A stretch of DNA of 64,000 nucleotides from Firmicutes bacterium HGW-Firmicutes-16. Lineage in GTDB: Bacteria > Bacillota > Clostridia > Oscillospirales > Oscillospiraceae. Shown here piece after piece: positions 1 to 64,000 of the stretch (position 1 is the stretch's first letter; the number at the start of each line of letters is the position of its first letter). The notes below the pieces were generated by a model, which was not told the DNA's origin, searched no databases, and was given only the letters and a program-made list of their open reading frames with translations. The translations under genes were made by a program, and so were the position numbers. The stretch lies in contig PGZZ01000010.1 of the NCBI GenBank assembly GCA_002841545.1, forward strand, positions 1 through 64,000, written 5' to 3'.

Positions 1-28
1 ATAATTTGAAAGGGAAGTGTAAAATTTA

Positions 29-1438
29 ATGGAAAAAATCATTCTGATCTGTGTTATCGCGGTTCTGGCGTTATCTCTTGTACTGTTTATTGTCCGCCGC
101 TACAAAAGATGCCCATCCGACAAAGTGATGGTTATCTACGGCAAGGTCGGCAGCGACAAAGACGGCTCCGCTCGAAGCGCAAAGTGCATACACGGCGGCG
201 CGGCGTTCATATGGCCGGTGTTTCAGTCATATGAATTTCTTGATCTGACGCCGCTGAGCATTTCCGTCGATTTGGAGAACGCTCTTTCCCGACAGAACAT
301 CCGTATCAACGTCCCCAGCCGTTTTACGGTTGGTATTTCAACCGAAATTGGCGTCATGCAGAACGCTGCCGAGCGCCTTTTGGGACTTAAGCTCGACGAG
401 GTCCAGGAGCTTGCAAAGGACATCATTTTCGGACAGCTCCGTCTTGTTGTTGCTACTATGGACATTGAGGAAATCAACACCGACCGTGATAAGTTCCTTG
501 AAGCAGTGTCCCGCAATGTCGAGGGCGAGCTGAAAAAAATTGGTCTGCGGCTTATTAACGTAAACGTCACCGACATTTCGGACGAAAGCGGTTATATTTC
601 GGCGCTTGGCAAGGAAGCGGCTGCAAAGGCAATTAATGACGCAAAGAAAACTGTTGCAGAAAAAGAGCGTGACGGTTCTATCGGCGAGGCAAACGCCGTC
701 CGTGACCAACGCGTCGAGGTCGCACAGGCGAATTCAATTGCAATACAGGGTGAAAACACGGCGCAAATCGAAATTGCGAGCTCCAACGCCGCAAGGCGTG
801 AGAAAGAGGCAGAATCGCTCCGCATAGCTACCGCGGCAGAGAAAATTCAGTCCGCAAAAGCTCTTGAAGAAGCCTATGCTGCCGAACAACAGGCCGAAGC
901 AGCTCGTTACGCCCGCGAAAAAGCAACACAAGAGGCTGATATAATCGTCAAGACTGAGATAGCAAAGCGCAAGTTGGAACTTGAGGCAGAGGCGGAAGCT
1001 GAGATGACTCGCCGCAAGGCAAGAGGTGAGGCGGATGCTATCAGAGCCAAGATGGAAGCTGAAGCCGAAGGTCAGAAGTCAATACTTATGAAGCAGGCGG
1101 AAGGCTTGAATGAGATAGTCAAGGCCGCCGGCGGCAACCCCGCCGATGCAATCAGACTGCTGTTGGCAGACAAGATGGAAGAGCTTATGCGCATCCAGGT
1201 CGATGCTGTCAAGAACATAAAGATCGACAAGATCACCGTCTGGGACGGCGGCGAAAGCGACGGTAAGACCGCGACAGCGGGCTTTGTCTCCGGCCTCATG
1301 AAATCTGTACCTCCGATGAGCGAGTTGTTCAACATGGCAGGTATGAACCTGCCCGAATTTATGGGTACTCCTAAGGACGCACCTCATATAATAACACCAG
1401 AGCAGACTCCAATACAGGAACAGGATCAAGACAAATAG
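29..1438 (+). CDS. Flotillin/SPFH (band-7) family membrane protein with a long Ala/Glu-rich coiled-coil tail
   Basis: 469-aa ORF with an N-terminal TM helix, an SPFH-like core and an extended EA-rich heptad region typical of bacterial FloT-like flotillins. RBS-like GGGAAG upstream. Confidence 0.8.
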   Translation: MEKIILICVIAVLALSLVLFIVRRYKRCPSDKVMVIYGKVGSDKDGSARSAKCIHGGAAFIWPVFQSYEFLDLTPLSISVDLENALSRQNIRINVPSRFTVGISTEIGVMQNAAERLLGLKLDEVQELAKDIIFGQLRLVVATMDIEEINTDRDKFLEAVSRNVEGELKKIGLRLINVNVTDISDESGYISALGKEAAAKAINDAKKTVAEKERDGSIGEANAVRDQRVEVAQANSIAIQGENTAQIEIASSNAARREKEAESLRIATAAEKIQSAKALEEAYAAEQQAEAARYAREKATQEADIIVKTEIAKRKLELEAEAEAEMTRRKARGEADAIRAKMEAEAEGQKSILMKQAEGLNEIVKAAGGNPADAIRLLLADKMEELMRIQVDAVKNIKIDKITVWDGGESDGKTATAGFVSGLMKSVPPMSELFNMAGMNLPEFMGTPKDAPHIITPEQTPIQEQDQDK

Positions 1439-1475
1439 TTTCAAAAGAGACCATCAAACAAAGAAGAGCGAAAAT

Positions 1476-1512
1476 AAGCCCCAAAAGCTTGGACTAAGCT
1501 TTTGGGGCTTAT
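1476..1512 (+). terminator. Intrinsic terminator hairpin after the flotillin gene
   Basis: 15-bp perfect stem aagccccaaaagctt/aagcttttggggctt with a 5-nt loop. The U-tail is weak. Confidence 0.5.
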
Positions 1513-1763
1513 ATCAATGATGCAATGAACATAATAAGGGCCGCTCGTGTTGTGGTTTCTCAGCATACCCAAAATTTATTTAGCTCAATTAACATCGTTT
1601 AGTATTTATACGTATTGTATTTCTACATAGGCTTGTTGCATTTTGTCGCCATATATTGTAATATTGGCACGGATACACACAAATCAGGGCAATTATATCT
1701 CGGGGACTACATAATCGTTTTGGTAAAAAAATAATGTGATTATCTGAACATGGAGGGGTAAAA

Positions 1764-2903
1764 ATGAGCAAAAAAAGACTGACGACTTGGGAAGCAGCAT
1801 GCATTATTACAGGCTACGGTGTTGGCGGCGGCGTTCTGAGTATGCCATACCTGGCGGAGAAGATAGGCCTTCTTCCTTCCCTTGTGCTACTTGTTATAGC
1901 TCTTTTGGCAAGTTACATACTCCATCTGATGATAGCGGATTTGGCGCTCAAAGTTTCGGAAGGAGGACAGATCGTTGCCTGCCTGTCCCAATTCTTGTTT
2001 CGCGGAAAGCTGAAGAAATTACTTACGACGCTGTTTTTCGTTCTTATGACCTTGATACTCTTTACCAATCTGGCGGCCTACATTTCCGGATCGAAAGAAA
2101 TTATAGTAGGGCTTCTGCCGATTCCAAGCTTCGTTGCAACGCTTATCTTTTATGTTATCGCCGCTTCCGTCGTCCTCTTCGGACTGAAGGCTGTCGGCGT
2201 CAGTGAGAAGATATCAGTCGCAGTCATATTCGGCTTGATCACCGTGCTGGCTGTTGCCTCATTCTTTGCGCCTTCCCATGCGCTTCCGCTTACCGGAGGC
2301 TCCGTCAATGGAACGCTTGCCTTCTACGGTATGGCTATGTTTGCAATGGCGGCCTTCTTCTCTGTCCCCCAAGCAGTGGAAGGCCTGAATAAAGATAAAA
2401 AACAAATCAAAAAGGCCGTGTTTCTCGGCCTGTTCAACAATTTTATCATTATCGTCGTGATTACCTTCTGCGCCCTGCTAGCATCTGATAAAGTCACGGA
2501 GGTAGCCATGGTCGGTTGGAGCGCCGGCATCGGCCCCTGGGCGCAGATTGTCGGAGGCTTGTTTACCATCCTCGCCATGCTTACCACTTATTGGTCCTTG
2601 TCTTTTGCGCTGGGCTCCATCGTGGAGGAACAGATGAAATGGGATGCAAGGCTTTGTTGGCTCATTGCCACGTTACCTTCGTTGATCCTAGCTCTGTTCA
2701 ACTTTGGCAGCTTTATGGAGTTCATGCGTCTGGCTGGAGGCCTGATATCAATTATCATTGCTATTATGGTCGTGCCCGCCTATCTCAATGCCCGGCGGGA
2801 GGTGGAAGGGTCCATCCTGACACACTGCGGGGGTAAGGTTACGGCCGCCGTAATTATTATAGCCTATATTCTCATGGGCATCGGAAGTGTGATTCCGATA
2901 TGA
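1764..2903 (+). CDS. Amino-acid permease, aromatic/hydroxy amino-acid (HAAAP/Trp-Tyr permease-like) family
   Basis: 379-aa polytopic membrane protein. N-terminal segment TGYGVGGGVLSMPY resembles amino-acid permease signatures. RBS GGAGGGG sits 7 nt upstream. Stop overlaps the start of the next gene. Confidence 0.55.
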   Translation: MSKKRLTTWEAACIITGYGVGGGVLSMPYLAEKIGLLPSLVLLVIALLASYILHLMIADLALKVSEGGQIVACLSQFLFRGKLKKLLTTLFFVLMTLILFTNLAAYISGSKEIIVGLLPIPSFVATLIFYVIAASVVLFGLKAVGVSEKISVAVIFGLITVLAVASFFAPSHALPLTGGSVNGTLAFYGMAMFAMAAFFSVPQAVEGLNKDKKQIKKAVFLGLFNNFIIIVVITFCALLASDKVTEVAMVGWSAGIGPWAQIVGGLFTILAMLTTYWSLSFALGSIVEEQMKWDARLCWLIATLPSLILALFNFGSFMEFMRLAGGLISIIIAIMVVPAYLNARREVEGSILTHCGGKVTAAVIIIAYILMGIGSVIPI

Positions 2904-4486
2904 AAAGAACCCTTTTTTATGGCGGCATATTTCATTCAGGTGTCAGTGAGGATGACACTTTCCGCTTTCTGGAAGTCACGGATGGGACGATTACAGGTAT
3001 ATTTCAGGAAAAGCCTGCGGACGTTAGATATAAGAATGAGGTTTCTCTGGGCGGAAAACATGTCTATCCCTGCCTGATTGACGCGCATGTTCACATGCTC
3101 TTTTCCGTAGTAGTCATGGCCATGGGCTTCAATGTCTGCGAAATCACGCAGGATGGTGTCGAGCCGCACAATTTGGCCGGAGTGGAAAAGAAAATTCGGG
3201 ATTATGCGGCGAGGCAGCCCAAGAACGCTGTCATCGCCGCCAACAACTATATCCTCACCGCAGTGGACGAGAGGCGTCTTCCCACTAAGGACGAATTGGA
3301 CGAATGGGCCGGCGGACGACCCATTGTAATATACAACATCGACGGCCACTGTAGTGCTCTTTCCACGAAAATGCTCTTAAAGCTAGAAATCGAACCTACG
3401 GGACACAACGGTATTTTATCCGGTGCGGCCCATGAACGTGTGCAAGGTCGGTTGACGGACATTATCGGCGCAGCTATCACGCTACCTTTACTGGCAAAAG
3501 GCTGTGCCAATTTTCAGAATGCCTGTGCTAAATACGGCATCAGTGTCGTCGGAGCGCTCGAAGGCAACGGCGACTCTCCAAAGGATGCTACGACGGCTCT
3601 CATCGTGAAGCTGGCCAGGCACTTCGATGTGGGCGTCCGTTTCTATTTTCAGTATTTCGATCTGGGAAAAACCGAAAAATTTGCGAAATATCAGAAGCAC
3701 CTACGGGTTGGCGGCTGTGGCGATTGGGAAATGGATGGAGCCACCGGCTCCCATTCCGCTGCCTTTCATGTTCCGTTCAAGGACACCGGCACGATTGCGC
3801 CCTGCTACTATGAACAAGACTTTGTGGATCGCGTTGTGAAGGAGGCCGAAGAGAAGGGTTACCAAATCGCAAGCCACGCTATCGGTGAAGCAGCTATCGA
3901 GCGCATCATTGCAGCTCTGAATAAAACGACTTCCGGGCGGCTGCACCGTATCGAACACTGTGAGTTCCACAATGATAAGTCGCTGGAAGAGCTGAAAAAG
4001 CTTCGTTATGCTGTCATGATGCAGCCGGGCTATGCCTGGATCGATAAGCGCTATCTGAACACTTACACTCAGTTTCTGCCTCAGGAGATCGTTAACCGTC
4101 TGCGGTTTAAAACCCTTTACGATGCGGGCATCTGTATTTGCGGCTCCAGTGACAGTCCTGTGCAGGACATGGATCCATGGCTGCAGATGCTTGGCATGGT
4201 AGATTTCTATAATCCGGAGGAGTCCATCACCCCCTTTGAGGCTTTTCGCTGTTATACGATCAATCCTGCCAGAGCCATTCTGGAAGAGGACGAACGCGGC
4301 ACGCTGGAAGTCGGCAAAGTGGCTGATTTCTTCACTGCAGACGAAGATCTTTTTGCTGTACATCCGAAAGACATCGTGTCCTTCCGGCCGCAGTGTACCT
4401 ATTACGGCGGACGGCCCTACCGCAAGAAAAAGGGGACTAGTGCTGAATTGCTTTGGTCGATGTTGAAAAGAGCCAAACCTGTTTGA
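2900..4486 (+). CDS. Amidohydrolase-family (metal-dependent TIM-barrel) hydrolase
   Basis: 528 aa. Has the HxH motif (CLIDAHVHM) and a distal HxxE/D signature typical of the amidohydrolase-3 superfamily. Translationally coupled to the upstream permease (ATGA overlap). Confidence 0.75.
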   Translation: MKRTLFYGGIFHSGVSEDDTFRFLEVTDGTITGIFQEKPADVRYKNEVSLGGKHVYPCLIDAHVHMLFSVVVMAMGFNVCEITQDGVEPHNLAGVEKKIRDYAARQPKNAVIAANNYILTAVDERRLPTKDELDEWAGGRPIVIYNIDGHCSALSTKMLLKLEIEPTGHNGILSGAAHERVQGRLTDIIGAAITLPLLAKGCANFQNACAKYGISVVGALEGNGDSPKDATTALIVKLARHFDVGVRFYFQYFDLGKTEKFAKYQKHLRVGGCGDWEMDGATGSHSAAFHVPFKDTGTIAPCYYEQDFVDRVVKEAEEKGYQIASHAIGEAAIERIIAALNKTTSGRLHRIEHCEFHNDKSLEELKKLRYAVMMQPGYAWIDKRYLNTYTQFLPQEIVNRLRFKTLYDAGICICGSSDSPVQDMDPWLQMLGMVDFYNPEESITPFEAFRCYTINPARAILEEDERGTLEVGKVADFFTADEDLFAVHPKDIVSFRPQCTYYGGRPYRKKKGTSAELLWSMLKRAKPV

Positions 4487-4523
4487 CAAAGATGGCTATG
4501 GTATTGTACTTGAGCCTTCAAAA

Positions 4524-4551
4524 AAACGCTCTCTAAAAAGAGCGTTTTTTT
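4524..4551 (+). terminator. Rho-independent terminator
   Basis: Stem aaacgctct/agagcgttt followed by a T7 run. Confidence 0.7.
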
Positions 4552-4675
4552 GCTTATGATCAATTGCGAGAACTTTTTGCCGCAGCTGTTTTTCGGGGAC
4601 TATTGCGTGAATTGTTCGAAATAATATTATCTCGTTATTCTATAAGTAATTTATTATTTTAACTCCACAGCTGAA

Positions 4676-5722
4676 TTATATCGTTTTTACCTGCTTTAAA
4701 TATTTCTTGATTTCCAGATACGCCGTCCAGAAGGAAATGATACTTACTGCACTCTGATTCGGATTCAATCTGTCAATTTCAATTCCGTCATAACATCCGC
4801 CGGTCTCGTCATCCAAGAGGGTGAGATTTCTAGAATTCTTACCTACATACCACAAAAAGCAGGTTTTGGCCTTAGCTATATACTCAATATTATTTGTGAC
4901 GAGGAAAGCTTCTATATAGGCAGAGGTTGCTTCGCTGGCCTCTAATGTTTGCTCATCAAACTGAAAAGCTTCATTTTCGCTGTTTTGTAAGCCGTTTTTG
5001 CCAATTGGTCTAAAATAACCCTCGGTAAAGGTTTTGCCCTCCAAAAACTGAAGGCTCTCTAAGCCTACTTTCAAATATCGTGCTTCCTTTGTGACCTTAA
5101 ACGCTGTAAGTAAGGCCCTTGGCAATGCCGCATTGCAGCAGGTCAAGCTGTCTTCAAACCATAGCCAAGTGTCGTTTTTGTAATGCATATAATGATCCGC
5201 CAGCAAAGCCGCCAACTTAGAAATATATCCATTGGTTTTTTCCTCATCCAGATAGTTCAGCCCGATGATTACATATGCGATTGCTCTGGATGAAGTCCGC
5301 TTCATGCAATTCGGCAAGGCTTTGTCAATCAAATCCCTCACAGCTTTTTTGATACTAAGCGGAGTGTTATTGTCCGAATAAGCATAGCAAAGCGCCCCAA
5401 GGCACCGCCCAAAGCATTCTTCCGGAACTTCTTCTTCCAAAAATTCACGGTTATATCCCATTGAATTTCGAAAAGTCCCATCTTCTTTTTGAGCATTGGA
5501 TAAAAAGGATACATATTTATAAATCAGGTTTTCAACTTTTTTCGAATGCGTTTGCTCGAAAAGCTTGACTGCCATAATTAGTGCTCGTGCGTTGTCGACG
5601 CTTGTATATCCCTTCGAGAGATCGGGAACTCCATAATTTGAATGCTGAAGCATTCCGGTGTCATCGGTCATACGAAAAATGTGATCTGTTTTTAATTTTG
5701 TTGGCAAATTATCGGCTATCAT
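4676..5722 (-). CDS. Hypothetical protein, possibly an (alpha/alpha)6-toroid glycoside-hydrolase-like fold
   Basis: 348-aa ORF with good coding statistics. No signature motif could be assigned confidently from sequence alone. Confidence 0.35.
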   Translation of the reverse strand: MIADNLPTKLKTDHIFRMTDDTGMLQHSNYGVPDLSKGYTSVDNARALIMAVKLFEQTHSKKVENLIYKYVSFLSNAQKEDGTFRNSMGYNREFLEEEVPEECFGRCLGALCYAYSDNNTPLSIKKAVRDLIDKALPNCMKRTSSRAIAYVIIGLNYLDEEKTNGYISKLAALLADHYMHYKNDTWLWFEDSLTCCNAALPRALLTAFKVTKEARYLKVGLESLQFLEGKTFTEGYFRPIGKNGLQNSENEAFQFDEQTLEASEATSAYIEAFLVTNNIEYIAKAKTCFLWYVGKNSRNLTLLDDETGGCYDGIEIDRLNPNQSAVSIISFWTAYLEIKKYLKQVKTI

Positions 5723-5935
5723 TTGGTACCCCCTGTTTGGTAATGACTAAATTACGTAATCTATATTCTTTCATAGCAACGAGAAAACTTATACGCATTC
5801 AATGCGCTAAATTGAGAAGCCGCCATGGGCAAAGTTGAAGAAAGCTCGGCTTTTGAATCTCGCAGAACTTTCTTCTTAGAGCTGTTTTAAATTATCAATT
5901 TTGACGCAAATAAATTTGTATATGTCTATCCGTAC

Positions 5936-6048
5936 TATCTTTTGGCCTTCTTTGCTGAGACAGTTTCAATCACAGCTACCGGCTGCTCGGTTACTTTCTC
6001 AATCTTTTTCTTCTTTTTCATTTGCTTGTTTGGATTCTTATCTCCCAT
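5936..6048 (-). CDS. Candidate 37-aa lysine-rich small protein (MGDKNPNKQMKKKKKIEKVTEQPVAVIETVSAKKAKR)
   Basis: ATG preceded by GGTGA. Highly basic peptide lying in an otherwise long AT-rich intergenic region. Not in the ORF track because it is under 60 aa. Confidence 0.2.
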
Positions 6049-6318
6049 GTTGTTTCACCGCCTTATACTTTTATTAAGTATTATTTGCTACTAATGTATA
6101 ATTTATACAGTTGATTCTATTAAAAAAAGCCACATTAATAAAAGTGACTTTAAGTAGGGCTATCCATTTTGCTGTTAGCACTCTTCACTGCTGAGTGCTA
6201 ATTCTAGTATACCACAAGTTTTCGTAAAGTCAAATTTACCTTATATTATTCGCAATACTGATTGAATAATAACTTGAAAATTTGCAGACAGTATAATAAA
6301 AAAATAGGAGGCGGTCTT

Positions 6319-6549
6319 ATGAAAACAAATCCTGACAACCGCAAAGATAATGTCGAAAATATTCAGAAAAACATCAATATGACTATTCATAACATGGAAT
6401 TGGCAGATGAAATGATCGCGAAAACTGACAATAAAAAAACAAAAGAAGAGCTTGGCGCAAAGAATGAGAGGCGTGAAGACGCTTTGGAAGGAATGCGTAA
6501 AGAAATTAAGGATGAGGCTAACGCCAGAGACAAAAACAATAGAAATTAA
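6319..6549 (+). CDS. tlp: Small acid-soluble spore protein Tlp (thioredoxin-like protein) homolog
   Basis: 76-aa product. The pattern PDNRKDNVENIQ...KNERREDALEGMRKEIKDEANARDKN matches the B. subtilis Tlp pattern DDRSDNVEKLQ...NREQSIQAFRSEIKDE. Strong RBS AGGAGG 7 nt upstream of ATG 6319. Confidence 0.7.
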   Translation: MKTNPDNRKDNVENIQKNINMTIHNMELADEMIAKTDNKKTKEELGAKNERREDALEGMRKEIKDEANARDKNNRN

Positions 6550-6570
6550 AGTAATGAAGCCTAAATTGAT

Positions 6571-6612
6571 AAATACCACAAGATGGTTGAGTATCTTGTG
6601 GTATTTATTATA
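6571..6612 (+). terminator. Intrinsic terminator after tlp
   Basis: 13-14-bp perfect stem aaataccacaagat/atcttgtggtattt followed by a T-rich tract. Confidence 0.7.
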
Positions 6613-6776
6613 ATTACACAGTTTTTTGTCGCAGTATACTCATCAATAATGAGCGCAAATCAAACCTTTTTCTGCCTTACGTAGACTCTGTACAAATATC
6701 TGATAAATGATATAATATCTGCATTGCAAATACTGCACATACACCTACACTGTCGGTGGGACATATTGAGGTTAAA

Positions 6777-7604
6777 ATGGAAAAATATCAGGAAATCGAA
6801 AGAAGCATCATAAAAAAGTACCGCAAAGAGATATGGAACAGATTTATAGACGCGGTAGTCCAGTATCAGCTCGTTCAGGAAGGCGACAACATAGCCGTCT
6901 GCATTTCCGGCGGCAAGGACTCCATGCTGATGGCAAAGTGCATGCAAGAGCTCCAAAGACATGGAAAACACAAAATCGGACTTGAATTTCTTATAATGGA
7001 TCCGGGCTATAACCCAATGAATAGGCAGAAAATAATCGACAATGCGAAGCTTATGAACGTACCTATAAAAATGTTCGAAACCGATATTTTCGATATTGTT
7101 GCCGGTACGGACAGGTCCCCCTGCTATCTGTGCGCCAGAATGCGTAGAGGATATCTGTATAGTCATGCTAAAGAACTCGGATGTAATAAAATCGCGCTTG
7201 GACATCATTTCGACGATGTAATCGAAACCATTTTAATGAGTATGTTCTACGGAGCGGAGTATAAATCCATGATGCCGAAGCTCCACAGTACAAACTTTGA
7301 GGGAATGGAGCTTATCCGCCCCATGTATATGGTCAGGGAAGAGGATGTTCTCAAATGGAAAAGATACAATGAGCTGGACTTCATCCAATGCGCCTGCCGC
7401 TTTACCGAAAACTGCGCGCTGGACGAAAACGCAGGCGTTTCCAAAAGGCTGGAAATGAAGGCCCTGATAAAAAATCTGCGGCAGACCAGCCCAGGCATAG
7501 ATCAGAACATTTTTAACAGCGCGCAAAATGTCAATCTGAATACTGTAATCGCGTATAGAGACAAAACCGGTAAACATAGTTTTCTGGATACTTATAACGA
7601 TTAG
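6777..7604 (+). CDS. ttcA: PP-loop ATP pyrophosphatase, tRNA 2-thiocytidine synthetase TtcA-like
   Basis: SGGKDS PP-loop motif plus two CxxC motifs (CYLCARM, CACRF), typical of TtcA-family tRNA thiolation enzymes. The start was placed at ATG 6777, which has a GAGGT RBS. The ORF-track start is an upstream GTG. Confidence 0.7.
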   Translation: MEKYQEIERSIIKKYRKEIWNRFIDAVVQYQLVQEGDNIAVCISGGKDSMLMAKCMQELQRHGKHKIGLEFLIMDPGYNPMNRQKIIDNAKLMNVPIKMFETDIFDIVAGTDRSPCYLCARMRRGYLYSHAKELGCNKIALGHHFDDVIETILMSMFYGAEYKSMMPKLHSTNFEGMELIRPMYMVREEDVLKWKRYNELDFIQCACRFTENCALDENAGVSKRLEMKALIKNLRQTSPGIDQNIFNSAQNVNLNTVIAYRDKTGKHSFLDTYND

Positions 7605-7630
7605 AAGGACTTCTTTTCTTGCATATAAAA

Positions 7631-7670
7631 CGCCTGCAGCAATTTCATTCGCCGCAGGCGCTATTTTTAT
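7631..7670 (+). terminator. Intrinsic terminator
   Basis: Stem cgcctgc/gcaggcg followed by ctattttta. Confidence 0.5.
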
Positions 7671-7807
7671 ACTGATTTGTCCATTTATAGTCTGTTTTAC
7701 CATATTTGCGTCTGCCTTTTAAAGGTTCCTGGCATATCCATATTTTTTTATCTGCCTTAGCTGATTAATACATAATACATGCAAAAACTAATGCCGGAGG
7801 TGTTCAT

Positions 7808-8440
7808 ATGAAACACATGAGAAAATTTAAAATGCTGATAACCTGTATCCTTGCTTCAGCATTGTTATTATTCCCCATTCAGGCATTTGCACAGAGCGGT
7901 ACGCATACGGTCGCGCCGGGGGACAGCATGTGGAAGATTGCCGTCAGATATCAGATCGGCGTGAGTGAACTGATTCAGGCAAATCCGCAAATAAGCAACC
8001 CCTCGCAAATTTATCCGGGGCAGAAAATTAACATTCCGAGTATAGATGACGTGAAATCTCTGGAACAAAAGGTTATCGATTTGGTTAATCAGCAGAGAGC
8101 CAATAATGGGCTGCCGGCGCTGAAAGCCAACTGGGAAATTTGCCGCGTGGCGCGCTATAAGTCACAGGATATGATAAACAAGGGCTATTTTGCCCATCAG
8201 TCTCCTACCTATGGTTCACCATTCAACATGATGGAGAACTTTGGGATAAAGTTTTCGGCTGCGGGAGAAAACATCGCCTATGGACAGCGGACTCCTCAAG
8301 AGGTTATGACCACATGGATGAATTCTCCGGGCCATCGAAGCAATATATTAAATGCGACCTATAACCAAATAGGTGTCGGTGTTGCAAAGACTTCCAGCGG
8401 CACTTTCTATTGGACGCAGATGTTTATCAAATATCCTTAA
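7808..8440 (+). CDS. Secreted LysM-domain plus CAP/SCP (YkwD-like) domain protein
   Basis: Signal peptide. LysM motif HTVAPGDSMWKIAVRYQIGVSELIQANP. C-terminal CAP domain motifs (GENIAYGQ, WMNSPGHRSNIL). Confidence 0.8.
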   Translation: MKHMRKFKMLITCILASALLLFPIQAFAQSGTHTVAPGDSMWKIAVRYQIGVSELIQANPQISNPSQIYPGQKINIPSIDDVKSLEQKVIDLVNQQRANNGLPALKANWEICRVARYKSQDMINKGYFAHQSPTYGSPFNMMENFGIKFSAAGENIAYGQRTPQEVMTTWMNSPGHRSNILNATYNQIGVGVAKTSSGTFYWTQMFIKYP

Positions 8441-8470
8441 TAGGTGAACGGAAACAATATTTCGGCGACT

Positions 8471-8511
8471 AAAAACGCCTCAGAGAAAATTAATCTCTGA
8501 GGCGTTTTTGC
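8471..8511 (+). terminator. Rho-independent terminator
   Basis: 15-bp stem aaaaacgcctcagag/ctctgaggcgttttt. Confidence 0.8.
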
Positions 8512-8543
8512 TAATGTTTGATAAAAATATTGTTTGCAAAAAT

Positions 8544-8969
8544 ATGGACGAAATGAAAAGCAGTTTGGAGAACTGTTTAAAAGAAGACAGCACATTTTTG
8601 AATGCCTAAGTCGAACTATCAAAAATACTACGTCGGCAGGGAGACATAGCAAATGCTGAAAAATACTGCGAGGGGGTTCTCGGTAAAAATAAACATTATA
8701 GCGAAGCTCTGCGCTGTTTAGCGGTAATCAGGCTATTGAACGGCGACAAAGAAGATGGGCTGGATTTAGCATATCAGGCCTTTGAGCAGGACCCAGATGG
8801 GCTTTTTATACGGGACACTTATATCGTAGCACTACACGAAAACGATAAGAGCGACGAGACAGATGCTCAAATTAAAGAGTACCTTGCAAAAGGCAACACA
8901 CTTGACGAAGATACTCAAGCGTACTTAGACGGTAAAATATCTCTCCGCGATTTATACATCGACGAATAG
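8544..8969 (+). pseudogene. TPR-like small protein interrupted by an in-frame TAA stop at 8607-8609
   Basis: ATG 8544 (MDEMKSSLENCLKEDSTFLNA) and the downstream TPR-like ORF (VELSKILRRQGDIANAEKYCEGVL...LYIDE) are in the same frame, separated only by TAA. The ORF track reports just the 3' part, from an internal TTG at 8736. Confidence 0.4.
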
Positions 8970-8983
8970 GGAGGAGCAATATT

Positions 8984-9519
8984 ATGATTTTTCCTATACC
9001 GGGCATATTAATTCTGCAATAACTTTCCCGGGCGTAATTGTTCACGAGCTTGCACATCAACTATTCTGTCGCCTAATGCGTGTACCGGTTTATGAGGTGA
9101 AGTATTTTCAATTGAAAAATCCCTGCGGTTATGTAATACATGAGGCGACTGAAAGCCCCTTAAAAACCTTTTTTATTTCAATCGGACCGTTTTTAGTTAA
9201 CACCATTGTCGGAATGATAGTTATTGCACCAGCGGCAATTGAATTGATAAAATTTAAAGATTATTCAAATCCACTGAACTTAGTCTTAGGCTGGCTTGGT
9301 TTTTCAATTTTGATGCATGCTTTCCCGAGTTCGGGCGACGCAAAAGTGTTGGTTAAAGACATATTAAAAAACAAGAATGTAAATATATTTGTAAGAATAA
9401 TAATTGCGCCAGTAATAGGTCTTATTTACGTTGGTGCTTTCGGTTCAATAGTGTGGCTTGACTTTTTATATGCTTTATTAATTGCCATGGTAATCCCTAA
9501 TCTGCTTTTATTGTTTTAG
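8984..9519 (+). pseudogene. Membrane protein with an N-terminal HExxH (zincin-like, DUF3267-like) motif, apparently frameshifted at a T5 homopolymer (8988-8992)
   Basis: Strong RBS AGGGAGGAG lies 7 nt upstream of ATG 8984, which hits a stop after 12 codons. One extra T in the T-run would give MIFSYTGHINSAITFPGVIVHELAHQLFCRLMRVPVYEV..., continuous with the track ORF 9076..9519 (three or four TM helices). Confidence 0.5.
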
Positions 9520-9647
9520 AAAGAAGATTGAAAACCGCAATTTTTCAGGCTTTATTTTATAATTTGTCAGAACCGGTGTAAAATTGAGATACAATAAAAA
9601 GGGCTGTACAGCATCGTTGCTGTACAGCCCTTTTCGTTGGCGCTTAA

Positions 9648-11114
9648 TTACTGATGATCCGCGCCGGTGATGTAGTTATAGAATGCGGCGTTTACATATA
9701 GGTCACTGGATTCAACCTTCAAATCAGGTGCTTCCTTTGCAACCACTGCCACTGTCTTGGCGACATTTTCAGGCAAACTGAAGGGATGGATGGAGTAGGC
9801 GCCATCACGAATCACGTTGTCCTTCAGAAGCTTGAAACTGGTGTTTTCCATCTTGACTGTGGAGGAGTAGAGCGGCTGCCACCAGGAGCCGGTCAGCAGG
9901 GGAACCGTGGGCTTACCGTCGGCATCAACAATGTTGTCATACTTTTTGGCGTAGTCCTCGATGACACCGTTGAAGGCCTCTTTGTCGGCGGTTGTGTCAA
10001 ATTCAAGCTTAAGGTCGTATTCCATAGCGTAGCACAGCCAGCGTCCGCCCGCAATTTCTTTGAGCTCGTAGGTGGGTGTTGCCTGAACCTTTGTGGGATC
10101 GCCCCACTCTACCATGTACTCGTAGATGGATACTTTAGGCTCCATCTGTACCTTAGCGTCAATGCCCTCGCTGTTGAGAAGGCCGATGAGCTGTACGGCG
10201 TGGGTTATGTCACTGTGGCCATACTGAAGGGTATATTTCGGGAGGAAGTTGGCGTTGTAGCCGTCATATTTCAGACCGTAGCCGGTGCTCGCGCCCTGAA
10301 TAACCAGCTGTGCGCCAAGTGCGGATAGCTTCTCATCGTCAAAGTTAGTGAAGGAATTCCATGTGGATTGAAGCTTTGCATAGATGTCGGAATCGCTGGC
10401 GTTGCCAAGGTAGTTGCGGCCCTTGCCGGCGACGTCAGAAGCGGCCATCAGCAGGGCGTCAGCGGTGGCGGCGTCCAGTGCAGAGCTGAAATTATAAGTG
10501 GACATGGCCATATCGGTGTCCAGTGCGGCGGCCACATAGGCGGCGTACGTATCGGAAATGCCTGTAACACCGTAAGCTGCCAGACGCTCGGCGACTTTAT
10601 CGACATCCACCGGAGCGGTATATGTAAGAGCCAGCTTCTCCATGCCAGCGGCGCAGACAACGGCCTTGACCGCTTCGGCAACAGTTAGATTTCCGGTGCC
10701 GCTGGTTTTGGATCCGCCGATTTTTACCAGAGCGGCGTCAAAATCGGTGCGGGAGACGGTTGCTGAGAAGGGGGCGATGCCAAAGTAGGTCTGCAGATAT
10801 TCGGCATTCTTGTCGTCCGCTGCATAGCCGCTTACATAAGCGGTGTTTGTTGCGGTATCCCATGCTACGTTCTTGCCCAAGGCCTCGCTCAAGGCTCTCA
10901 GAGGCAGATAGGTGGTACCGTTACTTGAAAAGACATCTACTGCTTTGCCGTTGATATCGGTTGGGACGAGCTTACTGTCGTCTAGGTAGACGGAGATACC
11001 GGAGTCCACCTGAAGGGTCTTCCTCACGAGACTTGCCGCACCTGCGGGTATTGCCAGAGTCAGGATCAATGCTGCGGCAATTATGCCGCTCAGAAAACGT
11101 GGGTGCTTTTTCAT
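9648..11114 (-). CDS. Secreted protein with an N-terminal copper-amine-oxidase-like (stalk) domain. The C-terminal region is of unknown function.
   Basis: The start was placed at MKKHPRFLSGIIAAALILTLAIPAGA (signal peptide, RBS AAGGAGC). The CAO-N-like segment is ISVYLDDSKLVPTDINGKAVDVFSSNGTTYLPLRALSEALG. Confidence 0.6.
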   Translation of the reverse strand: MKKHPRFLSGIIAAALILTLAIPAGAASLVRKTLQVDSGISVYLDDSKLVPTDINGKAVDVFSSNGTTYLPLRALSEALGKNVAWDTATNTAYVSGYAADDKNAEYLQTYFGIAPFSATVSRTDFDAALVKIGGSKTSGTGNLTVAEAVKAVVCAAGMEKLALTYTAPVDVDKVAERLAAYGVTGISDTYAAYVAAALDTDMAMSTYNFSSALDAATADALLMAASDVAGKGRNYLGNASDSDIYAKLQSTWNSFTNFDDEKLSALGAQLVIQGASTGYGLKYDGYNANFLPKYTLQYGHSDITHAVQLIGLLNSEGIDAKVQMEPKVSIYEYMVEWGDPTKVQATPTYELKEIAGGRWLCYAMEYDLKLEFDTTADKEAFNGVIEDYAKKYDNIVDADGKPTVPLLTGSWWQPLYSSTVKMENTSFKLLKDNVIRDGAYSIHPFSLPENVAKTVAVVAKEAPDLKVESSDLYVNAAFYNYITGADHQ

Positions 11115-11241
11115 TTGATTGTGCTCCTTTCTTCCCTTTGCTAAATTTATTGAAATCACGTCCTTGTGAAATTCAGACGTTACTCTTACCGCCACTGTTT
11201 TTTCTTACCGGAAGCTGGGTTCGCTCCCTAGTCAATCGGGC

Positions 11242-12033
11242 TTATTCTGTGGTTTCGCCCTTTTTTTTCGCCGTTGTCTCGGTTACCGAGATACCAAGCT
11301 CACGTAAAAAGCGCCGCCAACCGGCGTCCTCCAGCTGGTCGATGATAACGCCGCTAAACAATTCGAAACCGCCGATGCGGTAGAAATTAATCTGATCCAA
11401 TTTGGTCTGATCGACTACCAGATATCGACGCTTGGAGTGCTGCAGCATAATTCTCCGCAGTGCTCCGCTTTCCTCACTGCCATCGGTGATGCCTGCCTCT
11501 CGGTCTAAGCCACGACAGGAAACGAAGCACAAGTCGGCGTAGTGGCGACCCAGCAGCTCGCGAGCATCTTCTCCCGTAAATGACTGATTGCGTATGTCCA
11601 GTTTCCCGCCGGCCAATAGAAGCGTACTGCTCCGGCTTTCTGCAAATACTTGGGCGATCATTAGAGAATTGGTTACGACCATCACCCCCGTCATTAAGGA
11701 TAAGTACCTCGCAATGCTCAGACAGGTGGTGCTATCGTCGAGAAATACCGTGTCTCCTTCACGCACAAGACCGGCGCAAACGCGTCCTATGGTGTCCTTA
11801 ACATCGGTCAGGACGGACTCGCGTATGCTGGCGTCGATTTCGTTACGAACACCGTCGGGGACGTAAGCTCCGCCGTAAGTCTTAATCAATTTGCCCTCTT
11901 GCTCAAGAACGGCCAAATCCTTACGTATGGTTTCCCCAGTTACGTCGAAAAGAACGCACAGTTCCTTAACAATTACACTCTTATTACGGGTTACCAGATC
12001 CATGATCCGGGCCCGCCTCTCCGGAGCCAGCAC
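11242..12033 (-). CDS. DeoR/GlpR-family transcriptional regulator
   Basis: N-terminal HTH (MLAPERRARIMDLVTRNKSVIVKELCVLFDVTGETIRKDL) and a C-terminal DeoR sugar-binding domain. Confidence 0.85.
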   Translation of the reverse strand: MLAPERRARIMDLVTRNKSVIVKELCVLFDVTGETIRKDLAVLEQEGKLIKTYGGAYVPDGVRNEIDASIRESVLTDVKDTIGRVCAGLVREGDTVFLDDSTTCLSIARYLSLMTGVMVVTNSLMIAQVFAESRSSTLLLAGGKLDIRNQSFTGEDARELLGRHYADLCFVSCRGLDREAGITDGSEESGALRRIMLQHSKRRYLVVDQTKLDQINFYRIGGFELFSGVIIDQLEDAGWRRFLRELGISVTETTAKKKGETTE

Positions 12034-12535
12034 GGTTACTCACCTCCAAAAGGCTTAGAAGGCATTAGTTCTTGCTCTCCCGCCTGCTTAAATAATCGCG
12101 ATTTATGCTAAGTGAAAGAAATGTATAATCATATGCGGAAGTTTTATTGATATGCCAATCAAATCAAAGACAAAACAAAGTCTCTATAAATAGCAGAAAT
12201 GCAGCTATGATACTGAAGAATTGCAAAATAGTTTTTTAATATACCATTAATTGGAATAAATAATGCATTCGTTAGACATAATTCGAGCATTCTTGCAAAA
12301 GAAGCTTCGGACTGATAAGTTTGGATTTTCTTTTATTGTTATTATTATAAACTATATTCCAAAAAAATCAACCAAATTTCGGATTTATTTCCACATGATG
12401 TGCCTTTTATCAGGTATAAATAAACTGCCTATAAAAGTTTGTGCGGATTTTCATACGTGAACTGTGATTTCTTGCGCTAACAAACCTTTACAATAATCTG
12501 ACAGGGCCGATAATGTGAAATTTTATCTCTTTGTA

Positions 12536-12564
12536 TTGCATCACAATGCCAATTGGACTATAAT
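12536..12564 (+). promoter_or_regulatory. Sigma-A-like promoter for the NlpC/P60 gene
   Basis: TTGCAT, 17-nt spacer, TATAAT. Lies about 45 nt upstream of ATG 12610. Confidence 0.4.
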
Positions 12565-12609
12565 GATTGTAACAATTAGTAACAACTTGCAATAAATTGG
12601 TGATTAAAA

Positions 12610-13872
12610 ATGCTTAATACTTATTCAAATTCAAATCGGAATAGATCGTTATTAGCGGGACTTATGGTGTTCGTTCTGATGTTTACCATGATTCCGGCGC
12701 TTTTCGGCACGTCGGCTGAAGCCGTCAGTAGATCTCAATTAAATGCATTAAAGCAGCAGCAGGCTGAGCTTGCCGAAAAAAAGGCCGGCATGCAAGCTCA
12801 GGCAGATGCCTTGAGCGGCCAAGTGGCTTCACAGACTGAGAAGCTCGATCTTCTGGCTCAGCAGCTCGAAGTTACCAATCAGGAGCTCGAAGTCATATCC
12901 GAGCAGATTGCGATATATACGAACACAATAGCGCAAATGGAAAATGAGCTTGCCGCTGACAAACAGAAGGAGCAGCAGCTCATCGAAAAATACAGAGTTC
13001 GCTTGAGGGCGATGGAGGAAAGCGGGAACGCTTCATACATATCAATTTTAATAGGCGCCGGCAGCTTTCAGGATCTTTTGAGCCGTATAGACTCTATTAA
13101 GTCAATCATGGAATATGATAATAACCTCATCAATGAGGTTAAGGAAGCTCAAATCGCGGTCCAAAACGCAAAAGCGGACATGGAAGCCGAGATGGCTTCG
13201 CAGCAGGAAGCCTTTATAGCGTATCAGGAAAAACAGGCGGACCTTGAAGTGCAGAAAACGGAAGCTCAGGCCGTTCTGGACAGCTTGGCCGCTGATTCAG
13301 CGGATTATGAAAAACAGCTTGAATCCGTTAAAGCGCTGCAGTCGTCAATTAACGGACAAATCAGCAGTGTTGCGAGCGCTTTGGCGGAGCAGGAACGCAT
13401 ACAGGCGGAGCAAATTGCCTCAAATCAAATTTCCTCGGGCAACAGCGGCAGCAACAACGGCAACAACACCGGCTGGTATGGCGACTCGGCAGGGACAGGC
13501 ACCGGACAGGATATAGTCGATTATGCAAAAACCTTTCTCGGCGTCCCATATGTCTACGGCGGCACCTCTCCGTCAGGCTTTGATTGCTCCGGTCTTGTTT
13601 ACTATTGCTATAAGCACTTCGGCTACTCAGTAAACCGCACTGCGGCAGGTCTCGCATACTCTGGGACACCGGTGTCGTCGACTTCGCTGCAGATCGGGGA
13701 TATCATACTTTTTACCTCGACAGACGGGAGCTATGTTGGTCACACGGGGCTTTACATTGGCGGCGGTCAGTTCATCCATGCACCTCATACCGGAGATGTT
13801 GTAAAGATATCGAATCTTTCGGATACCTACTACACGAATCACTATTGGGGAGCAAGACGGGTTATTTCATAG
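12610..13872 (+). CDS. Secreted coiled-coil protein with a C-terminal NlpC/P60 peptidoglycan endopeptidase domain (CwlO-like)
   Basis: Signal peptide, long heptad/Q-rich coiled coil, and the C-terminal NlpC/P60 motifs GVPYVYGGTSPSGFDCSGLV and GHTGLYIGGGQFIHAP. Confidence 0.85.
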   Translation: MLNTYSNSNRNRSLLAGLMVFVLMFTMIPALFGTSAEAVSRSQLNALKQQQAELAEKKAGMQAQADALSGQVASQTEKLDLLAQQLEVTNQELEVISEQIAIYTNTIAQMENELAADKQKEQQLIEKYRVRLRAMEESGNASYISILIGAGSFQDLLSRIDSIKSIMEYDNNLINEVKEAQIAVQNAKADMEAEMASQQEAFIAYQEKQADLEVQKTEAQAVLDSLAADSADYEKQLESVKALQSSINGQISSVASALAEQERIQAEQIASNQISSGNSGSNNGNNTGWYGDSAGTGTGQDIVDYAKTFLGVPYVYGGTSPSGFDCSGLVYYCYKHFGYSVNRTAAGLAYSGTPVSSTSLQIGDIILFTSTDGSYVGHTGLYIGGGQFIHAPHTGDVVKISNLSDTYYTNHYWGARRVIS

Positions 13873-13975
13873 CATAATGTGACATACTTCTTTTAACGGT
13901 GTTTTCGGTTTTTCAAATACAAAATTTGATTTACGCTGATAGCTGGCATTTTTGTTTACTGATGAGGTAAGGCTT

Positions 13976-14326
13976 ATGCAGGAGAAAATCGGTGTACTAA
14001 CAATCGACGACTATATTTCGGCATGCCCCGAAGATATTCAACCAAAGCTTAAAGAACTGCGGCGGATTATTTCGAATGCAGAACCTGAGATGACTGAAAA
14101 GATTAGCTGGCAGATGCCTACGTTCTATCTTAAAAGCAATGTCATCCACTTCGCGGCACACAAAAAACACATCGGCCTATACCCCGGACCAAAAGCAATT
14201 GAGGTGTTTTCTCATAGACTTGAAAGCTATAAAACTTCTAAGGGAGCGATACAAATACCAAACGATACGCCTCTGGATAGGAATCTAATCAGAGACATCG
14301 TTAGGTTTAATATTGAAATTAGATAA
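13976..14326 (+). CDS. DUF1801 (YdhG-like) domain protein
   Basis: The pattern DDYISACPEDIQPKLKELRRII...ISWQMPTFY matches the DUF1801 architecture. ATG 13976 has a GAGGT RBS. Confidence 0.55.
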   Translation: MQEKIGVLTIDDYISACPEDIQPKLKELRRIISNAEPEMTEKISWQMPTFYLKSNVIHFAAHKKHIGLYPGPKAIEVFSHRLESYKTSKGAIQIPNDTPLDRNLIRDIVRFNIEIR

Positions 14327-14341
14327 TTAACTTGATTTAAG

Positions 14342-14380
14342 AGATCGGTGTTCTCAGTGAATACCGATCTTTCTTTATTT
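14342..14380 (+). terminator. Intrinsic terminator
   Basis: Stem agatcggt/accgatct followed by ttctttattt. Confidence 0.6.
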
Positions 14381-14427
14381 AGAATAATTCCGTTTTTCAA
14401 CGAAATACTATTTACGAGGTGAGCGGA

Positions 14428-14574
14428 ATGAATAAAGACAAATCGAACAGGCAAAAGCTGAAAGCGCATACACCGGAAAAAGTGGAACAAACGGGAAATC
14501 CTCAGTCCGATGAAGACCAAAACCAGCATCACAACGTAAAGAAAGTGTCGCTGGGTCCGAACACAAAACGCTGA
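14428..14574 (+). CDS. 48-aa hydrophilic basic protein, SASP-like minor spore protein candidate (MNKDKSNRQKLKAHTPEKVEQTGNPQSDEDQNQHHNVKKVSLGPNTKR)
   Basis: RBS GAGGTGAGCGG upstream of the ATG. Composition resembles minor small acid-soluble spore proteins. Not in the ORF track (under 60 aa). Confidence 0.35.
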   Translation: MNKDKSNRQKLKAHTPEKVEQTGNPQSDEDQNQHHNVKKVSLGPNTKR

Positions 14575-14589
14575 ACGGAGAGGACAAAT

Positions 14590-14829
14590 ATGTCAAAAGC
14601 AAGCGTATATTTTTCAGTAAAAAATCCGGTCGGAAACCATGGGACGAAGGAGCTTAAGCGTGAGCTTGATGCTCTGCATGGTGTGCTTTCTGTAAGTGTC
14701 AGTGACAGAAACGATAATATTGCTGTAGACTTTGATACTTCGGGCGTGAATCAGGATCAAATTAAAACACAGCTTGAGATATTGGGGTATGATATTACTC
14801 AAACGCATCTAGAAAATCACTTCATGTGA
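14590..14829 (+). CDS. 79-aa hypothetical small protein
   Basis: RBS GGAGAGG upstream. Tightly spaced with the flanking small ORFs, suggesting a three-gene small-protein operon. Confidence 0.4.
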   Translation: MSKASVYFSVKNPVGNHGTKELKRELDALHGVLSVSVSDRNDNIAVDFDTSGVNQDQIKTQLEILGYDITQTHLENHFM

Positions 14830-14845
14830 AATAGGGGAGAAGTTA

Positions 14846-14980
14846 ATGCCTAAGGACAGTCAGCCTGACAACAAAAAGGCCAGAAAAGAAAAAGCAAACG
14901 GACAAACACCTATAACTAAGGAAAATCAAAATCAAAACAGGAACGCAAAAAAACAATCCATTAAACATAATGATGTATAA
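14846..14980 (+). CDS. 44-aa lysine/asparagine-rich small protein, SASP-like candidate (MPKDSQPDNKKARKEKANGQTPITKENQNQNRNAKKQSIKHNDV)
   Basis: RBS GGGGAGAAG lies 6 nt upstream. It is followed by the hairpin aagccgccaaa/tttggcggctt. Confidence 0.35.
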   Translation: MPKDSQPDNKKARKEKANGQTPITKENQNQNRNAKKQSIKHNDV

Positions 14981-15162
14981 TTTTCAAAGCCGCCAAAATG
15001 AATTTGGCGGCTTTGCTATTGTATGATACAATTATAAACACTACGCAGGCACGTCGCAGTGATATATTGCTTATTATAGGGGAATATGTTTTTTAAAGCG
15101 GGAAAAGCGTAAAATAAGATATAACAATTTATACAACGGGGTTTGGCTGAGGGGAAAGCATA

Positions 15163-16914
15163 ATGAAAAAAGATCAGAGAGTAAAGCACGAATTTAATTA
15201 CTTGAAGAAACAATATCCGAGGTTTAAACAGCAGGCTGCGGAGACCAAAAACAGCAAGCTATGGCATATTGAGGCTGTAATAAGAAATAAAATCAAGGAC
15301 TTGAGAGCCTTGCAGTCGGCGAGCCTCGAAGACTACCGTCAGATTTATGACGGCTATGTCGAGCTGCTTGAGGATGTCTCGGTGCGCCTACTTTCACACT
15401 ATAATAAGATCAATAAAACGGAGTACGAGTTCAAGAAAATTGTTGGGGGCAATTTCAGGGCGTATTTGAATTCAGGAATAATCTCCGTGCTAGTAACGAA
15501 CCACATCCCAAAGATAGTTGCCGAAGAATTCGGCAGACTTCTGCCGGATAACCCGAAGGACGAGTACCCGCTTGCAAGAAAAATGAAACGAAAGTTTTTT
15601 CTTCATCTGGGTGAAACCAATACGGGAAAAACATATAACGCACTGCAGAGGTTAAAGCAAAGTAAAAACGGAGTTTATCTTGCGCCGCTTCGAATTCTGG
15701 CTTTGGAGAACTTTGAACGGCTGAACAAAGACGATGTCCCCTGCAATCTGCTCACAGGTGAAGAGGAAGTTAGAGTTGAGGGCGCAAGGCATTCGAGCTG
15801 CACTGTTGAAAAGGCAAACATACAGGAATTCTATGAAGTTGCCGTGATTGATGAGATTCAGATGACAGGCGATTCGCAGCGCGGAGATGCATGGACTCGC
15901 GCAATTCTAGGACTTTGCTGCCCTGAAATACATCTTTGCGGAGCGCTGAACGCAAAAGAACAACTAGTTCGAATGATTACAGACTGCGGAGATGAATTTG
16001 AGATAAAGGAATACTCCCGTCTTGTACCGCTTCAAACACAGGGGGCTCATGTGAAATTTTCCGATGTGCGAAAAGGGGATGCGCTGGTTGCGTTTTCAAA
16101 AAGGAAGGTTCTGTCGTATTCCGCATATTTTTCGGAACGCGGAATCAAGAACAGTGTAATCTATGGCGATTTGCCTCCGGAGGTAAGACGACTTCAGTAC
16201 GATGCCTTCATCAGCGGGGAGAATCATGTTTTGGTATCGACGGATGCCATAGGAATGGGCGTAAATCTGCCAATCAGAAGAATCATATTTACAGAAATCA
16301 AGAAATTCGACGGAGAGGAATTCCGCTATCTTACATCACAGGAAACAAAGCAGATAGCCGGCAGAGCGGGACGCATCGGGATATATGATGTGGGGTATGT
16401 GGCCTGCATGGAAGACGATATATCTTTTATAGAATCGAGGCTCGAAGTTCCGGATAATGAAATCGAAAAGGCCGTTGTCGGGCCGAGCGAGGCTATACTA
16501 AGCATCGGCATTTTACCGCTCAAGGAAAAGCTGGCGCTTTGGAGCACAAGAGAAGAAGCCTTGACTTATTACCGAAAAAAGGACGTTCGAGATTATATTC
16601 TGGTCTTGGACAAGCTTAGACCTTATAATCTGCCAGAAACAATTGAGTGGCGTCTTATGATGCTCCCGTTCGACGTGAACAGCGAAGCGCTTTTGAACCA
16701 GTTCATTTGCTTTGTGGAGGAATGCTTCACCTTGAAGGCTGAAAAGCTGTCGAAGCCCGAGCTGACGGCATATTCGCTTTCGAATTATGAAGAGTACTAC
16801 CAAAAGGTGAACCTCTACTATTCGTTCTCAAAGAGCATTAACCTTGATTTTGATGAGCAGTGGGTGTATGAGATAAGAAAACAGGTCAGTGATGAGATAA
16901 ACCGGCTTTTGTAA
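15163..16914 (+). CDS. SUV3-like superfamily-2 RNA helicase
   Basis: Walker A GETNTGKT and the SUV3 signature ...YLAPLRILALENFERL...CNLLTGEE, plus the helicase C-terminal domain. Confidence 0.6.
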   Translation: MKKDQRVKHEFNYLKKQYPRFKQQAAETKNSKLWHIEAVIRNKIKDLRALQSASLEDYRQIYDGYVELLEDVSVRLLSHYNKINKTEYEFKKIVGGNFRAYLNSGIISVLVTNHIPKIVAEEFGRLLPDNPKDEYPLARKMKRKFFLHLGETNTGKTYNALQRLKQSKNGVYLAPLRILALENFERLNKDDVPCNLLTGEEEVRVEGARHSSCTVEKANIQEFYEVAVIDEIQMTGDSQRGDAWTRAILGLCCPEIHLCGALNAKEQLVRMITDCGDEFEIKEYSRLVPLQTQGAHVKFSDVRKGDALVAFSKRKVLSYSAYFSERGIKNSVIYGDLPPEVRRLQYDAFISGENHVLVSTDAIGMGVNLPIRRIIFTEIKKFDGEEFRYLTSQETKQIAGRAGRIGIYDVGYVACMEDDISFIESRLEVPDNEIEKAVVGPSEAILSIGILPLKEKLALWSTREEALTYYRKKDVRDYILVLDKLRPYNLPETIEWRLMMLPFDVNSEALLNQFICFVEECFTLKAEKLSKPELTAYSLSNYEEYYQKVNLYYSFSKSINLDFDEQWVYEIRKQVSDEINRLL

Positions 16915-16922
16915 GCGCATTA

Positions 16923-16960
16923 TTAACTTTTTAGAGGACGGATAGGCTTTGCCTATCCGT
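16923..16960 (+). terminator. Rho-independent terminator
   Basis: 15-bp stem agaggacggataggc/gcctatccgtcctct followed by ttt. Confidence 0.75.
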
Positions 16961-17048
16961 CCTCTTTTCGCTCGTCATTCAATAAAGTCAGACAATCAGG
17001 CATCACACATTTTACAAGAAATTAGTGCAGCTTATTGAAAGATGGTGT

Positions 17049-18533
17049 TCACAGGTTCCCCTGAAACACAGTATCCGTATCCTTGCATAAGTACTGAACG
17101 GCCTTGCGCCCTGTTTCAAGAGCTACCGGCAGTCCGCCGGGACTTGTCAAGCGCTGTCCGGCGAAGTAGACGTTCTGAATGCTTTCGGGTACAGACGGAT
17201 AGTTCGCCTGTTTTTCTCCCTTGCCCATTAAGGTCATCCACGAGCCCTTGTAGGAATTCAGATAGCGCTCATAGGTAAGAGGTGTAGCTACGTCCCATAC
17301 AGCGATTTTTCCGGCAGTCTGTGGATATTTCTTTGCAAGAATTTCAATAAAGGCTTCCGCAAGCTTTTCTTTCTCAGTCTGATATGTACCGTTTTCTTTG
17401 CAGCTTTTCCAGAAATCGTAGCTGTCCCCGCCGACGATAGACGTGACGGCGGTGCAGCCCTCCGGAGAGTAACCCTTATAGCCTGCATAGTTGCAGAGCC
17501 CCACATACGGCTGCTGTATACTGCCGCACACCAGAGGCTCATCTGGTACAAAGGCTATTCTTTCCGGCAAATCAGACAAATCAGCCTCTACGCCCAGGCA
17601 GATAAATGTGTCGAGCATCGGCTTAGTGTTTTCGCGCATTTTTTCCGCCCACGGTTCATGGATAGGAGCCTCGAACAATTTGTCGATTGCTACAAGAGTG
17701 TCCTGCGTAACGATTACCGCATCTGCTGGAATGAGCTCCCCGTTAATAATAACGCCATTGGCTACGCCGTTTTTGACAGATACTTTGCTTACGGGTTTAC
17801 CGTATTGTATAAAACCGCCGAGCTTTTCAAGATTCTTTGCCATACGGTTTGCCATGGCGAGTGAACCGCCCAAGGGATAGCCGCCATCACCGGATGCAAG
17901 CGTTGCAAGAGTGAATATTAGGCCTGTTGCGGCATATTCGGGGCCTATGATATTCTGAATGAAATGCCTTAAAATCGGACTTTTAAACCGTTCGGCATAT
18001 TCCTTCACCGACTGTTTTCCGTAATAAGACATGCGGGGAAATGCGGGCAGCATTTTTATAATTGACGATATGGGCATGGAGGCTTTGTTCTTTACCTTTA
18101 CGCACTTGATATCCATTACGGGCATAGCAACCTTTGAAAATTTCTTAATATCCTTGCACAAGCTGTCGATTTCCTTTTTATCCTCTGGCGAAAGTTCAAG
18201 GAAATGCTTGTGGAGCTTCTCTACATCACGGTAGAGATACGCCGTTTTGCCGTCAAGGTCAAAGGCCAGAAACGGGTCGACGTTATAAACGGGAACACTG
18301 TCGTCCAATGCGCCAACTTCATGCCACAGCTTATTCAAAGGGACTTCTTTAGATGACCCTGTCAACCAGTGCATACCGCCCTCGAATAAGTAGCCTTTTC
18401 GACGCCAGCTTGTGGAGGCACCTCCGGGTATAGTGTGACTTTCATAAATTGTCACGTCAAAGCCGCTCTGACGGGCATAAATTCCTGCGGTAAGTCCGGC
18501 GATTCCTGCGCCGACAACAACAATTTTTTTCAT
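17049..18533 (-). CDS. FAD-dependent oxidoreductase, phytoene-desaturase-like family
   Basis: Rossmann dinucleotide motif MKKIVVVGAGIAGLTAG...YESH..PGG at the N-terminus. 494 aa. Confidence 0.75.
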   Translation of the reverse strand: MKKIVVVGAGIAGLTAGIYARQSGFDVTIYESHTIPGGASTSWRRKGYLFEGGMHWLTGSSKEVPLNKLWHEVGALDDSVPVYNVDPFLAFDLDGKTAYLYRDVEKLHKHFLELSPEDKKEIDSLCKDIKKFSKVAMPVMDIKCVKVKNKASMPISSIIKMLPAFPRMSYYGKQSVKEYAERFKSPILRHFIQNIIGPEYAATGLIFTLATLASGDGGYPLGGSLAMANRMAKNLEKLGGFIQYGKPVSKVSVKNGVANGVIINGELIPADAVIVTQDTLVAIDKLFEAPIHEPWAEKMRENTKPMLDTFICLGVEADLSDLPERIAFVPDEPLVCGSIQQPYVGLCNYAGYKGYSPEGCTAVTSIVGGDSYDFWKSCKENGTYQTEKEKLAEAFIEILAKKYPQTAGKIAVWDVATPLTYERYLNSYKGSWMTLMGKGEKQANYPSVPESIQNVYFAGQRLTSPGGLPVALETGRKAVQYLCKDTDTVFQGNL

Positions 18534-19162
18534 TATAATTTCCTCCTTATAATATCAACAACCCAATCACTTTCGGGGTAAGGCATATCCGGTTGCATAG
18601 CCATTTGCTCTGCAATTCCCTGAATCGCGCACCAATATGCAATTGCAAGCGCGTCTGGATTGCCTTCCCGAATGCTGCCGTTTTCCTGACCTTTTTGAAT
18701 AAGCAGGGAAGTCGGCGTATAAATATCAAAGCCTAGAAGCATTTCCTTTACGTTCTGCGGTGCTGCATCGTTAAAAGCTGCCTGACTCATCAAAACAAAC
18801 ATTTTTGCAAAAAAAGGTTCAGTTTGCAGATAGTAAAATAGCTGCTTTGCAGTATCCTCAAAGAACTCCAGCGGTTCTTTATCGGAGGGAGCAACGGTTT
18901 GCATGGGACCCATAATCCCAAGCTCTATTAACTCTTCGTATAGGCTTTCTTTAGATTTAAAATAGTGAAATAGAAGTCCCACACTCATTCCGACTCTCTC
19001 GGCAATATCGCTGATTTTTGTGGCGGCGTAGCCCTTGCGGATAAACAGGTCAAGGGCGGCTTCAAGAATTTCTTCACGGCGCTTTTGTTTTTGATCATCA
19101 CGAATACCCAAATTGTTGAACCTCGATTCAATGAACGCATATTCAATATATACTCGATGCAA
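18533..19162 (-). CDS. TetR/AcrR-family transcriptional regulator
   Basis: TetR HTH KGYAATKISDIAERVGMSVGLLFHYFKSKE. Its stop overlaps the downstream oxidoreductase start. Confidence 0.7.
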   Translation of the reverse strand: MHRVYIEYAFIESRFNNLGIRDDQKQKRREEILEAALDLFIRKGYAATKISDIAERVGMSVGLLFHYFKSKESLYEELIELGIMGPMQTVAPSDKEPLEFFEDTAKQLFYYLQTEPFFAKMFVLMSQAAFNDAAPQNVKEMLLGFDIYTPTSLLIQKGQENGSIREGNPDALAIAYWCAIQGIAEQMAMQPDMPYPESDWVVDIIRRKL

Positions 19163-19220
19163 ATGAATTTGTCAAGAAAAAGCTGAACACTTTTTGTAAT
19201 TCGTTTAGCTGCAGACAGCC

Positions 19221-19272
19221 ACACAAAATTCAACGCCCTTGCGCCAGTCGAATATGACGCAAGGGCGTTGAA
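19221..19272 (-). terminator. Rho-independent terminator (minus strand) ending the symporter operon
   Basis: 15-bp perfect inverted repeat ttcaacgcccttgcg/cgcaagggcgttgaa, followed on the minus strand by UUUUGUGU. Confidence 0.75.
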
Positions 19273-19305
19273 CTATTATTTGCAAATCAATGAAGAATGA
19301 AAGGG

Positions 19306-20919
19306 TCAGTCTGAGACCGCAAGTGGGACTACTTCATCAGCCTCTTTGGCGTTTCCGATTATCGCCCACGCAATAAGCGCGGCTATTATGGATAACGGCA
19401 GGGAAACAACAATTGCATCCACCATTGAGAGAGTGCTGAGCGGTGTATCCCTCACGATTGACGTAGTACCGAAGATTAGTTTGCATATCTGCAGGCTACC
19501 GGAGGTTTTCTCCTGAACAAAGAACAGCCAGAGAAGACTTGTTGCGGAACCTGTGAGTATGCTTGCAATAGCTGCCTTCTTCGGAAATTTCTTAATATAG
19601 AGCGCAGCAATATAGGTCGGCAGAAAAGCAGCTGCGCACAGACCGTAAAACATAGAAGTGCCGATTGCAATTATCGCCATGCTGACGTCCAGCTTGCTGG
19701 AAAGCCAGGTAAGCAGCATGCTGATTATAAGCCCGATCATCATTGCAATACGGGTCAAAGGAATAGTGTCAGCTTTGAGCTTAAGCGATTGCTTCAAAAA
19801 GTCGCTTCCGAGAGCCGTTCCCATTGTATGGATAAGGGCGCTAAGTGTGGAAATACCCGCCGCCATGAGCACGACGAGGAAAACTCCGCCGAACCACTCG
19901 GGCAGGAAGGTTTTGATGAAGATGGGTATGATGCCGTCGTTTGAACCGGCGGCGATGATCGAAACCTGTCCAGTAGTGTTATAGAAAGCAACGTTGGATA
20001 GAGCCCCGACCGTAAAAGCTACGCCTGTCATGAATAGGATGAAGATACCGCCCGAGAGGACTGCGCGATTTAGTTCCCGGCCGCTTTTAACCGTCATAAA
20101 CTTCACCGAGAGCTGAGGCTGAGCGAGAACGCCGATTCCAACGCCCGCCACAAGAGTTGTTACTATGTTCCACCAGACCGGCGTGCCGCCTTTTGGCATT
20201 GTGGTCCAGCCTGTGAAGCCGCCTTTTATGAGCTTTTCTACCTGTTCCGTTATGCCCGGTTTAGTTATAAGCTCTGAAAGAGCAGTATGAGCGCGTGTCA
20301 CGCCGCCGAGCATCGAATAGGTATAAATGATGAGAAAGGCCATGCCTGCAAACATTATTGCACCTTGGAAAGCATCCGCATACATGATGCCTTTAAGCCC
20401 GCCCATTATAACGAATACCGCGACAAGAACTCCAACTATTATAAGTACAACATCAAAGCCGGCTCCGGTATAATTCGATACGAAATCAACGATTCCCTTT
20501 AGCACCGCCGAAGCATAGACCGGCATGAACAAAAAGATAAGGATTCCGGCATAGCCCTGTATAAATTTTGAATTAAAGCGGCGTGCAAAGAGCTCCGGCA
20601 TTGTATTTGAACCCAGTTTGTAACCGATTTCTCTCGTTTTCTTGCCGAATACAACGAAAGCGATTAAAACTCCGACGAAAATATTGAATACAGTAAGCCA
20701 TAACAGCCCCATTCCGAACTGCCCTGCAGCGCCTCCAAAACCGACGATGGCTGAGGTACTGATAAAGGTGGCACCGTAGGACAGAGCCATAACAATTGGA
20801 TGCATGTCCCTTCCGGCCAGAAGATAATCGCTGGTGGTCTTTGTTTTCTTGAAGCCTATGTAGGAGAATAACGACAATACCAAAACATAAACAATCAGGC
20901 TTACTATAATATAAATCAT
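19306..20919 (-). CDS. Sodium:solute symporter (SSS) family transporter
   Basis: 537-aa protein with 13 or more TM helices and PutP/PanF-like SSS topology. Translationally coupled to the upstream small accessory gene (ATGA overlap). Confidence 0.85.
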   Translation of the reverse strand: MIYIIVSLIVYVLVLSLFSYIGFKKTKTTSDYLLAGRDMHPIVMALSYGATFISTSAIVGFGGAAGQFGMGLLWLTVFNIFVGVLIAFVVFGKKTREIGYKLGSNTMPELFARRFNSKFIQGYAGILIFLFMPVYASAVLKGIVDFVSNYTGAGFDVVLIIVGVLVAVFVIMGGLKGIMYADAFQGAIMFAGMAFLIIYTYSMLGGVTRAHTALSELITKPGITEQVEKLIKGGFTGWTTMPKGGTPVWWNIVTTLVAGVGIGVLAQPQLSVKFMTVKSGRELNRAVLSGGIFILFMTGVAFTVGALSNVAFYNTTGQVSIIAAGSNDGIIPIFIKTFLPEWFGGVFLVVLMAAGISTLSALIHTMGTALGSDFLKQSLKLKADTIPLTRIAMMIGLIISMLLTWLSSKLDVSMAIIAIGTSMFYGLCAAAFLPTYIAALYIKKFPKKAAIASILTGSATSLLWLFFVQEKTSGSLQICKLIFGTTSIVRDTPLSTLSMVDAIVVSLPLSIIAALIAWAIIGNAKEADEVVPLAVSD

Positions 20920-21050
20920 TTATTGTCATCCTCCTTTTCCTTAGTGGCGTCCTTGTTCCAATTGAGAACTCCGTAAACGACACAGAAAATTGCGCCGCCG
21001 GCAGATAGTAGATAGGCAAGACAAATTGATACATCTGTCAATCCCAACAT
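20916..21050 (-). CDS. Symporter small accessory membrane protein (DUF997/YhdT-like)
   Basis: 44 aa (MLGLTDVSICLAYLLSAGGAIFCVVYGVLNWNKDATKEKEDDNK) with a single TM helix. RBS GGGAGG. Such a small membrane protein overlapping the start of an SSS gene is the canonical arrangement. Confidence 0.55.
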   Translation of the reverse strand: MLGLTDVSICLAYLLSAGGAIFCVVYGVLNWNKDATKEKEDDNK

Positions 21051-21154
21051 GTTTTTTCCTCCCTTTTCTTTTTTAGTTATTGTTGAAATGCTACGGTGTG
21101 GAAGGAGCGTGAGGGCCGTGGTTTTCGAAATTTTGCCTAAGGCCTGAGAAATAC

Positions 21155-21440
21155 AAAAAAGCCTTCCATCCCTATAAAAATAGGGACGAAAGGCTCTATA
21201 AGCATTCCGCGATACCACCCTGGTTCACATATACCAAAAGATATAATGCGCGCTCTTTATCGGATACTGATCATATCCTATCCCTTTAACGGAGGACTCC
21301 GCACCCACCTACTAATTTTTCAGAGGGCGCGCTCGGAAGGGAACTTCGGCGGATTTATCTTTAGGTCTGCTTTCAGTCAACGACAGACCCTCCCTGATAA
21401 GACAGCACAGCGTACTTTCCTTCTTCATCGCGTTTTAGTG
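21155..21440 (-). promoter_or_regulatory. T-box riboswitch leader (minus strand) with terminator/antiterminator, upstream of the symporter operon
   Basis: The minus strand reads AACCAGGGUGGUAUCGCGG, which matches 13 of 14 positions of the T-box consensus AGGGUGGNACCGCG. It is followed by a 15-bp terminator stem (agcctttcgtcccta/tagggatggaaggct) plus U6. An F-box-like CCGUUA and a GCGAUGAAGAAGG K-turn-like start lie upstream. Confidence 0.65.
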
Positions 21441-21453
21441 TTAAATTAATCGA

Positions 21454-21483
21454 AGTATACAGGATTAACCAGTGCGTTGTCAA
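21454..21483 (-). promoter_or_regulatory. Sigma-A-type promoter for the T-box leader (minus strand)
   Basis: Minus strand TTGACA, 18-nt spacer, extended -10 TGtATACT. Confidence 0.5.
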
Positions 21484-21642
21484 CAGTTATTTTTGTGGCG
21501 GCATAATAAGTCGCGATAAACAAGAGCGCTGAAAGAACTACACGTATTTCCTAGGAAATACATGCAACCAATCATTAATCGCGGATAATAGCAGGAGCCG
21601 CAGCTGGTGAGATTGCGGGCTCCTGCTATTTTTACAATTTGT

Positions 21643-22137
21643 CTAAATCTCAATTTTTATATAGTCCTGCTCTTCAAGAAATATCTTGTAGGTATCGGTC
21701 AGATAGGTTCTCTCAGGCAGACAGATAAGCAGTGTGCCGTCGCCGTGGAGGGGGAAGGGTGCGCCGTGCCAAGCGCCTGCGCGGAAAATTGTCATTGTGC
21801 CTTTTGGGATAATAAATGCCTCAAGCTTATCGGGCTCCGGTACTCCGCCGTTTGCGGGACCTGCATACATCACCATGTCGTCGTCAAAGGGCATCATGAC
21901 CTCAGAGGCTTCGGAATGGTATTCTACGTCACGAATCAGCATTTCGCGCGGGCCGACCTTCAGCGAGCCGAAGGCGATGGTCGCGGAGGAAGCCATGGGC
22001 GCAAGAGCCATATCGCGGTGGAAGGTGCAGGGGTAAGAACCCAGACCATAGGCGTCACCGGGGTCTGCTATGTTTGCAAGATAACCATAGGGCGCCCAAT
22101 TTTCCTGAGTCACAGGTACTGCTTTAATTGTTTTCAT
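21643..22137 (-). CDS. Cupin-like protein of the ureidoglycolate-lyase (AllA)-like fold, function unknown
   Basis: 164 aa. The N-terminus (IKAVPVTQENWAPYGYLANI) resembles AllA-family proteins. Start was placed at ATG 22137, which has a GGGTG RBS. It is the last gene of the lsrR-lsrK operon. Confidence 0.4.
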   Translation of the reverse strand: MKTIKAVPVTQENWAPYGYLANIADPGDAYGLGSYPCTFHRDMALAPMASSATIAFGSLKVGPREMLIRDVEYHSEASEVMMPFDDDMVMYAGPANGGVPEPDKLEAFIIPKGTMTIFRAGAWHGAPFPLHGDGTLLICLPERTYLTDTYKIFLEEQDYIKIEI

Positions 22138-22150
22138 AGCCACACCCTTT

Positions 22151-22501
22151 TCAGAATTTGTAGTTTTCTACTGATACCTTGTCGATTTCTTGATAAGGCG
22201 CCAAGGTTGAAACCATCTTTATAGGCTTATCGCTTACATTTATGCAGTAGTGCACTTCATTCGGCTCGATATGAATGAAGTCGCCGGCCTTCATATGGTT
22301 TACCGTTCCATCAACTACGATGTCCACTTCACCCTCGATAATATAGAAATTTTCCTCCATCACATTGTGATAGTGGGCGTCGAAATCATCACCGGGCATG
22401 AACTGCACAAGAGCAAAATTCATGCGCGGGCCTTTCATGAGATACTTTGGCCCACTGTCTCCAAAGCGGTACTCTCTCTCATTTTCATTCAGAACAAACA
22501 T
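22151..22501 (-). CDS. Cupin-domain protein
   Basis: Cupin motifs HYHNVMEENFYIIEGEV and GDFIHIEPNEVH. Start was placed at ATG 22501, which has a GGAGG RBS. Lies 36 nt downstream of lsrK. Confidence 0.6.
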   Translation of the reverse strand: MFVLNENEREYRFGDSGPKYLMKGPRMNFALVQFMPGDDFDAHYHNVMEENFYIIEGEVDIVVDGTVNHMKAGDFIHIEPNEVHYCINVSDKPIKMVSTLAPYQEIDKVSVENYKF

Positions 22502-22537
22502 GGCGTTACCTCCAGTAAAATATTTTTGCACGGCGGT

Positions 22538-24103
22538 TTATACGCCGGGTGCTCTCCACATATTTTTCGTTAATCCTCTATCGGTGAGGCTGAGCTGAGC
22601 CGCATAGACTTCATGCCAGATGGGATACATTTTTTCGTAAACTGCATGATTTACAAGGTCGGGTGTAAAAGTGCGTTCGATTTTGGCGATGCGTCTCGCT
22701 GTTTCGGGAATGTCTTTGTATATGCCAACGCCGTAGCCTGCGAGTATCGAGGCGCCGAGAGCGGTGGCCTCCTTGACTACGGGCACCTTTACGGGCATTC
22801 CCATCACGTCCGCAAGTATCTGACACCAGAGCGTGCTTTTAGAAGCGCCGCTTGCGAAGATAATCTCGCTGGGACGGTTGCCGGTGGCCTCTTCGACAAG
22901 CTCCATGTGCCCTTTGGCAAGCATTGCGGTGTTCTCGAGTATTGCGCGATAGAAGGTAAAGCGGCTGAACTTTTCGGGATCCAGCTCGAAATTAGTAAAG
23001 GTGGGGGAGGCGTGCTTCCAGCTGATAAAGTTCATCACGTCGGAAAAACAACACATCATTCCATAGCAGCCCGCAGGTATTTTCTCCGCTTCTCTGTTCA
23101 TAAGGTCGTAAGGATCTTCTCCGGTTTCTTCCGCCTGCTTCTTTTCAAGCTGGCAAAAGCCATCGCGGAACCAACGCATGACAAGCCCCGGCTTGAACGC
23201 GAGCGCTTCATATTGCCAGACTCCGGGTACGGCGTGACAGTTAACGCGCACGCGGCAGCCTTCGTCGGTTTTTCCGGTTGCGGTGTTAAATTCGTATTGC
23301 CAGAAGCTTCCGCCAAGAACCACCGCCTGATTGGGCTCGGTTGCGCCGAGACCAATGGTTCCCAGCTGGCAATCGCCTCCGCCGACGACTACGGGCGTAC
23401 CTTCTTTTAGTCCTGTTTGTTCAGCACCGACCGCACTGATACCCGAAAGCACGGTGCCGCATTCTACGACGGGAGGGAAAATGTCCCCTCGCAGACCGCA
23501 TTTTATCGCGATTTCAGGATCCCAGTCGCGTTTTTGCAAATCTAATATTCCGGTTGTTGAACCATTTGAGGGTTCAACAGCGAGTTCGCCTGTCAGTTTA
23601 TAGATAAGCCAGTCGTTGAACATTCCGAGCTTTGCGACACGCTTATATATTTCCGGCTCCTTGTCCTTTACCCACAGCAAACGAGGCAGTGCGCCGAGAG
23701 CATAGGTTTCTCCGGTTTTGCTGTATATTTCCTTCTCGAGCAGCGGATCAAGCCCGATTAGCTTTGCGACCTCATCGTTGCTGCGAGCATCGACGTTGGC
23801 GCAGGCCCAAATTTCCTTACCGTCTGAGTCGTAGAGAACAATGCCCTCACGCATAGAGGTCGTTGACACCGCGGCGATATCCGCAGGCGAAATTCCCGTC
23901 TGCGCCAGTACACCCTTAATACAACCGGACGCAAGACGCCAGTTAAACTCCCAGTCAAAGTTCATACTTCCGGGGTATCTCGGGTCTTCCTTGTGTTCCC
24001 ATTCTTCCTGGACGCATCCAAGCTGCTTGCCCTCTGTGTCGAACAATACAGCACGCACGCTGCCTGTTCCCGCATCCACGGCTAATAGATACTGGTCTGA
24101 CAT
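22538..24103 (-). CDS. lsrK: FGGY-family carbohydrate kinase, autoinducer-2 kinase LsrK-like
   Basis: The N-terminal YLLAVDAGTGSVRAVLFDTEGKQLG...EWEHKEDPRYPGSMNFDWEFNW closely parallels E. coli LsrK ([24 protein letters not shown]...EW.HL..P.VPGSMEFD). Start was placed at ATG 24103 (RBS GGGAGG). Confidence 0.8.
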   Translation of the reverse strand: MSDQYLLAVDAGTGSVRAVLFDTEGKQLGCVQEEWEHKEDPRYPGSMNFDWEFNWRLASGCIKGVLAQTGISPADIAAVSTTSMREGIVLYDSDGKEIWACANVDARSNDEVAKLIGLDPLLEKEIYSKTGETYALGALPRLLWVKDKEPEIYKRVAKLGMFNDWLIYKLTGELAVEPSNGSTTGILDLQKRDWDPEIAIKCGLRGDIFPPVVECGTVLSGISAVGAEQTGLKEGTPVVVGGGDCQLGTIGLGATEPNQAVVLGGSFWQYEFNTATGKTDEGCRVRVNCHAVPGVWQYEALAFKPGLVMRWFRDGFCQLEKKQAEETGEDPYDLMNREAEKIPAGCYGMMCCFSDVMNFISWKHASPTFTNFELDPEKFSRFTFYRAILENTAMLAKGHMELVEEATGNRPSEIIFASGASKSTLWCQILADVMGMPVKVPVVKEATALGASILAGYGVGIYKDIPETARRIAKIERTFTPDLVNHAVYEKMYPIWHEVYAAQLSLTDRGLTKNMWRAPGV

Positions 24104-24154
24104 ATTCGCACCTCCCAAAAAGAATTAATAAGTATAGTATTGCACAATATTGTG

Positions 24155-25075
24155 CTATTCACCGTTTTTGGCGAGTACTGCTTCGGCAGTATCCTCGTCT
24201 GTTATAAGTACATTGAGAAGTCCCGCGCGCAGAGCGCCCAGTATGGCGTCAACCTTGTTAACGCCCGCAGAAACGCCGATGACACGGTTCAGGGATTTAA
24301 GTGTCTGCAAAGGTGTGCTTATGAGACGGCTGTCAAGTTCCGCACCGACAGGCTCGCCGTTCTTGTCGTAGAAATGACACAGCACGTCTCCAACGGCATT
24401 CTGCATTGAGAGCAGGCGAAAATCGTTTTTGGTTATCGTGCCGCCTTTGACAACCGTTGCGTCGTCGTTCATGCCGCCTATGCCCACAACTGTTGCGGAG
24501 GCGAGCTTATGCATCATCAGAACCTCCTGAACGGAGGGCTCGGCGATAATCGCCTTTGCCATTTCTGAGGACGACACGACGAGAGGGGCTGGCATGAGGA
24601 AGAGCTTCGCGTTGAATATGCTGGATTTCGCTTCCGGTAGATAGCAGCTAACACCGCCGGAAAGAGAAATTATTGACAGGGTCTTTTCGGTGGTCGTAGC
24701 AAGATAATTGAGTACCTTGCCGAGCGTATAGCCGTAACCCATATTTATATAGTCGTTTTCCGAGGCGGATGATTCAATATACATAGCAGCGGCATATGCC
24801 ACGTTCTCGGCCGCGCCCATACCGTTCACCGGTGAAGGTACAATAAATACATCGCTGAGGCCCCAGGTGTCGGCCATTTTTTTCTCAATGTCGAAACGGC
24901 GAAAGCTGTCCTCCCTAAGTCGGAAGCTGACAATGCCGCTCTGGCGAGCCATGTCCAGAAGCTTCATTACATGTACGCGTGTGACTCCGAGCTTTTCTCC
25001 AATGCTCTGCTGAGTAAGTCCGCCGACATAGTAGTACCACGCGGATTTTGCCATGAGAATTTCTTCGTATTCCAC
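24155..25075 (-). CDS. lsrR: SorC/DeoR-type sugar-binding transcriptional regulator, LsrR-like
   Basis: The N-terminal HTH (AWYYYVGGLTQQSIGEKLGVTRVHVMKLLDMARQSGIVSFRL) is LsrR/CggR-like. C-terminal SorC sugar-phosphate-binding domain. Confidence 0.8.
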   Translation of the reverse strand: MEYEEILMAKSAWYYYVGGLTQQSIGEKLGVTRVHVMKLLDMARQSGIVSFRLREDSFRRFDIEKKMADTWGLSDVFIVPSPVNGMGAAENVAYAAAMYIESSASENDYINMGYGYTLGKVLNYLATTTEKTLSIISLSGGVSCYLPEAKSSIFNAKLFLMPAPLVVSSSEMAKAIIAEPSVQEVLMMHKLASATVVGIGGMNDDATVVKGGTITKNDFRLLSMQNAVGDVLCHFYDKNGEPVGAELDSRLISTPLQTLKSLNRVIGVSAGVNKVDAILGALRAGLLNVLITDEDTAEAVLAKNGE

Positions 25076-25332
25076 AAAATCACCTCAATAATTGATAGGA
25101 CGCACCATATATGTAATATTATGCTACAATTGTCAGATAAAACAACAATTGTATCGCGGCGCGACAAAAATCTTTTGTTATAAGCATAACAGCTCTCTCG
25201 GCTGATGTCAATATGCCACTCGCTGATTTTCCGGCATAATGTCCATAAAAATTTGAAAACCTCCAATTACACCCATGATAATTGCCGAACAAGAAGAAAA
25301 TAACAGACGTATTAAAAAAATCGGTAGATATA

Positions 25333-25361
25333 TTGACAAACAGCAAATCATGATTTATGAT
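25333..25361 (+). promoter_or_regulatory. Sigma-A-like promoter for lsrACDBF
   Basis: TTGACA, 17-nt spacer, TATGAT. About 75 nt upstream of the TTG start at 25438. Confidence 0.45.
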
Positions 25362-25437
25362 AAACAAAAAGAGGTCAGAGAAACATACAAATGTCGGAAC
25401 AAGTGACAATTATTCTAGCGTTAAGGGGGGAGCACAA

Positions 25438-26961
25438 TTGATCGAAAGTAATGGTGCACCAAAATTACTGTCTGTCCGGGGAATAACGAAAGCCTTCGGC
25501 ACCAATAGGGTACTTAAGTCTGTTGCGCTTGATCTTGAGCAGGGAGAGATTCTCGCGCTGATCGGCGGAAACGGCGCCGGTAAAAGCACGCTGATGAAGA
25601 TAATTATGGGTATCTATCAACCCGACGGCGGAGAGATAACCATAAACGGAAAAATAACGGCTATGACAAAGCCGTCCGTTGCGCTTTCGTCGGGCATATA
25701 CATGGTTCCACAGGAGCCCATGCTGTTCCCGAACATGACGGTCGAGGAAAACATAACGATGGGCTTCAAAGAGAGCCAACGTGAGCTGCGAAACCGACTC
25801 AAAAATATAATGGAAGACATCGGCTGGAAATTCGACCTAGGACGCAAGGCAAGCAGCCTGTCCATAGCGGAGCAGACTCTGGTCGAAATACTACGCGCAC
25901 TCCTTCGCGAGGCAAAGGTTCTCATTTTGGATGAGCCTACATCAGCTCTGACCTTTGACGAGGTCGAAAGCTTTTTCCGCGTGATCGAGGATCTGCGAAA
26001 AAAGGGAATAGGCATCATTTATATTACGCATAGACTTGCAGAGGTCTTTGAGATTGCCACTCACGTTTCAATTATGTGCGACGGTATCATAACACTGCAT
26101 GGCCCGGTGGTCGATTTCAACAGGGAAATGCTTGTTAAAAGCCTCATGCCGCCGAATACCGAGCATGTCGAAAGCAAAGCGAATGAGTGCAAGATAATGG
26201 ACTACGAAGGGAAAAAGCCGGTTTTCGAGCTTCAAAATTTCAGCGGCTTCGGTTTTAACAATATATCATTAAAAGTGTATCCGGGTGAAATTCTGGGCGT
26301 GGCGGGCGTTGTCGGCGCGGGACGCACCGAGCTTGTCAGCACCATCTTCGGCAGAGACAAGGTTCTGGGCGGTCACGCGGTTCTGGACGGCGCGGACATC
26401 ACCGGCATGAAAACAAAGGATATTCTTAAAGCGGGAATTAACTATGTTCCTGAGGATAGATACCTTTACGGAATCTACGGTATCAGCTCCGTCGGGTCCA
26501 ATATGTCGAGCGCAAGCCTAAACGACAAGTCACTCGGACGTTTCATCCTTAATCGTAAGAATGAGCAGTCACTGGCTCAGACTTACATAGACAATTTCAG
26601 AATTAAGGTCACCGATCAGGAGCAGCTTATGTCGAGTCTCTCCGGCGGCAATCAGCAAAAGGTCGTGCTCGGGCGTTCGCTTTCCACTAAGCCGAAGCTC
26701 GTTATCATGGACGAGCCTACCCGAGGCATCGATGCCGCAGCTCGCGGAGATATATACACCATTATCCAGAAGCTCCGTGACGAGGGGGTCGCAATATTGC
26801 TCGTGTCCTCTGACATGGAGGAAATTATCGAATTGGCCGACAGAGCTGTCTGCGTTTTCCAAGGAAGGATAAACGCCGAGCTCTGCAAGGAAGAAATTAC
26901 TCAGGATAAGCTCACCTCCGCGTCATTCGGTGTGGTGACAGAAAAGGAGGGGGCAGTATGA
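25438..26961 (+). CDS. lsrA: Sugar ABC transporter ATP-binding protein with duplicated ATPase domains, LsrA-like
   Basis: Two Walker A / ABC signature sets (GGNGAGKST..LSGGNQQ). Start was assigned to TTG 25438, which has an AAGGGGGG RBS 7 nt upstream. The longer track ORF carries a non-homologous extension. Confidence 0.8.
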   Translation: MIESNGAPKLLSVRGITKAFGTNRVLKSVALDLEQGEILALIGGNGAGKSTLMKIIMGIYQPDGGEITINGKITAMTKPSVALSSGIYMVPQEPMLFPNMTVEENITMGFKESQRELRNRLKNIMEDIGWKFDLGRKASSLSIAEQTLVEILRALLREAKVLILDEPTSALTFDEVESFFRVIEDLRKKGIGIIYITHRLAEVFEIATHVSIMCDGIITLHGPVVDFNREMLVKSLMPPNTEHVESKANECKIMDYEGKKPVFELQNFSGFGFNNISLKVYPGEILGVAGVVGAGRTELVSTIFGRDKVLGGHAVLDGADITGMKTKDILKAGINYVPEDRYLYGIYGISSVGSNMSSASLNDKSLGRFILNRKNEQSLAQTYIDNFRIKVTDQEQLMSSLSGGNQQKVVLGRSLSTKPKLVIMDEPTRGIDAAARGDIYTIIQKLRDEGVAILLVSSDMEEIIELADRAVCVFQGRINAELCKEEITQDKLTSASFGVVTEKEGAV

Positions 26962-27986
26962 AGCTTAAAAAAATGATGGGCAGAACCCGCTGGATTTCGA
27001 GCTTAGTTTTTCTGGTTGCCCTCTTTCTGATAGTCGGAAGCATAAACAGCTCGTTTCTAACTGCGGAAAGCATAATCAGCTGCCTTAATAACAGCGTGGT
27101 TTACATGCTCCTTGCCGTCGGTATAGCATTCGTTATACTCTGCGGAGAAATAGATGTTTCGATCGGCGCGACGATGGGACTCGCTGCTGCAATGGCGGGT
27201 ACAATGGCTCAGAATGGTCAGAGCTTGGGCGTTATGATAGTCTATGCTCTTGTTCTCGGCATAGCTGTCGGAGTGTTCAACGGCATAGGCGTCGCAATCC
27301 TAGGCATCCCCTCGCTAATATTCACACTCGGCGCCGGCGGTATCCTGCGTGGAATCGTGTATCTCTATTCCGGCGGCCGTACAGTCGAAAACTTCGCCGG
27401 CAGCTTCACATCACTCAATAATACCACGGTCTTTTCTGGAATAACTTGGTTCTTTACCTTGGCATTCGTCATCGTCATAGCCGTATATTTCATCCTGACT
27501 TATACGAAAAGAGGAAAGTATTTCATTGCTGTTGGCGATAATATTAACGGCGCGATACTTGTTGGTCTGCCCGCAAAGCAAACAAAAATTGTGGCTTACA
27601 TCATTTCCGGCTGCTTCGCTGCCTTTGCAGGTATTATATTTGCCTCCAAATATGGACAAGTTAATATTGTTGCGGGTTCAGGTTATGAAATGTCGGCCAT
27701 TGCGGCCTGCGTCATCGGCGGAATTTCGCTGACGGGCGGTCTTGGCGACGTAATAGGCGCGATGATAGGCGCTGTAATAATGGCGTCGATTACGAAGATA
27801 CTCGTTTTCGTCGGCCTATCTTCTGATTACAACAACACAATAACAGGCGTCATGCTAATAACGATAGTTGTAGTGGACGCATTGACACAGCGCCGTGCTA
27901 CCGAAAGTGCGAGGCGCAAGCGGCTTGCGGCAAGATCAGCCCCCGGTGCTTCACCGCAGCCTTTGGCTGAGGAGGTAGCAATATGA
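26958..27986 (+). CDS. lsrC: ABC transporter permease, LsrC-like
   Basis: Ribose-type ABC permease topology. Start overlaps the lsrA stop. Confidence 0.75.
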   Translation: MKLKKMMGRTRWISSLVFLVALFLIVGSINSSFLTAESIISCLNNSVVYMLLAVGIAFVILCGEIDVSIGATMGLAAAMAGTMAQNGQSLGVMIVYALVLGIAVGVFNGIGVAILGIPSLIFTLGAGGILRGIVYLYSGGRTVENFAGSFTSLNNTTVFSGITWFFTLAFVIVIAVYFILTYTKRGKYFIAVGDNINGAILVGLPAKQTKIVAYIISGCFAAFAGIIFASKYGQVNIVAGSGYEMSAIAACVIGGISLTGGLGDVIGAMIGAVIMASITKILVFVGLSSDYNNTITGVMLITIVVVDALTQRRATESARRKRLAARSAPGASPQPLAEEVAI

Positions 27987-29038
27987 AAACGAACTTCCTT
28001 AAAGGACTTGGTGCTAAGCTCAAAACTTGGGAATTTGCCCTGCTTATGATTCTCGTTGCTGAGTTTGTTGTATTCGGCGCTGTTAACCCTAAGTTCCTCG
28101 CTTTGAATTCTCTCTTTTCGAGTGTCAACAATTACATCAGCATCTGTATAATTTCTCTATTTGTAACTTTCGTCATGATTACCGGAGGCATCGATATTCA
28201 GGCGAGTTCCATCGTCGGTCTTACCTCGATTGTTATCGGTGTCAGCTGGAGCGATCTCGGACTCAACATCTGGGTCTGTATAATACTCGCAATTGTTGTC
28301 GCAGCGGTCTGCGGTGCTATTTCAGGATATTTCGTTGCGTTCTGCAACGTGCAGCCGATGGTAGTCACGCTCGGAGGCAGTTTCCTCTACTCGGGTATAG
28401 CCCTCCTTATATCCACGCTTTCGAGCACTCCGGCTTACATGGGCATAGGCGGTTTTCCGGGCAAAACAGCGGAAGGTATCTACACCTCCTTCCGTCTGCT
28501 CGGGAAGTGGAAACTTTTTGACATGATTCCAATTCAGCTTCTCATCTATTTCGGTCTCGTTGTTATCTGTTATATACTGCTTCACAAATCAAAATACGGA
28601 CGTAAAGTCTTCCTTGTGGGTATTAACCGTAATACGGCAGAACTCTCGGGAATAAATTCCCGCCTTATCATAATGAGTACTTATATTCTGACGGGAATTG
28701 GAGCCGCAATTGCGGGTATACTATTAACTGCCAATGTTGATTCCGCAAAAAGTGATCTTGGCTCAACGTTTACCTTGTCAATCATCACGGCGGTCGTTCT
28801 CGGCGGTACCTTGAGTACCGGCGGAAAGGGCAGCATTATAGGCACAGCTCTCGCGTCACTTGTAATCTGTATCATGCGCTTCGGTCTGCCGATTTGCTTC
28901 GGCGTCAGCACACAGAACCTCGATTTGCCGATGGGAATTATGCTTGTCGTCATAATCGCTGGCCGCGCTATAACAAGCAGGCTTAAACTCTCATCCGGCT
29001 CTGTCCGCAAAGGCCGTCTAGTGCAGAAAACGCACTAA
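27983..29038 (+). CDS. lsrD: ABC transporter permease, LsrD-like
   Basis: Second ribose-type permease. Start overlaps the lsrC stop. Confidence 0.75.
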   Translation: MKTNFLKGLGAKLKTWEFALLMILVAEFVVFGAVNPKFLALNSLFSSVNNYISICIISLFVTFVMITGGIDIQASSIVGLTSIVIGVSWSDLGLNIWVCIILAIVVAAVCGAISGYFVAFCNVQPMVVTLGGSFLYSGIALLISTLSSTPAYMGIGGFPGKTAEGIYTSFRLLGKWKLFDMIPIQLLIYFGLVVICYILLHKSKYGRKVFLVGINRNTAELSGINSRLIIMSTYILTGIGAAIAGILLTANVDSAKSDLGSTFTLSIITAVVLGGTLSTGGKGSIIGTALASLVICIMRFGLPICFGVSTQNLDLPMGIMLVVIIAGRAITSRLKLSSGSVRKGRLVQKTH

Positions 29039-29102
29039 AACCGGTATCCTGGAACTCGACGTTCCTTGATATAAAAATTTAATATTTATCGGAGGAAAAT
29101 CA

Positions 29103-30227
29103 ATGAAAAAGATGTTGGCTCTCTTGCTGGCTCTCTGCATGGTGCTTGCACTTGCAGCATGCACCAGCAACAAACCCGCAGCATCAGCATCTCCTGCAGC
29201 ATCTCCCGCAGCATCAGCAGCAACCGGTGAAGTCAAGGACATTAAGGGCATGACCGTTGCATTCATCCCTAAACTGACCGGAAACTCCTTCTTTGAAGCC
29301 GCAAACGACGGCGCTCAGAAGTATGCCGCCGATTGGGGCATCACCGTTAAGTACATGGGCAGCGCAACTGCCTCTGTAACTGACCAGCTGACCGTTATCG
29401 ACCAGGCCATCGCAGAAGGCGTTGACGCAATCGCAATCTCTTCCGTTGACGCAAAGGCACTCGACGAAAAATTGAAGGAAGCCCAGGATGCCGGCATCGT
29501 AGTCTGCACATGGGATTCCGACGTATCCTCTGACGCACGTTCAATCATGGTATCCCAAGGCACAGCAGACATCCTCGGACCAATGCTGGTTGAGATGGGC
29601 GTTAAGTCCCTGACCGAACGCGGCAAGGATCCCACCAAGGACGCAATCAAGTATGTTTGGCACTATTCACAGGCAACCGTTGCAGACCAGAACTCCTGGT
29701 ATGTTGCCGGCGAAGCTTATATCAAAGAGAAGTATCCTAACTGGGTCGTAGTAAGCGAGCCCTTCTACTCCGAGCAGGACAGCCAGAAGTCCGTTTCCGT
29801 CGGCGAATCCATCCTCGAAGCATATTCAGACATCGACCTTATCATCTGCAATGACTCTACCGCACTTCCCGGCCAGTGCCAGGCTGCCCAGAACAAGGGC
29901 CTTACTGCAGAAGACATCACCATCACCGGCTTCTGCACTCCTTCCGGCATGAAGAGCTACCTCGATGCAGGCATCACCACCCGTTGGGGACTATGGGACT
30001 GCGGTATTCAGGGCGGACTCGGCTGCTACTTCGCAGCATACCTCGCAGCAGGTAACACAATCAAGGTCGGCGATACCATCAATGTTCCCGGTATAGGCGA
30101 CTGCACAGTTATCGCAAATGACCAGCTCGTTTCTGGCGATACCACTGCCGACACGAATAACGGCGTCGTGCTTCTGCCTGAGCGTGTTGAGTTCACCAAG
30201 GACAACATCGCACAGTACAACTTCTAA
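29103..30227 (+). CDS. lsrB: Periplasmic-binding-protein-type substrate-binding lipoprotein, LsrB-like
   Basis: Lipobox LALAAC followed by a type-I PBP fold. RBS GGAGGA. Confidence 0.75.
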   Translation: MKKMLALLLALCMVLALAACTSNKPAASASPAASPAASAATGEVKDIKGMTVAFIPKLTGNSFFEAANDGAQKYAADWGITVKYMGSATASVTDQLTVIDQAIAEGVDAIAISSVDAKALDEKLKEAQDAGIVVCTWDSDVSSDARSIMVSQGTADILGPMLVEMGVKSLTERGKDPTKDAIKYVWHYSQATVADQNSWYVAGEAYIKEKYPNWVVVSEPFYSEQDSQKSVSVGESILEAYSDIDLIICNDSTALPGQCQAAQNKGLTAEDITITGFCTPSGMKSYLDAGITTRWGLWDCGIQGGLGCYFAAYLAAGNTIKVGDTINVPGIGDCTVIANDQLVSGDTTADTNNGVVLLPERVEFTKDNIAQYNF

Positions 30228-30317
30228 GCCAGGTTATACTATCAAAGTTTTTGGGGCGCGGGCTGACCGCGCCCCATTTTAAAAAAATACTTATCATATT
30301 TCAAGGAGGAAATTACA

Positions 30318-31205
30318 ATGGCGGATAAAGATGGATTGAAGGTTGCGAAAGACTATCATATGGATTGTCCTTTTGCCAATACGAACGGATTCCACGTGAA
30401 GGGAGCCGGTAACCTCGACTGGGGCATGAAAAAGCACCTATCCAACATTTTCGACCCTAAAAGCGGCAACACAGTCATGTTTGCATTTGACCACGGTTAT
30501 TTTATGGGCTCCACTGCGGGTTTGGAACGGCTCGATCTTGTTATCCCGCCGGTGATTCCCTATGTTGATGTCCTGATGGGTACTCGCGGCGCACTTCGTG
30601 CCTGCATTCCGCCCGATAACCGCAAGGGCGTAGCGCTGCGCGTTACCTCAGGCTCCTCAATGCTCGACGAAGACCTTTCACATGAGGTCATTGCGGTCGA
30701 TATCGAGGACGCTATCCGCATGAACGCCGACTGCATGGCAGTGCAGACCTTCATCGGAGCGGACGGACAGCTCTCCAGTCTGGATAACCTTTCACGCTGC
30801 ATAAACCTAGGTCTGCGCTACAGCATACCCGTCATGGGCGTTGTAGCTGTCGGAAAGGATATGGAGCGCACGGATCGTTTCTTCAAGCTCGCAACAAGGA
30901 TACTGGCGGAGCTTGGTGCAAACATTGTCAAAACCTATTACTGTGAGAATTTCGAAGAGGTCGTTGCTGCCTGCCCTGTGCCGATTGTCGTCGCAGGCGG
31001 CAAAAAGCTGCCTGAGGACGAAGCGCTTACTCTCGCATATAACTCCATAAAGGGCGGAGCAAACGGCGTTGACATGGGACGCAATATATTCCAGAGCGCG
31101 CACCCAGTTGAAATGGCGATGTCCGTCCGCAAGGTCGTGCACGAAGGCTTCACAGATAAAGAGGCGTTCGAGTATTACACCGATCTTATTAACACAAAGG
31201 CCTGA
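30318..31205 (+). CDS. lsrF: Class-I aldolase family protein, LsrF-like 3-hydroxy-5-phosphonooxypentane-2,4-dione thiolase
   Basis: Near-collinear with E. coli LsrF. Ours reads MADKDGLKVAKDY..FHVKGAGNLDWGMKKHLSNIFDPKSGNTVMFAFDHGYF...VAGGKKLPEDEAL. E. coli reads [51 protein letters not shown]...IAGGKKLPEREAL. Confidence 0.8.
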   Translation: MADKDGLKVAKDYHMDCPFANTNGFHVKGAGNLDWGMKKHLSNIFDPKSGNTVMFAFDHGYFMGSTAGLERLDLVIPPVIPYVDVLMGTRGALRACIPPDNRKGVALRVTSGSSMLDEDLSHEVIAVDIEDAIRMNADCMAVQTFIGADGQLSSLDNLSRCINLGLRYSIPVMGVVAVGKDMERTDRFFKLATRILAELGANIVKTYYCENFEEVVAACPVPIVVAGGKKLPEDEALTLAYNSIKGGANGVDMGRNIFQSAHPVEMAMSVRKVVHEGFTDKEAFEYYTDLINTKA

Positions 31206-31227
31206 CCGACAAGGCCTTAAATTCAAA

Positions 31228-31280
31228 AAGAGACTGCCGCGCAAGGGATCTGAGATCCTGTGTGCGGCAGTCTCTTTTTA
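31228..31280 (+). terminator. Bidirectional intrinsic terminator between lsrF (+) and the liv operon tail (-)
   Basis: 11-12-bp stem gagactgccgc/gcggcagtctc, flanked by A5 upstream and T5 downstream. Confidence 0.6.
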
Positions 31281-31285
31281 AGCTT

Positions 31286-31912
31286 TCAGCGGATGAACAG
31301 GGGAATAGCTTTCTCGATAGTATCTACGCAGCCGTCTTCTCCCAGCTCGGAAGAATCCAAACTGATGTCGAAGTGTGCGGCGTCGCGCCAATCATTTCCC
31401 GTATAATATCGGTAATACTCTGCGCGACGTTTGTCTTCCTTAGAGATGTACCTTGCTATCTCCTTGTCGCTCCATGCGAGCGAGAAATAGGCCACTTTCT
31501 TCTTTCTCTTTTCGAGCGGAGCATGTATAAAGACGCGAAGCACATCTGTGCGGCCTGCCAGCAGATAATCGGCACAGCGACCGACTATAATACAGCTGCC
31601 GCTGCTTGATGCCAATTCCTTTATAACCTTGGCCTGAAACTCGAATAGGTTTTTGGTGGAGATGAAATCATCGTCGTCCGGAGGAAGAACCTCTCCGGAG
31701 TAGATTTTCTTAGCGGCTGTCATCATTTCAAGCTTCCCGATGTGCTCATCAGATTCCCCGAAGAGACCCTCACGGATACCGCTGACGTCAGAGGCCAGCC
31801 GCAGAAGATCGCGGTCATAGAAAGGGATATTTAGCCGCTCGGAAAGTTTAGCCGCGATATTGCGTCCTCCGCTGCCGGTTTCCCTCGCGATGGTGATTAT
31901 GAAATGTTCCAT
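31286..31912 (-). CDS. Cytidylate-kinase-like family (AAA/NMP-kinase-like) protein
   Basis: N-terminal ITIARETGSGGRNIAAKLSERLNIPFYDRDLL, typical of the Cytidylate_kin2 family. Last gene of the liv cluster. Confidence 0.55.
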   Translation of the reverse strand: MEHFIITIARETGSGGRNIAAKLSERLNIPFYDRDLLRLASDVSGIREGLFGESDEHIGKLEMMTAAKKIYSGEVLPPDDDDFISTKNLFEFQAKVIKELASSSGSCIIVGRCADYLLAGRTDVLRVFIHAPLEKRKKKVAYFSLAWSDKEIARYISKEDKRRAEYYRYYTGNDWRDAAHFDISLDSSELGEDGCVDTIEKAIPLFIR

Positions 31913-31950
31913 AGTAAGCCCCTTTCATTCTGAATTCTACTCGTCTTACC

Positions 31951-32655
31951 CTAAGCCCCCAGATAAGCCTTGCGGACTCTGTCGTCCTCTGACAGTGCCT
32001 TGGCGGAGCCCTCCATAGCAATAGTTCCGGTTTCCAGAACATATGCTCTGTCGGAGATAGCCAGCGCCATTTTCGCGTTCTGCTCAACCAGTAATATAGT
32101 TATGCCGCTTTCATGCAATTCCTGTATGATTGCAAAAATTTCTTTGACAAGGATGGGGGAGAGTCCCATTGAGGGCTCGTCCATAAGCAGCATTTTGGGG
32201 TTCGTCATCAGTGCTCGGCCTGTGGCCAGCATCTGCTGCTCGCCGCCGGACAAAGTTCCGGCCAGTTGCTTATATCGCTCTCTGAGCCGCGGAAAATGTG
32301 CATAGACCATTTCGAGGTTCTCGCTGATCTTTTTCTGGTCTTTTAGAATATATGCGCCCATCCTCAGATTCTCTTCCACAGTCAGTCTGGCAAAAACGTG
32401 ACGGCCTTCGGGAACATGAGCCAAGCCAAGATTTATGATTTTGTTGGCTTGCATTTTCTGCAGATTCTGACCGTCCAGCAATATTTCGCCTGTGGCGGCG
32501 GGCAGAAGACCGGAGATGGTGTGCAAAATCGTAGTTTTGCCGGCCCCGTTAGCACCGACAAGAGAGACCAGTTCGCCGTCGTTGACTTTGATGGAAATAC
32601 CCTTGATGGCGTGAATGGCTCCGTAAAAGACGTTCAGGTCTTTAACTTCCAGCAT
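31951..32655 (-). CDS. livF: Branched-chain amino-acid ABC transporter ATP-binding protein, LivF-like
   Basis: Walker A GANGAGKTT, signature LSGGEQQ. 234 aa. Confidence 0.85.
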   Translation of the reverse strand: MLEVKDLNVFYGAIHAIKGISIKVNDGELVSLVGANGAGKTTILHTISGLLPAATGEILLDGQNLQKMQANKIINLGLAHVPEGRHVFARLTVEENLRMGAYILKDQKKISENLEMVYAHFPRLRERYKQLAGTLSGGEQQMLATGRALMTNPKMLLMDEPSMGLSPILVKEIFAIIQELHESGITILLVEQNAKMALAISDRAYVLETGTIAMEGSAKALSEDDRVRKAYLGA

Positions 32656-32670
32656 TTCTCTAACCCCTCC

Positions 32671-33444
32671 TTATTCGCCCAGATAGGCCGCAATGACCTT
32701 CGGGTCTTTGGCTATCTCTTCCGGCAAACCGCTTGCAATCGTAAGACCGTAATCGATGACCTGAATGCGCTCGCATATGTTCATAACAAGGGACATATCG
32801 TGCTCGATAAGCAGAATCGAAATGCCGAAGCGGTCGCGAATAGCGTTGATGCACTCAAGCAGCTCGGCAGTTTCCGTGGGGTTCATGCCCGCGGCGGGCT
32901 CGTCTAGGAGAAGCAGTCTCATATCGGTTGCGAGAGCTCTTGTGATCTCAAGCTTACGCTGTTGACCGTAAGGAAGGTTCGCCGCCAATTGATCGGCCTT
33001 GCCCTCCAGCTTGAAAATGGACAGCAAATCCATGGCCTTTTCGGTCAGTTCGTGTTCAACTTTCCAGAATTTCGGTGTGCGGAACATGGCGTCTACCATA
33101 CCGTATTTTATATCCTTGGTGATCGCAGCCTTGACATTGTCGATAACAGACATCTGCTTGAACAGACGGATATTCTGGAAGGTGCGGGCAACACCCGAGG
33201 ACACAACCTGATGAGGCTTCTTGCCGTTAAGCACTTCGCCGTTCAGAATAACGGAGCCCACAGTCGGTAAATATACGCCCGTAAGCATATTGAAAACCGT
33301 TGTCTTGCCGGCGCCGTTCGGTCCAATCAGACCGACAAGTTCGCCTTCAAAAATTTGAATGTTAAAATCCTGTACTGCCTTTAGACCGCCGAAAGTGATG
33401 CCCAGGTTTCGTGTCTCAAGAACAGGCTTTTTGCTCTCAGTCAT
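32671..33444 (-). CDS. livG: Branched-chain amino-acid ABC transporter ATP-binding protein, LivG-like
   Basis: Walker A GPNGAGKTT, signature LPYGQQRKLEI (LivG-type). Confidence 0.85.
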   Translation of the reverse strand: MTESKKPVLETRNLGITFGGLKAVQDFNIQIFEGELVGLIGPNGAGKTTVFNMLTGVYLPTVGSVILNGEVLNGKKPHQVVSSGVARTFQNIRLFKQMSVIDNVKAAITKDIKYGMVDAMFRTPKFWKVEHELTEKAMDLLSIFKLEGKADQLAANLPYGQQRKLEITRALATDMRLLLLDEPAAGMNPTETAELLECINAIRDRFGISILLIEHDMSLVMNICERIQVIDYGLTIASGLPEEIAKDPKVIAAYLGE

Positions 33445-34585
33445 TCGATTTCGCCTCCTTGTTGCCCGCCTTCTGCAGAGCCTTCTTGGCTCGGTGTTCT
33501 TTTATGTCACGGACAAAGTTTAGAAGAGAAAATTCATAGGTGCCGAAAATACCTCTGGGACGGAACATAATAACCGCAATCAGGATAATAGCATACACCA
33601 GCATTGGATAAGCGAATATGCCGCCTAGGAAACCCGGCAGTGACTTTACCCAGAGACCGTTTTTGATTTGATAGTTTACAAAGAACATGACTATTGCCGA
33701 AACCACCGACCCTGTAAGCGAACCCATGCCGCCGAGCACAACCATTACAACAATGAAGGTGGAGTTCAATATTCCGCCGTTTGTGAAAGCAAAGGAGGAA
33801 GTCGAAAGCGTGGCGTTGGCGCAGGCATATAATGCTCCGGCTATTCCAGCAAAGAATGCTGAGAAGGTAAAGGTAAATATTTTATAATAGGAAGTGTTTA
33901 TCCCCGAGGCCGACGCGGCAATCTCGTCGTCACGTATTGCCTTGATGGCGCGGCCGTATTTGGAACGGATAAACATAAACATCATCGTAAGACAGATTAG
34001 CGTTACTATCAGAGCCACCCAGAGGTAAGTAACCTTGGACGCCGTGCCGAAACCCAACCCGTTTTTATAAAGAGACGCGGAGGCAGAGCCAAGGGAAAGC
34101 CCTTCCTGACCTGCAAAGGGTATGTTGTTTATGATATTCACGATTATCATGCCGAAACCGAGAGTGATAATCGCAAGATAATCGCCCTTCAGACGCAGGG
34201 CGGGGATGCCGACCAAAAGCCCGACGAGCGCAGCCAGAATACCGGCGGCTAGAATACAGCCGATTAGAACAAGAACAAAGGCTGGACCGGCTTTTTCAGT
34301 GAATACCCCAGCGCGTTGAAAGGCCAGAGAAATCAGAGCCGCCGCATAGGCACCGATTGCCATAAAGCCGCAGTGACCCAATGAAAGCTGACCCAGAAAG
34401 CCCAGTATCAGATTCAGCGAAGCCGCAAGTATTATCAGATAGCAGCACTGCCAGAGACTGGGGACAATAATTAGCCTGAACTGTTCGTTTCCGCCAAATG
34501 CCGATTTAATAAAGGCAAATGCAACTATTATTACGGCAATAACAGCGGTGTTGATAATATAGCCTTTTCCAGTTCTCTTTTTCAT
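33437..34585 (-). CDS. livM: Branched-chain amino-acid ABC transporter permease, LivM-like
   Basis: Polytopic permease overlapping livG and livH. Confidence 0.8.
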   Translation of the reverse strand: MKKRTGKGYIINTAVIAVIIVAFAFIKSAFGGNEQFRLIIVPSLWQCCYLIILAASLNLILGFLGQLSLGHCGFMAIGAYAAALISLAFQRAGVFTEKAGPAFVLVLIGCILAAGILAALVGLLVGIPALRLKGDYLAIITLGFGMIIVNIINNIPFAGQEGLSLGSASASLYKNGLGFGTASKVTYLWVALIVTLICLTMMFMFIRSKYGRAIKAIRDDEIAASASGINTSYYKIFTFTFSAFFAGIAGALYACANATLSTSSFAFTNGGILNSTFIVVMVVLGGMGSLTGSVVSAIVMFFVNYQIKNGLWVKSLPGFLGGIFAYPMLVYAIILIAVIMFRPRGIFGTYEFSLLNFVRDIKEHRAKKALQKAGNKEAKSND

Positions 34586-35502
34586 ACTTTCTCACCCACA
34601 TTCTTTCCAAGAATACCGGCAGGCTTAATGATCAGCACAATAATGAGAATCAGGAACACAAATGTGTCTGCCATACTGGAGCTAACGTAGCTTGTGGTAA
34701 AGGATTCCACGAGACCGATGATGAGTCCACCCAGCATTGCCCCGGGGATGATCCCGATGCCGCCCAGAACGGCAGCCACAAACGCTTTCAGACCAAGCAT
34801 CATGCCCATGGTTGTATAAACCTTGGGATACTGCGCCATATACATAAGAGCCGCGACGGCCGAAAGTCCGGAGCCAATGGCAAACGTCAAAACAATAGTG
34901 CGGTTGACATTAATACCCATGAGGATTGACGCTTCCTTATCCTCCGAAACGCAGCGCATCGCGCGACCCAGCTTTGTCTTTTGAGTGAACTGATACAGCA
35001 CAACCATGACGACTGCACTGATAACTATTGTCGAGACAGTGGTCCATTCCATTGTTACGCCTGCAATAGAAAATCCGCCCGTTGAAAAGATCTGGCTTGC
35101 AACTACAGGATTAGGCCCGATTGCGGGAATAGCCTGCGCAAGATTTTCCAGCAGCATGCTGACGGCGATTGCCGTAATAAGCGCGGTCATCGAAGTTCCT
35201 TTTTTCCTTATTGGACGGTATGCCACAAGTTCCGTGGTCATACCCACAAGTGCGCAGCACAAAATGGCGAAAACAACAGAGGTCCAGGCTGGCAGACCCA
35301 TGGCAAGTGCAAGCGGTATCGTGAAAATCATGGTGTAGCCGCCTACCATAATAAAATCGCCGTGCGCAAAATTGATGAGGCGGATGATGCCGTACACCAT
35401 GGTATAGCCCAGTGCCACCAAAGCGTATATACTGCCGAGCCGCAGTCCCACGATCAACGTCTGTATAAATGTACTCACGTTGTGTCCATTGCCACCTTTC
35501 AA
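34582..35502 (-). CDS. livH: Branched-chain amino-acid ABC transporter permease, LivH-like
   Basis: Polytopic permease with conserved LivH architecture. Confidence 0.8.
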   Translation of the reverse strand: MKGGNGHNVSTFIQTLIVGLRLGSIYALVALGYTMVYGIIRLINFAHGDFIMVGGYTMIFTIPLALAMGLPAWTSVVFAILCCALVGMTTELVAYRPIRKKGTSMTALITAIAVSMLLENLAQAIPAIGPNPVVASQIFSTGGFSIAGVTMEWTTVSTIVISAVVMVVLYQFTQKTKLGRAMRCVSEDKEASILMGINVNRTIVLTFAIGSGLSAVAALMYMAQYPKVYTTMGMMLGLKAFVAAVLGGIGIIPGAMLGGLIIGLVESFTTSYVSSSMADTFVFLILIIVLIIKPAGILGKNVGEKV

Positions 35503-35576
35503 TCAGAAAAACAGGGGAGGCGCGCCCATTTAAAGGAGCGCCCCCCGTTTTTCTTCTAAGAGTTATTGATAAATGC

Positions 35577-36800
35577 TTATGCCTGAGGAAGTTCCTTGAC
35601 CACGTCCACAAGCTTGGTTGTGACCGTAGTACCTTCAGAGGTGAAGGATATGATTGATGCGCCCTTGGTCGGAGTGCCGGAAGCATCAAGAGAGAAGGTG
35701 CCGGTTACGCCTGTATAGACTGCGGAGGTATCGGCCAGAGCGTCACGTACAGCAGTGGCATCAGTGGAGGCGGCCTTCTCGATAGCCTGCTTATACATAT
35801 AAACTGCGTCATATGCAAGAGCGGAGATGGCGTTCGGGGTGGCGCCGAATTTTGCTTCATAGGCTTTTACGAAAGACTGAACCTTATCAGAGGTGTCAGC
35901 TGGATCGTAGTGGTTGGTCCAATAGACGTCATTGAAGACGCTTAGGTCAGCGCCGTCTACGACATAGTCGGGAGTGCTGTCGTAGCCGTCAGCGCCCATG
36001 ATGATGCCCTTATAGCCGGCAGCACGAGCCTGGGTGACGATATAGGGTCCGATAACATCATAGTAATAGGGAGCATAGACGAACTCAACGCCGGCCTTTA
36101 CCATGGATGCAAACTGGTTGGTGTAATCCTGAACGTCCAAAGATGCGGTTGACTCAACGGCCTTAACTGTTACGCCGTATTTTTCGCAGGCGGTGTTGAA
36201 GGAGTCATACAGGCCCTTGGAATAAGTATCAGCTGCGCAGTACACAACGCCGACTTCGGTGTATCCGGACTGCTTTGCATAGGCAGCAGCGATAGCGCCC
36301 TGGAAGCTGTCAGCATAGCAGGCACGGAATACATAGTCATCCACAGTTGTGATGGAGTCTGCGGTGGCGGACGGTGTCAGAAGACAAACCTGTTCTTCGT
36401 TAGCTGCATCGGTGATAGCGGAGGTACAGCCGCTCGTTACGGAGCCGATGATGAGGCCGATGCCCTGAGAAACAAGGGAGTTGAATGCGTTGAGGCACTC
36501 AGTCGGGTCAAACTGATCGTCAGCGTTTACTATCTTGACCTGACTTCCGTTGATGCCGCCTGCGGCGTTGATTTCTTCAACAGCCAAATCGACAGCGGTT
36601 GTTACGGCGGAGCCGTAAGCTGCGAGTGAACCGGTGTTAGGGGAAATGGTGCCGATGGTGATTTCTCCGCCTGCGGCTGGTGTTTCAGCTGCATCGGATG
36701 CTGCGGGTGTGGCACTAGCTGCTGAGCCGGAGCCTCCGCAAGCTGCGAGGCTTAAGCACATGCAAGCTGCGAGCAAGAGACATGCAAGTTTCTTTTTCAT
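35577..36800 (-). CDS. livJ: Branched-chain amino-acid ABC transporter substrate-binding lipoprotein, LivJ/LivK-like
   Basis: Lipobox LAAC plus a type-I PBP (Leu/Ile/Val-binding) fold. RBS AGGAGGAAG. Confidence 0.8.
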   Translation of the reverse strand: MKKKLACLLLAACMCLSLAACGGSGSAASATPAASDAAETPAAGGEITIGTISPNTGSLAAYGSAVTTAVDLAVEEINAAGGINGSQVKIVNADDQFDPTECLNAFNSLVSQGIGLIIGSVTSGCTSAITDAANEEQVCLLTPSATADSITTVDDYVFRACYADSFQGAIAAAYAKQSGYTEVGVVYCAADTYSKGLYDSFNTACEKYGVTVKAVESTASLDVQDYTNQFASMVKAGVEFVYAPYYYDVIGPYIVTQARAAGYKGIIMGADGYDSTPDYVVDGADLSVFNDVYWTNHYDPADTSDKVQSFVKAYEAKFGATPNAISALAYDAVYMYKQAIEKAASTDATAVRDALADTSAVYTGVTGTFSLDASGTPTKGASIISFTSEGTTVTTKLVDVVKELPQA

Positions 36801-36841
36801 TATTTTCTTCCTCCTATTAAAATGACTGGTACTGAAAAACG

Positions 36842-36940
36842 CAACAAGACAAATGAAAATGCCTCGTTGCGTTTATATTATCTTACATCGTCAGGGTATT
36901 CCTTGTCAATTAACTATTTAAACCAAAAAAGCGAAGTCAA
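36842..36940 (-). promoter_or_regulatory. Putative promoter plus a leader hairpin with U-tract upstream of livJ (minus strand)
   Basis: Minus strand has TTGACA-N17-(TG)TAAGAT. It is followed by the hairpin acgcaacgag/cttgttgcgt plus UUUUU, about 30 nt before the livJ RBS. Confidence 0.35.
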
Positions 36941-37165
36941 TATTAGAGGATTTGTTGCTATCTGTCTATTCTATCTCTTTCGGACTGTATTTGCAGGATG
37001 AGCTAATATGATTATGCACTATGTTCATGGTGTGGAAACAAATGTTCATGGAAACAAACGGCGTCGTCCGCTTCATACAGTTTACAAAATACCATACATA
37101 TGTATTGACCGTTCTACTAAAATATGGTATTGTCGAATCAGTAAAAATTAAAAGGGAGGATACAT

Positions 37166-37801
37166 ATGCTGTTCGGAGATTTATCCAACAAGCCGCTGGC
37201 TGACGCGGCGAAACAGATGGTGCGTGACCCATCCAACTTCAACTGGACGTTCATAGCTATTTTTGCCATCGTGGTCATCATCTATGTAAACGAGATACAA
37301 AAAAAGGAGTATAAGGCTATAGCTGCGGCGCTGGCGCTTTACTCGGTGCATTGGTTCTATGAGATAACGAATGCTGTCATCAACCATTTTGCGGGCTATG
37401 CACTGTGGACAGTTTCGGCAGCGAGCACCTCTTTTATTCTGCTCATCGGCGTTTCGTGGGAATTGTCGATGATGTTCTCCATAGCTGGCTTTACTTCGAA
37501 GCTCCTACCTGATGACAAGGATAAAAAGATATTTGGCATCAACAACCGAATAGTTTTTGCCATAGGCTCTGCACTGATGTTCTCGGTGGTTGAGATATTC
37601 CTTGCTTGGACGCCCGCTTTTATATGGGTATTTCCTTGGTGGGGCGCGATTCCCGTGTTCATCACGACCTATATCCCGTTTTTCCTCGCGAGCTACCTTA
37701 TATATGACAAGAAGGCGAAAACACAGAAGACCTTCATCATCACGATGTTCGCAATCGACGCCGTGGCGCTTGCCGTGCTGATACCTCTGGGGATTATATA
37801 G
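37166..37801 (+). CDS. Hypothetical polytopic membrane protein
   Basis: 211 aa with 5-6 predicted TM helices. RBS AAGGGAGGA. No recognisable motif. Confidence 0.4.
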   Translation: MLFGDLSNKPLADAAKQMVRDPSNFNWTFIAIFAIVVIIYVNEIQKKEYKAIAAALALYSVHWFYEITNAVINHFAGYALWTVSAASTSFILLIGVSWELSMMFSIAGFTSKLLPDDKDKKIFGINNRIVFAIGSALMFSVVEIFLAWTPAFIWVFPWWGAIPVFITTYIPFFLASYLIYDKKAKTQKTFIITMFAIDAVALAVLIPLGII

Positions 37802-37810
37802 AAACCGAAT

Positions 37811-37858
37811 AAAAGCCTCGCCGTGATTTTGTGCTAGAAAATAGGCGAGGCTTTTTGT
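37811..37858 (+). terminator. Rho-independent terminator
   Basis: 11-bp stem aaagcctcgcc/ggcgaggcttt followed by tttgtatttt. Confidence 0.75.
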
Positions 37859-37892
37859 ATTTTGTTATAAACCTGCAAATCGAAAACAGTTA

Positions 37893-37922
37893 TTGACAAA
37901 ATGCGAATCCTGTTGTTATACT
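37893..37922 (+). promoter_or_regulatory. Sigma-A-type promoter for the T-box-vor operon
   Basis: TTGACA, 17-18-nt spacer, TATACT. Confidence 0.5.
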
Positions 37923-37929
37923 TTAAATT

Positions 37930-38192
37930 ACTAAAACTCAAACCAAAGGCGTTGACGGAGAGAGTAAGTTTCAATCGAACGTTCCAGCGAGCCGGGAATG
38001 GTGCAAGCCCGGTACAAGTAGTTTGAAACCGAAAATCACTCCTGAGCTGCGGACCGAACGGGAAACCAAGTAGGCTCCGACGGATTCCCCCGTCATAGGG
38101 AAGGCATATGATTGTACGCTTCAAACGGGTGGTATAGCGAAAGAGCTTTTTAAAAGGCTTTCGTCCCTTTTGTGGAACGAAGGTCTTTTTTT
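37930..38192 (+). promoter_or_regulatory. T-box riboswitch leader, probable isoleucine (AUC) specifier, with an intrinsic terminator
   Basis: T-box motif AAACGGGUGGUAUAGCG at 38123-38139. Antiterminator GGG[UGGUAUA]GCGAAAG...CUUUCGUCCC. Terminator stem aggctttcgtccc/ggaacgaaggtct plus U7 at 38154-38192. By analogy with glyQS (AAGAA-GGC-A-CUUC), the Stem-I elements GGAG-AGAGUAAG ... AAA-AUC-A-CUCC place the specifier at AUC, 38035-38037. Confidence 0.65.
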
Positions 38193-38220
38193 ATATCCAC
38201 TTTTATTACCGGAGGAAAAA

Positions 38221-38808
38221 ATGATGGCTACAAATGAGTTAGTCGAGATTCGCTGGCACGGTCGAGGGGGACAGGGAGCAAAAACAGCCTGTCTGCTGCT
38301 CGCGGAGGTGGCGGCGCTGGAAGGGAAATTCGTACAGGGTTTTCCGGAATACGGACCGGAGCGCATGGGCGCACCGATAACGGCGTATAACCGCATATGC
38401 GAAAAACGGTGTACCGTCCATTCAAACATCTACTATCCGAACTATGTGGTCGTTGTGGACGAGAGTCTGCTGGACAGTGTCAATGTCACTGCGGGACTAA
38501 AAGAGGGCGGAGCTGTGATTATCAACACGCCTAGCTCTCCCGAGGAAATACGTCCGAAGCTGAGTGGCTGGACCGGCAGGGTCAGCACAATTGACGCCCG
38601 CCGTATTTCGGAAGAGATTCTGGGAAAGAACTTCCCGAATACTCCGATGCTGGCTGCCGTCGTCAAGGTGAGCGGCGTTTTGGACGTTGAGCGTTTTCTA
38701 GCTGATATTGAAGATTCCTTCAGACATAAATTTGCGTCCAAGCCTCAGGTCATAGAGGGAAACATGGCGACACTCAAGAAATCCTTAGAGGAGGTGCAGG
38801 AAGGATGA
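38221..38808 (+). CDS. 2-oxoacid:ferredoxin oxidoreductase gamma subunit (Por/Vor family)
   Basis: N-terminus EIRWHGRGGQGAKTA is the gamma-subunit signature. RBS GGAGG. The track ORF begins inside the upstream terminator; ATG 38221 was chosen. Confidence 0.8.
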   Translation: MMATNELVEIRWHGRGGQGAKTACLLLAEVAALEGKFVQGFPEYGPERMGAPITAYNRICEKRCTVHSNIYYPNYVVVVDESLLDSVNVTAGLKEGGAVIINTPSSPEEIRPKLSGWTGRVSTIDARRISEEILGKNFPNTPMLAAVVKVSGVLDVERFLADIEDSFRHKFASKPQVIEGNMATLKKSLEEVQEG

Positions 38809-39113
38809 TCCATGCAAAGGATATTAACGAACGTACCCCGTGGGAGGAAATGACCCCGGGCGGTGAGATATATGAGCCGGGCACCGCAAGGGATTTTGAT
38901 ACAGGTACATGGAGAACAGACACACCCGTTTTCATTGCCGAAGCCTGCAAGCACTGTATGCTCTGTGTCCCGTTCTGTCCGGACAGCGCAATCCCCGTAA
39001 AAAACGGAAAGCGTCTTGAATTTGACTTTATGCACTGCAAGGGCTGTGGTATCTGCGTAACTGTCTGCCCCTTCGCCGCGATAAAAATGGTGTCCGGAGG
39101 TGATGCAGAATGA
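38805..39113 (+). CDS. 2-oxoacid:ferredoxin oxidoreductase delta subunit (2x[4Fe-4S] ferredoxin-like)
   Basis: Two CxxCxxCxxxCP motifs (CKHCMLCVPFCP, CKGCGICVTVCP). Overlaps the flanking genes. Confidence 0.8.
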   Translation: MIHAKDINERTPWEEMTPGGEIYEPGTARDFDTGTWRTDTPVFIAEACKHCMLCVPFCPDSAIPVKNGKRLEFDFMHCKGCGICVTVCPFAAIKMVSGGDAE

Positions 39114-40294
39114 GTATTTGCTTTTCCGGTAACGAGGCTGTAGCTTACGCTATGAAGCAGATAAATCCCGACGTTATGGGCGCGTTCCCGATAACTCCGT
39201 CCACGGAGATCCCCGAGTATTTCGCACAGTTTGTTGCGAACGGCGAGGTCAACACCGAGTTCGTGACCGTAGAGTCCGAGCACAGCTCAATGTCCGTGTG
39301 CATTGCGGCTGAAGCGGCTGGAGCCAGAAGCGTCTGCGCGACCTCCTCCTGCGGACTTGCGCTGATGTACGAAATGCTCTACGTCGCCGCGTCCGACCGC
39401 CTTCCAATAACGCTCGCCTGCGTAAACCGTGCGCTTTCGGGACCAATCAATATTAATAACGACCACTCGGATTCGATGGGCGCCCGCGATACCGGCTGGA
39501 TACAAATCTATGCCGAAAACAATCAGGAGGCCTACGATAATTTCATCATGTCCGTGCCTATAGGCGAGAGCGTGCGTCTGCCCGTTATGGCCTGTATGGA
39601 CGGCTTTATAACGAGCCACGCCGTTGAGAATATCGAGCTTTTAGAAACGGACTCCGTGCACGGATTCGTAGGGGCTTATGAGCCCGAAAACTATTTGCTG
39701 AAAAAGGAAAATCCTCTGGCTATAGGGCCATATGATATAAGCGCGTATTACATGGAGCACAAGGTACAGCAAGCCGAAGCTATGAAGAGCGCGAAGCAGC
39801 GCATACTCGAGGTGGGGACGGCGTTTGAGAAGCTTTCTGGTCGCAGTTACGGACTTTTTGAGGAATACCGTATGGAGGATGCCGAGCTTGCGATAGTCCT
39901 TATCGGCTCAAGTGCAGGAACGGCCAAGGAAGCGGTTGAAAATCTGCGCGAACAAGGTGTCAAGGCGGGACTTGTAAAGATAAGAGTGTTCCGTCCCTTC
40001 CCGAGTGAGGAGCTTGCGAAGGCTCTCGCCAATACCAAGGCAGTAGCAGTTTTGGATAAATCCGAGGGCTTTTCGGCAAACGGGGGACCTGTATTTGCCG
40101 AGACCCGCAGCGCCTTGTACGATTTGAAGGAACGTCCGTATCTTATTAATATCGTCTACGGTCTGGGCGGTCGTGACTTTAAAACGGAGGATGCCGAAAA
40201 GGTGTTCGCAAGACTTGCGAGAATCGCGGCTACGGGAGAGACCGGACTCGTATACACCCACATGGGACAAAGAACAAGGGAGGCGATAGTATGA
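39110..40294 (+). CDS. 2-oxoacid:ferredoxin oxidoreductase alpha subunit
   Basis: 394-aa Por/Vor alpha-subunit architecture. Overlapping start and stop. Confidence 0.8.
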   Translation: MSICFSGNEAVAYAMKQINPDVMGAFPITPSTEIPEYFAQFVANGEVNTEFVTVESEHSSMSVCIAAEAAGARSVCATSSCGLALMYEMLYVAASDRLPITLACVNRALSGPININNDHSDSMGARDTGWIQIYAENNQEAYDNFIMSVPIGESVRLPVMACMDGFITSHAVENIELLETDSVHGFVGAYEPENYLLKKENPLAIGPYDISAYYMEHKVQQAEAMKSAKQRILEVGTAFEKLSGRSYGLFEEYRMEDAELAIVLIGSSAGTAKEAVENLREQGVKAGLVKIRVFRPFPSEELAKALANTKAVAVLDKSEGFSANGGPVFAETRSALYDLKERPYLINIVYGLGGRDFKTEDAEKVFARLARIAATGETGLVYTHMGQRTREAIV

Positions 40295-41229
40295 ACACGG
40301 TTTATGACCTGAAGCGTGAGGTTGAAAAGCCCGCGCGTTTGACAGGTGGGCATCGCCTTTGCGCTGGCTGCGGAGCTGGCATCGTCGTGTCGGGAGTCCT
40401 CCGCGCATTGAATGAAGAGGACAGGGCCGTTGTGGTGAATGCCACCTGCTGTCTCGAGGTTTCAACCTTCATGTACCCCTACACCGCCTACACGGACAGC
40501 TACATACACACTGCCTTTGAAAACGCCGGGGCGACCTGCTCAGGAGTCGAAGCGGCATATAATGCGCTCAAGCGCCGAGGGAAGGTTGACGACACAGTTA
40601 AGTTCATCACCTTCGGCGGTGATGGCGGTACCTATGACATCGGATTTCAATCCCTTTCGGGAGCGATGGAGCGCGGTCACGACATGGTCTATGTTTGCTA
40701 CGACAACGAGGCCTATATGAACACCGGTATACAGCGCTCATCCTCAACTCCGCAGTTTGCCCGCACGACTACAACTCCCGTCGGTTCATCCAGACAGGGG
40801 AAGCTGCAGAACAAGAAAGACCTGACCGAGATACTGGTCGCTCACAACATCCCGTATGCGGCGCAGACCGCTCCTATGGGCAACCTTAAAGACCTGCACA
40901 CTAAGGCGCACAAGGCCATCTATACTGAAGGCGCATGCTTTTTGAACATACTTTCACCTTGTCCGCGCGGCTGGGATTACCCAATGGCAAAGCTGCCCGA
41001 GATTATTAAGCTTGCGGTCGACACCTGTGTCTGGCCTCTCTATGAGGTGGAAGAAGGTGTCTGGCGTCTGAGCTATACGCCGAAGAAAAAGCTTCCCGTA
41101 GAAGACTATCTCCGCTCACAGGGTAGGTTCAGACATATGTTCCAAAAGGGCAACGAGTGGATGCTCGAAGAAGCGCAGAAATATGTGGATCAGAAATGGG
41201 AGCGTCTGCTCGAGCGCACCGGCGGCTGA
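40291..41229 (+). CDS. 2-oxoacid:ferredoxin oxidoreductase beta subunit (TPP-binding)
   Basis: TPP/Fe-S motifs (CAGCG, GGDGG.YDIG) of Por/Vor beta subunits. Confidence 0.8.
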   Translation: MNTVYDLKREVEKPARLTGGHRLCAGCGAGIVVSGVLRALNEEDRAVVVNATCCLEVSTFMYPYTAYTDSYIHTAFENAGATCSGVEAAYNALKRRGKVDDTVKFITFGGDGGTYDIGFQSLSGAMERGHDMVYVCYDNEAYMNTGIQRSSSTPQFARTTTTPVGSSRQGKLQNKKDLTEILVAHNIPYAAQTAPMGNLKDLHTKAHKAIYTEGACFLNILSPCPRGWDYPMAKLPEIIKLAVDTCVWPLYEVEEGVWRLSYTPKKKLPVEDYLRSQGRFRHMFQKGNEWMLEEAQKYVDQKWERLLERTGG

Positions 41230-41315
41230 CAAAAGAATCGTAAAAAACATCTACCACTCGTCATGTGAATTATGGTATGATATACCATAAAACTGTAAAC
41301 AAGGAGGCTTTGTCT

Positions 41316-42233
41316 GTGGAAAATACAATGTTCACTAATGGTGTCATTTTATCCTGGCTTGAATATTTTTCGCGGAATGTTGATATCAGTCTAGCAAAAC
41401 TGAAAATGCTTGACATTACGGGGAACAACAAGAACCTCATTCCCGCAATCATGTGCAATCGAGCGGTGCTGGTTTTTACCGATGCAGGACATCCCGACAT
41501 TTTTTACGATATGTGGAATGCGGAGCTTGGAGACTGCGAAATTTGGTATAACGAGGGCTCGGAGCCGTCCGGCAATATGAGGCACGACAAGCTTTCCGAT
41601 ATGATAAACCGAGGAATCAACGCTTCCGCCGCCATGCTTATTTTGAATCCGAATGCCGCAACGAATTATCAGATAGGTATGGAAAACAGACGCTTTTCCT
41701 GCGGCTCGGTCAATTACGTTTGCAGAGAAGTTCGAGCTGTTATAATGAATAAGCTCAATCTCAGAGACGGGGACAATATCTGCATAATCTCCGGTGAGAG
41801 CATCGCAGTCGAAGCTGCCATGATAGCTTCCGAGGGCAGCGTCATCGCCGTCGAATATGACGGACGGGATCGCGACACCATGAAAGAGAATGTCGATAAG
41901 TTCGGATTAAATAATGTCTCGATTGCTGAGTCTCTCAAGAACGACACACTTTCTGGACTGCCGGTGCCGGACAAGGCATTCATAGTTGCTTCAAAGAAGC
42001 TCGGAGGCGAGATAAAGAGCCTGATTGCAATGAACCCCTACATGGATTTCGTTATCTACACGCTGGATTTCGAACTTCTGACCGAGATTCCCACTCTGTT
42101 CCGCGAGAGCGGTATTGAACGAACCGAGGCGATACACATCGAGGTGTCGCGCGTCAACAGCAAAAACATGGCGGAGCCCTTTCCGGCCCCGTGGCTTATA
42201 TCCGGAAAAAGAACAAAAAGCGAATATTATTAA
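41316..42233 (+). CDS. CbiE/CbiT (CobL)-like methyltransferase-fold protein with degenerate SAM-binding motifs
   Basis: C-terminal half is collinear with CbiT: DGRDRDTMKENVDKFGLNNVSI...LPVPDKAFI versus ERD.EAL.LIRRNAERFGV.NVE..LP.PDAVFI. However, the glycine-rich SAM loop reads ISGESIAVE instead of GAGSGS. GTG 41316 lies 8 nt after AAGGAGG. Confidence 0.35.
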   Translation: MENTMFTNGVILSWLEYFSRNVDISLAKLKMLDITGNNKNLIPAIMCNRAVLVFTDAGHPDIFYDMWNAELGDCEIWYNEGSEPSGNMRHDKLSDMINRGINASAAMLILNPNAATNYQIGMENRRFSCGSVNYVCREVRAVIMNKLNLRDGDNICIISGESIAVEAAMIASEGSVIAVEYDGRDRDTMKENVDKFGLNNVSIAESLKNDTLSGLPVPDKAFIVASKKLGGEIKSLIAMNPYMDFVIYTLDFELLTEIPTLFRESGIERTEAIHIEVSRVNSKNMAEPFPAPWLISGKRTKSEYY

Positions 42234-42246
42234 TAAGCACAGCAAA

Positions 42247-42274
42247 ACCGCCCTCAAAAGAGGGCGTTTTTTTT
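42247..42274 (+). terminator. Rho-independent terminator
   Basis: Stem cgccctc/gagggcg followed by T8. Confidence 0.8.
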
Positions 42275-42328
42275 GTTTAAGCCCATGTGCCCTTCGCAGT
42301 AACAAAATATTTTTAACTTGAGTAATAT

Positions 42329-42787
42329 ATGACTGAGGTGAGACAGGTGGATACTAGAGAACTTTTTGCAAGAATGATCAGATGCGAAGCGGGTGGCGAG
42401 GGACTCGCCGGAATGAGGGCCGTCGCAACCGTATGCATGAACCGCGTTAGGGTACCGTATGGAGAGTATCAAAGGGTGAATCTGGGTAGCCTCAGAAATG
42501 TGCTAACCCAGATGTGTCAATTTTCATGCTATAAAACAACGATAGGCGGAGAGCCAAATATGCAGAATGTCTGGAACATGACGCCAGAGGCAGTTCATTA
42601 TCAGGTAGCTGACTGGGCCATGAACGGGGGTATATATTCGGGTGTAACATCCGACTCTTTATGGTATATGAACCCGTTTATTCCAACATGTCCAAACTTT
42701 TTCCCTTATAATCAGACCGGTTATTGGTTTACAAGGATAAATGACCACTGTTTTTATAACCCGATGCCGTCATATGGAGATACTTGA
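42329..42787 (+). CDS. cwlJ: Cell-wall hydrolase, SleB/CwlJ family (spore cortex-lytic enzyme domain)
   Basis: The motif LFARMIRCEAGGEGLAGMRAVATVCMNRV matches the Hydrolase_2 (CwlJ/SleB catalytic domain) signature. Confidence 0.7.
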   Translation: MTEVRQVDTRELFARMIRCEAGGEGLAGMRAVATVCMNRVRVPYGEYQRVNLGSLRNVLTQMCQFSCYKTTIGGEPNMQNVWNMTPEAVHYQVADWAMNGGIYSGVTSDSLWYMNPFIPTCPNFFPYNQTGYWFTRINDHCFYNPMPSYGDT

Positions 42788-42799
42788 AGGAGGTATTTT

Positions 42800-43210
42800 A
42801 TGAGCAACAATGTAAGCTGGATGGGAAATCGCGTGATTGACCCGGGCGCGACCCGTCAGATTCCGCAGCCTTCAACTACAACAAGCCCTGCGCCGCAAAT
42901 GTCCCCTGGCATGCCGATGTCCCCTGGGATGCCGATGTCCCCGATGCAACCGATCACTCCCATCGTTCCTATTACTCAGCAGGGCCCCCCACCGTCAACC
43001 GAGAAGGGTTACATACCCTACTATCTGGCAAGCAACATAGGAAAAAATGTACGGGCGGAATTTATAATCGGCACCACTCAGTACGCCGACAAAACCGGAA
43101 TGATTACAGAGGTGGGCATTAACTATTTCGTTCTTCGCGATATCAATTCACGTACTGATGTGATGTGCGACCTATACTCGGTTAAATTTGTTACAGTGTT
43201 ATTGCCATAG
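42800..43210 (+). CDS. gerQ: Spore coat protein GerQ (YwdL)-like
   Basis: C-terminal N.GK...G.I.E.G...D...CDLY.V.F pattern (LASNIGKNVRAEFIIGTTQYADKTGMITEVGINYFVLRDINSRTDVMCDLYSVKFV). Immediately downstream of cwlJ, as in the Bacillus cwlJ-gerQ operon. Low-complexity P/M/S-rich N-terminus. Confidence 0.5.
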   Translation: MSNNVSWMGNRVIDPGATRQIPQPSTTTSPAPQMSPGMPMSPGMPMSPMQPITPIVPITQQGPPPSTEKGYIPYYLASNIGKNVRAEFIIGTTQYADKTGMITEVGINYFVLRDINSRTDVMCDLYSVKFVTVLLP

Positions 43211-43348
43211 GATATGGGCTCCCATTACAACAAATCGTCCGTCCGGAATCCGGATGGGCGTTTTGTTATAATTGCAAATTATTCGAGTTTGATAATCGCT
43301 GAATAAAAAGCAATAATATGTTTGAATAAAGCATAAGGAGCACAAAAG

Positions 43349-45940
43349 ATGGCGACTAAAATCGAACCCAATATCGTATATCCACTGAATGGTGGATACG
43401 TCGGCGACCTTGCGCCTACACTTCGCGGCACGGGCGAACCGGGAGCCTCCGTGACAGGACAGCTGGACGGAAAGCCTTTTTCCGCAGCAGTTTCTGATAA
43501 CGGCGTGTGGTCTTATAGAGCGGAGCAACAGCTGCAGGATTTGACTGAGCATTCTCTAAGCTTGAGTCAGACAGACCAAATCGGACAAACAAGTCCCGCA
43601 AAAACCGTATCTTTCAGAACAGATACACAGCTCCTGCTTCACCATACCCTGAAATACCCTCAGAATAACCAGATTATAAAAACAAATTCTCCGATTATAA
43701 GCGGGACGGGAAAAGCCGGAGCGACAATCGAGGCTGAGCTTGGCGGAAAGATTTATAATACGGTCGTCGATAGAAACGGCTCATGGCAGATACAGGCAAA
43801 TGCCGTTCCAGAGGGTTCGTCCTTTCTTTATGTCATTCAAAAGGACATGGGAAATATGAGCCCTGCGCTCTGCGCAGGCTTCATGGTCGATACGATTGCG
43901 CCCTCAGGGCCGACCGTGGAATTTCCCGCCGATCAGAGCTTTATCAATAATCCGATTCCCACGTTTTGCGGCGAAGGTGAACCGAACGCTTCAATCAGCG
44001 CGGTCGTCGACGAGAAAAAATATTTTGCACAGGTGAATCAGCAGGGTAAGTGGAACTTTGAAATCAGCGAAGGGCTAATGGATGACACTCACATTCTCTC
44101 AACAAGGCAAATTGATCTTGCAGGCAATATCAGTCCCGAGATTATAAGTATTTTTACGATTAAAACGGTGCAGCCTTCCCCGCCCGTAATAGTCAGTCCC
44201 ATAAGCGGGTCAATAACAGCGGATACTTCTCCTGAAATATCTGGTATGGGCGAAAAAGGCTGCGTCATTTTAACCCGAATATATGATAAAGTGTATAGCA
44301 CTGAGGTCGGGCGAGATGGCACATGGCAGATGACGATTTCAGATAAACTTGCAGACGGAACGCATACCCTTAAGGTGTATCAGGCGGATAAAGCCGGAAA
44401 TATTAGCTCTGATGCGGAGCTGACGCTAAGGGTAGATACGTCGGTTCCGGCGGCACCCGTAATTATTTATCCTGAAAAGGGCGGATACGTTTCCAGCAAA
44501 AATTTCATGGTCAGAGGAACGGGTGAGCCGGATTCAAAGGTGATTTGCACGGTTGCCGGCAAGGAATATACCGCACCTGTTGCGCCTGACGGGAGCTGGG
44601 CTGTCGATGTTACAAATAATGAAAATATTAAATACAAAATGGATTATACTATCTCGGCAAAGCAGGTAGACCTCGCGGGAAATGAGAGCACTGCAGTCAA
44701 AACGGTGTTCGATGTTGACCCCGAGCGGCTGAAAGCGCCGGAAATCGCCTTTCCTACGAACGGAACGAGCATTAACACTCCGAATCCGCTTATAACCGGA
44801 ACGGGCAAAGCAGGTGCAAAGGTCGAGCTATCTCTGAACGGCAAAAAATATACTGCTGCCGTTCAGAGCAACGGCACATGGGCGGCACAGATTACGGAAG
44901 ATTTGTCAAAGGGTGCAAATACCCTGATTCTAAGCCAGACTGATTGCGGAAATGTCAGCCAATCAGAATCTGCAAGCTTCAATGTAAAGCTTTCAAATCC
45001 GCCGTGCCCTACTATCGATACGCCGACAGATAAACAGCCCGTCGCAAGCGCTGACGTTATTATAAGTGGCAGGGGAGAAGCGGGGGCGCAGGTGAACATT
45101 AAACTTGATGATGCTTGTTACCATACGCAGGTCGGAGCGGATTGCTCATGGGAATACACCGTTTTGGGACTCTTACAGGGCATCCATGCAATGCTTGTGA
45201 GTCAAAAGGACCAGTCCGGAAACGAGAGTGCCTGTGCCAGTGTGTGCTTTGCCACAATGCCTGCGCAGCCGAACCTGAATCGAAAGAGCTATCCCACAGC
45301 GTATACGATAAGCTATAATCCTCCCGGACCGGAGCTCGCTTCAAAGACGATTGCAACGCTCAGAACAAGCAATCCCGTAACTTATAATAAGGTGCTTGGT
45401 AATGAGTTTTCAATGATAATTCCGGCAAACGGCACCTACGATTTTAATTATATCGAGGAAAATGGGACAAGCGGCAGCGTGACGGCGGGCGTCACCTGGA
45501 TTGATAACGAAGCGCCGATAATTGTCATCGAACCTTCCGGAAAGTACTATTCCTCCGATAAAACGGTCAGTTTCTATAAATTCGGCGGCTCCAGTATCAA
45601 AGCTGCGCTCCTTAACGGAACGCCTTTTAAAACAGGTACAAAAGTATCTGCGGAGGGCAAGTACCAGATCGAGATAACTGACAAGGCAGGCAATATCGCC
45701 GCGGGATGCTTTGTTATAGACAGGAGCTCGCCCACCGTTACAGGAGCAGAAAACAATATGGTCTACAATACCGACGTAACGCTGAATTGGTCAGATGATA
45801 TATCGGGAATTAAAAGTTCGGTGCTGAACGGGCTGAACATCCTGCCCGGGACTGTTTTAACCGAAAACGGCGCATATACGCTCACTGTGACCGATTTTGC
45901 CGATAACATCACGGAAAGAAGCTTTAGCATACAAAAATAA
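43349..45940 (+). CDS. Large (863 aa) protein with about seven tandem bacterial Ig-like domains and a distinct C-terminal domain; no signal peptide
   Basis: Repeated ~90-aa units with the consensus YP.NG......P...GTGE.GA.V...L.GK.Y.A.V..NG.W.......L..G.H.L...Q.D.AGN.S. RBS AAGGAG. Confidence 0.6.
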   Translation: MATKIEPNIVYPLNGGYVGDLAPTLRGTGEPGASVTGQLDGKPFSAAVSDNGVWSYRAEQQLQDLTEHSLSLSQTDQIGQTSPAKTVSFRTDTQLLLHHTLKYPQNNQIIKTNSPIISGTGKAGATIEAELGGKIYNTVVDRNGSWQIQANAVPEGSSFLYVIQKDMGNMSPALCAGFMVDTIAPSGPTVEFPADQSFINNPIPTFCGEGEPNASISAVVDEKKYFAQVNQQGKWNFEISEGLMDDTHILSTRQIDLAGNISPEIISIFTIKTVQPSPPVIVSPISGSITADTSPEISGMGEKGCVILTRIYDKVYSTEVGRDGTWQMTISDKLADGTHTLKVYQADKAGNISSDAELTLRVDTSVPAAPVIIYPEKGGYVSSKNFMVRGTGEPDSKVICTVAGKEYTAPVAPDGSWAVDVTNNENIKYKMDYTISAKQVDLAGNESTAVKTVFDVDPERLKAPEIAFPTNGTSINTPNPLITGTGKAGAKVELSLNGKKYTAAVQSNGTWAAQITEDLSKGANTLILSQTDCGNVSQSESASFNVKLSNPPCPTIDTPTDKQPVASADVIISGRGEAGAQVNIKLDDACYHTQVGADCSWEYTVLGLLQGIHAMLVSQKDQSGNESACASVCFATMPAQPNLNRKSYPTAYTISYNPPGPELASKTIATLRTSNPVTYNKVLGNEFSMIIPANGTYDFNYIEENGTSGSVTAGVTWIDNEAPIIVIEPSGKYYSSDKTVSFYKFGGSSIKAALLNGTPFKTGTKVSAEGKYQIEITDKAGNIAAGCFVIDRSSPTVTGAENNMVYNTDVTLNWSDDISGIKSSVLNGLNILPGTVLTENGAYTLTVTDFADNITERSFSIQK
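43370..45270 (+). repeat. Intragenic tandem array of about 7 divergent Ig-like domain coding repeats (~270-290 nt each)
   Basis: Seen at the protein level within the 43349..45940 product. The nucleotide copies are diverged. Confidence 0.5.
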
Positions 45941-45957
45941 AGCCATTCAAGCAAAAA

Positions 45958-45990
45958 AGACCTGAAAACATCTTGTTTTCAGGTCTTTTC
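45958..45990 (+). terminator. Bidirectional intrinsic terminator between convergent genes
   Basis: Stem gacctgaaaac/gttttcaggtc, flanked by A6 upstream and T4 downstream. Confidence 0.75.
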
Positions 45991-45996
45991 GTGCTT

Positions 45997-47421
45997 TCAT
46001 TTCAGAACACTGATCGCATCCTTAATTGTCTTTTCGAAGGCTTCTCTGCCGTATTTATCGACCTGATCCTTATCCTTCTCGCCATGGGTGAGGCAACCAG
46101 CACCGGCTATACACCCGCCAGTACAGGCCATGCCCTCGATGAAGTTTGCATCCAGCTTTTTAGCTCGCAGGCGGAGCAGAGCGGCACGACACTCTTCGAG
46201 TCCGTCACAGGAAATGGGTTTGTAACTAAAGTCTGTTATGCCGTTTTCCTTCAGACCTTCTCGGACGGCGTCCGCAAGACCTCCGCTTCGGGCGAAGATG
46301 CGCCCGAAGTACGAGGCGTTATCCAAAACTTCCTCTTCAGCCGTTGTTATATCTACGCCCTTTCCGTCAAATAGCGCCTGAAGTTCTTCAAAGGTGATGA
46401 CGCTGTCGATATAGGGTCTGACCTCATCCTTGCGCATTTCGGATTTCTTCGCTGTGCAGGGGCCGATGAAAACGACCTTCGCGTCGGGATCTCTTGATTT
46501 TATGTATTTCCCCAAAATTGCCATTGGCGACAGGTTATGCGAGACGTGCCCCAGAAGGTCGGAAAATTCATGCTTAATGTAGCTTACGAAAGCAGGGCAG
46601 CAGGAGCTTGTTAGAAGTCCGCGCTCATTGAGCTCCCGACTTTCTGCGTCCGCAACCATATCGGCACCTAGAGCGGTTTCTACCACAGAATGGAAACCTA
46701 GCTGCTTTATGCCCGATACTACCTGACCGATTTTTGCGTAGTTGAATTGACTTGATATGGAGGGCGCAACAAGTGCATACACCTTGTAGTTCTCGTTGTT
46801 GCAGCTGTTTTTGAGAAGCCCGATTACGTCGAGAATTAACGATTTGTCCATGATCGCACCAAAGGGGCACTGATAGACACAGGCTCCGCAGCCAACGCAT
46901 TTGAGGTTGTTGATTTCGGCGGTCTTGTCCTCCGACATGCTTATTGCCTTGACCTTGCAGGCGTTTTCACAGGGACGCTTTCGGCTTACAATAGCGGTGT
47001 AGGGACAGACCTTTGCACAGCGTCCGCACTCGACGCATTTTGATTTGTCGATCCGTGCCTTCTGCTCGTGGTCAAAGACTATTGCTCCGCGCGGACAGGC
47101 ATCCTCGCAGCGGTGCGCGATGCAGCCACGGCAGGACTCCGTAATCTCGAAGCCGCCGACGGGGCACTCGTCACACGCGATGTCGATGACCTCAATAATA
47201 TTTGGATTTGACCTGTCTCCGCCCATCGCAAGCTTGACTCTTTCGCCGAGGATGGCTCTTTCCTTGTATACGCAGCATCTCATTGTCGGCTGTTTGCCCG
47301 GAACTATAGTTTTGGGAATGTCCATGACATTCTCGAGAAGTCTGCCCTCAAAGGCAAGCCTTGCGACCTCTGTCAAAACCTTATATTTCAGATGCTGTAC
47401 CTTTGTATCGAATTTTCTCAT
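45997..47421 (-). CDS. hydA: [FeFe]-hydrogenase HydA-like protein (two ferredoxin-like 4Fe-4S domains plus an H-cluster domain) with an atypical N-terminal ~70-aa region
   Basis: H-cluster motifs L1 TSSCCPAFV, L2 GPCTAKKSE and L3 EGMACTGGCIAGAG. Multiple CxxCxxCxxxCP motifs. Confidence 0.7.
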   Translation of the reverse strand: MRKFDTKVQHLKYKVLTEVARLAFEGRLLENVMDIPKTIVPGKQPTMRCCVYKERAILGERVKLAMGGDRSNPNIIEVIDIACDECPVGGFEITESCRGCIAHRCEDACPRGAIVFDHEQKARIDKSKCVECGRCAKVCPYTAIVSRKRPCENACKVKAISMSEDKTAEINNLKCVGCGACVYQCPFGAIMDKSLILDVIGLLKNSCNNENYKVYALVAPSISSQFNYAKIGQVVSGIKQLGFHSVVETALGADMVADAESRELNERGLLTSSCCPAFVSYIKHEFSDLLGHVSHNLSPMAILGKYIKSRDPDAKVVFIGPCTAKKSEMRKDEVRPYIDSVITFEELQALFDGKGVDITTAEEEVLDNASYFGRIFARSGGLADAVREGLKENGITDFSYKPISCDGLEECRAALLRLRAKKLDANFIEGMACTGGCIAGAGCLTHGEKDKDQVDKYGREAFEKTIKDAISVLK

Positions 47422-47463
47422 ATCGCGCCTCCGATTTAAGGCTAAGGGTGAAATCCCATTACC

Positions 47464-48642
47464 TTAAAAGTAGCTTACCTTGATTTTCTTTCCCATTTTC
47501 TTCAAACATTCCGCAAGCTGGTCTACAAGTCTCATTTTTATGCTGAAATTGATCGGCAGATTCGGATTTTGATGTGCCGGATTGACTGCCATACCCACGA
47601 AGAAGTTTATATCCGTGGCTTCCTCAAAAAGCAGCCGTGCAATAAGTGACGCTCCATCCTTTTTATAGCCCCAGACCTTATAAGACTCGTTGTCTTTCAG
47701 ATAATCCTGCGAGTAAGTGAGCACCTTGTTAATTGTAATTACGCCCTCGGTTACAAGGTCGATTCCTTCGCATTCCGCAGTCGGCGGAATGTCGTTGTCG
47801 AAGTATTCAAGCTTTGTTCGCAGCGGTTTATGCAAATATTCGGACGCGATGGTCGAGGTCGTACCGCCGCAGACGATGTGCTTTCCCTCCTTGGAGAAGA
47901 ATAGGGACATCATCCGACCGCATTCGCTCGGATCGGAGGGAGGACCTATCACGAGATTCATCGGCTCTCTTTTGCGAATTTTTACGGTGCAAACCGTGGT
48001 GTCGTCGCCCGGCCTACCGCCGTAAAGGCTGTTGCATTCGTCAAGAAGCATTGTCGTCAAAGTTTTTGCTGTGAAGCCGATGTGAACGAAAGTTTTTACA
48101 AAATCGATGATGTTCTCACGTTTCCAGCCCAGATTCAGCGTCACACCGATTCCGGCATGGGGAGCACCATCGCTCAAAGCAATGAAAATATCGTCCTCTT
48201 TAATGCGTATCTTTGATTTTAGTATCTTTTTACCCGCTATATCAATCGTTTCGGTCGGGTAGTCGATGTTTTCACCGCCACGAAGCAGGATGACTTTGGG
48301 ATTGTCATATTGAATCAGTTCCGCCTCGGTGCCGTTCACAATGTGGATAATCGTAAAGGTCGAGTAGGCGACGCCGCGCACTGAGCACACGGGCAAAGTC
48401 TGCGCAATGGTTTCGACACACTCTTCGATACTCATGCCCGCCGCCATCATCGTTGAGATAATCTTTGATGTCAAAGTTGAGAGAATGCTCGCCTTGACGC
48501 CGCTTCCAAGCCCGTCGGCAAGGACAATTACCATGGAATTCTCACCGTGCTCGACGACCTCAACATGGTCGCCGCACAGCTCTTCTCCGAATTTGTTGAG
48601 GCTGCTGCAGCCTATATCCGCGCAAAGATTATTCATCTCCAA
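47464..48642 (-). CDS. PP2C-type (SpoIIE/RsbU-like) serine phosphatase fused to a ~190-aa C-terminal domain of unknown function
   Basis: N-terminal PP2C-like core (VIVLADGLGSGVKASILS... DDIFIALSDGAPHAG). Start overlaps the hydS stop. Confidence 0.6.
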   Translation of the reverse strand: MEMNNLCADIGCSSLNKFGEELCGDHVEVVEHGENSMVIVLADGLGSGVKASILSTLTSKIISTMMAAGMSIEECVETIAQTLPVCSVRGVAYSTFTIIHIVNGTEAELIQYDNPKVILLRGGENIDYPTETIDIAGKKILKSKIRIKEDDIFIALSDGAPHAGIGVTLNLGWKRENIIDFVKTFVHIGFTAKTLTTMLLDECNSLYGGRPGDDTTVCTVKIRKREPMNLVIGPPSDPSECGRMMSLFFSKEGKHIVCGGTTSTIASEYLHKPLRTKLEYFDNDIPPTAECEGIDLVTEGVITINKVLTYSQDYLKDNESYKVWGYKKDGASLIARLLFEEATDINFFVGMAVNPAHQNPNLPINFSIKMRLVDQLAECLKKMGKKIKVSYF

Positions 48643-50308
48643 GCGACTCCTTCAATTTCGTGAGAGCGATCTTAGTCTCAGCGGTGGTTTCGCCCAGAAG
48701 CGAAGCGATTTCCTGAACCACGCGCATCTGCTTTTCAATGACCTTGTCGGTTATCTCTATGGTTTTAAGGCTGATTTCCTCTTTCTTCTGACGCTCGGTC
48801 TCTTCGTCGGTGACGTCGCGCAGTATGCACAGCAGCATGCGGTAAACCTTGTCCAGAACAATGGTCTGCTCAATGTATTTTTTGTACTCGGCAAGATATA
48901 ACCTGCTATTGCGCAGGGATCTGCCAGTTCGCAGTACTTCCGAAAAGGCGGCGGGCTCAAGTATGCATACGACGTTTGCTCCCACGATATCCGAAGCGCT
49001 TTTAATATTAAGTATGTTTAGCGCGGCGGGATTAATCTGCTGGACTTCAAGACTCTCACTCAGAACGATGATGCCGTTGGGGCTGTTCCGAAGGATATTT
49101 GACGAAAAGGTCTCGGCCTTGTCCTTCAAAAACGGGGTGCACATCGAGAGTTCTGCCTTGCCCTGAAATACCGCTATCGCTTTTTCACGGCAGGAGTTGT
49201 AACCGCAGCTTCCACAGTTGAGCTCGTCCTCGGGAGTGTTTTTGCCCATTTTGAGTAAAATCTCGCTGAGCTGAAGCTCGTTGGGATAGGTCTGGGGGTG
49301 AACAAGGGACTCAAACGTTCTTGATATGCTGTCTTTCGAGGGTGCGTTCACGGTGAAGTCACTCCAGCCCGCAAATTTGCTGACAGCAATATAGTCCTGC
49401 AAGGGTGCGTGACGGGTGCTGCTCATCGCCGGACCACCGATACAGCTGCCAACACAGGAGGACATTTCGACAAAGCATCTTGTGATATTGCCAACCGAAA
49501 TATCGCGCAAGGTGCTAATGCAGTTTTCTTGACCGTCAACTGAAAAATAGCTATATTCCTCCGAAACGCAGTCCATGGACTTCAAGATGCCGCCGGAAGT
49601 CGGGAAGATCCGCGTGCGTCCATTTTCACTTGAGTCGTCTGCCTGTGAGACAGGCTCGATGCCTTCCGACTTGAGCCAGTTTGCAAGCTCGTCGAAGGTC
49701 AGCGCGCAGTCGACATCGCAGGGAAATTCGTCCGCTTCATATTTCTTTGAAATACAGGGGCCAATGAAAACAGTTTTTGCCTCGGGGTATCTGCTTTTTA
49801 TATCGCGGCAGTGCGCCACCATCGGAGAGACGACCTTGGCAAGGCGGGAGATAAGCTCCGGAAAATGCTTCTGTATCATGAGATTGACGGAAGGACAGCA
49901 GGACGAGATGATAATCTCCTGCTCACCGCACTTTATGAGTTCTTCATATTGCTTTTTCACTATCACGGCACCGCGCGCGGTTTCTTCCGCGGCGCAAAAG
50001 CCAAGCTTTTTGAGCGCCTGTTCCATACCGCCAATGCCAATCCCGGGGAAAGCGGCGGCAAAGGACGGCGCAAGACTGACGATGACGGGTTCACTCCCGC
50101 GAAGCAGAGCCTTTGCCTTATCGATATCGTCCCTGACAACCTTTGCGTTTTGGGGGCAGACGATGAAGCACTGACCGCACAGAATGCATTCGTCGGCAAT
50201 AATGTGGGCCTGATTCTCGGAAAAACTTATGGACTTTGTCGGGCAGTGCCTAATGCACTTATAGCAGTTTTTGCAGTTGGCTTCTTTTAGACGTATATAA
50301 TCTGACAC
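48629..50308 (-). CDS. hydS: Sensory [FeFe]-hydrogenase HydS-like protein: Fe-S domain, H-cluster domain and C-terminal PAS domain
   Basis: H-cluster-like motifs ISSCCPSV, GPCISKKYE and EMSSCVGSCIGGP. Additional CxxCxxC clusters. C-terminal PAS-like region (NSPNGIIVLSESLEVQQINPAALNIL...). Start was set at GTG 50308, which has a GGAGG RBS 8 nt upstream. The longer track ORF would overlap the upstream ferredoxin gene. Confidence 0.75.
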   Translation of the reverse strand: MSDYIRLKEANCKNCYKCIRHCPTKSISFSENQAHIIADECILCGQCFIVCPQNAKVVRDDIDKAKALLRGSEPVIVSLAPSFAAAFPGIGIGGMEQALKKLGFCAAEETARGAVIVKKQYEELIKCGEQEIIISSCCPSVNLMIQKHFPELISRLAKVVSPMVAHCRDIKSRYPEAKTVFIGPCISKKYEADEFPCDVDCALTFDELANWLKSEGIEPVSQADDSSENGRTRIFPTSGGILKSMDCVSEEYSYFSVDGQENCISTLRDISVGNITRCFVEMSSCVGSCIGGPAMSSTRHAPLQDYIAVSKFAGWSDFTVNAPSKDSISRTFESLVHPQTYPNELQLSEILLKMGKNTPEDELNCGSCGYNSCREKAIAVFQGKAELSMCTPFLKDKAETFSSNILRNSPNGIIVLSESLEVQQINPAALNILNIKSASDIVGANVVCILEPAAFSEVLRTGRSLRNSRLYLAEYKKYIEQTIVLDKVYRMLLCILRDVTDEETERQKKEEISLKTIEITDKVIEKQMRVVQEIASLLGETTAETKIALTKLKESLGDE

Positions 50309-50345
50309 TGGATATTCCTCCGTTTCCGCACGTTTTGGAACAAGC

Positions 50346-50585
50346 TCAGAGCTTTGCAAGAACTTCCTTTTCAAAGAAGCTTCGAACGCCATCGGGGCTG
50401 AGTGAATGGATTGTTTCATCAATCTTGACACTGACCCCGCTCTGGCAGGCACCAAGACAGAAGGTTCCGATGAGCTCAACCTTGTCCCCAAGACGGTTTT
50501 CCTCTATTAGCGCCTGAAGCTGCTCCACGATCTGCCTTGAACCTTTAAGGTGGCAGGAGCTTCCTATGCAAACAGTTAGTTTCAT
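50346..50585 (-). CDS. Thioredoxin-like [2Fe-2S] ferredoxin
   Basis: 79 aa with four Cys in C..SC...........C...C spacing (CIGSSCHLKG...FCLGACQ), typical of Trx-like 2Fe-2S ferredoxins. Confidence 0.6.
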   Translation of the reverse strand: MKLTVCIGSSCHLKGSRQIVEQLQALIEENRLGDKVELIGTFCLGACQSGVSVKIDETIHSLSPDGVRSFFEKEVLAKL

Positions 50586-50604
50586 TTCAGTCTCCTTTTA
50601 CAAT

Positions 50605-51249
50605 TTAAATCTGCTGGAGCAGACTCTCTTTTTGTGACAGATTCTTTGATAGGACGGCAAGAGAAGCCGCTATGTTTTCGTTTTTAAGTATAACATCCTT
50701 CGGAACGATAAGGTGAATCGGGGCGAAATTCCAGATTGCCTTAATGCCGCTTGCTACAAGGCTGTCGCAGACCTTCTGCGCTTCAGATGCAGGAACGGTA
50801 ATTATTCCAAGCTCAATCTTCATGCGCTTGCACAGATTCTCCATTTTGCTCAAGGGAAGTATCTGCTTTCCGCTATCGTCCGCTCCGCATATTTCGGAAT
50901 CGCAGTCGAAGCCTGCGACGATGTTCAGCCCGTAGGCTCGAAAGCCCTGATATGAAAGAAGCGCCTTGCCGAGCTTTCCGGCCCCGACGAGAATGGCGTC
51001 GTTCACATTGTCATAGCCGAGGTAACCCTCAATGTCGCGAATAAGCTCTTTAGTGCAGTAGCCGACTTTCGGCTTTCCACCATCCGACACCGAGGATAGG
51101 TCTTTTCTGACCTGAATCTCGCCGAAGCCAAGTGCGTTCCCGAGAGCCTTTGCGGAGATGTTCTTTTCCTTTTCCGATGGCAGAGCCCTAAGATGTTGCA
51201 GATAGAGCGGAAGCCGCTGCAGAGTTTGCATTGAAATCGCTTTTGCCAT
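50605..51249 (-). CDS. rex: Redox-sensing transcriptional repressor Rex
   Basis: N-terminal winged-helix TLQRLPLYLQHLRAL plus a Rossmann NADH-binding domain (ILVGAGKLGKAL). Confidence 0.85.
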   Translation of the reverse strand: MAKAISMQTLQRLPLYLQHLRALPSEKEKNISAKALGNALGFGEIQVRKDLSSVSDGGKPKVGYCTKELIRDIEGYLGYDNVNDAILVGAGKLGKALLSYQGFRAYGLNIVAGFDCDSEICGADDSGKQILPLSKMENLCKRMKIELGIITVPASEAQKVCDSLVASGIKAIWNFAPIHLIVPKDVILKNENIAASLAVLSKNLSQKESLLQQI

Positions 51250-51283
51250 TAATATCCCTCCCGAACCCGAATCTGAGATTCCA

Positions 51284-51333
51284 ATTAGATAATGGTATAT
51301 CGATAATCTATTATCGATATACCATTATCTAAT
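51284..51333. repeat. Perfect 50-bp palindrome (24-nt arms, 2-nt centre) immediately upstream of the rex start
   Basis: AATTAGATAATGGTATATCGATAAT-CT-ATTATCGATATACCATTATCTAATT, ending 35 nt upstream of rex ATG 51249. Confidence 0.9.
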
Positions 51334-51379
51334 GCTCTTGTCAATGTCTTTTTTGGAAAATGTGCAATTAATAGCAAAA

Positions 51380-51413
51380 GGCCCCGCGATTCGGTAATCG
51401 CGGAGCCTTTTTT
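51380..51413 (+). terminator. Hairpin with T-tract (terminator-like) in the FNT-rex intergenic region
   Basis: Stem ggccccgcgat/atcgcggagcc followed by T6. Oriented for plus-strand termination although the flanking genes are on the minus strand, so it may act bidirectionally. Confidence 0.4.
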
Positions 51414-51522
51414 GTGTTTATTTACCGAAAGCGTTCAAGATCTTTGCAAGCGTGTTCAATTTGGTAATCTTCTGCGCTGATAGCCATCAATAAAGAGAGT
51501 ATTCCTACGCTTGTGTAAAGTT

Positions 51523-52152
51523 TTATAAGATTGTTGAAGTGACCTTCTCATTTTTATCCTTCGCCATTTCACAGAGCCAGCTCAGGAGCAGAGCGCCGAC
51601 CGTGTTGCCGAGGATTATTATGAGAAGGAGTAAAACATTCAGATTCCGCGCTAGATTGAAATAGAACATGTCCGCAATGCTGTGCTCAAAGCCTGATAGT
51701 ATGAATATCATCACAATGAAGATGACCCCCAGAGCCTTGCCGACGTAGCTTTCAATAGACCTGAACAGCTCGACACCCAAAAACATCAGCATCCCGCAGA
51801 AAATTGCCAGAATGAACATGCTTATGTAGCTGTCACCCAGCTTTACGGCGGTAACTGCCGCCACAGTTTCCATTATATTCAGGCGCGTAAACCTTATCAT
51901 AACGGAGACAAAAAGCGTACCGAGGAAGTTGCCGACCAGAGTTATGAGAAGGTCCCGTACATATTCCCGGTTGAGGTTCAGCACCAGATATCCAATCTTT
52001 CCGGTGAAGAGATTCAGCTTCATGTTCAAAATTGCGAACAGTCCGAATGAAAACAAAAAACTGCCGATGAGCTTGTTCTCGCACATAAGAAAAATTACGC
52101 ATCCGATACTGATGAGAATTCCGGCTAAAAAGCTCCTTATCAAAACCCGCAT
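51523..52152 (-). CDS. Formate/nitrite transporter (FNT) family channel, short variant
   Basis: 209 aa, six TM helices. FNT signature FEHSIADM and the LFTG motif. Confidence 0.55.
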   Translation of the reverse strand: MRVLIRSFLAGILISIGCVIFLMCENKLIGSFLFSFGLFAILNMKLNLFTGKIGYLVLNLNREYVRDLLITLVGNFLGTLFVSVMIRFTRLNIMETVAAVTAVKLGDSYISMFILAIFCGMLMFLGVELFRSIESYVGKALGVIFIVMIFILSGFEHSIADMFYFNLARNLNVLLLLIIILGNTVGALLLSWLCEMAKDKNEKVTSTIL

Positions 52153-52308
52153 GTTTCACCTCTGTTTTTTTCTAAGCAGAAATGGAAGCTCCGCTAGTAT
52201 AAGTATACAGAAGATTCGACGCTTTTTCAATAAGGCTGTTTAGCCGATTATTCTTGTAAATATATGCAATAATGGGTAAAAAGGCCGGAATTCGGTCCCA
52301 ATTACCGC

Positions 52309-53172
52309 TCAAGCTTTCTCTTTTGGCAGGCGGAAGCCAGTCGGTAAGGGCGCCTTGATGACAAGGGCGTCTCCGGTTTGGGGATGTGAAAGCTCAAGAA
52401 CACTGGCGTGCAGACCAAGCCTGCTAAGTGAGCTTGCGTGCCCGCCGTACTTTTTGTCGCCGACGATGGGGTGCCCGAGCTCCTTCATATGGACGCGAAT
52501 CTGGTTTTTGCGCCCTGTGTCTATCAGTACGCGCACATAGGAATAGCGTGCATTTTCCTTAATTACCTCGTAATTTGTGATTGCGAGCTTGCCCTCGCCG
52601 TAAGATGCCGAATAGACGAGATGGCTTTCCGTCTCGCGCAGCAGGCTTTCGCGCCGCCCTTTTTTTTCAGCGAAAACACCCTCGCAGATTGCGATGTACT
52701 CTCTTTTTGTTACGATTTCATCCCATGAGTTCTGCATTTTGTCGCGCAATTCGGCGTTCTTTGAAAACAGGAGAACGCCGGATGTGTCCCTGTCAATACG
52801 ATGCACAACATACAAGGGTTCGATGCCGCTATCCCGCAAAAGCCTTATCGCAGTGTTTTCCTTCTCAAGCTCGGTTGCAACGGACAAAAGTCCGGCAGGC
52901 TTGTTGACTGCCAGAAGATACTCGTCCTCATATATAATTGGAAGCGGAGACGAGTATGAGCTCACATCCGACTGAGTTATCTTAACCGTCTGACCACATT
53001 TGACGGGATAATCGAACTTGCTGGTTATGATGCCGTCCACAGAAATCATGCGGTGCTCCAGACAGGATTTTGCCTTGCCCGAGGGGAGCTTTGGCAGCTC
53101 CTTCCGGACGGTTTCCAGAAGTTTACCGTCCTCTTTAACCTCAAAAACGGTATCACCTTTTGTATTTTTCAA
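52309..53172 (-). CDS. RluA-family pseudouridine synthase with an N-terminal S4-like domain
   Basis: Catalytic motif HRIDRDTSGVLLFSKN. Confidence 0.8.
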   Translation of the reverse strand: MKNTKGDTVFEVKEDGKLLETVRKELPKLPSGKAKSCLEHRMISVDGIITSKFDYPVKCGQTVKITQSDVSSYSSPLPIIYEDEYLLAVNKPAGLLSVATELEKENTAIRLLRDSGIEPLYVVHRIDRDTSGVLLFSKNAELRDKMQNSWDEIVTKREYIAICEGVFAEKKGRRESLLRETESHLVYSASYGEGKLAITNYEVIKENARYSYVRVLIDTGRKNQIRVHMKELGHPIVGDKKYGGHASSLSRLGLHASVLELSHPQTGDALVIKAPLPTGFRLPKEKA

Positions 53173-53322
53173 TAGCCGCCCTCCTTTTCATTAAAGGTAG
53201 TATATGGTTTATTGTAGCATCATATTAGCCTGCGGGCAAGCCTTTGCTTCGCTTACCGCTTGCAATATTAGTCGAATTTTGTATAATGGAGCTTAGGGCA
53301 ACATGAACTGAAAGGGAAATCC

Positions 53323-53793
53323 ATGACAAAGACAAACGCAATGCGGCTTCTGGACGCGGCGGGCATTATTTACAAAACAACGGAATACGAATACGATGAA
53401 GCTGACCTTTCCGGAACCCATGCCGCACAGGCAATCGGTATGCCTGCCGAGCAGGTGTTCAAGACACTTGTGACGAGAGGGGACAAAAACGGAATAAACG
53501 TTTTCTGCATACCCGTGTGCTGCGAGCTGGATTTGCGTAAGGCGGCGGCTGTTTCGGGCAATAAGAAAATTGAGATGACCCATGTTAAAGAGCTTCTCGA
53601 TCTGACGGGATATATACGAGGCGGCTGTTCGCCGATAGGAATGAAGAAGCAATACCCTAGCTACATTGACGAAACAGTGGAGCTTTTCGACGAAATCGCG
53701 GTGAGCGCAGGGCTTCGCGGTCATCAGATAATAATTGCGCCAGACAATTTACTTTCATATCTAAAGGCAACAAAAGTCGACATCACGGCGTAA
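53323..53793 (+). CDS. ybaK: Cys-tRNA(Pro)/Cys-tRNA(Cys) deacylase YbaK-family
   Basis: 156 aa. YbaK/ProX deacylase-domain pattern (ITLVTRGDKNGINVFCIPV...GGCSPIG). Confidence 0.75.
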   Translation: MTKTNAMRLLDAAGIIYKTTEYEYDEADLSGTHAAQAIGMPAEQVFKTLVTRGDKNGINVFCIPVCCELDLRKAAAVSGNKKIEMTHVKELLDLTGYIRGGCSPIGMKKQYPSYIDETVELFDEIAVSAGLRGHQIIIAPDNLLSYLKATKVDITA

Positions 53794-53998
53794 GATAATT
53801 GGATGTACTCCAAGCAATATAACATTCGCATGCTTACGCTCCCGCTTCAGTAATGAAGCGGGAATATTCATTTTAGAGGAAAAATACGATTCTATACTTG
53901 ACAAATAAGAAGAAGAGGTCTATATTACATAACAGTGTTATTAAATAATACGGTGTTACTAATAATAACGGCTCACTAATCTCGAGGAGGTATGCCAG

Positions 53999-54586
53999 AT
54001 GGGGAGAGAAGACCAGAAAATGCGGAGTGACGGCGTGCGGCAGGCAATTCTGGATACCGCGCTGGAAATCGGACTTCAGGAGGGATTTGAGGCGATTTCC
54101 GTCAGAAAGATTATTAACAAGATGAAGTATTCAACAGGCGTCGTGTATCACTATTTTGCTGACAAACAGGAAATCATCGACGCGCTGGAGGAATCGGAAA
54201 CTGAAAAGTTTCGTGGAATCGTCAGTTCACTTCTGGATGAATCCAAAGACAGCGCCCATAACGTGACTACGGTATTTCACAGGATAATGCGACTCGCGCT
54301 GGAAGAACCTGAAAAGTACAACTTAATTGTTATGCACAAGTACGCGAGAAATAATCCAAGCCCTCCAATGTGGCTCTCGTTTATGGCAGAAAACCTCAAA
54401 AGAGATATGGAGACCGGTATAGTCAGGGAGCTTAACGCAGAAAAAGCCGCATTTTCAATCTGGAGCTCGTTTGTCGGCTTTAACCTAATGATTTCAAGGC
54501 TTCCCAACCTAAGCGAGGATGAGGCAGAGCATATGTTCAAAACTCAATCTGATATTATTTTGAAAGGAATTATAAATCATGAATGA
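53999..54586 (+). CDS. TetR/AcrR-family transcriptional regulator
   Basis: HTH EGFEAISVRKIINKMKYSTGVVYHYFADKQE. RBS GGAGG 8 nt upstream of ATG 53999. Overlaps the downstream flavodoxin-like gene. Confidence 0.7.
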   Translation: MGREDQKMRSDGVRQAILDTALEIGLQEGFEAISVRKIINKMKYSTGVVYHYFADKQEIIDALEESETEKFRGIVSSLLDESKDSAHNVTTVFHRIMRLALEEPEKYNLIVMHKYARNNPSPPMWLSFMAENLKRDMETGIVRELNAEKAAFSIWSSFVGFNLMISRLPNLSEDEAEHMFKTQSDIILKGIINHE

Positions 54587-55001
54587 AATTAACATTATTT
54601 ACGCAACAATGACCAAGCACTCAAAGAAAATCGCTGAGGCTGTCGGAACGGCGCTGAAGGTAAAAGCTCAGAACGTCAAGGAAAGCCCCGTATTGGGAGA
54701 AACAGGACTTTTGTTCATCGTCGGTGGTCTTTACGGAGGCGAAAGCATGCCGGAAATGCTGGAGTTTGTTAAAAGCATGGACGCTGCGAAGATAAAAAGT
54801 GCGGCGCTCATAACCTCAAGTGTTTCTAATAAAAAGGGGCAGGACAGCGTTCGCAAACTGCTCGAGGAAAAGGGCATCAAGGTTGTTAACGAAATACGCT
54901 GCTTTGGAAATTTCACCGTCGTAAAGCTCGGGCATCCCAACAAAACCGAAATAAGCCGTGCGGTCGATTTTGCAAAAGCGCTCGCGGATAAAGGAGTCTA
55001 A
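54579..55001 (+). CDS. Flavodoxin-like domain protein
   Basis: 140 aa. The N-terminus IYATMTKHSKKIAEAV is flavodoxin-like. Translationally coupled to the TetR gene. Confidence 0.5.
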   Translation: MNEINIIYATMTKHSKKIAEAVGTALKVKAQNVKESPVLGETGLLFIVGGLYGGESMPEMLEFVKSMDAAKIKSAALITSSVSNKKGQDSVRKLLEEKGIKVVNEIRCFGNFTVVKLGHPNKTEISRAVDFAKALADKGV

Positions 55002-55004
55002 TAC

Positions 55005-55403
55005 TTGAAGAAGGGTTTGAAAATCCTGCTCATTGTAATAGCGGTAATTGCTGCAATCGTCCTTGCCGCCTATCTGTTAATGAAAAACAGCGCCGATAAA
55101 GCTCTGTCAAACATAGTCTTTGAGAACGTAGATATGGCTCAGTCAGTGGATGGTACATATATCGGTGAAACAGACGCCGGAATGGTCTATGTAAAGGTCG
55201 CGGTGACAGTAGAGAATCATGCGGTCACGGACATCGATATCCTTGAGCACAAAAACGGCAGAGGCGCAAAGGCTGAAGCGATAACGGATACAATCATTGC
55301 TGACAACAGCTACGATGTTGATGACGTCAGCGGGGCGACACTCTCAAGCAAAGCAATAAAAAGCGCCGTGAGCAAGGCACTGAAGCAAAGCTGCGGCACA
55401 TAA
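55005..55403 (+). CDS. Membrane-anchored FMN-binding domain protein
   Basis: N-terminal TM helix plus the FMN_bind-like motif DDVSGATLSSKAIKSAV. TTG start 4 nt after the previous stop. Confidence 0.55.
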   Translation: MKKGLKILLIVIAVIAAIVLAAYLLMKNSADKALSNIVFENVDMAQSVDGTYIGETDAGMVYVKVAVTVENHAVTDIDILEHKNGRGAKAEAITDTIIADNSYDVDDVSGATLSSKAIKSAVSKALKQSCGT

Positions 55404-55414
55404 AAATGACAAAA

Positions 55415-55441
55415 GGGATCGCTCGGAGGCGGTCCCTTTTG
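55415..55441 (+). terminator. Intrinsic terminator
   Basis: Stem gggatcg/cggtccc (one G-U pair) followed by ttttgcttg. Confidence 0.5.
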
Positions 55442-55626
55442 CTTGGGAAAATGTTACGAGGAAATATGAATGTGTTCGATAAAAATAACATACGACATGA
55501 AACTTAATTATACTTAAAAAGTAGACCGAAACTTCCGTAGATAGGTGCAACCGGCAAACTTGCAAAAATAAGTATTTTGATATATTATGATAAAAAAAGG
55601 AAGCTCTCGATTTCTATCACGGAGGA

Positions 55627-56508
55627 ATGGATATGAAAGTTTTAAATAAAATTACAGGTAGTCTGCTGATAATTGCGATGCTTTTTTCGCTTCTCAGCGA
55701 TGCCTGTTTTGCGGTGACTAGCGACTATACAATCAAGGATGGTATGCTGAAAGCCTACACGGGTACCGAAAAAGACCTTACTATCCCTAATAATCTGGGT
55801 ATTACGAGAATTGAAATGTATGCGTTCACAAACTGCGAGACCTTGACCTCAGTGACGATACCCGCAAATATCGAATACATCGACTCGAGAGCATTTATGG
55901 GTTGCAGTAGGCTGACTAGCATTTCCGTTGTGTCTGGAAACGCTAATTATAAGAGTGTCAGTGGCGTGCTGTTTAATAAGGATATTACTCAGCTCGTAAC
56001 ATATCCTTTCGGCAAGATAGGAGACTATACGATACCCTCCGGCGTGACAGAGATACAGACGATGGCTTTCTTCGGTTGTCAAGGGCTGTCATCGGTTGCG
56101 ATACCGGAAGGTGTGAAGAAAATAGGAGATGCTGCCTTTGCAGGCTGCCCGTTGCTTACGGAGGTAACGATTCCTGCAAGTTTGGAGTATCTTGAGAACA
56201 CGACCTTCGGTCAGTGCAGAGCTTTGATAAAGATTGGAGTTGTGAAAGGAAACACGAACTACGCGAGTATGGACGGCGTGCTGTTCAACAAGGACATGAC
56301 GGAGCTGCTCTGCTTTCCAAGCGGGAGAGCTGGCAGCTACAAGGTGCCATCAAGCGTCAGGACGATTGGTAACTGCGCTTTTAACAACTGTACTTTGCTA
56401 TTTGGAGTGACGATTCCTCTGGGGATAACCAAAATTGAAGCTGATGCGTTTCTCATGCACCGCGCTGATGAGGGCAATCATTTCGTCGACTGTGATAAGT
56501 ATCAGTGA
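55627..56508 (+). CDS. Secreted leucine-rich-repeat (BspA-type LRR) protein, N-terminal part of a probably frameshifted gene
   Basis: Signal peptide. At least six repeats with the consensus AF.gC..LtsVtIP. The reading frame ends abnormally (LMHRADEGNHFVDCDKYQ*) while the LRR consensus continues in the +1 frame. Confidence 0.65.
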   Translation: MDMKVLNKITGSLLIIAMLFSLLSDACFAVTSDYTIKDGMLKAYTGTEKDLTIPNNLGITRIEMYAFTNCETLTSVTIPANIEYIDSRAFMGCSRLTSISVVSGNANYKSVSGVLFNKDITQLVTYPFGKIGDYTIPSGVTEIQTMAFFGCQGLSSVAIPEGVKKIGDAAFAGCPLLTEVTIPASLEYLENTTFGQCRALIKIGVVKGNTNYASMDGVLFNKDMTELLCFPSGRAGSYKVPSSVRTIGNCAFNNCTLLFGVTIPLGITKIEADAFLMHRADEGNHFVDCDKYQ

Positions 56509-57043
56509 CGATGCTTTCGGCAACTGTCCTAATGTCACGCTGTATGGCGCTGCGGGCTCATATGCTGAAACCTACACCAAAGCAAACAAGCTAAGCTTCT
56601 CGCTTCTGACTGTGGTCGCGTCTCCAACCGCAGCGACGGTGCTTGTAAACGGAAAAATGGTAGCCTTTGATGCGTATAACATTGGCGGTAACAACTACTT
56701 CAAGCTCCGCGACCTCGCAATGGCGCTGAGCGGCTCTGACAGACAGTTTGAGCTTGGTTGGAACTCTTTGAAAAATGCTATCTCGCTCTCGACGGGAGAG
56801 ACTTATACACCGGTGGGCGGAGAGCTTGCGGTTTCGTCCGGGACAACGTCGGTGAGCGCGCTTTTTTCGACGGCGTCGGTGTTTCTGAACGGAACCGAGA
56901 TATGCCTCAAAGCCTATAATATAAACGGCAACAACTATTTCAAGCTGCGTGACGTCGGCGAGGCAATAGATTTTGGTGTGACATGGAATGCCGAAAAGAG
57001 CACGATAGAAATAGATACGACAAGCGGATATGTCTTTGAATAA
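56435..57043 (+). CDS. LRR tail plus two copper-amine-oxidase-N-like stalk repeats, C-terminal part of the same disrupted gene
   Basis: The frame continues the LRR consensus (SCTALMRAIISSTVISISDDAFGNCPNVTLYG). Then two copies of AYNIGGNNYFKLRDLAMAL / AYNINGNNYFKLRDVGEAI. Confidence 0.55.
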   Translation: MKLMRFSCTALMRAIISSTVISISDDAFGNCPNVTLYGAAGSYAETYTKANKLSFSLLTVVASPTAATVLVNGKMVAFDAYNIGGNNYFKLRDLAMALSGSDRQFELGWNSLKNAISLSTGETYTPVGGELAVSSGTTSVSALFSTASVFLNGTEICLKAYNINGNNYFKLRDVGEAIDFGVTWNAEKSTIEIDTTSGYVFE

Positions 57044-57058
57044 CTTATAAAATCAAAG

Positions 57059-57089
57059 GAACGCGGCAAAACAGCCGCGTTCTTTTTTT
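57059..57089 (+). terminator. Rho-independent terminator
   Basis: Stem gaacgcgg/ccgcgttc followed by T7. Confidence 0.8.
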
Positions 57090-57096
57090 GCACTTA

Positions 57097-57810
57097 TTAT
57101 CGACATCTGTAGCCAATCTTTTCTTCCCACCAGCCGAAGGCGATTCTCCCTGCGGCCGGCTCCAATGCCCCCTCGGCGAGGGATAGAAACACGAGAAAAT
57201 TTCCTCCGGGAGGGAAGATGAGCTTGCCGTTCTCGCTCTCGACCAAGGTCACCTCAGGCTCTCCTCTTCGAACGAAGGCCTTCACGCCGCCGCTCGGGGA
57301 ACCTGAAACATCCGATGCAAGCTGGAGCTTCACACGAGGAGTCGGAACCGGACGAAAAGCAGTATTGGAGGGCGTTACAAGAGCTGATTCCGAAGGAGTA
57401 CCGGGCGCTTCGGCGTTAAACCAGAACTGTGCCCGAAACGGAGACGACGAAATGTCCGTCACTGTCCAGACATTGACAAAAAGATTCACACCCGAGTCGG
57501 GCGGATTGTAGAGCCTTGCCCATGCGCTCGTGCCGTTTCCAAAGGTCAGCTCGTCTGCATAGCCGATGAAATACTGCCCTATAGCTGATTCGTAAGTCTC
57601 AATCGGGATGTTGACGCTCTGGGGTAAATGCAAATATTCAATATTTTTATTACCGCTCATATTTTTCAAATTAACCACCCTGTCAAAATGTTGTCTAATC
57701 CAATATATGACGAAAGGTGCGATTTTGCGCAGAAATATAAAGGCACCCATAAAACAGGCGCCTTTACTAGGATGCTTGATTGAATGGTCAACTGTAAAGT
57801 TTACCGACAA
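57097..57810 (-). CDS. Hypothetical protein (237 aa as called; the true start may be internal)
   Basis: The ORF overlaps the 3' end of the SDR gene by 23 nt. The N-terminal 50 aa are hydrophobic. No recognisable motif. Confidence 0.3.
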   Translation of the reverse strand: MSVNFTVDHSIKHPSKGACFMGAFIFLRKIAPFVIYWIRQHFDRVVNLKNMSGNKNIEYLHLPQSVNIPIETYESAIGQYFIGYADELTFGNGTSAWARLYNPPDSGVNLFVNVWTVTDISSSPFRAQFWFNAEAPGTPSESALVTPSNTAFRPVPTPRVKLQLASDVSGSPSGGVKAFVRRGEPEVTLVESENGKLIFPPGGNFLVFLSLAEGALEPAAGRIAFGWWEEKIGYRCR

Positions 57811-58576
57811 TCTTATTGCTTAGATTGTCGGAAAGGAGCTTTGCAATCGAAACGAAAAGCTTATACTTGGTTCCCGCCGTGTATAGGACTTTGGGGTTTT
57901 TCTTCTGAGAGACTCGATAAACCACGGACGCAATGTAATCGGGGCTCATACCGCCGATTTCATCCTTTTCCATGGATGAGACCGCCCTCTTTATCGTTTC
58001 GCCGTAATACGCGTAGCCGTCCTCACATTTTTCCCTCGCCTCGGTAAAGCCCGTATGGACATCACCCGGCATGACGGCGCTCACCCTAATGCCGAAAGGA
58101 CGCACCTCGTTCGCGAGCGCGAGAGTCAGTGAGTTAATAGCTGCCTTTGTGGCGGAATAGAACGCCTGAAACGGAATCGAAAGCGGCGCTGCGACGGAAC
58201 TGAGATTTATTATCCGCGAGCCTTGAGTTTTACGCAGATAGGGGAGAGCCTCTTTGCAGCAGAGGAAGGTGCCGAAAAAATTAACGTCAAAAATCCGATG
58301 TGCCTGCTCGAAAGACGTGAATTCCACGGCGCCCGAAATGCCCATTCCCGCATTGTTTATGAGAAGATCAATTCTTTTTTCCTTATCAAAGACCTCTTTG
58401 AAGGCACTTTGAATGTCCTCCGGCTTAGTAATGTCGGTGGTGACGTGAGAAATACCGTTTTCGCTCTTTCCGGTGCGGCTCAGCTCATAAACGATCCAGC
58501 CCTTGTCTTTAAAAAGGCGCGCCGAGCTTTTTCCGATGCCGCTGCTGCCGCCCGTTATTACAACTACATTGCCCAT
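57788..58576 (-). CDS. Classical short-chain dehydrogenase/reductase (SDR), 3-ketosphinganine-reductase-like context
   Basis: TGGSSGIGKS Rossmann motif and the YSATKAA catalytic Tyr/Lys motif. Start was placed at MGNVVVITGG (ATG 58576), overlapping the upstream gene's stop. Confidence 0.75.
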   Translation of the reverse strand: MGNVVVITGGSSGIGKSSARLFKDKGWIVYELSRTGKSENGISHVTTDITKPEDIQSAFKEVFDKEKRIDLLINNAGMGISGAVEFTSFEQAHRIFDVNFFGTFLCCKEALPYLRKTQGSRIINLSSVAAPLSIPFQAFYSATKAAINSLTLALANEVRPFGIRVSAVMPGDVHTGFTEAREKCEDGYAYYGETIKRAVSSMEKDEIGGMSPDYIASVVYRVSQKKNPKVLYTAGTKYKLFVSIAKLLSDNLSNKIVGKLYS

Positions 58577-59748
58577 TTGTCGCTCTCCAGAACGCTCTTC
58601 ATAATGTCCATCGCCTCGTCGAGAATGGACTCGGTATGAGATGCCATATAGCTCGTGCGTAACAGGCATTCCGCGGGAGGAGTTGCGGGGGGCAGGACGG
58701 GGTTAACATAGACGCCCGCGTCATACAGGTCCTTGGCAATGCCGAGCGTACGGAGCTTGTCATAAGTATAGATAGGAACGATGGGCGTCGTGCTCTCCAA
58801 GTGCTTAATATCACGCTTAGTAAGGCCGTCGCGCACATAACGGGAATTACGGGCGAGATTATCAACGAGCTCCGGATGCGCTGTGAGCTCGCGAAGGGCA
58901 GCAAGCGCACAGGCGCAGCTCGCCGGAGTCATCGAAGCCGAGAAAATGAAGGGGCGAGAGCTGTGGCGCACAAAATCGGCGATTCTTTCCGAGGATGCCA
59001 TGTAGCCGCCGAGAGAAGCTAGGGATTTTGAAAAAGTGCCCATGTAGATATCGACTTCCTTTTCAAGTCCGAAAAGGCTTGCCGTACCGCGTCCGCCTTC
59101 GCCGACAACGCCCAGACCGTGCGCGTCGTCAACCATCGTGCGAGCACCGTATTTTTTCGCAAGCCGTACAATCTCGGGTAAGTTCGCAACGTCGCCGCCC
59201 ATACTGAAAACGCCGTCCGTCACCACCAAAATGCCTGCTGTTTCGGGAACGCTTTGGAGCATACGTTCGAGGTCCTGCATGTCGTTATGTTTAAATCGGA
59301 GCATTTTTCCGTAGCTCAGTTTGCAGCCGTCATAAATGCTCGCGTGGTTTTCCTTGTCGCAGATGACATAGTCGGTACGCCCGACTATCGCGCTTATGAT
59401 GCCGAGATTGGACTGAAAGCCGGTTGAAAAGGTGACAACCGCTTCTTTATGTAGAAATTCCGCCAGCTCCGCCTCCAACTCAAGGTGCATATTCAGTGTG
59501 CCGTTTAGAAAGCGCGAGCCGGAGCAGCCGGTACCATATTTCTCGATTGCCTTTATACCAGCCTCGATAACATTCTGGTTAATCGTAAGTCCCAAGTAAT
59601 TGTTGGAACCGAGCATTATCCTACGCTTACCCTCCATAACAACTTCGATGTCTTGGCGGGACTCGAGAGCGTGAAAGTAGGGATATACTCCCATCTCGCG
59701 AACCTCGTCCGCCGGAGACTTGTGTTCGCATTTTTCAAAAATATCCAT
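58564..59748 (-). CDS. PLP-dependent alpha-oxoamine synthase, serine-palmitoyltransferase (SPT)-like
   Basis: The PLP-lysine motif GTFSKSLASLGGY is the SPT-type signature, as opposed to BioF GTLSKALG or Kbl GTLGKALG. 394 aa. Confidence 0.7.
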   Translation of the reverse strand: MDIFEKCEHKSPADEVREMGVYPYFHALESRQDIEVVMEGKRRIMLGSNNYLGLTINQNVIEAGIKAIEKYGTGCSGSRFLNGTLNMHLELEAELAEFLHKEAVVTFSTGFQSNLGIISAIVGRTDYVICDKENHASIYDGCKLSYGKMLRFKHNDMQDLERMLQSVPETAGILVVTDGVFSMGGDVANLPEIVRLAKKYGARTMVDDAHGLGVVGEGGRGTASLFGLEKEVDIYMGTFSKSLASLGGYMASSERIADFVRHSSRPFIFSASMTPASCACALAALRELTAHPELVDNLARNSRYVRDGLTKRDIKHLESTTPIVPIYTYDKLRTLGIAKDLYDAGVYVNPVLPPATPPAECLLRTSYMASHTESILDEAMDIMKSVLESDKWAM

Positions 59749-59772
59749 TATTATCCTCCTTCAGCTATGTGC

Positions 59773-60207
59773 CTATTCCTTTGTTTTCAGGTTCTTCGAA
59801 ATCTCCTCAGCAAGCAGCCTCGAGAGCTTCTGCAATACGGATTTTTCCGTATCGGAAAAATCTCTTGTGATGCTCGAAACATCGGGAATCTGACTGCCGT
59901 AGTAATCCAGAAACTTATTTGTCACGACAAGTCGGCATTCGCGCTTGTCGGTTTCGCAAAGCTGCTTCGTGATGTAGCCCTTGGAAACGAGAGAGATTAC
60001 CTTGTACGAAGCGTTTGGCTGCGATATCCCTAAAAAATCAGCGAATTCACCGATTGTAGGTTCTCCCAGAAGATAGATGACTTCCACCGAAAAAGCTTCC
60101 GTTGCGCTCAGGCTTCCCGGTTTTTCATTAATTGTTGCAAAAAGCTTTTGATAATGCGCTAGGCGAAGATAACGATAGAGCTCTTCAAAGTCTGTAGTCA
60201 TAAGCAT
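59773..60207 (-). CDS. MarR-family transcriptional regulator
   Basis: Winged HTH (LSATEAFSVEVIYLLGEPTIGEFADFLGISQPNASYKVISLVSKGYI). First gene of the marR-SPT-SDR cluster. Confidence 0.75.
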   Translation of the reverse strand: MLMTTDFEELYRYLRLAHYQKLFATINEKPGSLSATEAFSVEVIYLLGEPTIGEFADFLGISQPNASYKVISLVSKGYITKQLCETDKRECRLVVTNKFLDYYGSQIPDVSSITRDFSDTEKSVLQKLSRLLAEEISKNLKTKE

Positions 60208-60501
60208 CCCTCAATATAGATAAAAAAATTTATATAAAATATCAAATACATAATAGCACTGACTGACATAAGTTGCAAGCGAAAACTTCACCAATGTTTT
60301 TCATAAACTAAGCAGTTTTATTAATGATTAAATCTGGTGGGATTAAGCGAACGCTTCGCGTTTAGGCGCGCGGTTTATCATTTGTGACTAATAGACAAGG
60401 GGATTTGTGCAGCAAAATTATGATTTAGCAGGCTTTTAATAGTTTAAAAAAGGTAGTATAATGTAGAAAACAGAATAACGCTATTTGTGGAGATTGTATT
60501 A

Positions 60502-62031
60502 ATGAAAAACGAAACGATTTTGGTTCTCGATTTTGGCGGACAGTATAAAGAGCTGATTGCGTCGCGAGTAAGACAGCTTTCGGTCTATTCGGAGATCAAG
60601 CCCGGAAACATTTCAGCAGACGAGATTAGAAGAATTGCACCTATAGGATTGATTCTCACGGGTGGACCGAAAAGCGTTTACGGTCCTGATGCACCGAAAT
60701 GCGATCCTGAGGTATTCTCGCTCGGAATACCGGTGCTGGGTATTTGCTACGGCATGCAGCTCATGTGCTACACCCTTGGAGGCAAGGTTGTGCCGGGACT
60801 CGGCGGAGGCGAATACGGACGTATCCGTACGAAGCTCCAAACAGGATACAAGCTCTTCGAAGGGCTTAGCGAAAACGCCATGACCCTTATGAGCCACGGC
60901 GACATGGTTAAGGAACTGCCCGAGGGCTTTGCGCTCCTCGCTTCGACTGCGCACTGCAAAAACGCCGCTTTTTCCTGCGAGGAGCGCGGACTATACGCCG
61001 TGCAGTTTCATCCCGAGGTCAAGCATACCGACAAGGGTACTGAGCTTCTGCGCAACTTCCTCTTTACAATTTGCAAAGCCAAGGGCGACTATAATATAGA
61101 CGATTATCTTGAAGCGGCGGCTGCCGATATCAGGAAAAAGGTGGGGGACAAGAGAATATTACTCGCACTCTCCGGTGGGGTGGACTCGTCCGTCTGCGCG
61201 GCGCTCATCGAAAAAGCCGTTCCCGGCATGCTCACCTGCGTGTTCGTCGACCATGGTCTTATGCGTAAGAACGAGGGTGACAAAATTGAGGCTGTTTTCT
61301 CGAAAAGACAGCTCAATTTCATCAGAGTTAATGCTTCCGTAAGGTTCCTAAGTGAACTGAAGTGTGTTTCCGATTCAGAAAAAAAGCGTAAAATAATCGG
61401 AAAAGAGTTCGTCGAAGTGTTTCAGGAGCAAGCGAAGATGCTTGGCGACATTCCGTTTTTGGCGCAGGGCACAATCTATCCAGATGTTGTTGAATCCGGC
61501 GGAGGCACCACTGCCACGATTAAGAGCCACCACAATGTCGGCGGACTGCCTGAGAATATCGGCTTCGAGGGACTCATAGAGCCTTTACGCGGACTTTTCA
61601 AGGACGAGGTCAGGGCGCTCGGCAGAAAGCTGAATTTACCCGACGAGCTAGTCAACCGTCAGCCCTTCCCGGGACCCGGACTCGCCGTACGAATACTGGG
61701 CGAGATAACCCCCGAAAAGCTTGAAATTCTGCGGGAGGCGGACAGCATCGTCTGCGAGGAAATCGACAAAATGAAAAACCCGCCCAGCCAATATTTTGCG
61801 GTTCTGCCGGGAGTTCGCTCCGTCGGCGTGGCTGGAGACGAGCGTAAATATGACGATATAATTGCCGTAAGAGCCGTCATCACCAGCGACTTTATGACCG
61901 CCGAGTACGCGCCGCTTTCACACAGCCTGCTTTCGAAAATTTCGTCGAGAATTTCGAACGAGGTCAAGGGAGCAGGTCGCGTTGTATATGATATTTCGGG
62001 AAAACCGCCTGCAACCGTCGAGTGGGAATAA
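60502..62031 (+). CDS. guaA: GMP synthase (glutamine-hydrolysing)
   Basis: N-terminal class-I glutamine amidotransferase (ILVLDFGGQY...GICYGMQ...HPE), PP-loop SGGVDSS, and C-terminal GMP-synthase dimerisation domain (...ATVEWE). Confidence 0.9.
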   Translation: MKNETILVLDFGGQYKELIASRVRQLSVYSEIKPGNISADEIRRIAPIGLILTGGPKSVYGPDAPKCDPEVFSLGIPVLGICYGMQLMCYTLGGKVVPGLGGGEYGRIRTKLQTGYKLFEGLSENAMTLMSHGDMVKELPEGFALLASTAHCKNAAFSCEERGLYAVQFHPEVKHTDKGTELLRNFLFTICKAKGDYNIDDYLEAAAADIRKKVGDKRILLALSGGVDSSVCAALIEKAVPGMLTCVFVDHGLMRKNEGDKIEAVFSKRQLNFIRVNASVRFLSELKCVSDSEKKRKIIGKEFVEVFQEQAKMLGDIPFLAQGTIYPDVVESGGGTTATIKSHHNVGGLPENIGFEGLIEPLRGLFKDEVRALGRKLNLPDELVNRQPFPGPGLAVRILGEITPEKLEILREADSIVCEEIDKMKNPPSQYFAVLPGVRSVGVAGDERKYDDIIAVRAVITSDFMTAEYAPLSHSLLSKISSRISNEVKGAGRVVYDISGKPPATVEWE

Positions 62032-62035
62032 AACA

Positions 62036-62080
62036 TGCCCCGAAAACCCTGCATTTGCAAGGCTTTCGGGGCCGCTTATT
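62036..62080 (+). terminator. Hairpin terminator after guaA
   Basis: 9-bp stem gccccgaaa/tttcggggc. Weak T-tract. Confidence 0.5.
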
Positions 62081-62115
62081 TGTATCTGACTCCATTTTAT
62101 CTAAGTAGGTGATAT

Positions 62116-62154
62116 GAAAATTGCAGGGATGGCTCGTTTGAACCGTCCCTGCAA
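62116..62154 (-). terminator. Intrinsic terminator for the flagellin gene (minus strand)
   Basis: 9-bp stem ttgcaggga/tccctgcaa followed on the minus strand by UUUUC. Confidence 0.6.
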
Positions 62155-62188
62155 TGATTGGTTTAAGAGATTGGCTAAGCTGCTACTC

Positions 62189-63751
62189 TTACTGAAGCAG
62201 TTGCAGGATAGACTGCGGGTTCTGGTTTGCCTGCGCAAGCATTGCCTGAGCTGCCTGAGAAAGGATGTTCATCTTGGTATAGTTCATCATTTCTTTTGCC
62301 ATGTCTGTATCACGGATACGGCTGTTAGCAGCGTCCATGTTCTCAGTCGTGGTGTCCATACTGTTTATAGCATATTCAAGACGATTCTGGAGAGCACCAA
62401 GGTTGCCGCGGTTTGTTGAAACTGTGTTAATAGCAGACTTAATTGTTGCAATTGAGTTGCCTGCCGCTGTCTGAGTAGAAACGTCCAAACCTGCGGTTCC
62501 GAGACCTTCAGCTGTGAGGTCTCCAACGGAAACAGTAACCTTGTTGAATGAATCGTTGCTGTCACCGACCTGAAGGATTAGGCCGCCACTAGTCGACGAA
62601 CTACCGCCACCGGCACCATCGGGTAGGCCAGCACCGCCAACAAGCGTGTAAGCACCAAAGAAAGTATCAGGAGCAGCAACAACTCCATATTTTCTGGTAC
62701 CGTCAAAGCTTACTCTCATCTCAGCCCCTGCGTCACTGAGCGCGGAGTTGATTTCATCTGCAGAATATGTCTTTGCGGTGTCGAGATATACATTTGCGCT
62801 GCCATCAGCCAGAACCTCTGCCGTGCCTGCGGGGTTAAAAGCATTTCCAACTCCAAAATCAAGCATATCCCAATTTGCCTCAGTGCCGGCCTTTGAGGCT
62901 GTAACGGTTACCCCGGTTGTGGAGTTTGTTGAACTTGCCTGCTTTGGGTCTGCCGTGGTAACAGTTACACTAGAACCGACTGAAGTGGGTCCGGTTATTG
63001 TTATATCATTATTAAGGGTAATCTTCATTGTCTGTGCAGCTGCGGGAGCTCCTGATGCACTGGCAATAGCTGTATCAAGGTCTGTCTGATTAAAGGTAGT
63101 AGCAGCATTGGCTTGAAGGGTTACCGTCAATGACGTTCCGGACCAAGCAGCACTCATGTTTTTTGCTGCGGATGCTCCGGATGCTATTGTAATTTGTAGA
63201 CCCGCAGGAGCAGATGCCTTGAAGTCAATCGTGTGGGCTGCAAGACCATTGTTAGCAGCTCCACTAACACCGGTGGCGCCGCTTGAGCCGATACTGAGAG
63301 GAACAGTGGTAGTGACGGTTCCGAGAGACCCGTCGAGAAGGTTAATGCCATTGAAGTTCGTGGATTTCGCTATGCGTGTGATTTCGGTGTTGAGTGAGTC
63401 TACCTCAGTCTGTATAGCGTCACGGTCAACATTATCCTGGATTGTTCCGTTTGCAGACTTTGTTGCAAGCGATACCATTCGATTGAGCATGCTGTGTACT
63501 TCTGTCAGCGCGCCTTCAGCGGTTTGAACTAGAGAAATACCGTCCTGAGAGTTTGCGGAAGCCTGTGTTAGTCCCTGAATTTGAGCCTTCATTTTTTCGC
63601 TGATTGCGAGGCCGGATGCATCATCGCCTGCACGGTTGATGCGATAGCCGGAAGAAAGTTTTTCAAGGCTCTTTGCAAGCTGCGTGTTGTTTGTGCTCAA
63701 CTGACGATAAGCGTTAGTTGACATGGTATTGGTCCTTACAACCATACCCAT
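62189..63751 (-). CDS. fliC: Flagellin
   Basis: Conserved N-terminal D0/D1 (LSSGYRINRAGDDASGLAISEKM) and C-terminal (LGALQNRLEYAINSMDTTTENMDAANSRIRDTDMAKEM...LAQANQ) flagellin domains, with a long variable Thr/Ser/Ala-rich central region. RBS GGAGG. Confidence 0.9.
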   Translation of the reverse strand: MGMVVRTNTMSTNAYRQLSTNNTQLAKSLEKLSSGYRINRAGDDASGLAISEKMKAQIQGLTQASANSQDGISLVQTAEGALTEVHSMLNRMVSLATKSANGTIQDNVDRDAIQTEVDSLNTEITRIAKSTNFNGINLLDGSLGTVTTTVPLSIGSSGATGVSGAANNGLAAHTIDFKASAPAGLQITIASGASAAKNMSAAWSGTSLTVTLQANAATTFNQTDLDTAIASASGAPAAAQTMKITLNNDITITGPTSVGSSVTVTTADPKQASSTNSTTGVTVTASKAGTEANWDMLDFGVGNAFNPAGTAEVLADGSANVYLDTAKTYSADEINSALSDAGAEMRVSFDGTRKYGVVAAPDTFFGAYTLVGGAGLPDGAGGGSSSTSGGLILQVGDSNDSFNKVTVSVGDLTAEGLGTAGLDVSTQTAAGNSIATIKSAINTVSTNRGNLGALQNRLEYAINSMDTTTENMDAANSRIRDTDMAKEMMNYTKMNILSQAAQAMLAQANQNPQSILQLLQ

Positions 63752-64000
63752 AAATATACCTCCATGTATTATTTTCTTCGAAAAGCATCCGTGCTCTCCG
63801 AGCTATAAGTTTGTTTTTCAACCACGAAGCGAACTATGCACAGATCACTTCAAAATCGAAACACTAACTTACTGAATGAATATGGTGCGGCGGTTTTTTT
63901 TAGCCCAAACATGGCCACAATGGTACATTGGACACTTACATTTATTGAAGGACAACTGCTCACCGCACCAACGCATGTCCCACCGACTTTTACATCGGGG

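Follow-up and report, generated by a model that had tools for sequence, protein, structure and literature searches.

A five-gene operon in the analysed DNA (the window, 64 kb in full) is likely to be a reduced, rex-led form of the hfs / hydS-PP2C-hydA2 operon, a class found in fermentative Clostridia. It pairs a sensory-type [FeFe]-hydrogenase with a serine/threonine phosphatase and a catalytic hydrogenase, and control of the hydrogenase by H2 sensing through HydS and the phosphatase is probably the best explanation of its gene content. All five minus-strand ORFs were confirmed, each backed by Pfam and NCBIfam matches in profile searches, and the tight packing and gene identities given in a preliminary description of this DNA were borne out. 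The features, in the direction of transcription, are as follows.

51376..51411, either strand: bidirectional intrinsic terminator, with a 16-bp G+C-rich stem and a T run on both strands
51339..51344, minus strand: putative -35 hexamer TTGACA, from reading of the sequence
51284..51333, no strand: 50-nt perfect palindrome with 24-nt arms and a 2-nt spacer, probable operator
50605..51249, minus strand: rex, first gene, redox-sensing (NADH/NAD+) transcriptional repressor, 214 aa (NF003994)
50346..50585, minus strand: thioredoxin-like [2Fe-2S] ferredoxin, 79 aa (PF01257, Cx4C...Cx3C)
48629..50308, minus strand: hydS, sensory-type [FeFe]-hydrogenase, 559 aa (Pfam domains, GTG start, H-cluster alignment)
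47464..48636, minus strand: PP2C/SpoIIE-family Ser/Thr phosphatase, 390 aa (PF07228)
45997..47421, minus strand: catalytic monomeric [FeFe]-hydrogenase, family B1, 474 aa (TIGR04105), in the position of HfsD/HydA2
45953..45989, minus strand: intrinsic terminator, stem GACCTGAAAACA/TGTTTTCAGGTC and then T6, 8 nt past the hydrogenase stop codon

Organization of the operon

The genes rex, fd, hydS, pp2c and the hydrogenase gene form one compact unit between two terminators, and co-transcription is predicted. Intergenic spacing is 19 nt between rex and fd, 37 nt between fd and hydS and 42 nt between pp2c and hydA, and the hydS stop overlaps the PP2C ATG by 8 nt (ATGAATAA). Terminators occur at both ends of the unit and none lies between the five genes. 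The one at 51376..51411 ends the FNT-like transporter gene that lies upstream and delimits the unit on that side; sub-threshold Rfam hairpin matches coincide with the one at 45953..45989.

Rex scores 275 bits against NF003994 (cutoff 130). It combines a winged-helix N-domain (Put_DNA-bind_N, PF06971) with a Rossmann NADH domain (CoA_binding, PF02629), and a GAGKLG nucleotide-binding motif is visible. The small ferredoxin matches PF01257 (30.1 bits versus 24.8), and its cysteines are arranged as C6-x4-C11...C43-x3-C47.

A sensory-type hydrogenase

We place the HydS start at the GTG at 50308, behind a GGAGG site, which gives a protein of 559 aa. Independent gene calls on the same DNA give 559 aa (L002) and 587 aa, and relatives are ~558 aa long. 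A longer hydS ORF that overlaps the ferredoxin gene was rejected as the start, given the GGAGG-GTG site, the 559-aa call and the length of the relatives.

From the N-terminus, HydS consists of two [4Fe-4S] motifs, the H-domain, a Cx2Cx4Cx16C cluster motif, PAS and a conserved C-terminal helical tail. The Pfam matches are two Fer4 (residues 67-116 in the numbering of the long ORF), Fe_hyd_lg_C (2e-47), PF04060 FeS (40 bits versus 23) and weak PAS matches; all 74 of 74 family members have the Cx2Cx4Cx16C motif. The H-cluster cysteines had been set as the check on HydS, and alignment to solved hydrogenases recovers all four: SSCCPS, GPCISKKYE and EMSSCVGSC align to the motifs of C300, C355, C499 and C503. 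The binding site is likewise complete in all 74 homologues examined.

Taken alone, the window HydS falls below the Pfam cutoff for PAS (PAS_9, 22.6-25.6 bits versus 27). PF00989 (PAS) is matched by all 41 of 41 HydS family members, and the family profile matches the cytoplasmic PAS domain of CitA (8bjp, E 6.5e-4). A C-terminal PAS domain is thus predicted through family-level matches, by which the sensory architecture proposed in the preliminary description, H-cluster motifs plus a C-terminal PAS, is supported.

This architecture is shared with Thermotoga maritima HydS (group C, M2f) and Thermoanaerobacter mathranii HydS (group D, M2e), where a pair of [4Fe-4S] motifs at the N-terminus is likewise followed by the H-domain and, towards the C-terminus, by Cx2Cx4Cx16C (PMC8163306). 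Of the five proton-relay residues of group A enzymes, the window HydS has K, L and A in place of E279, R286 and S319, and keeps the counterparts of C299 and E282, so that its proton pathway may be disrupted, as in those two enzymes (PMC8163306). HydS also carries M353G and M497S, both of which have been reported in the sensory T. maritima enzyme (PMC8163306). However, C299 is described as not conserved in the sensory classes (PMC8163306), whereas the window HydS retains this cysteine, and 73 of the 74 homologues have the CC doublet (SCCP) that contains it. Some turnover by HydS is therefore possible.

The phosphatase and its extra domain

The phosphatase scores 49 bits against PF07228 SpoIIE (versus 25), with its catalytic domain in approximately residues 1-222. 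The PP2C fold, metal-binding aspartates and invariant catalytic residues are present; we predict a complete active site in a gene translationally coupled to hydS. The remaining residues, 223-390 (47467-47970), form an uncharacterised Rossmann-like domain. At three loci the same domain stands alone beside a ferredoxin, and two of these loci also have the APH-like kinase described below; ferredoxin and this domain co-occur at loci where hydrogenases are absent (L088 and L091).

The usual partners of such phosphatases were searched for around the operon. In agreement with the preliminary description, there is no histidine kinase or anti-sigma Pfam domain within +/-10 kb, nor among window ORFs of at least 200 aa (a few ORFs of 96-147 aa were unscanned). 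STAS and HATPase_c domains are absent within +/-10 kb and from the scanned window ORFs of at least 200 aa, and no STAS/HATPase partner is among the Pfam domains listed for related loci. Overall, no kinase, STAS protein or other obvious PP2C substrate lies within reach of the locus.

An APH-like kinase of 250 aa, with an APH/eukaryotic-like fold, is encoded in the cluster of 40 of 61 relatives, where it would oppose PP2C. It was not found at the locus or elsewhere in the window, so either its gene lies in another part of the genome or the variant seen here does without it. The arrangement differs from the RsbU/RsbV/RsbW and SpoIIE/SpoIIAA/SpoIIAB systems: here there is no STAS substrate, GHKL kinase or sigma factor, the kinase of the relatives has another fold, and PP2C would itself be controlled by a hydrogenase, not by a stressosome or the cell-division machinery.

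The catalytic hydrogenase

The last gene is predicted to encode an [FeFe]-hydrogenase equipped in full for catalysis. The protein matches Fe_hyd_lg_C (3.5e-61) and TIGR04105 (571.4 bits versus 450), the latter over residues 4-446, or model positions 1-461 of 462. The preliminary description regarded the first 70 aa as a non-standard replacement of the Fe-S domains. Instead, the N-terminus is typical of TIGR04105, and Fer4 domains follow it at approximately residues 95-190. The active-site motifs are SCCP, GPCTAKKSE and EGMACTGGC, and alignment to CpI shows that the counterparts of the proton-pathway residues E279, E282, R286, C299 and S319 are all kept.

Group B enzymes of the CpIII type have a TSCCCP motif with a supernumerary cysteine (PMC12138974). 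In this place TSSCCP is found instead, both in the window enzyme and in every one of 68 homologues, and the enzyme is therefore assigned to B1 and not treated as CpIII-like.

Candidate regulatory sites

At the head of the operon lies the 50-nt palindrome, composed of three GATA-N6-TATC units with arms that are 100% complementary. It is unique in the window, had 0 matches in shuffles and has a folding z-score of -9.9. Its core, TATCGATA-N6-TATCGATA (51298-51319), recurs ahead of the gene that opens the cluster in ~20 other species and is almost absent elsewhere in 1.19 Mb of related loci. The palindrome is probably the operator of the unit. It overlies a putative promoter, whose poor -10 (TATATC, 51316-51321) is 17 nt downstream of TTGACA and within the palindrome, and this is likely to be the transcriptional control point. 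A consensus scan missed this promoter because its -10 fails the position-6 rule of the scan.

A canonical Rex operator (TTGTTAA-N4-TTAACAA, up to 3 mismatches) was not found near the operon, and the 5 Rex-operator-like sites in the whole window are at chance level. In relatives that lack an in-cluster rex, a Rex box is located upstream of adhE (12 loci). The preliminary description treated the adjacency of rex as special, but rex adjoins the cluster in 13 of 46 related genomes.

Conservation and comparison with known systems

The phosphatase occurs in at least 586 species-level genomes; synteny counts are from 80 that were examined, with usable subsets as denominators. HydS is upstream of PP2C in 66 of 67 genomes, a gene for the Trx-like ferredoxin lies before hydS in 64 of 65, often as two copies, and the catalytic hydrogenase is downstream of PP2C in 58 of 64. 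The stop-start overlap, which had been read as tight coupling of hydS and the phosphatase gene, is the same 8 nt in 62 of 66 genomes. The same order in ~65 of 67 species-level genomes with enough flank indicates that these genes are not neighbours by chance.

Relatives usually add a LysR-type regulator, adhE, the APH-like kinase and a second ferredoxin, and in gut relatives the extended order is LysR, rex, adhE, kinase, fd, fd, hydS, pp2c, hydrogenase. The window locus lacks these four additions and keeps rex. In about a third of the genomes, the core of fd, hydS, pp2c and hydrogenase is accompanied by neither a transcription factor nor a kinase in the cluster.

The preliminary description regarded the phosphatase substrate and the output of this circuit as apparently undescribed. 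The circuit itself is of a kind that has been published as hfsABCD (PMC5707799, PMC11837493) and as an eight-gene cluster in Ruminococcus albus 7 (PMC6776011). Nor is the phosphatase-coupled HydS itself new: this linkage is the naming feature of HydDB class C3, "phosphatase-linked (putative)", which is defined by Ser/Thr phosphatase association and has a proposed H2-sensing role (PMC5037454). The likeness to C3 is one of gene linkage, here an adjacent, co-directional phosphatase gene, and not of placement by the HydDB classifier; the C299-equivalent cysteine is a point of difference. In Vallitalea, hydrogenases of class C3 and of group B have been reported as near neighbours by gene number (peg.96 and peg.98, a distance of two; PMC6163223).

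The hfsABCD operons of Thermoanaerobacterium saccharolyticum and T. thermosaccharolyticum, likened to the window operon by gene order, have the same four-gene core: a small protein, the PAS [FeFe]-hydrogenase HfsB, the serine phosphatase HfsC and the ferredoxin-linked HfsD (PMC5707799, PMC11837493). The 79-aa ferredoxin is equated with HfsA by position only, rex is joined to the operon front here, and the host is a mesophilic, Oscillospiraceae-like gut bacterium, whereas the hfs hosts are thermophiles. Genetics in Thermoanaerobacterium indicate that HfsB regulates HfsD and adhE (PMC5707799, PMC11837493, PMC12288451). When hfsB is deleted, hydrogenase activity and the expression of adhE both increase (PMC5707799), which has been read as deregulation of hfsD (PMC5707799, PMC12288451). 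Once hfsABCD has been removed, expression of hfsD by itself is enough to give the phenotype of the hfsB deletion (PMC11837493).

The R. albus cluster contains hydS, phosphatase, hydA2, adhE and regulators, and a single transcript covers the PAS-bearing, sensory group C hydrogenase, a "serine or threonine phosphatase subunit" and a ferredoxin-only hydrogenase (PMC6776011). Co-culture with a partner that consumes H2, and so keeps H2 low, reduces its expression 111-fold relative to pure culture (PMC6776011). The regulation is attributed mainly to H2 rather than to the partner, since fermentation stoichiometries fit earlier values for high and for low H2. The extended gene order of the gut relatives matches this cluster. 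By gene content and order, the two loci have in common the sensory PAS hydrogenase, the phosphatase and the second hydrogenase. Unlike the R. albus cluster, the window has no adhE, APH-like kinase, second ferredoxin or LysR-type regulator, and R. albus HydA2 is classed as group A1 (PMC6776011), whereas the enzyme here matches TIGR04105 (B1).

Proposed function and alternatives

We suggest that H2 would equilibrate with the H-cluster of HydS and that the redox state would pass to the C-terminal Cx2Cx4Cx16C cluster adjoining the PAS domain. PAS, together with the conserved helix at the C-terminus, could then alter the activity of bound PP2C, changing the phosphorylation state of some target. The output would set the amount or activity of the ferredoxin-dependent hydrogenase (and of AdhE in relatives) as H2 accumulates, and Rex may contribute an NADH/NAD+ input. 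The steps from PAS to output are inferred. How the signal leaves HydS was described earlier as not understood, and the literature as of 2026 agrees (PMC13277313).

The output could instead be post-translational, with HydS and PP2C setting the phosphorylation and activity of the hydrogenase, the ferredoxin or the C-terminal domain of PP2C, and the palindrome belonging to an unrelated regulator. The genomes in which the core set has no transcription factor or kinase fit this idea, as does the conserved extra domain of PP2C, with its standalone forms beside ferredoxin and, in two of three loci, a kinase. Shifts in adhE expression also do not explain all activity changes in T. saccharolyticum (PMC5707799). 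However, the 111-fold transcript difference in R. albus (PMC6776011) and the conserved operator and LysR-type regulator that accompany the cluster in many genomes point to transcription, and no phosphosite has been reported. We regard a post-translational output as unlikely.

Less probable is that ferredoxin, HydS and the last hydrogenase constitute a single catalytic Hfs complex, in which HydS turns over H2 or transfers electrons and PP2C is an accessory regulator. The operon was originally named as a hydrogenase (hfs), HydS has all H-cluster ligands and the C299-equivalent cysteine, group C/D enzymes have low but real activity (PMC8163306), and a 2026 paper raises the possibility of a functional HfsABC hydrogenase without HfsD (PMC13277313). 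Against this, hfsB deletion raises rather than lowers hydrogenase activity (PMC5707799), HfsD is functional when expressed alone (PMC11837493), and HydS has a PAS domain and lacks counterparts of E279, R286 and S319.

It is similarly doubtful, and slightly more so, that the module senses redox poise (the reduced ferredoxin pool) and not H2, with the ferredoxin and the accessory clusters of HydS as input and Rex for NADH. The dedicated and often duplicated ferredoxin before hydS, the persistence of ferredoxin and the PP2C C-terminal domain without hydrogenases (L088, L091) and the presence of rex in the same operon are consistent with such a role. However, a pure redox sensor would not need the H-cluster site that is complete in 74 of 74 HydS homologues, and regulation in R. 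albus is attributed mainly to the H2 level (PMC6776011). Finally, SpoIIE and RsbU are the best Pfam and structure matches of the phosphatase and the host is probably a spore former with a SleB-like hydrolase gene nearby, but the idea that PP2C is a sporulation or stress phosphatase acting on a distant STAS protein, the genes being mere neighbours, is scarcely credible given the conserved hydS overlap and near-universal gene order, the lack of a STAS/HATPase partner in loci with inspected Pfam content, and the absence of the SpoIIE membrane and regulatory regions (TIGR02865, 42 bits versus a cutoff of 491).

The operon type to which we assign the window locus is common and has been described before, in fermentative bacteria of the gut and the rumen. 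Two features of it are new leads: the conserved TATCGATA-N6-TATCGATA candidate operator at the cluster head, and the Rossmann-like C-terminal domain of the phosphatase, which also occurs as a standalone protein beside ferredoxin and kinase.

Organization of the hydrogenase operon

Five open reading frames follow one another head to tail on the minus strand of the window, and together with their domain matches and junctions they bear out the gene module of the preliminary description. The locus belongs to a known, very widespread kind of operon, here in a trimmed version led by rex.

Genes, junctions and terminators of the operon
51376-51411, strong terminator, upstream of the rex promoter
50605-51249, minus strand, rex; NF003994 (NCBIfam Rex equivalog), 275 bits against a cutoff of 130
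rex/ferredoxin junction, 19 nt
50346-50585, minus strand, ferredoxin of 79 aa; PF01257 (thioredoxin-like [2Fe-2S]) above cutoff, with Cx4C...Cx3C cysteines
ferredoxin/hydS junction, 37 nt
GTG start at 50308, minus strand, HydS (sensory-type [FeFe]-hydrogenase); two ferredoxin-type [4Fe-4S] motifs, PF02906 (2e-47), PF04060 and weak PAS matches
hydS/pp2c junction, 8-nt overlap, ATGAATAA
minus strand, PP2C phosphatase; PF07228 (SpoIIE/PP2C)
pp2c/hydrogenase junction, 42 nt, with a GGAGG site
minus strand, last gene, hydrogenase; PF02906 (3.5e-61) and TIGR04105 ('monomeric [FeFe] hydrogenase, B1'), 571 bits against a cutoff of 450, whole model covered
45953-45989, terminator, 8 nt past the last stop codon

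The GTG start of hydS is preceded by a GGAGG site. An upstream TTG, which would overlap the ferredoxin gene, was rejected as the start on the basis of an independent gene call of 559 aa and of relatives of ~558 aa; another independent call on the same DNA gives 587 aa. Because terminators occur at both ends, the five genes look, from their sequence, like a single transcription unit. Over the whole unit, Rfam returned sub-threshold hairpin matches at the terminator only.

Several neighboring genes were also noted. Immediately upstream, and separated from rex by the terminator, lies a formate/nitrite-transporter (FNT) family protein (PF01226, 209 aa, 51523-52152, minus strand), which may matter for how formate is handled during fermentation. 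About 5 kb from the hydrogenase operon, an operon for a 2-oxoacid:ferredoxin oxidoreductase of four subunits (POR gamma, delta, alpha and beta; ~38170-41229, plus strand) could plausibly supply reduced ferredoxin for the B1 hydrogenase to reoxidise. Convergent with the end of the operon is a gene for an 863-aa protein with repeated bacterial Ig-like domains (Big_13/Big_6; 43349-45940, plus strand).

Sensory-type and probable catalytic hydrogenases

Alignment to solved [FeFe]-hydrogenases places all four H-cluster cysteine ligands in HydS (SSCCPS, GPCISKKYE and EMSSCVGSC) and reveals the substitutions M353G and M497S, a pair also reported in the sensory HydS of T. maritima (PMC8163306). At the positions of the proton-relay residues E279, R286 and S319, HydS has K, L and A. 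However, the cysteine equivalent to C299 is retained in HydS of the window and in 73 of 74 homologues, a departure from the published generalisation that sensory classes do not conserve the proton-transfer cysteine. The P1 motif of HydS (49892-49909) reads SCCP, as in 3 of the 74 family members, the other 71 having nearly all SCCH; the CC doublet is kept in almost all of the family (HydS of the related loci L007-L086).

Beyond the H-cluster domain, a C-terminal Cx2Cx4Cx16C motif is present in 74/74 HydS homologues. The PAS domain is a sub-threshold match in the window protein alone. Homologous C-termini match PF00989 in 41/41 cases, and their profile matches the cytoplasmic PAS domain of CitA (E 6.5e-4), so at the level of family sequence the PAS assignment holds. 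The best-conserved part of the C-terminus is the helical tail of ~60 residues that follows.

The last-gene hydrogenase keeps the motifs SCCP, GPCTAKKSE and EGMACTGGC and the counterparts of E279, E282, R286, C299 and S319. With both H-cluster motifs and proton-pathway residues retained, it looks like a working catalyst. Its N-terminus had been described as non-standard and as replacing the usual Fe-S domains; in fact, the first 70 residues fall within the TIGR04105 model and ferredoxin-type cluster motifs come next. Assignment to the CpIII type of group B enzymes, which carries a TSCCCP motif (PMC12138974), was rejected since that motif is absent, and the protein is filed as B1.

Conservation of the module

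One genome per species was scanned for relatives of the PP2C protein, and at least 586 genomes contain one. Among the matches listed, most are from gut and rumen Clostridia (Oscillospiraceae, Acutalibacteraceae, Ruminococcus, Christensenellales and Lachnospiraceae), and the closest is in an uncultured Oscillospiraceae genome (86% identity). Gene content was counted in the best 80 of these at least 586 loci, using for each feature only loci with enough flanking sequence.

Gene content of the best 80 loci
HydS directly upstream of pp2c, 66/67
Same 8-nt hydS/pp2c overlap, 62/66
B1 hydrogenase downstream, 58/64
Ferredoxin upstream of hydS, 64/65
Two ferredoxin copies, 45/65
APH-like kinase (250 aa, HGDxxxxN and D motifs intact), 40/61
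adhE, 25/49
rex, 13/46
LysR-type regulator heading the cluster, 23/46

The full order is LysR, [rex], adhE, kinase, fd, [fd], hydS, pp2c, hydrogenase, where fd is ferredoxin. This defines a core of ferredoxin, hydS, pp2c and hydrogenase, with LysR, rex, adhE, kinase and a second ferredoxin as optional parts. The window has the trimmed order rex-fd-hydS-pp2c-hydrogenase, shared, among the best 80 loci, with one Lachnospiraceae genome (L079). 

The LysR-type regulator (~310 aa) is encoded immediately 5' of the cluster and in the same orientation (3218-4162 in locus L004, 2562-3491 in L012, 2624-3550 in L042, and in 25 other loci); its sole Pfam match is HTH_1, the effector domain being unmatched. 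The APH/RIO1-like kinase lies between adhE and ferredoxin in most relatives (6988-7740 in L004), has intact catalytic-loop motifs (CHGDFNPSN and DW) and is the probable counterpart of PP2C. In loci L003-L006, from a common gut relative in which the PP2C cluster occurs on >120 contigs, a prophage with terminase, portal and capsid genes is inserted downstream of the hydrogenase cluster, at a distance of a few kb (~15100-21173).

Are the optional partners encoded nearby in the window? A tblastn search of its 64 kb with the APH-like kinase, AdhE, Fe-ADH and the LysR-type regulator gave nothing significant. Protein kinase, STAS and HATPase domains are absent from the annotated ± 10 kb and from Pfam-scanned ORFs of ≥ 200 aa elsewhere in the window. 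The operon ferredoxin is the only ferredoxin homologue within the window. As the kinase is not local, the circuit here either has its parts spread through the genome or is a simplified one.

A putative operator

A perfect palindrome of 50 nt (51284-51333) lies after the putative -35 hexamer and before the start of rex; its core, TATCGATA-N6-TATCGATA, is unique within the window. The TATCGATA element, with N6 or N7 spacing, occurs upstream of the first cluster gene in ~ 20 other species (loci L010, L012, L015, L025, L042-L045, L047, L059-L061, L068, L074, L077, L084 and L085). It precedes rex 11 times, adhE 10 times and ferredoxin twice, is found before the downstream Fe-ADH gene twice, and is almost absent elsewhere in 1.19 Mb of related loci. 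Other relatives have degenerate ATATC-N6-GATAT forms. This distribution is consistent with a conserved, putative operator of the cluster.

The palindrome was rejected as a standard Rex box because canonical Rex operators (≤ 3 mismatches) occur in the window at chance level, with none near the operon; the two elements also coexist in locus L059. Upstream of adhE, 12 relatives without an in-cluster rex do carry canonical Rex boxes. Candidate binders of the palindrome are the LysR-type regulator and the cluster Rex. Presence of the TATCGATA box has no clean correlation with that of LysR or rex (window, L010 and L077), and neither the LysR gene nor any of the minimal modules (L087, L088 and L091) is preceded by a box.

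The C-terminal domain of the phosphatase

Residues 223-390 of PP2C (47467-47970) constitute a separate alpha/beta Rossmann-like domain (the C-domain), with a structure model of its own at pLDDT 85 and no matching Pfam family. The C-domain is at least as conserved as the PP2C catalytic domain, and in 116 diverse representatives the conserved residues sit in the loops CGGT, DLVTEG, DGA and NPAH. An exhaustive HMMER search recovered 1045 representatives at E ≤ 0.001, mostly the C-termini of ~390-aa proteins and some stand-alone proteins of ~162 aa. In three of four informative contexts, the stand-alone form directly follows a small [2Fe-2S] ferredoxin.

Stand-alone C-domain genes in minimal modules
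L087, 1530-2018, order adhE, kinase, fd, C-domain
L088, 1832-2323, order transporter, fd, C-domain
L091, 6001-6489, order LysR, kinase, fd, C-domain, with a 4-nt overlap and no hydrogenase or PP2C domain

These contexts link the C-domain functionally to ferredoxin and kinase, beyond the phosphatase alone. Two other candidates were set aside: a 725-nt contig (L089) is uninformative, and the gene of a metagenomic relative (L090) is a disrupted PP2C. In the latter, the PP2C gene after hydS (5317-6489) is split into three ORFs of 105, 92 and 162 aa and looks like a decayed copy.

A broader reading, which we consider unlikely, is that the C-domain is the missing signalling element of the whole HydS H2-sensor class. 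It would act as a phospho-switch or ferredoxin-docking module, with the APH-like kinase writing the signal and the HydS-controlled PP2C erasing it. Output would pass to the LysR-type regulator or to Rex, bound at the conserved TATCGATA-N6-TATCGATA operator. The LysR-kinase-ferredoxin-C-domain module of L091 would then represent an ancestral redox switch onto which HydS and PP2C were grafted later.

Relationship to known systems and possible mechanism

The operon core is that of the hfsABCD operon of Thermoanaerobacterium, which encodes a PAS-hydrogenase (HfsB), a serine phosphatase (HfsC) and a ferredoxin-linked hydrogenase (HfsD) (PMC11837493). There, deletion of hfsB raised hydrogenase activity and adhE expression (PMC5707799), an effect interpreted as deregulation of hfsD (PMC12288451). 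In HydDB the class goes by the name 'C3, phosphatase-linked' (PMC5037454), and in Vallitalea a C3 and a group B hydrogenase are two gene numbers apart (peg.96 and peg.98; PMC6163223). Transcripts of the R. albus cluster were 111-fold less abundant when the organism was grown together with an H2 consumer that kept H2 low (PMC6776011). Given the published hfs, R. albus and HydDB C3 cases, a HydS coupled to PP2C, to a second hydrogenase and to Rex has already been described. The proposal of an H2-sensing module stands in part, without its claim to novelty. Even after more than 10 years, we found no paper that identifies the phosphatase substrate or the output, and in a paper of May 2026 the mechanism is still described as unknown (PMC13277313).

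So, how might the module work? The sequences show which parts the module has, how well these are conserved and that hydS and pp2c are translationally coupled. From this architecture and from published genetics, the most likely mechanism would have five steps. H2 would equilibrate with the H-cluster of HydS, and the C-terminal [4Fe-4S] cluster would signal the H2 state to the PAS domain and tail. These would modulate bound PP2C, which would strip the phosphate that the APH-like kinase would add in most relatives. The outcome would determine how strongly the B1 hydrogenase, and AdhE where present, are expressed or how active they are, with Rex and the palindromic operator working at the promoter.

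There are rival explanations. One is that Hfs is a single catalytic complex, against which the rise in hydrogenase activity on hfsB deletion speaks. Another has a purely post-translational output, and here the operator-like palindrome and the R. albus transcript response count against it. A third would have the module sense the ferredoxin pool instead of H2; the ferredoxin next to hydS favors this reading and the retained H-cluster ligands speak against it. The last, that PP2C is an unrelated sporulation phosphatase, is opposed by the near-constant pairing of pp2c with hydS. We favor H2 signalling through HydS and PP2C as the most likely of these.

Implications

H2 partial pressure steers gut and rumen fermenters between acetate plus H2 and ethanol and lactate, a choice that feeds methanogenesis and gas production. 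The window brings no new kind of system, and its interest comes mainly from the operator and C-domain leads. The survey reveals how common (at least 586 species) and how rigidly organised the HydS-PP2C module is, and adds a conserved operator, as yet putative, ahead of the cluster and a conserved, unannotated domain on the phosphatase. Both are concrete experimental handles, in the tractable relatives R. albus and Thermoanaerobacterium, on what is the leading candidate sensor for the H2-dependent fermentation switch.

Follow-up and report, generated by a model that had tools for sequence, protein, structure and literature searches.

The window analysed here, a 64 kb (64,000-nucleotide) stretch of DNA from an uncultured Clostridia-class host, carries a translationally coupled gene pair encoding a serine palmitoyltransferase (SPT)-clade alpha-oxoamine synthase (AOS) and a classical SDR, which we read, with a probability of roughly 0.65, as a two-enzyme cassette making a sphingoid long-chain base, most likely of the sphinganine type. 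Sphingoid-base synthesis had been suggested in a first-pass annotation of this DNA, and the combination of an SPT-clade AOS with a coupled SDR resembling the Bacteroides reductase KdsR supports that suggestion, the catalytic steps being predicted from sequence. The AOS would act as a PLP-dependent SPT that joins L-serine to a long-chain acyl thioester, either acyl-CoA or perhaps acyl-ACP, to yield 3-ketodihydrosphingosine and CO2, and the coupled SDR would use NADPH to reduce the 3-keto group to dihydrosphingosine (sphinganine), which is the step order of Bacteroides and eukaryotes. N-acylation or head-group addition, if any, would need unlinked genes.

Four minus-strand open reading frames were confirmed where they had been annotated: marR (59773-60207; 144 aa), the AOS gene (58564-59748; 394 aa, PLP lysine K241), the SDR gene (57788-58576; 262 aa, a putative NADPH-dependent 3-ketosphinganine reductase) and a DUF6143 gene (57097-57660; about 187-190 aa). 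The true start of the SDR is ATG 58576 (MGNVVVITGG), which lies 13 nt inside the 3' end of the AOS gene and is preceded by GGAGAG, and the proposed translational coupling is thus genuine. The same -13 nt overlap was repeated in 11 close relatives, and the gap estimates in most other loci ranged from -8 to +7 nt. marR and the AOS gene are separated by 24 nt containing the ribosome-binding site GAAGGAGG. A consensus scan identified a sigma-70-type operon promoter at 60250-60278 on the minus strand (TTGCAA, a 17 nt spacer, TATTAT and an extended -10 TG), and a terminator scan indicated that the transcription unit ends at an intrinsic terminator at 57059-57082 (minus strand), in which a 9-bp GC-rich stem is followed by a T-run. 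The terminator scan returned no convincing terminator in the interval between the SDR and DUF6143 genes, and an Rfam scan of 56500-61000 detected no riboswitch or leader, with a sub-threshold match over the terminator only.

The AOS (Pfam Aminotran_1_2, 190 bits) carries MGTFSKSLASLGG around its PLP lysine K241. The GTFSKS motif that had been taken as SPT-type is indeed there and is found in all SPT references, unlike the GTLGKA of Kbl and HemA and the GTLSKA or ATFGKA of the BioF references; its supposed specificity did not hold, and we regard it as compatible with SPT but non-exclusive because a divergent AOS from a B. fragilis plasmid (L090) has GTFSKS too. Identity to the Sphingobacterium (S. 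multivorum) and Parabacteroides SPTs was 48-50%, compared with 31-35% to Kbl, BioF and HemA. The top PDB match was S. multivorum SPT (SmSPT) with 410 bits, ungapped across 382 residues, followed by Sphingomonas SPT (295 bits), Kbl and ThAOS (234-250 bits), cysteate acyltransferases (210-223 bits), BioF (185 bits) and CqsA (100 bits). Among NCBIfam families the CFB-type SPT model NF047600 ranked first with 518.2 bits, below its equivalog cut-off of 640, which like that of the KdsR model is clade-specific and built on Bacteroidota sequences, and the best non-SPT family reached 384 bits. Distant Clostridial AOS members scored 519-583 bits on the CFB SPT model. As reference controls, P. distasonis SPT scored 684 bits against the cut-off of 640 and proteobacterial SPTs scored 618-626 bits against a cut-off of 500.

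The contacts of SmSPT with PLP, the carboxylate and the serine hydroxyl as well as its hydrophobic cores have been defined (PMC10196870). We compared the PLP/substrate residues N52, G80, S81, H138, S185, D210, A212, H213, T241, S243, K244 and R367 and the hydrophobic-core residues Y27, F28, F83, L84, M271, F272 and F338 (SmSPT numbering). The AOS was identical to SmSPT at 18 of the 20 active-site and hydrophobic-core positions, and the differences were F338 to L and M271 to I, the latter shared with Parabacteroides SPT. Residues Y27, F28, F83, L84 and N85 are common to the AOS and the CFB SPTs; Kbl, BioF and HemA lack the complete set.

Phylogenetic placement, which the first-pass annotation had proposed as a check, was performed by neighbour joining on 387 columns with 200 bootstraps, using few references, checked by NCBIfam and genomic context, and leaving SulA/CapB out. 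Bootstrap support was 91% for grouping the Clostridial AOS clade with the Bacteroidota SPTs and 89% for the group of all SPTs, and Kbl, BioF and HemA fell outside the SPT clade holding the AOS. By its sequence the AOS is thus placed as a member of the SPT clade. Its clade nests among SPTs of the FCB group, which suggests an ancient horizontal transfer. The proteobacterial SPTs, in the same clade at 89% bootstrap, share about 38% identity with the AOS. The B. fragilis plasmid AOS was tried as a sulfonolipid-type reference and rejected, being a divergent SPT relative and not SulA/CapB.

The SDR (Pfam adh_short, 155 bits) had as its top NCBIfam family the Bacteroides 3-ketodihydrosphingosine reductase KdsR (NF049977) with 225 bits, below the cut-off of 400, and SDRs from other cassette loci scored 237-305 bits on this model. 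KdsR ranked first for all eight cassette SDRs tested, by a margin over PRK06179 of only 6-35 bits, and the KdsR model also gave 239 bits to a rhizobial PRK06179-type oxidoreductase with no known sphingolipid link, so that the SDR sequence alone is not diagnostic. A search of a plasmid collection for Bacteroidales KdsR yielded only generic rhizobial PRK06179-type oxidoreductases of about 35% identity. The 58 cassette SDRs found next to an AOS conserve TGxxxGIG, NNAG and the Asn-Ser-Tyr-Lys (YxxxK) residues, as expected of classical SDRs, and Arg34 after beta-2 is invariant among them, which fits NADP(H) binding. Since AOS and SDR both score below the NCBI clade-specific cut-offs, we call them SPT-like and KdsR-like rather than proven equivalogs, and their catalytic function is a prediction.

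The gene neighbourhood was followed across 81 related loci with AOS identities of 58-97%. An SDR adjoins the AOS in 58 of them (Oscillospiraceae, Christensenellaceae and Clostridium), located downstream with a minimal gap in 50, upstream in 6 and divergently in 2, and is missing beside the AOS in about 20 loci. Retention over this range of AOS identity argues that the linkage is not due to chance, and the AOS and SDR distances are correlated (Pearson r = 0.82). Together with the coupling and the first rank of KdsR for 8/8 SDRs, these data bear out the view that AOS and SDR form a functional pair. The SDR was the only recurring neighbour in the 81 loci, several repeated 'ORFs' being antisense artefacts inside the AOS gene. 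Lipid-related neighbours comprised an acyl-ACP thioesterase in 6 loci and DegV/FakB in 5 loci, and in Clostridium rhizosphaerae MsbA-type ABC exporters directly follow the AOS gene. Genes for an ACP, an acyl-CoA ligase, a ceramide synthase, a kinase or a head-group enzyme were absent from the 64 kb window and not conserved in the loci. The host is flagellated, and a SpoIIE gene lies near the cassette.

The MarR protein, correctly described as encoded upstream of the AOS, belongs to the family according to its Pfam PF01047 score of 32.1 bits (gathering cut-off 24.6), and it matched none of the NCBIfam equivalogs specifically, with FabT, SlyA and others at about 20 bits. MarR is encoded upstream of the AOS in 10 loci with AOS identities of at least 84% and additionally in L054 and L076; it is not a conserved part of the AOS-SDR system and accompanies the pair in close relatives only. 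Across 11 MarR-bearing loci the promoter hexamers TTGCAA and TATTAT are conserved and the flanking intergenic sequence is variable. Just downstream of the -10 element, the block TTTTATATAAA (60229-60239) was identical in 11/11 aligned upstream regions; it includes a perfect palindrome, TTTATATAAA, read from the alignment. We infer from its conservation and its position beside the promoter that this palindrome is a candidate MarR operator. In this lineage AOS, SDR and a MarR repressor would share one promoter, and MarR probably binds TTTATATAAA.

The downstream gene matches Pfam DUF6143 with 171 bits and has a predicted jelly-roll beta-sandwich structure. It had been described as overlapping the SDR gene, which requires the most upstream TTG (57810). 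Because the homologs are typically 185-195 aa long and the Pfam match starts at model position 14, corresponding to ORF residue 64, we place the start near ATG 57660 or TTG 57669, about 120 nt past the SDR stop codon, and the described overlap is therefore rejected; the start chosen by the gene caller (ATG 57750) is likewise clear of the SDR. DUF6143 is co-oriented and probably co-transcribed with the cassette here. It is outside the conserved cassette, being found beside it in 3/81 loci and elsewhere as a stand-alone gene.

Several known systems share parts of this logic. The Bacteroidota pathway (SPT BT_0870, S. multivorum SPT PDB 3A2B/8GUH, KdsR BT_0972) uses the same enzyme families in the same predicted step order. 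The B. thetaiotaomicron SPT and KdsR genes carry distant locus tags, BT_0870 and BT_0972 (PMC10865984), and the SPT gene of the Parabacteroides reference locus adjoins a DAG-kinase-family gene instead of an SDR gene, whereas here the SDR is coupled and no kinase is nearby. Bacteroidota reportedly place their sphingolipids in the outer membrane, whereas the Clostridia-class host of this cassette is presumably monoderm, without an outer membrane. The proteobacterial ceramide cluster of the Caulobacter type (ACP, acyl-ACP synthetase, Spt, bCerS, CerR) starts with the same SPT-type step, and the Roseomonas and Pseudomonas plasmid references (L088, L089) have a linked ACP, fatty acyl-AMP ligase, N-acyltransferase and epimerase-type reductase; in contrast, none of these cluster genes, acyl-ACP synthetase included, was recurrent in the 81 loci or present in the window.

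Capnine and sulfonolipid synthesis likewise follows the logic of an AOS (SulA/CapB) and then an SDR-type reductase, with a long-chain acyl donor. The cassette might accordingly perform the same chemistry on alanine, glycine, cysteate or another small amino acid and give a 1-deoxy-sphingoid base, a capnine-like sulfonolipid precursor or another amino-alcohol lipid, which we consider unlikely. SPT-family enzymes take alanine and glycine at low efficiency, and the AOS lies under the SPT equivalog cut-off. Serine specificity in SPT is achieved mostly through water-mediated and PLP-phosphate contacts (PMC10196870), so another small amino acid would be compatible with the AOS sequence. All residues named for serine binding in SmSPT are nevertheless kept in the AOS (N49, G77, S78, H135, S240 and K241), and neither a cysteate synthase nor another precursor gene is linked. 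The cysteate variant is further opposed by the PDB scores, on which the comparison with sulfonolipid enzymes rests because L090 was unusable as a sulfonolipid outgroup: the AOS matches SPT far better, with 410 bits, than it does the cysteate acyltransferases (210-223 bits).

Two step orders are known in bacteria (PMC10865984, PMC9278070), and the SDR substrate is not readable from its sequence. In the Caulobacter order an unlinked acyltransferase would first N-acylate 3-ketosphinganine, and the SDR would be CerR-like and reduce 3-keto-dihydroceramide. We judge this quite improbable here: the SDR is of the classical type, with Bacteroides KdsR as its best family, whereas the proteobacterial SPT of L089 is accompanied by an enzyme of the NAD-dependent epimerase/dehydratase type, and an acyltransferase is linked in none of the loci.

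SDRs are numerous and promiscuous and the KdsR score is undiscriminating, which leaves a slim chance that the SDR is a functionally unrelated neighbour, or that the pair makes a small amino-ketone or amino-alcohol signal in the style of CqsA/LqsA, a pathway a MarR regulator would suit. Against an unrelated SDR stand the coupling and an adjacency that persists at AOS identities of 58-97%, the two proteins diverging in step. The signal alternative, also raised in the first-pass annotation, found no support: of the AOS families tested, CqsA is the one furthest from this enzyme (100 bits against CqsA structures versus 410 against SPT; 191 bits on NF005526 with a cut-off of 428), and most loci have no MarR. 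A housekeeping role as Kbl (glycine C-acetyltransferase of threonine catabolism) or BioF (biotin synthesis), which share the AOS fold and PLP chemistry, is strongly disfavoured, since despite the label '8-amino-7-oxononanoate synthase' given to homologs by some sources and sizeable sub-threshold model scores (372 and 296 bits for Kbl, cut-offs 460 or 493; 366 bits for BioF, cut-off 426), the AOS stays 146-152 bits short of its own SPT score on the better models, lies off both branches of the tree, has GTFSKS and not the GTLGKA of Kbl, and is linked to no Tdh or bio gene, whether in the window or in any of the 81 loci, whereas Tdh adjoins the reference Kbl and the BioF references are flanked by bioA/bioB and bioD/bioC.

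Many Firmicutes activate fatty acids via FakAB and acyl-ACP rather than acyl-CoA, so the AOS may use housekeeping acyl-ACP directly, and since no ceramide synthase is linked, the pathway could stop at a free long-chain base. Close homologs of the AOS-SDR cassette number in the thousands in metagenomic data. Judging by their record names, the metagenome-assembled genomes that carry it come from human gut (UMGS, CAG, Hadza), rumen, rabbit, chicken and anaerobic digesters, and the pair is also present in two cultured species, one of them Clostridium rhizosphaerae. In the searchable literature we found no paper describing an AOS-SDR sphingoid cassette in Clostridia, no lipidomic evidence of Clostridial sphingolipids and no lipid profile for C. 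rhizosphaerae, and gut bacterial sphingolipids are credited to Bacteroidota throughout. With two cultured carriers and an existing E. coli co-expression assay for such enzymes (PMC9278070), the question is directly testable.

Gut bacterial sphingolipids reportedly influence the immunity and lipid metabolism of the host, and the pool has been shown to reach the host. We give even odds to the broader proposition that obligately anaerobic, presumably monoderm Clostridia (Oscillospiraceae, Christensenellaceae and some Clostridium) make sphingoid bases de novo via an SPT-KDSR cassette anciently acquired from an FCB-group lineage. Given how common the pair is among Clostridia of the gut, rumen and digesters, sphingolipid production in such communities may not be confined to Bacteroidota. 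If the cassette is active, metagenomic 'spt' abundance estimates that count Bacteroides alone would not be complete, and the known range of sphingolipid producers would extend to presumably monoderm anaerobes; if the broader proposition is true, the gut would have bacterial sphingolipid sources besides Bacteroidota, with abundant uncultured Firmicutes adding to the pool.

Four co-oriented minus-strand ORFs were found in 57097-60207, at exactly the positions listed in the first-pass annotation: marR (59773-60207, 144 aa, over the Pfam MarR threshold), the gene of an alpha-oxoamine synthase (AOS, 58564-59748, 394 aa), that of a classical short-chain dehydrogenase (SDR, start ATG at 58576, 262 aa, MGNVVVITGG...) and a fourth ORF encoding a DUF6143 protein according to its Pfam match. 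The 24 nt between marR and AOS contain the ribosome-binding site GAAGGAGG. The SDR start codon, preceded by GGAGAG, falls 13 nt within the AOS 3' end, confirming the translational coupling of the two genes proposed from the first reading. Because a sigma-70-like promoter (60278-60250, minus strand; TTGCAA, 17 nt, TATTAT, with an extended -10 TG) lies upstream of marR and the only convincing terminator (57082-57059, minus strand) follows the DUF6143 gene, the four genes are probably expressed as a single transcript in this genome.

The best match of AOS among all PDB sequences was the serine palmitoyltransferase (SPT) of Sphingobacterium multivorum (SmSPT; 410 bits, ungapped over 382 residues), followed by Sphingomonas SPT (295 bits), ThAOS and Kbl (234-250 bits), cysteate acyltransferases (210-223 bits), BioF (~185 bits) and CqsA (100 bits). 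The top NCBIfam model was the CFB-type SPT (518 bits), ahead of the beta-proteobacterial SPT (404 bits), the best non-SPT model (384 bits), Kbl (372 bits) and BioF (366 bits). The identity of the references used for phylogeny was backed by genomic context, and the SPT references also passed their NCBIfam cut-offs: the Parabacteroides SPT neighbors a DAG-kinase gene, an ACP gene adjoins the SPTs of Roseomonas and of a Pseudomonas plasmid (the latter also next to a fatty acyl-AMP ligase, an epimerase-type reductase and an N-acetyltransferase), Ralstonia Kbl lies beside Tdh, and Bacillus and Providencia BioF lie within bio operons; Rhizobium HemA completed the set. In a bootstrapped neighbor-joining tree, AOS and 14 Clostridial relatives formed one clade, with two Bacteroidota/Kapaibacteria sequences as its sister. 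This clade grouped with the Bacteroidia SPTs at 91% and with all SPTs at 89% bootstrap, leaving Kbl, BioF and HemA outside, so that the SPT-like assignment of the first-pass annotation is borne out by phylogenetic placement. AOS shares 48-50% identity with Bacteroidia SPTs and 31-35% with Kbl, BioF and HemA. On every sequence-based, clade-level feature tested AOS behaved as a member of the SPT clade, and SPT activity is predicted for it. Existing NCBI and JGI annotations give these proteins generic names or AONS only. An identical AOS is found in a metagenome contig from ENA (128.6 kb) and in a contig of the Logan assemblies that has the gene order of the window; the nearest relative in genome collections, from a 'Bacillota bacterium' MAG, is 97% identical, and the AOS of a complete Oscillospiraceae MAG chromosome (OY763424.2) is 93% identical.

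High-resolution structures of SmSPT (PMC10196870) define the residues that hold PLP together with the carboxylate and hydroxyl of the serine substrate (N52, G80, S81, H138, S185, D210, A212, H213, T241, S243, K244), as well as two dimer-interface hydrophobic cores (Y27, F28, F83, L84, M271, F272, F338). After correction of a one-residue numbering offset, AOS was identical to SmSPT at 18 of the 20 positions compared; the two changes are conservative, M271 to I (also found in Parabacteroides SPT) and F338 to L. CFB SPTs and the entire Clostridial clade have Y27, F28, F83, L84 and N85 in common, a full set that neither Kbl nor BioF nor HemA possesses. The GTFSKS motif, initially taken as the SPT signature, is present and typical of SPTs; it is not exclusive to them, since a divergent AOS on the B. 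fragilis conjugative plasmid NZ_CP054001.1 carries it as well. This SPT-related protein (2803-4038 of reference locus L090; 306 bits against SmSPT) has an altered substrate loop (G80A, S81A, F83V, L84I, N85G). Another reference record, Parabacteroides distasonis 'plasmid 67' (NZ_OY725812.1, 250 kb), holds core chromosomal genes (lon, rodA, mrdA, mreC, mreD and the SPT) and is probably a mislabeled chromosomal fragment.

A scan of genome collections yielded 80 loci related to AOS, nearly all of them MAGs labeled Oscillospiraceae, Ruminococcaceae, Christensenellaceae, Clostridia or Eubacteriales, with record names indicating human gut, rumen, rabbit, chicken and digesters as habitats. An SDR homolog adjoins AOS in 58 of 81 loci: downstream in 50 (estimated gaps mostly -13 to +7 nt), directly upstream in six and divergent in two. 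Pairwise divergences of AOS and SDR were correlated across loci (Pearson r = 0.82), and clustering of all neighboring ORFs revealed no other gene travelling with AOS; no ACP, acyl-CoA ligase, N-acyltransferase, kinase, Tdh or bio genes were among its recurring neighbors. This conservation points to the SDR as the functional partner of AOS. One AOS-SDR pair, on a 2.2 kb contig of a Chloroflexota bin (Flexilinea sp.), is nested in the Clostridial clade (68% identity), which reflects mis-binning of the contig or else a recent transfer.

The SDR of the window and seven cassette SDRs from distant loci had KdsR as their top NCBIfam family (225-305 bits), whose defining member is BT_0972, a 3-ketodihydrosphingosine reductase of Bacteroides (PMC9278070); that paper assayed BT_0870 and BT_0972 by expression in E. 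coli. This ranking is supportive of the predicted role, while the score itself is not diagnostic: KdsR leads the generic PRK06179 family by a small margin only, and 239 bits on the KdsR model are also reached by a rhizobial member of PRK06179 with no known sphingolipid link. TGxxxGIG, NNAG and the Asn-Ser-Tyr-Lys residues are present, and an invariant Arg after beta-2 suits NADP(H). We did not file either enzyme as an equivalog of its Bacteroidota counterpart, since both score below the NCBI cut-offs (AOS, 518 against 640 bits; SDR, 225 against 400 bits).

The two outer genes lie outside the AOS-SDR system. MarR is found next to the pair in the closest relatives only (~12 loci). In these loci the promoter hexamers are kept and the remainder of the spacer has diverged, with the exception of a conserved 11-nt block, TTTTATATAAA (60229-60239), whose perfect palindrome TTTATATAAA is a plausible candidate operator through which MarR would control the transcript. 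Separately, an 18-nt element in the guaA-marR intergenic region (60374-60391; TTAGTCACAAATGATAAA in minus-strand reading), ~95-115 nt upstream of guaA, is recognizably conserved in 10 of 11 guaA-marR loci amid diverged flanks and may serve to regulate guaA; Rfam returned no riboswitch in this region. Only 3 of 81 loci have DUF6143 beside the cassette, and in Hydrogenoanaerobacterium it occurs by itself among redox genes. Its reported overlap with SDR arises only if translation is assumed to begin at the furthest upstream TTG (57810). The Pfam match begins at ORF residue 64 (model position 14), homologs are usually 185-195 aa long (190 aa for one of 95% identity) and a gene caller picked ATG 57750, and we therefore place the predicted start near 57660-57669, ~120 nt past the SDR stop. 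Beyond the terminator, an LRR_5 and Cu_amine_oxidN1 surface-protein gene (55627-57043, plus strand) is broken into two ORFs (293 and 202 aa) that overlap; its relatives in three loci (L001, L014, L051) are single proteins of ~470-500 aa, and the break looks like a frameshift, whether from a pseudogene or from an assembly error.

Judged from their sequences, AOS and SDR most likely make sphinganine by SPT-type condensation followed by reduction. AOS would condense L-serine with a long-chain acyl thioester, on either CoA or ACP, to 3-ketodihydrosphingosine, which the coupled SDR would reduce with NADPH to sphinganine; this predicted order of steps is that of Bacteroides and eukaryotes. It is possible that the SDR instead acts after N-acylation, like Caulobacter CerR, but its reductase family is that of Bacteroides and there is no linked acyltransferase. 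Use of another amino acid, giving deoxy-sphingoid or sulfonolipid-like bases, is possible on the sequence evidence but less likely, as the serine-site residues are conserved and AOS has little similarity to cysteate acyltransferases. Phylogeny, scores and context speak strongly against a Kbl, BioF or CqsA-like enzyme, including the CqsA analogy first entertained (100 bits, against 410 for SmSPT).

No ceramide synthase or head-group enzyme is encoded within the 64 kb window. Six loci (L015, L017, L026, L028, L029, L035) have a divergent acyl-ACP thioesterase gene upstream of AOS, and five (L015, L025, L028, L056, L059) have DegV/FakB fatty-acid-binding proteins nearby; in some lineages these neighbors tie the cassette to the fatty-acid pool. 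In Clostridium rhizosphaerae (L078, 7127-11031), two MsbA-type ABC exporter genes (ABC_membrane and ABC_tran) directly follow AOS, the longest exporter ORF overlapping its end, and SDR lies upstream in divergent orientation; an ABC transporter gene (L089, 5176-6906) likewise closes the ceramide cluster of the Pseudomonas plasmid. These transporters may export the lipid product. The window also encodes a flotillin-like SPFH/Band 7 membrane-microdomain scaffold (29-1438, plus strand), ~57 kb from the cassette and without evidence of a link to it; in eukaryotes, flotillin-like proteins are associated with sphingolipids and rafts.

The surrounding flagellin, SpoIIE, hydrogenase and 2-oxoacid:ferredoxin oxidoreductase genes fit a flagellated anaerobe of the class Clostridia, by its gene content probably spore-forming. 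A full-text literature search found no report of SPT or KDSR in Clostridia or Firmicutes, although a prior mention is possible. The enzyme families and their chemistry are already known; the novelty lies in the host group and in a compact cassette of coupled genes. Gut and rumen metagenomes contain the AOS gene in abundance, and two cultured organisms carry it, Clostridium rhizosphaerae YIM B02515 (L078) and Clostridiales oral taxon 876 F0540 (L077).
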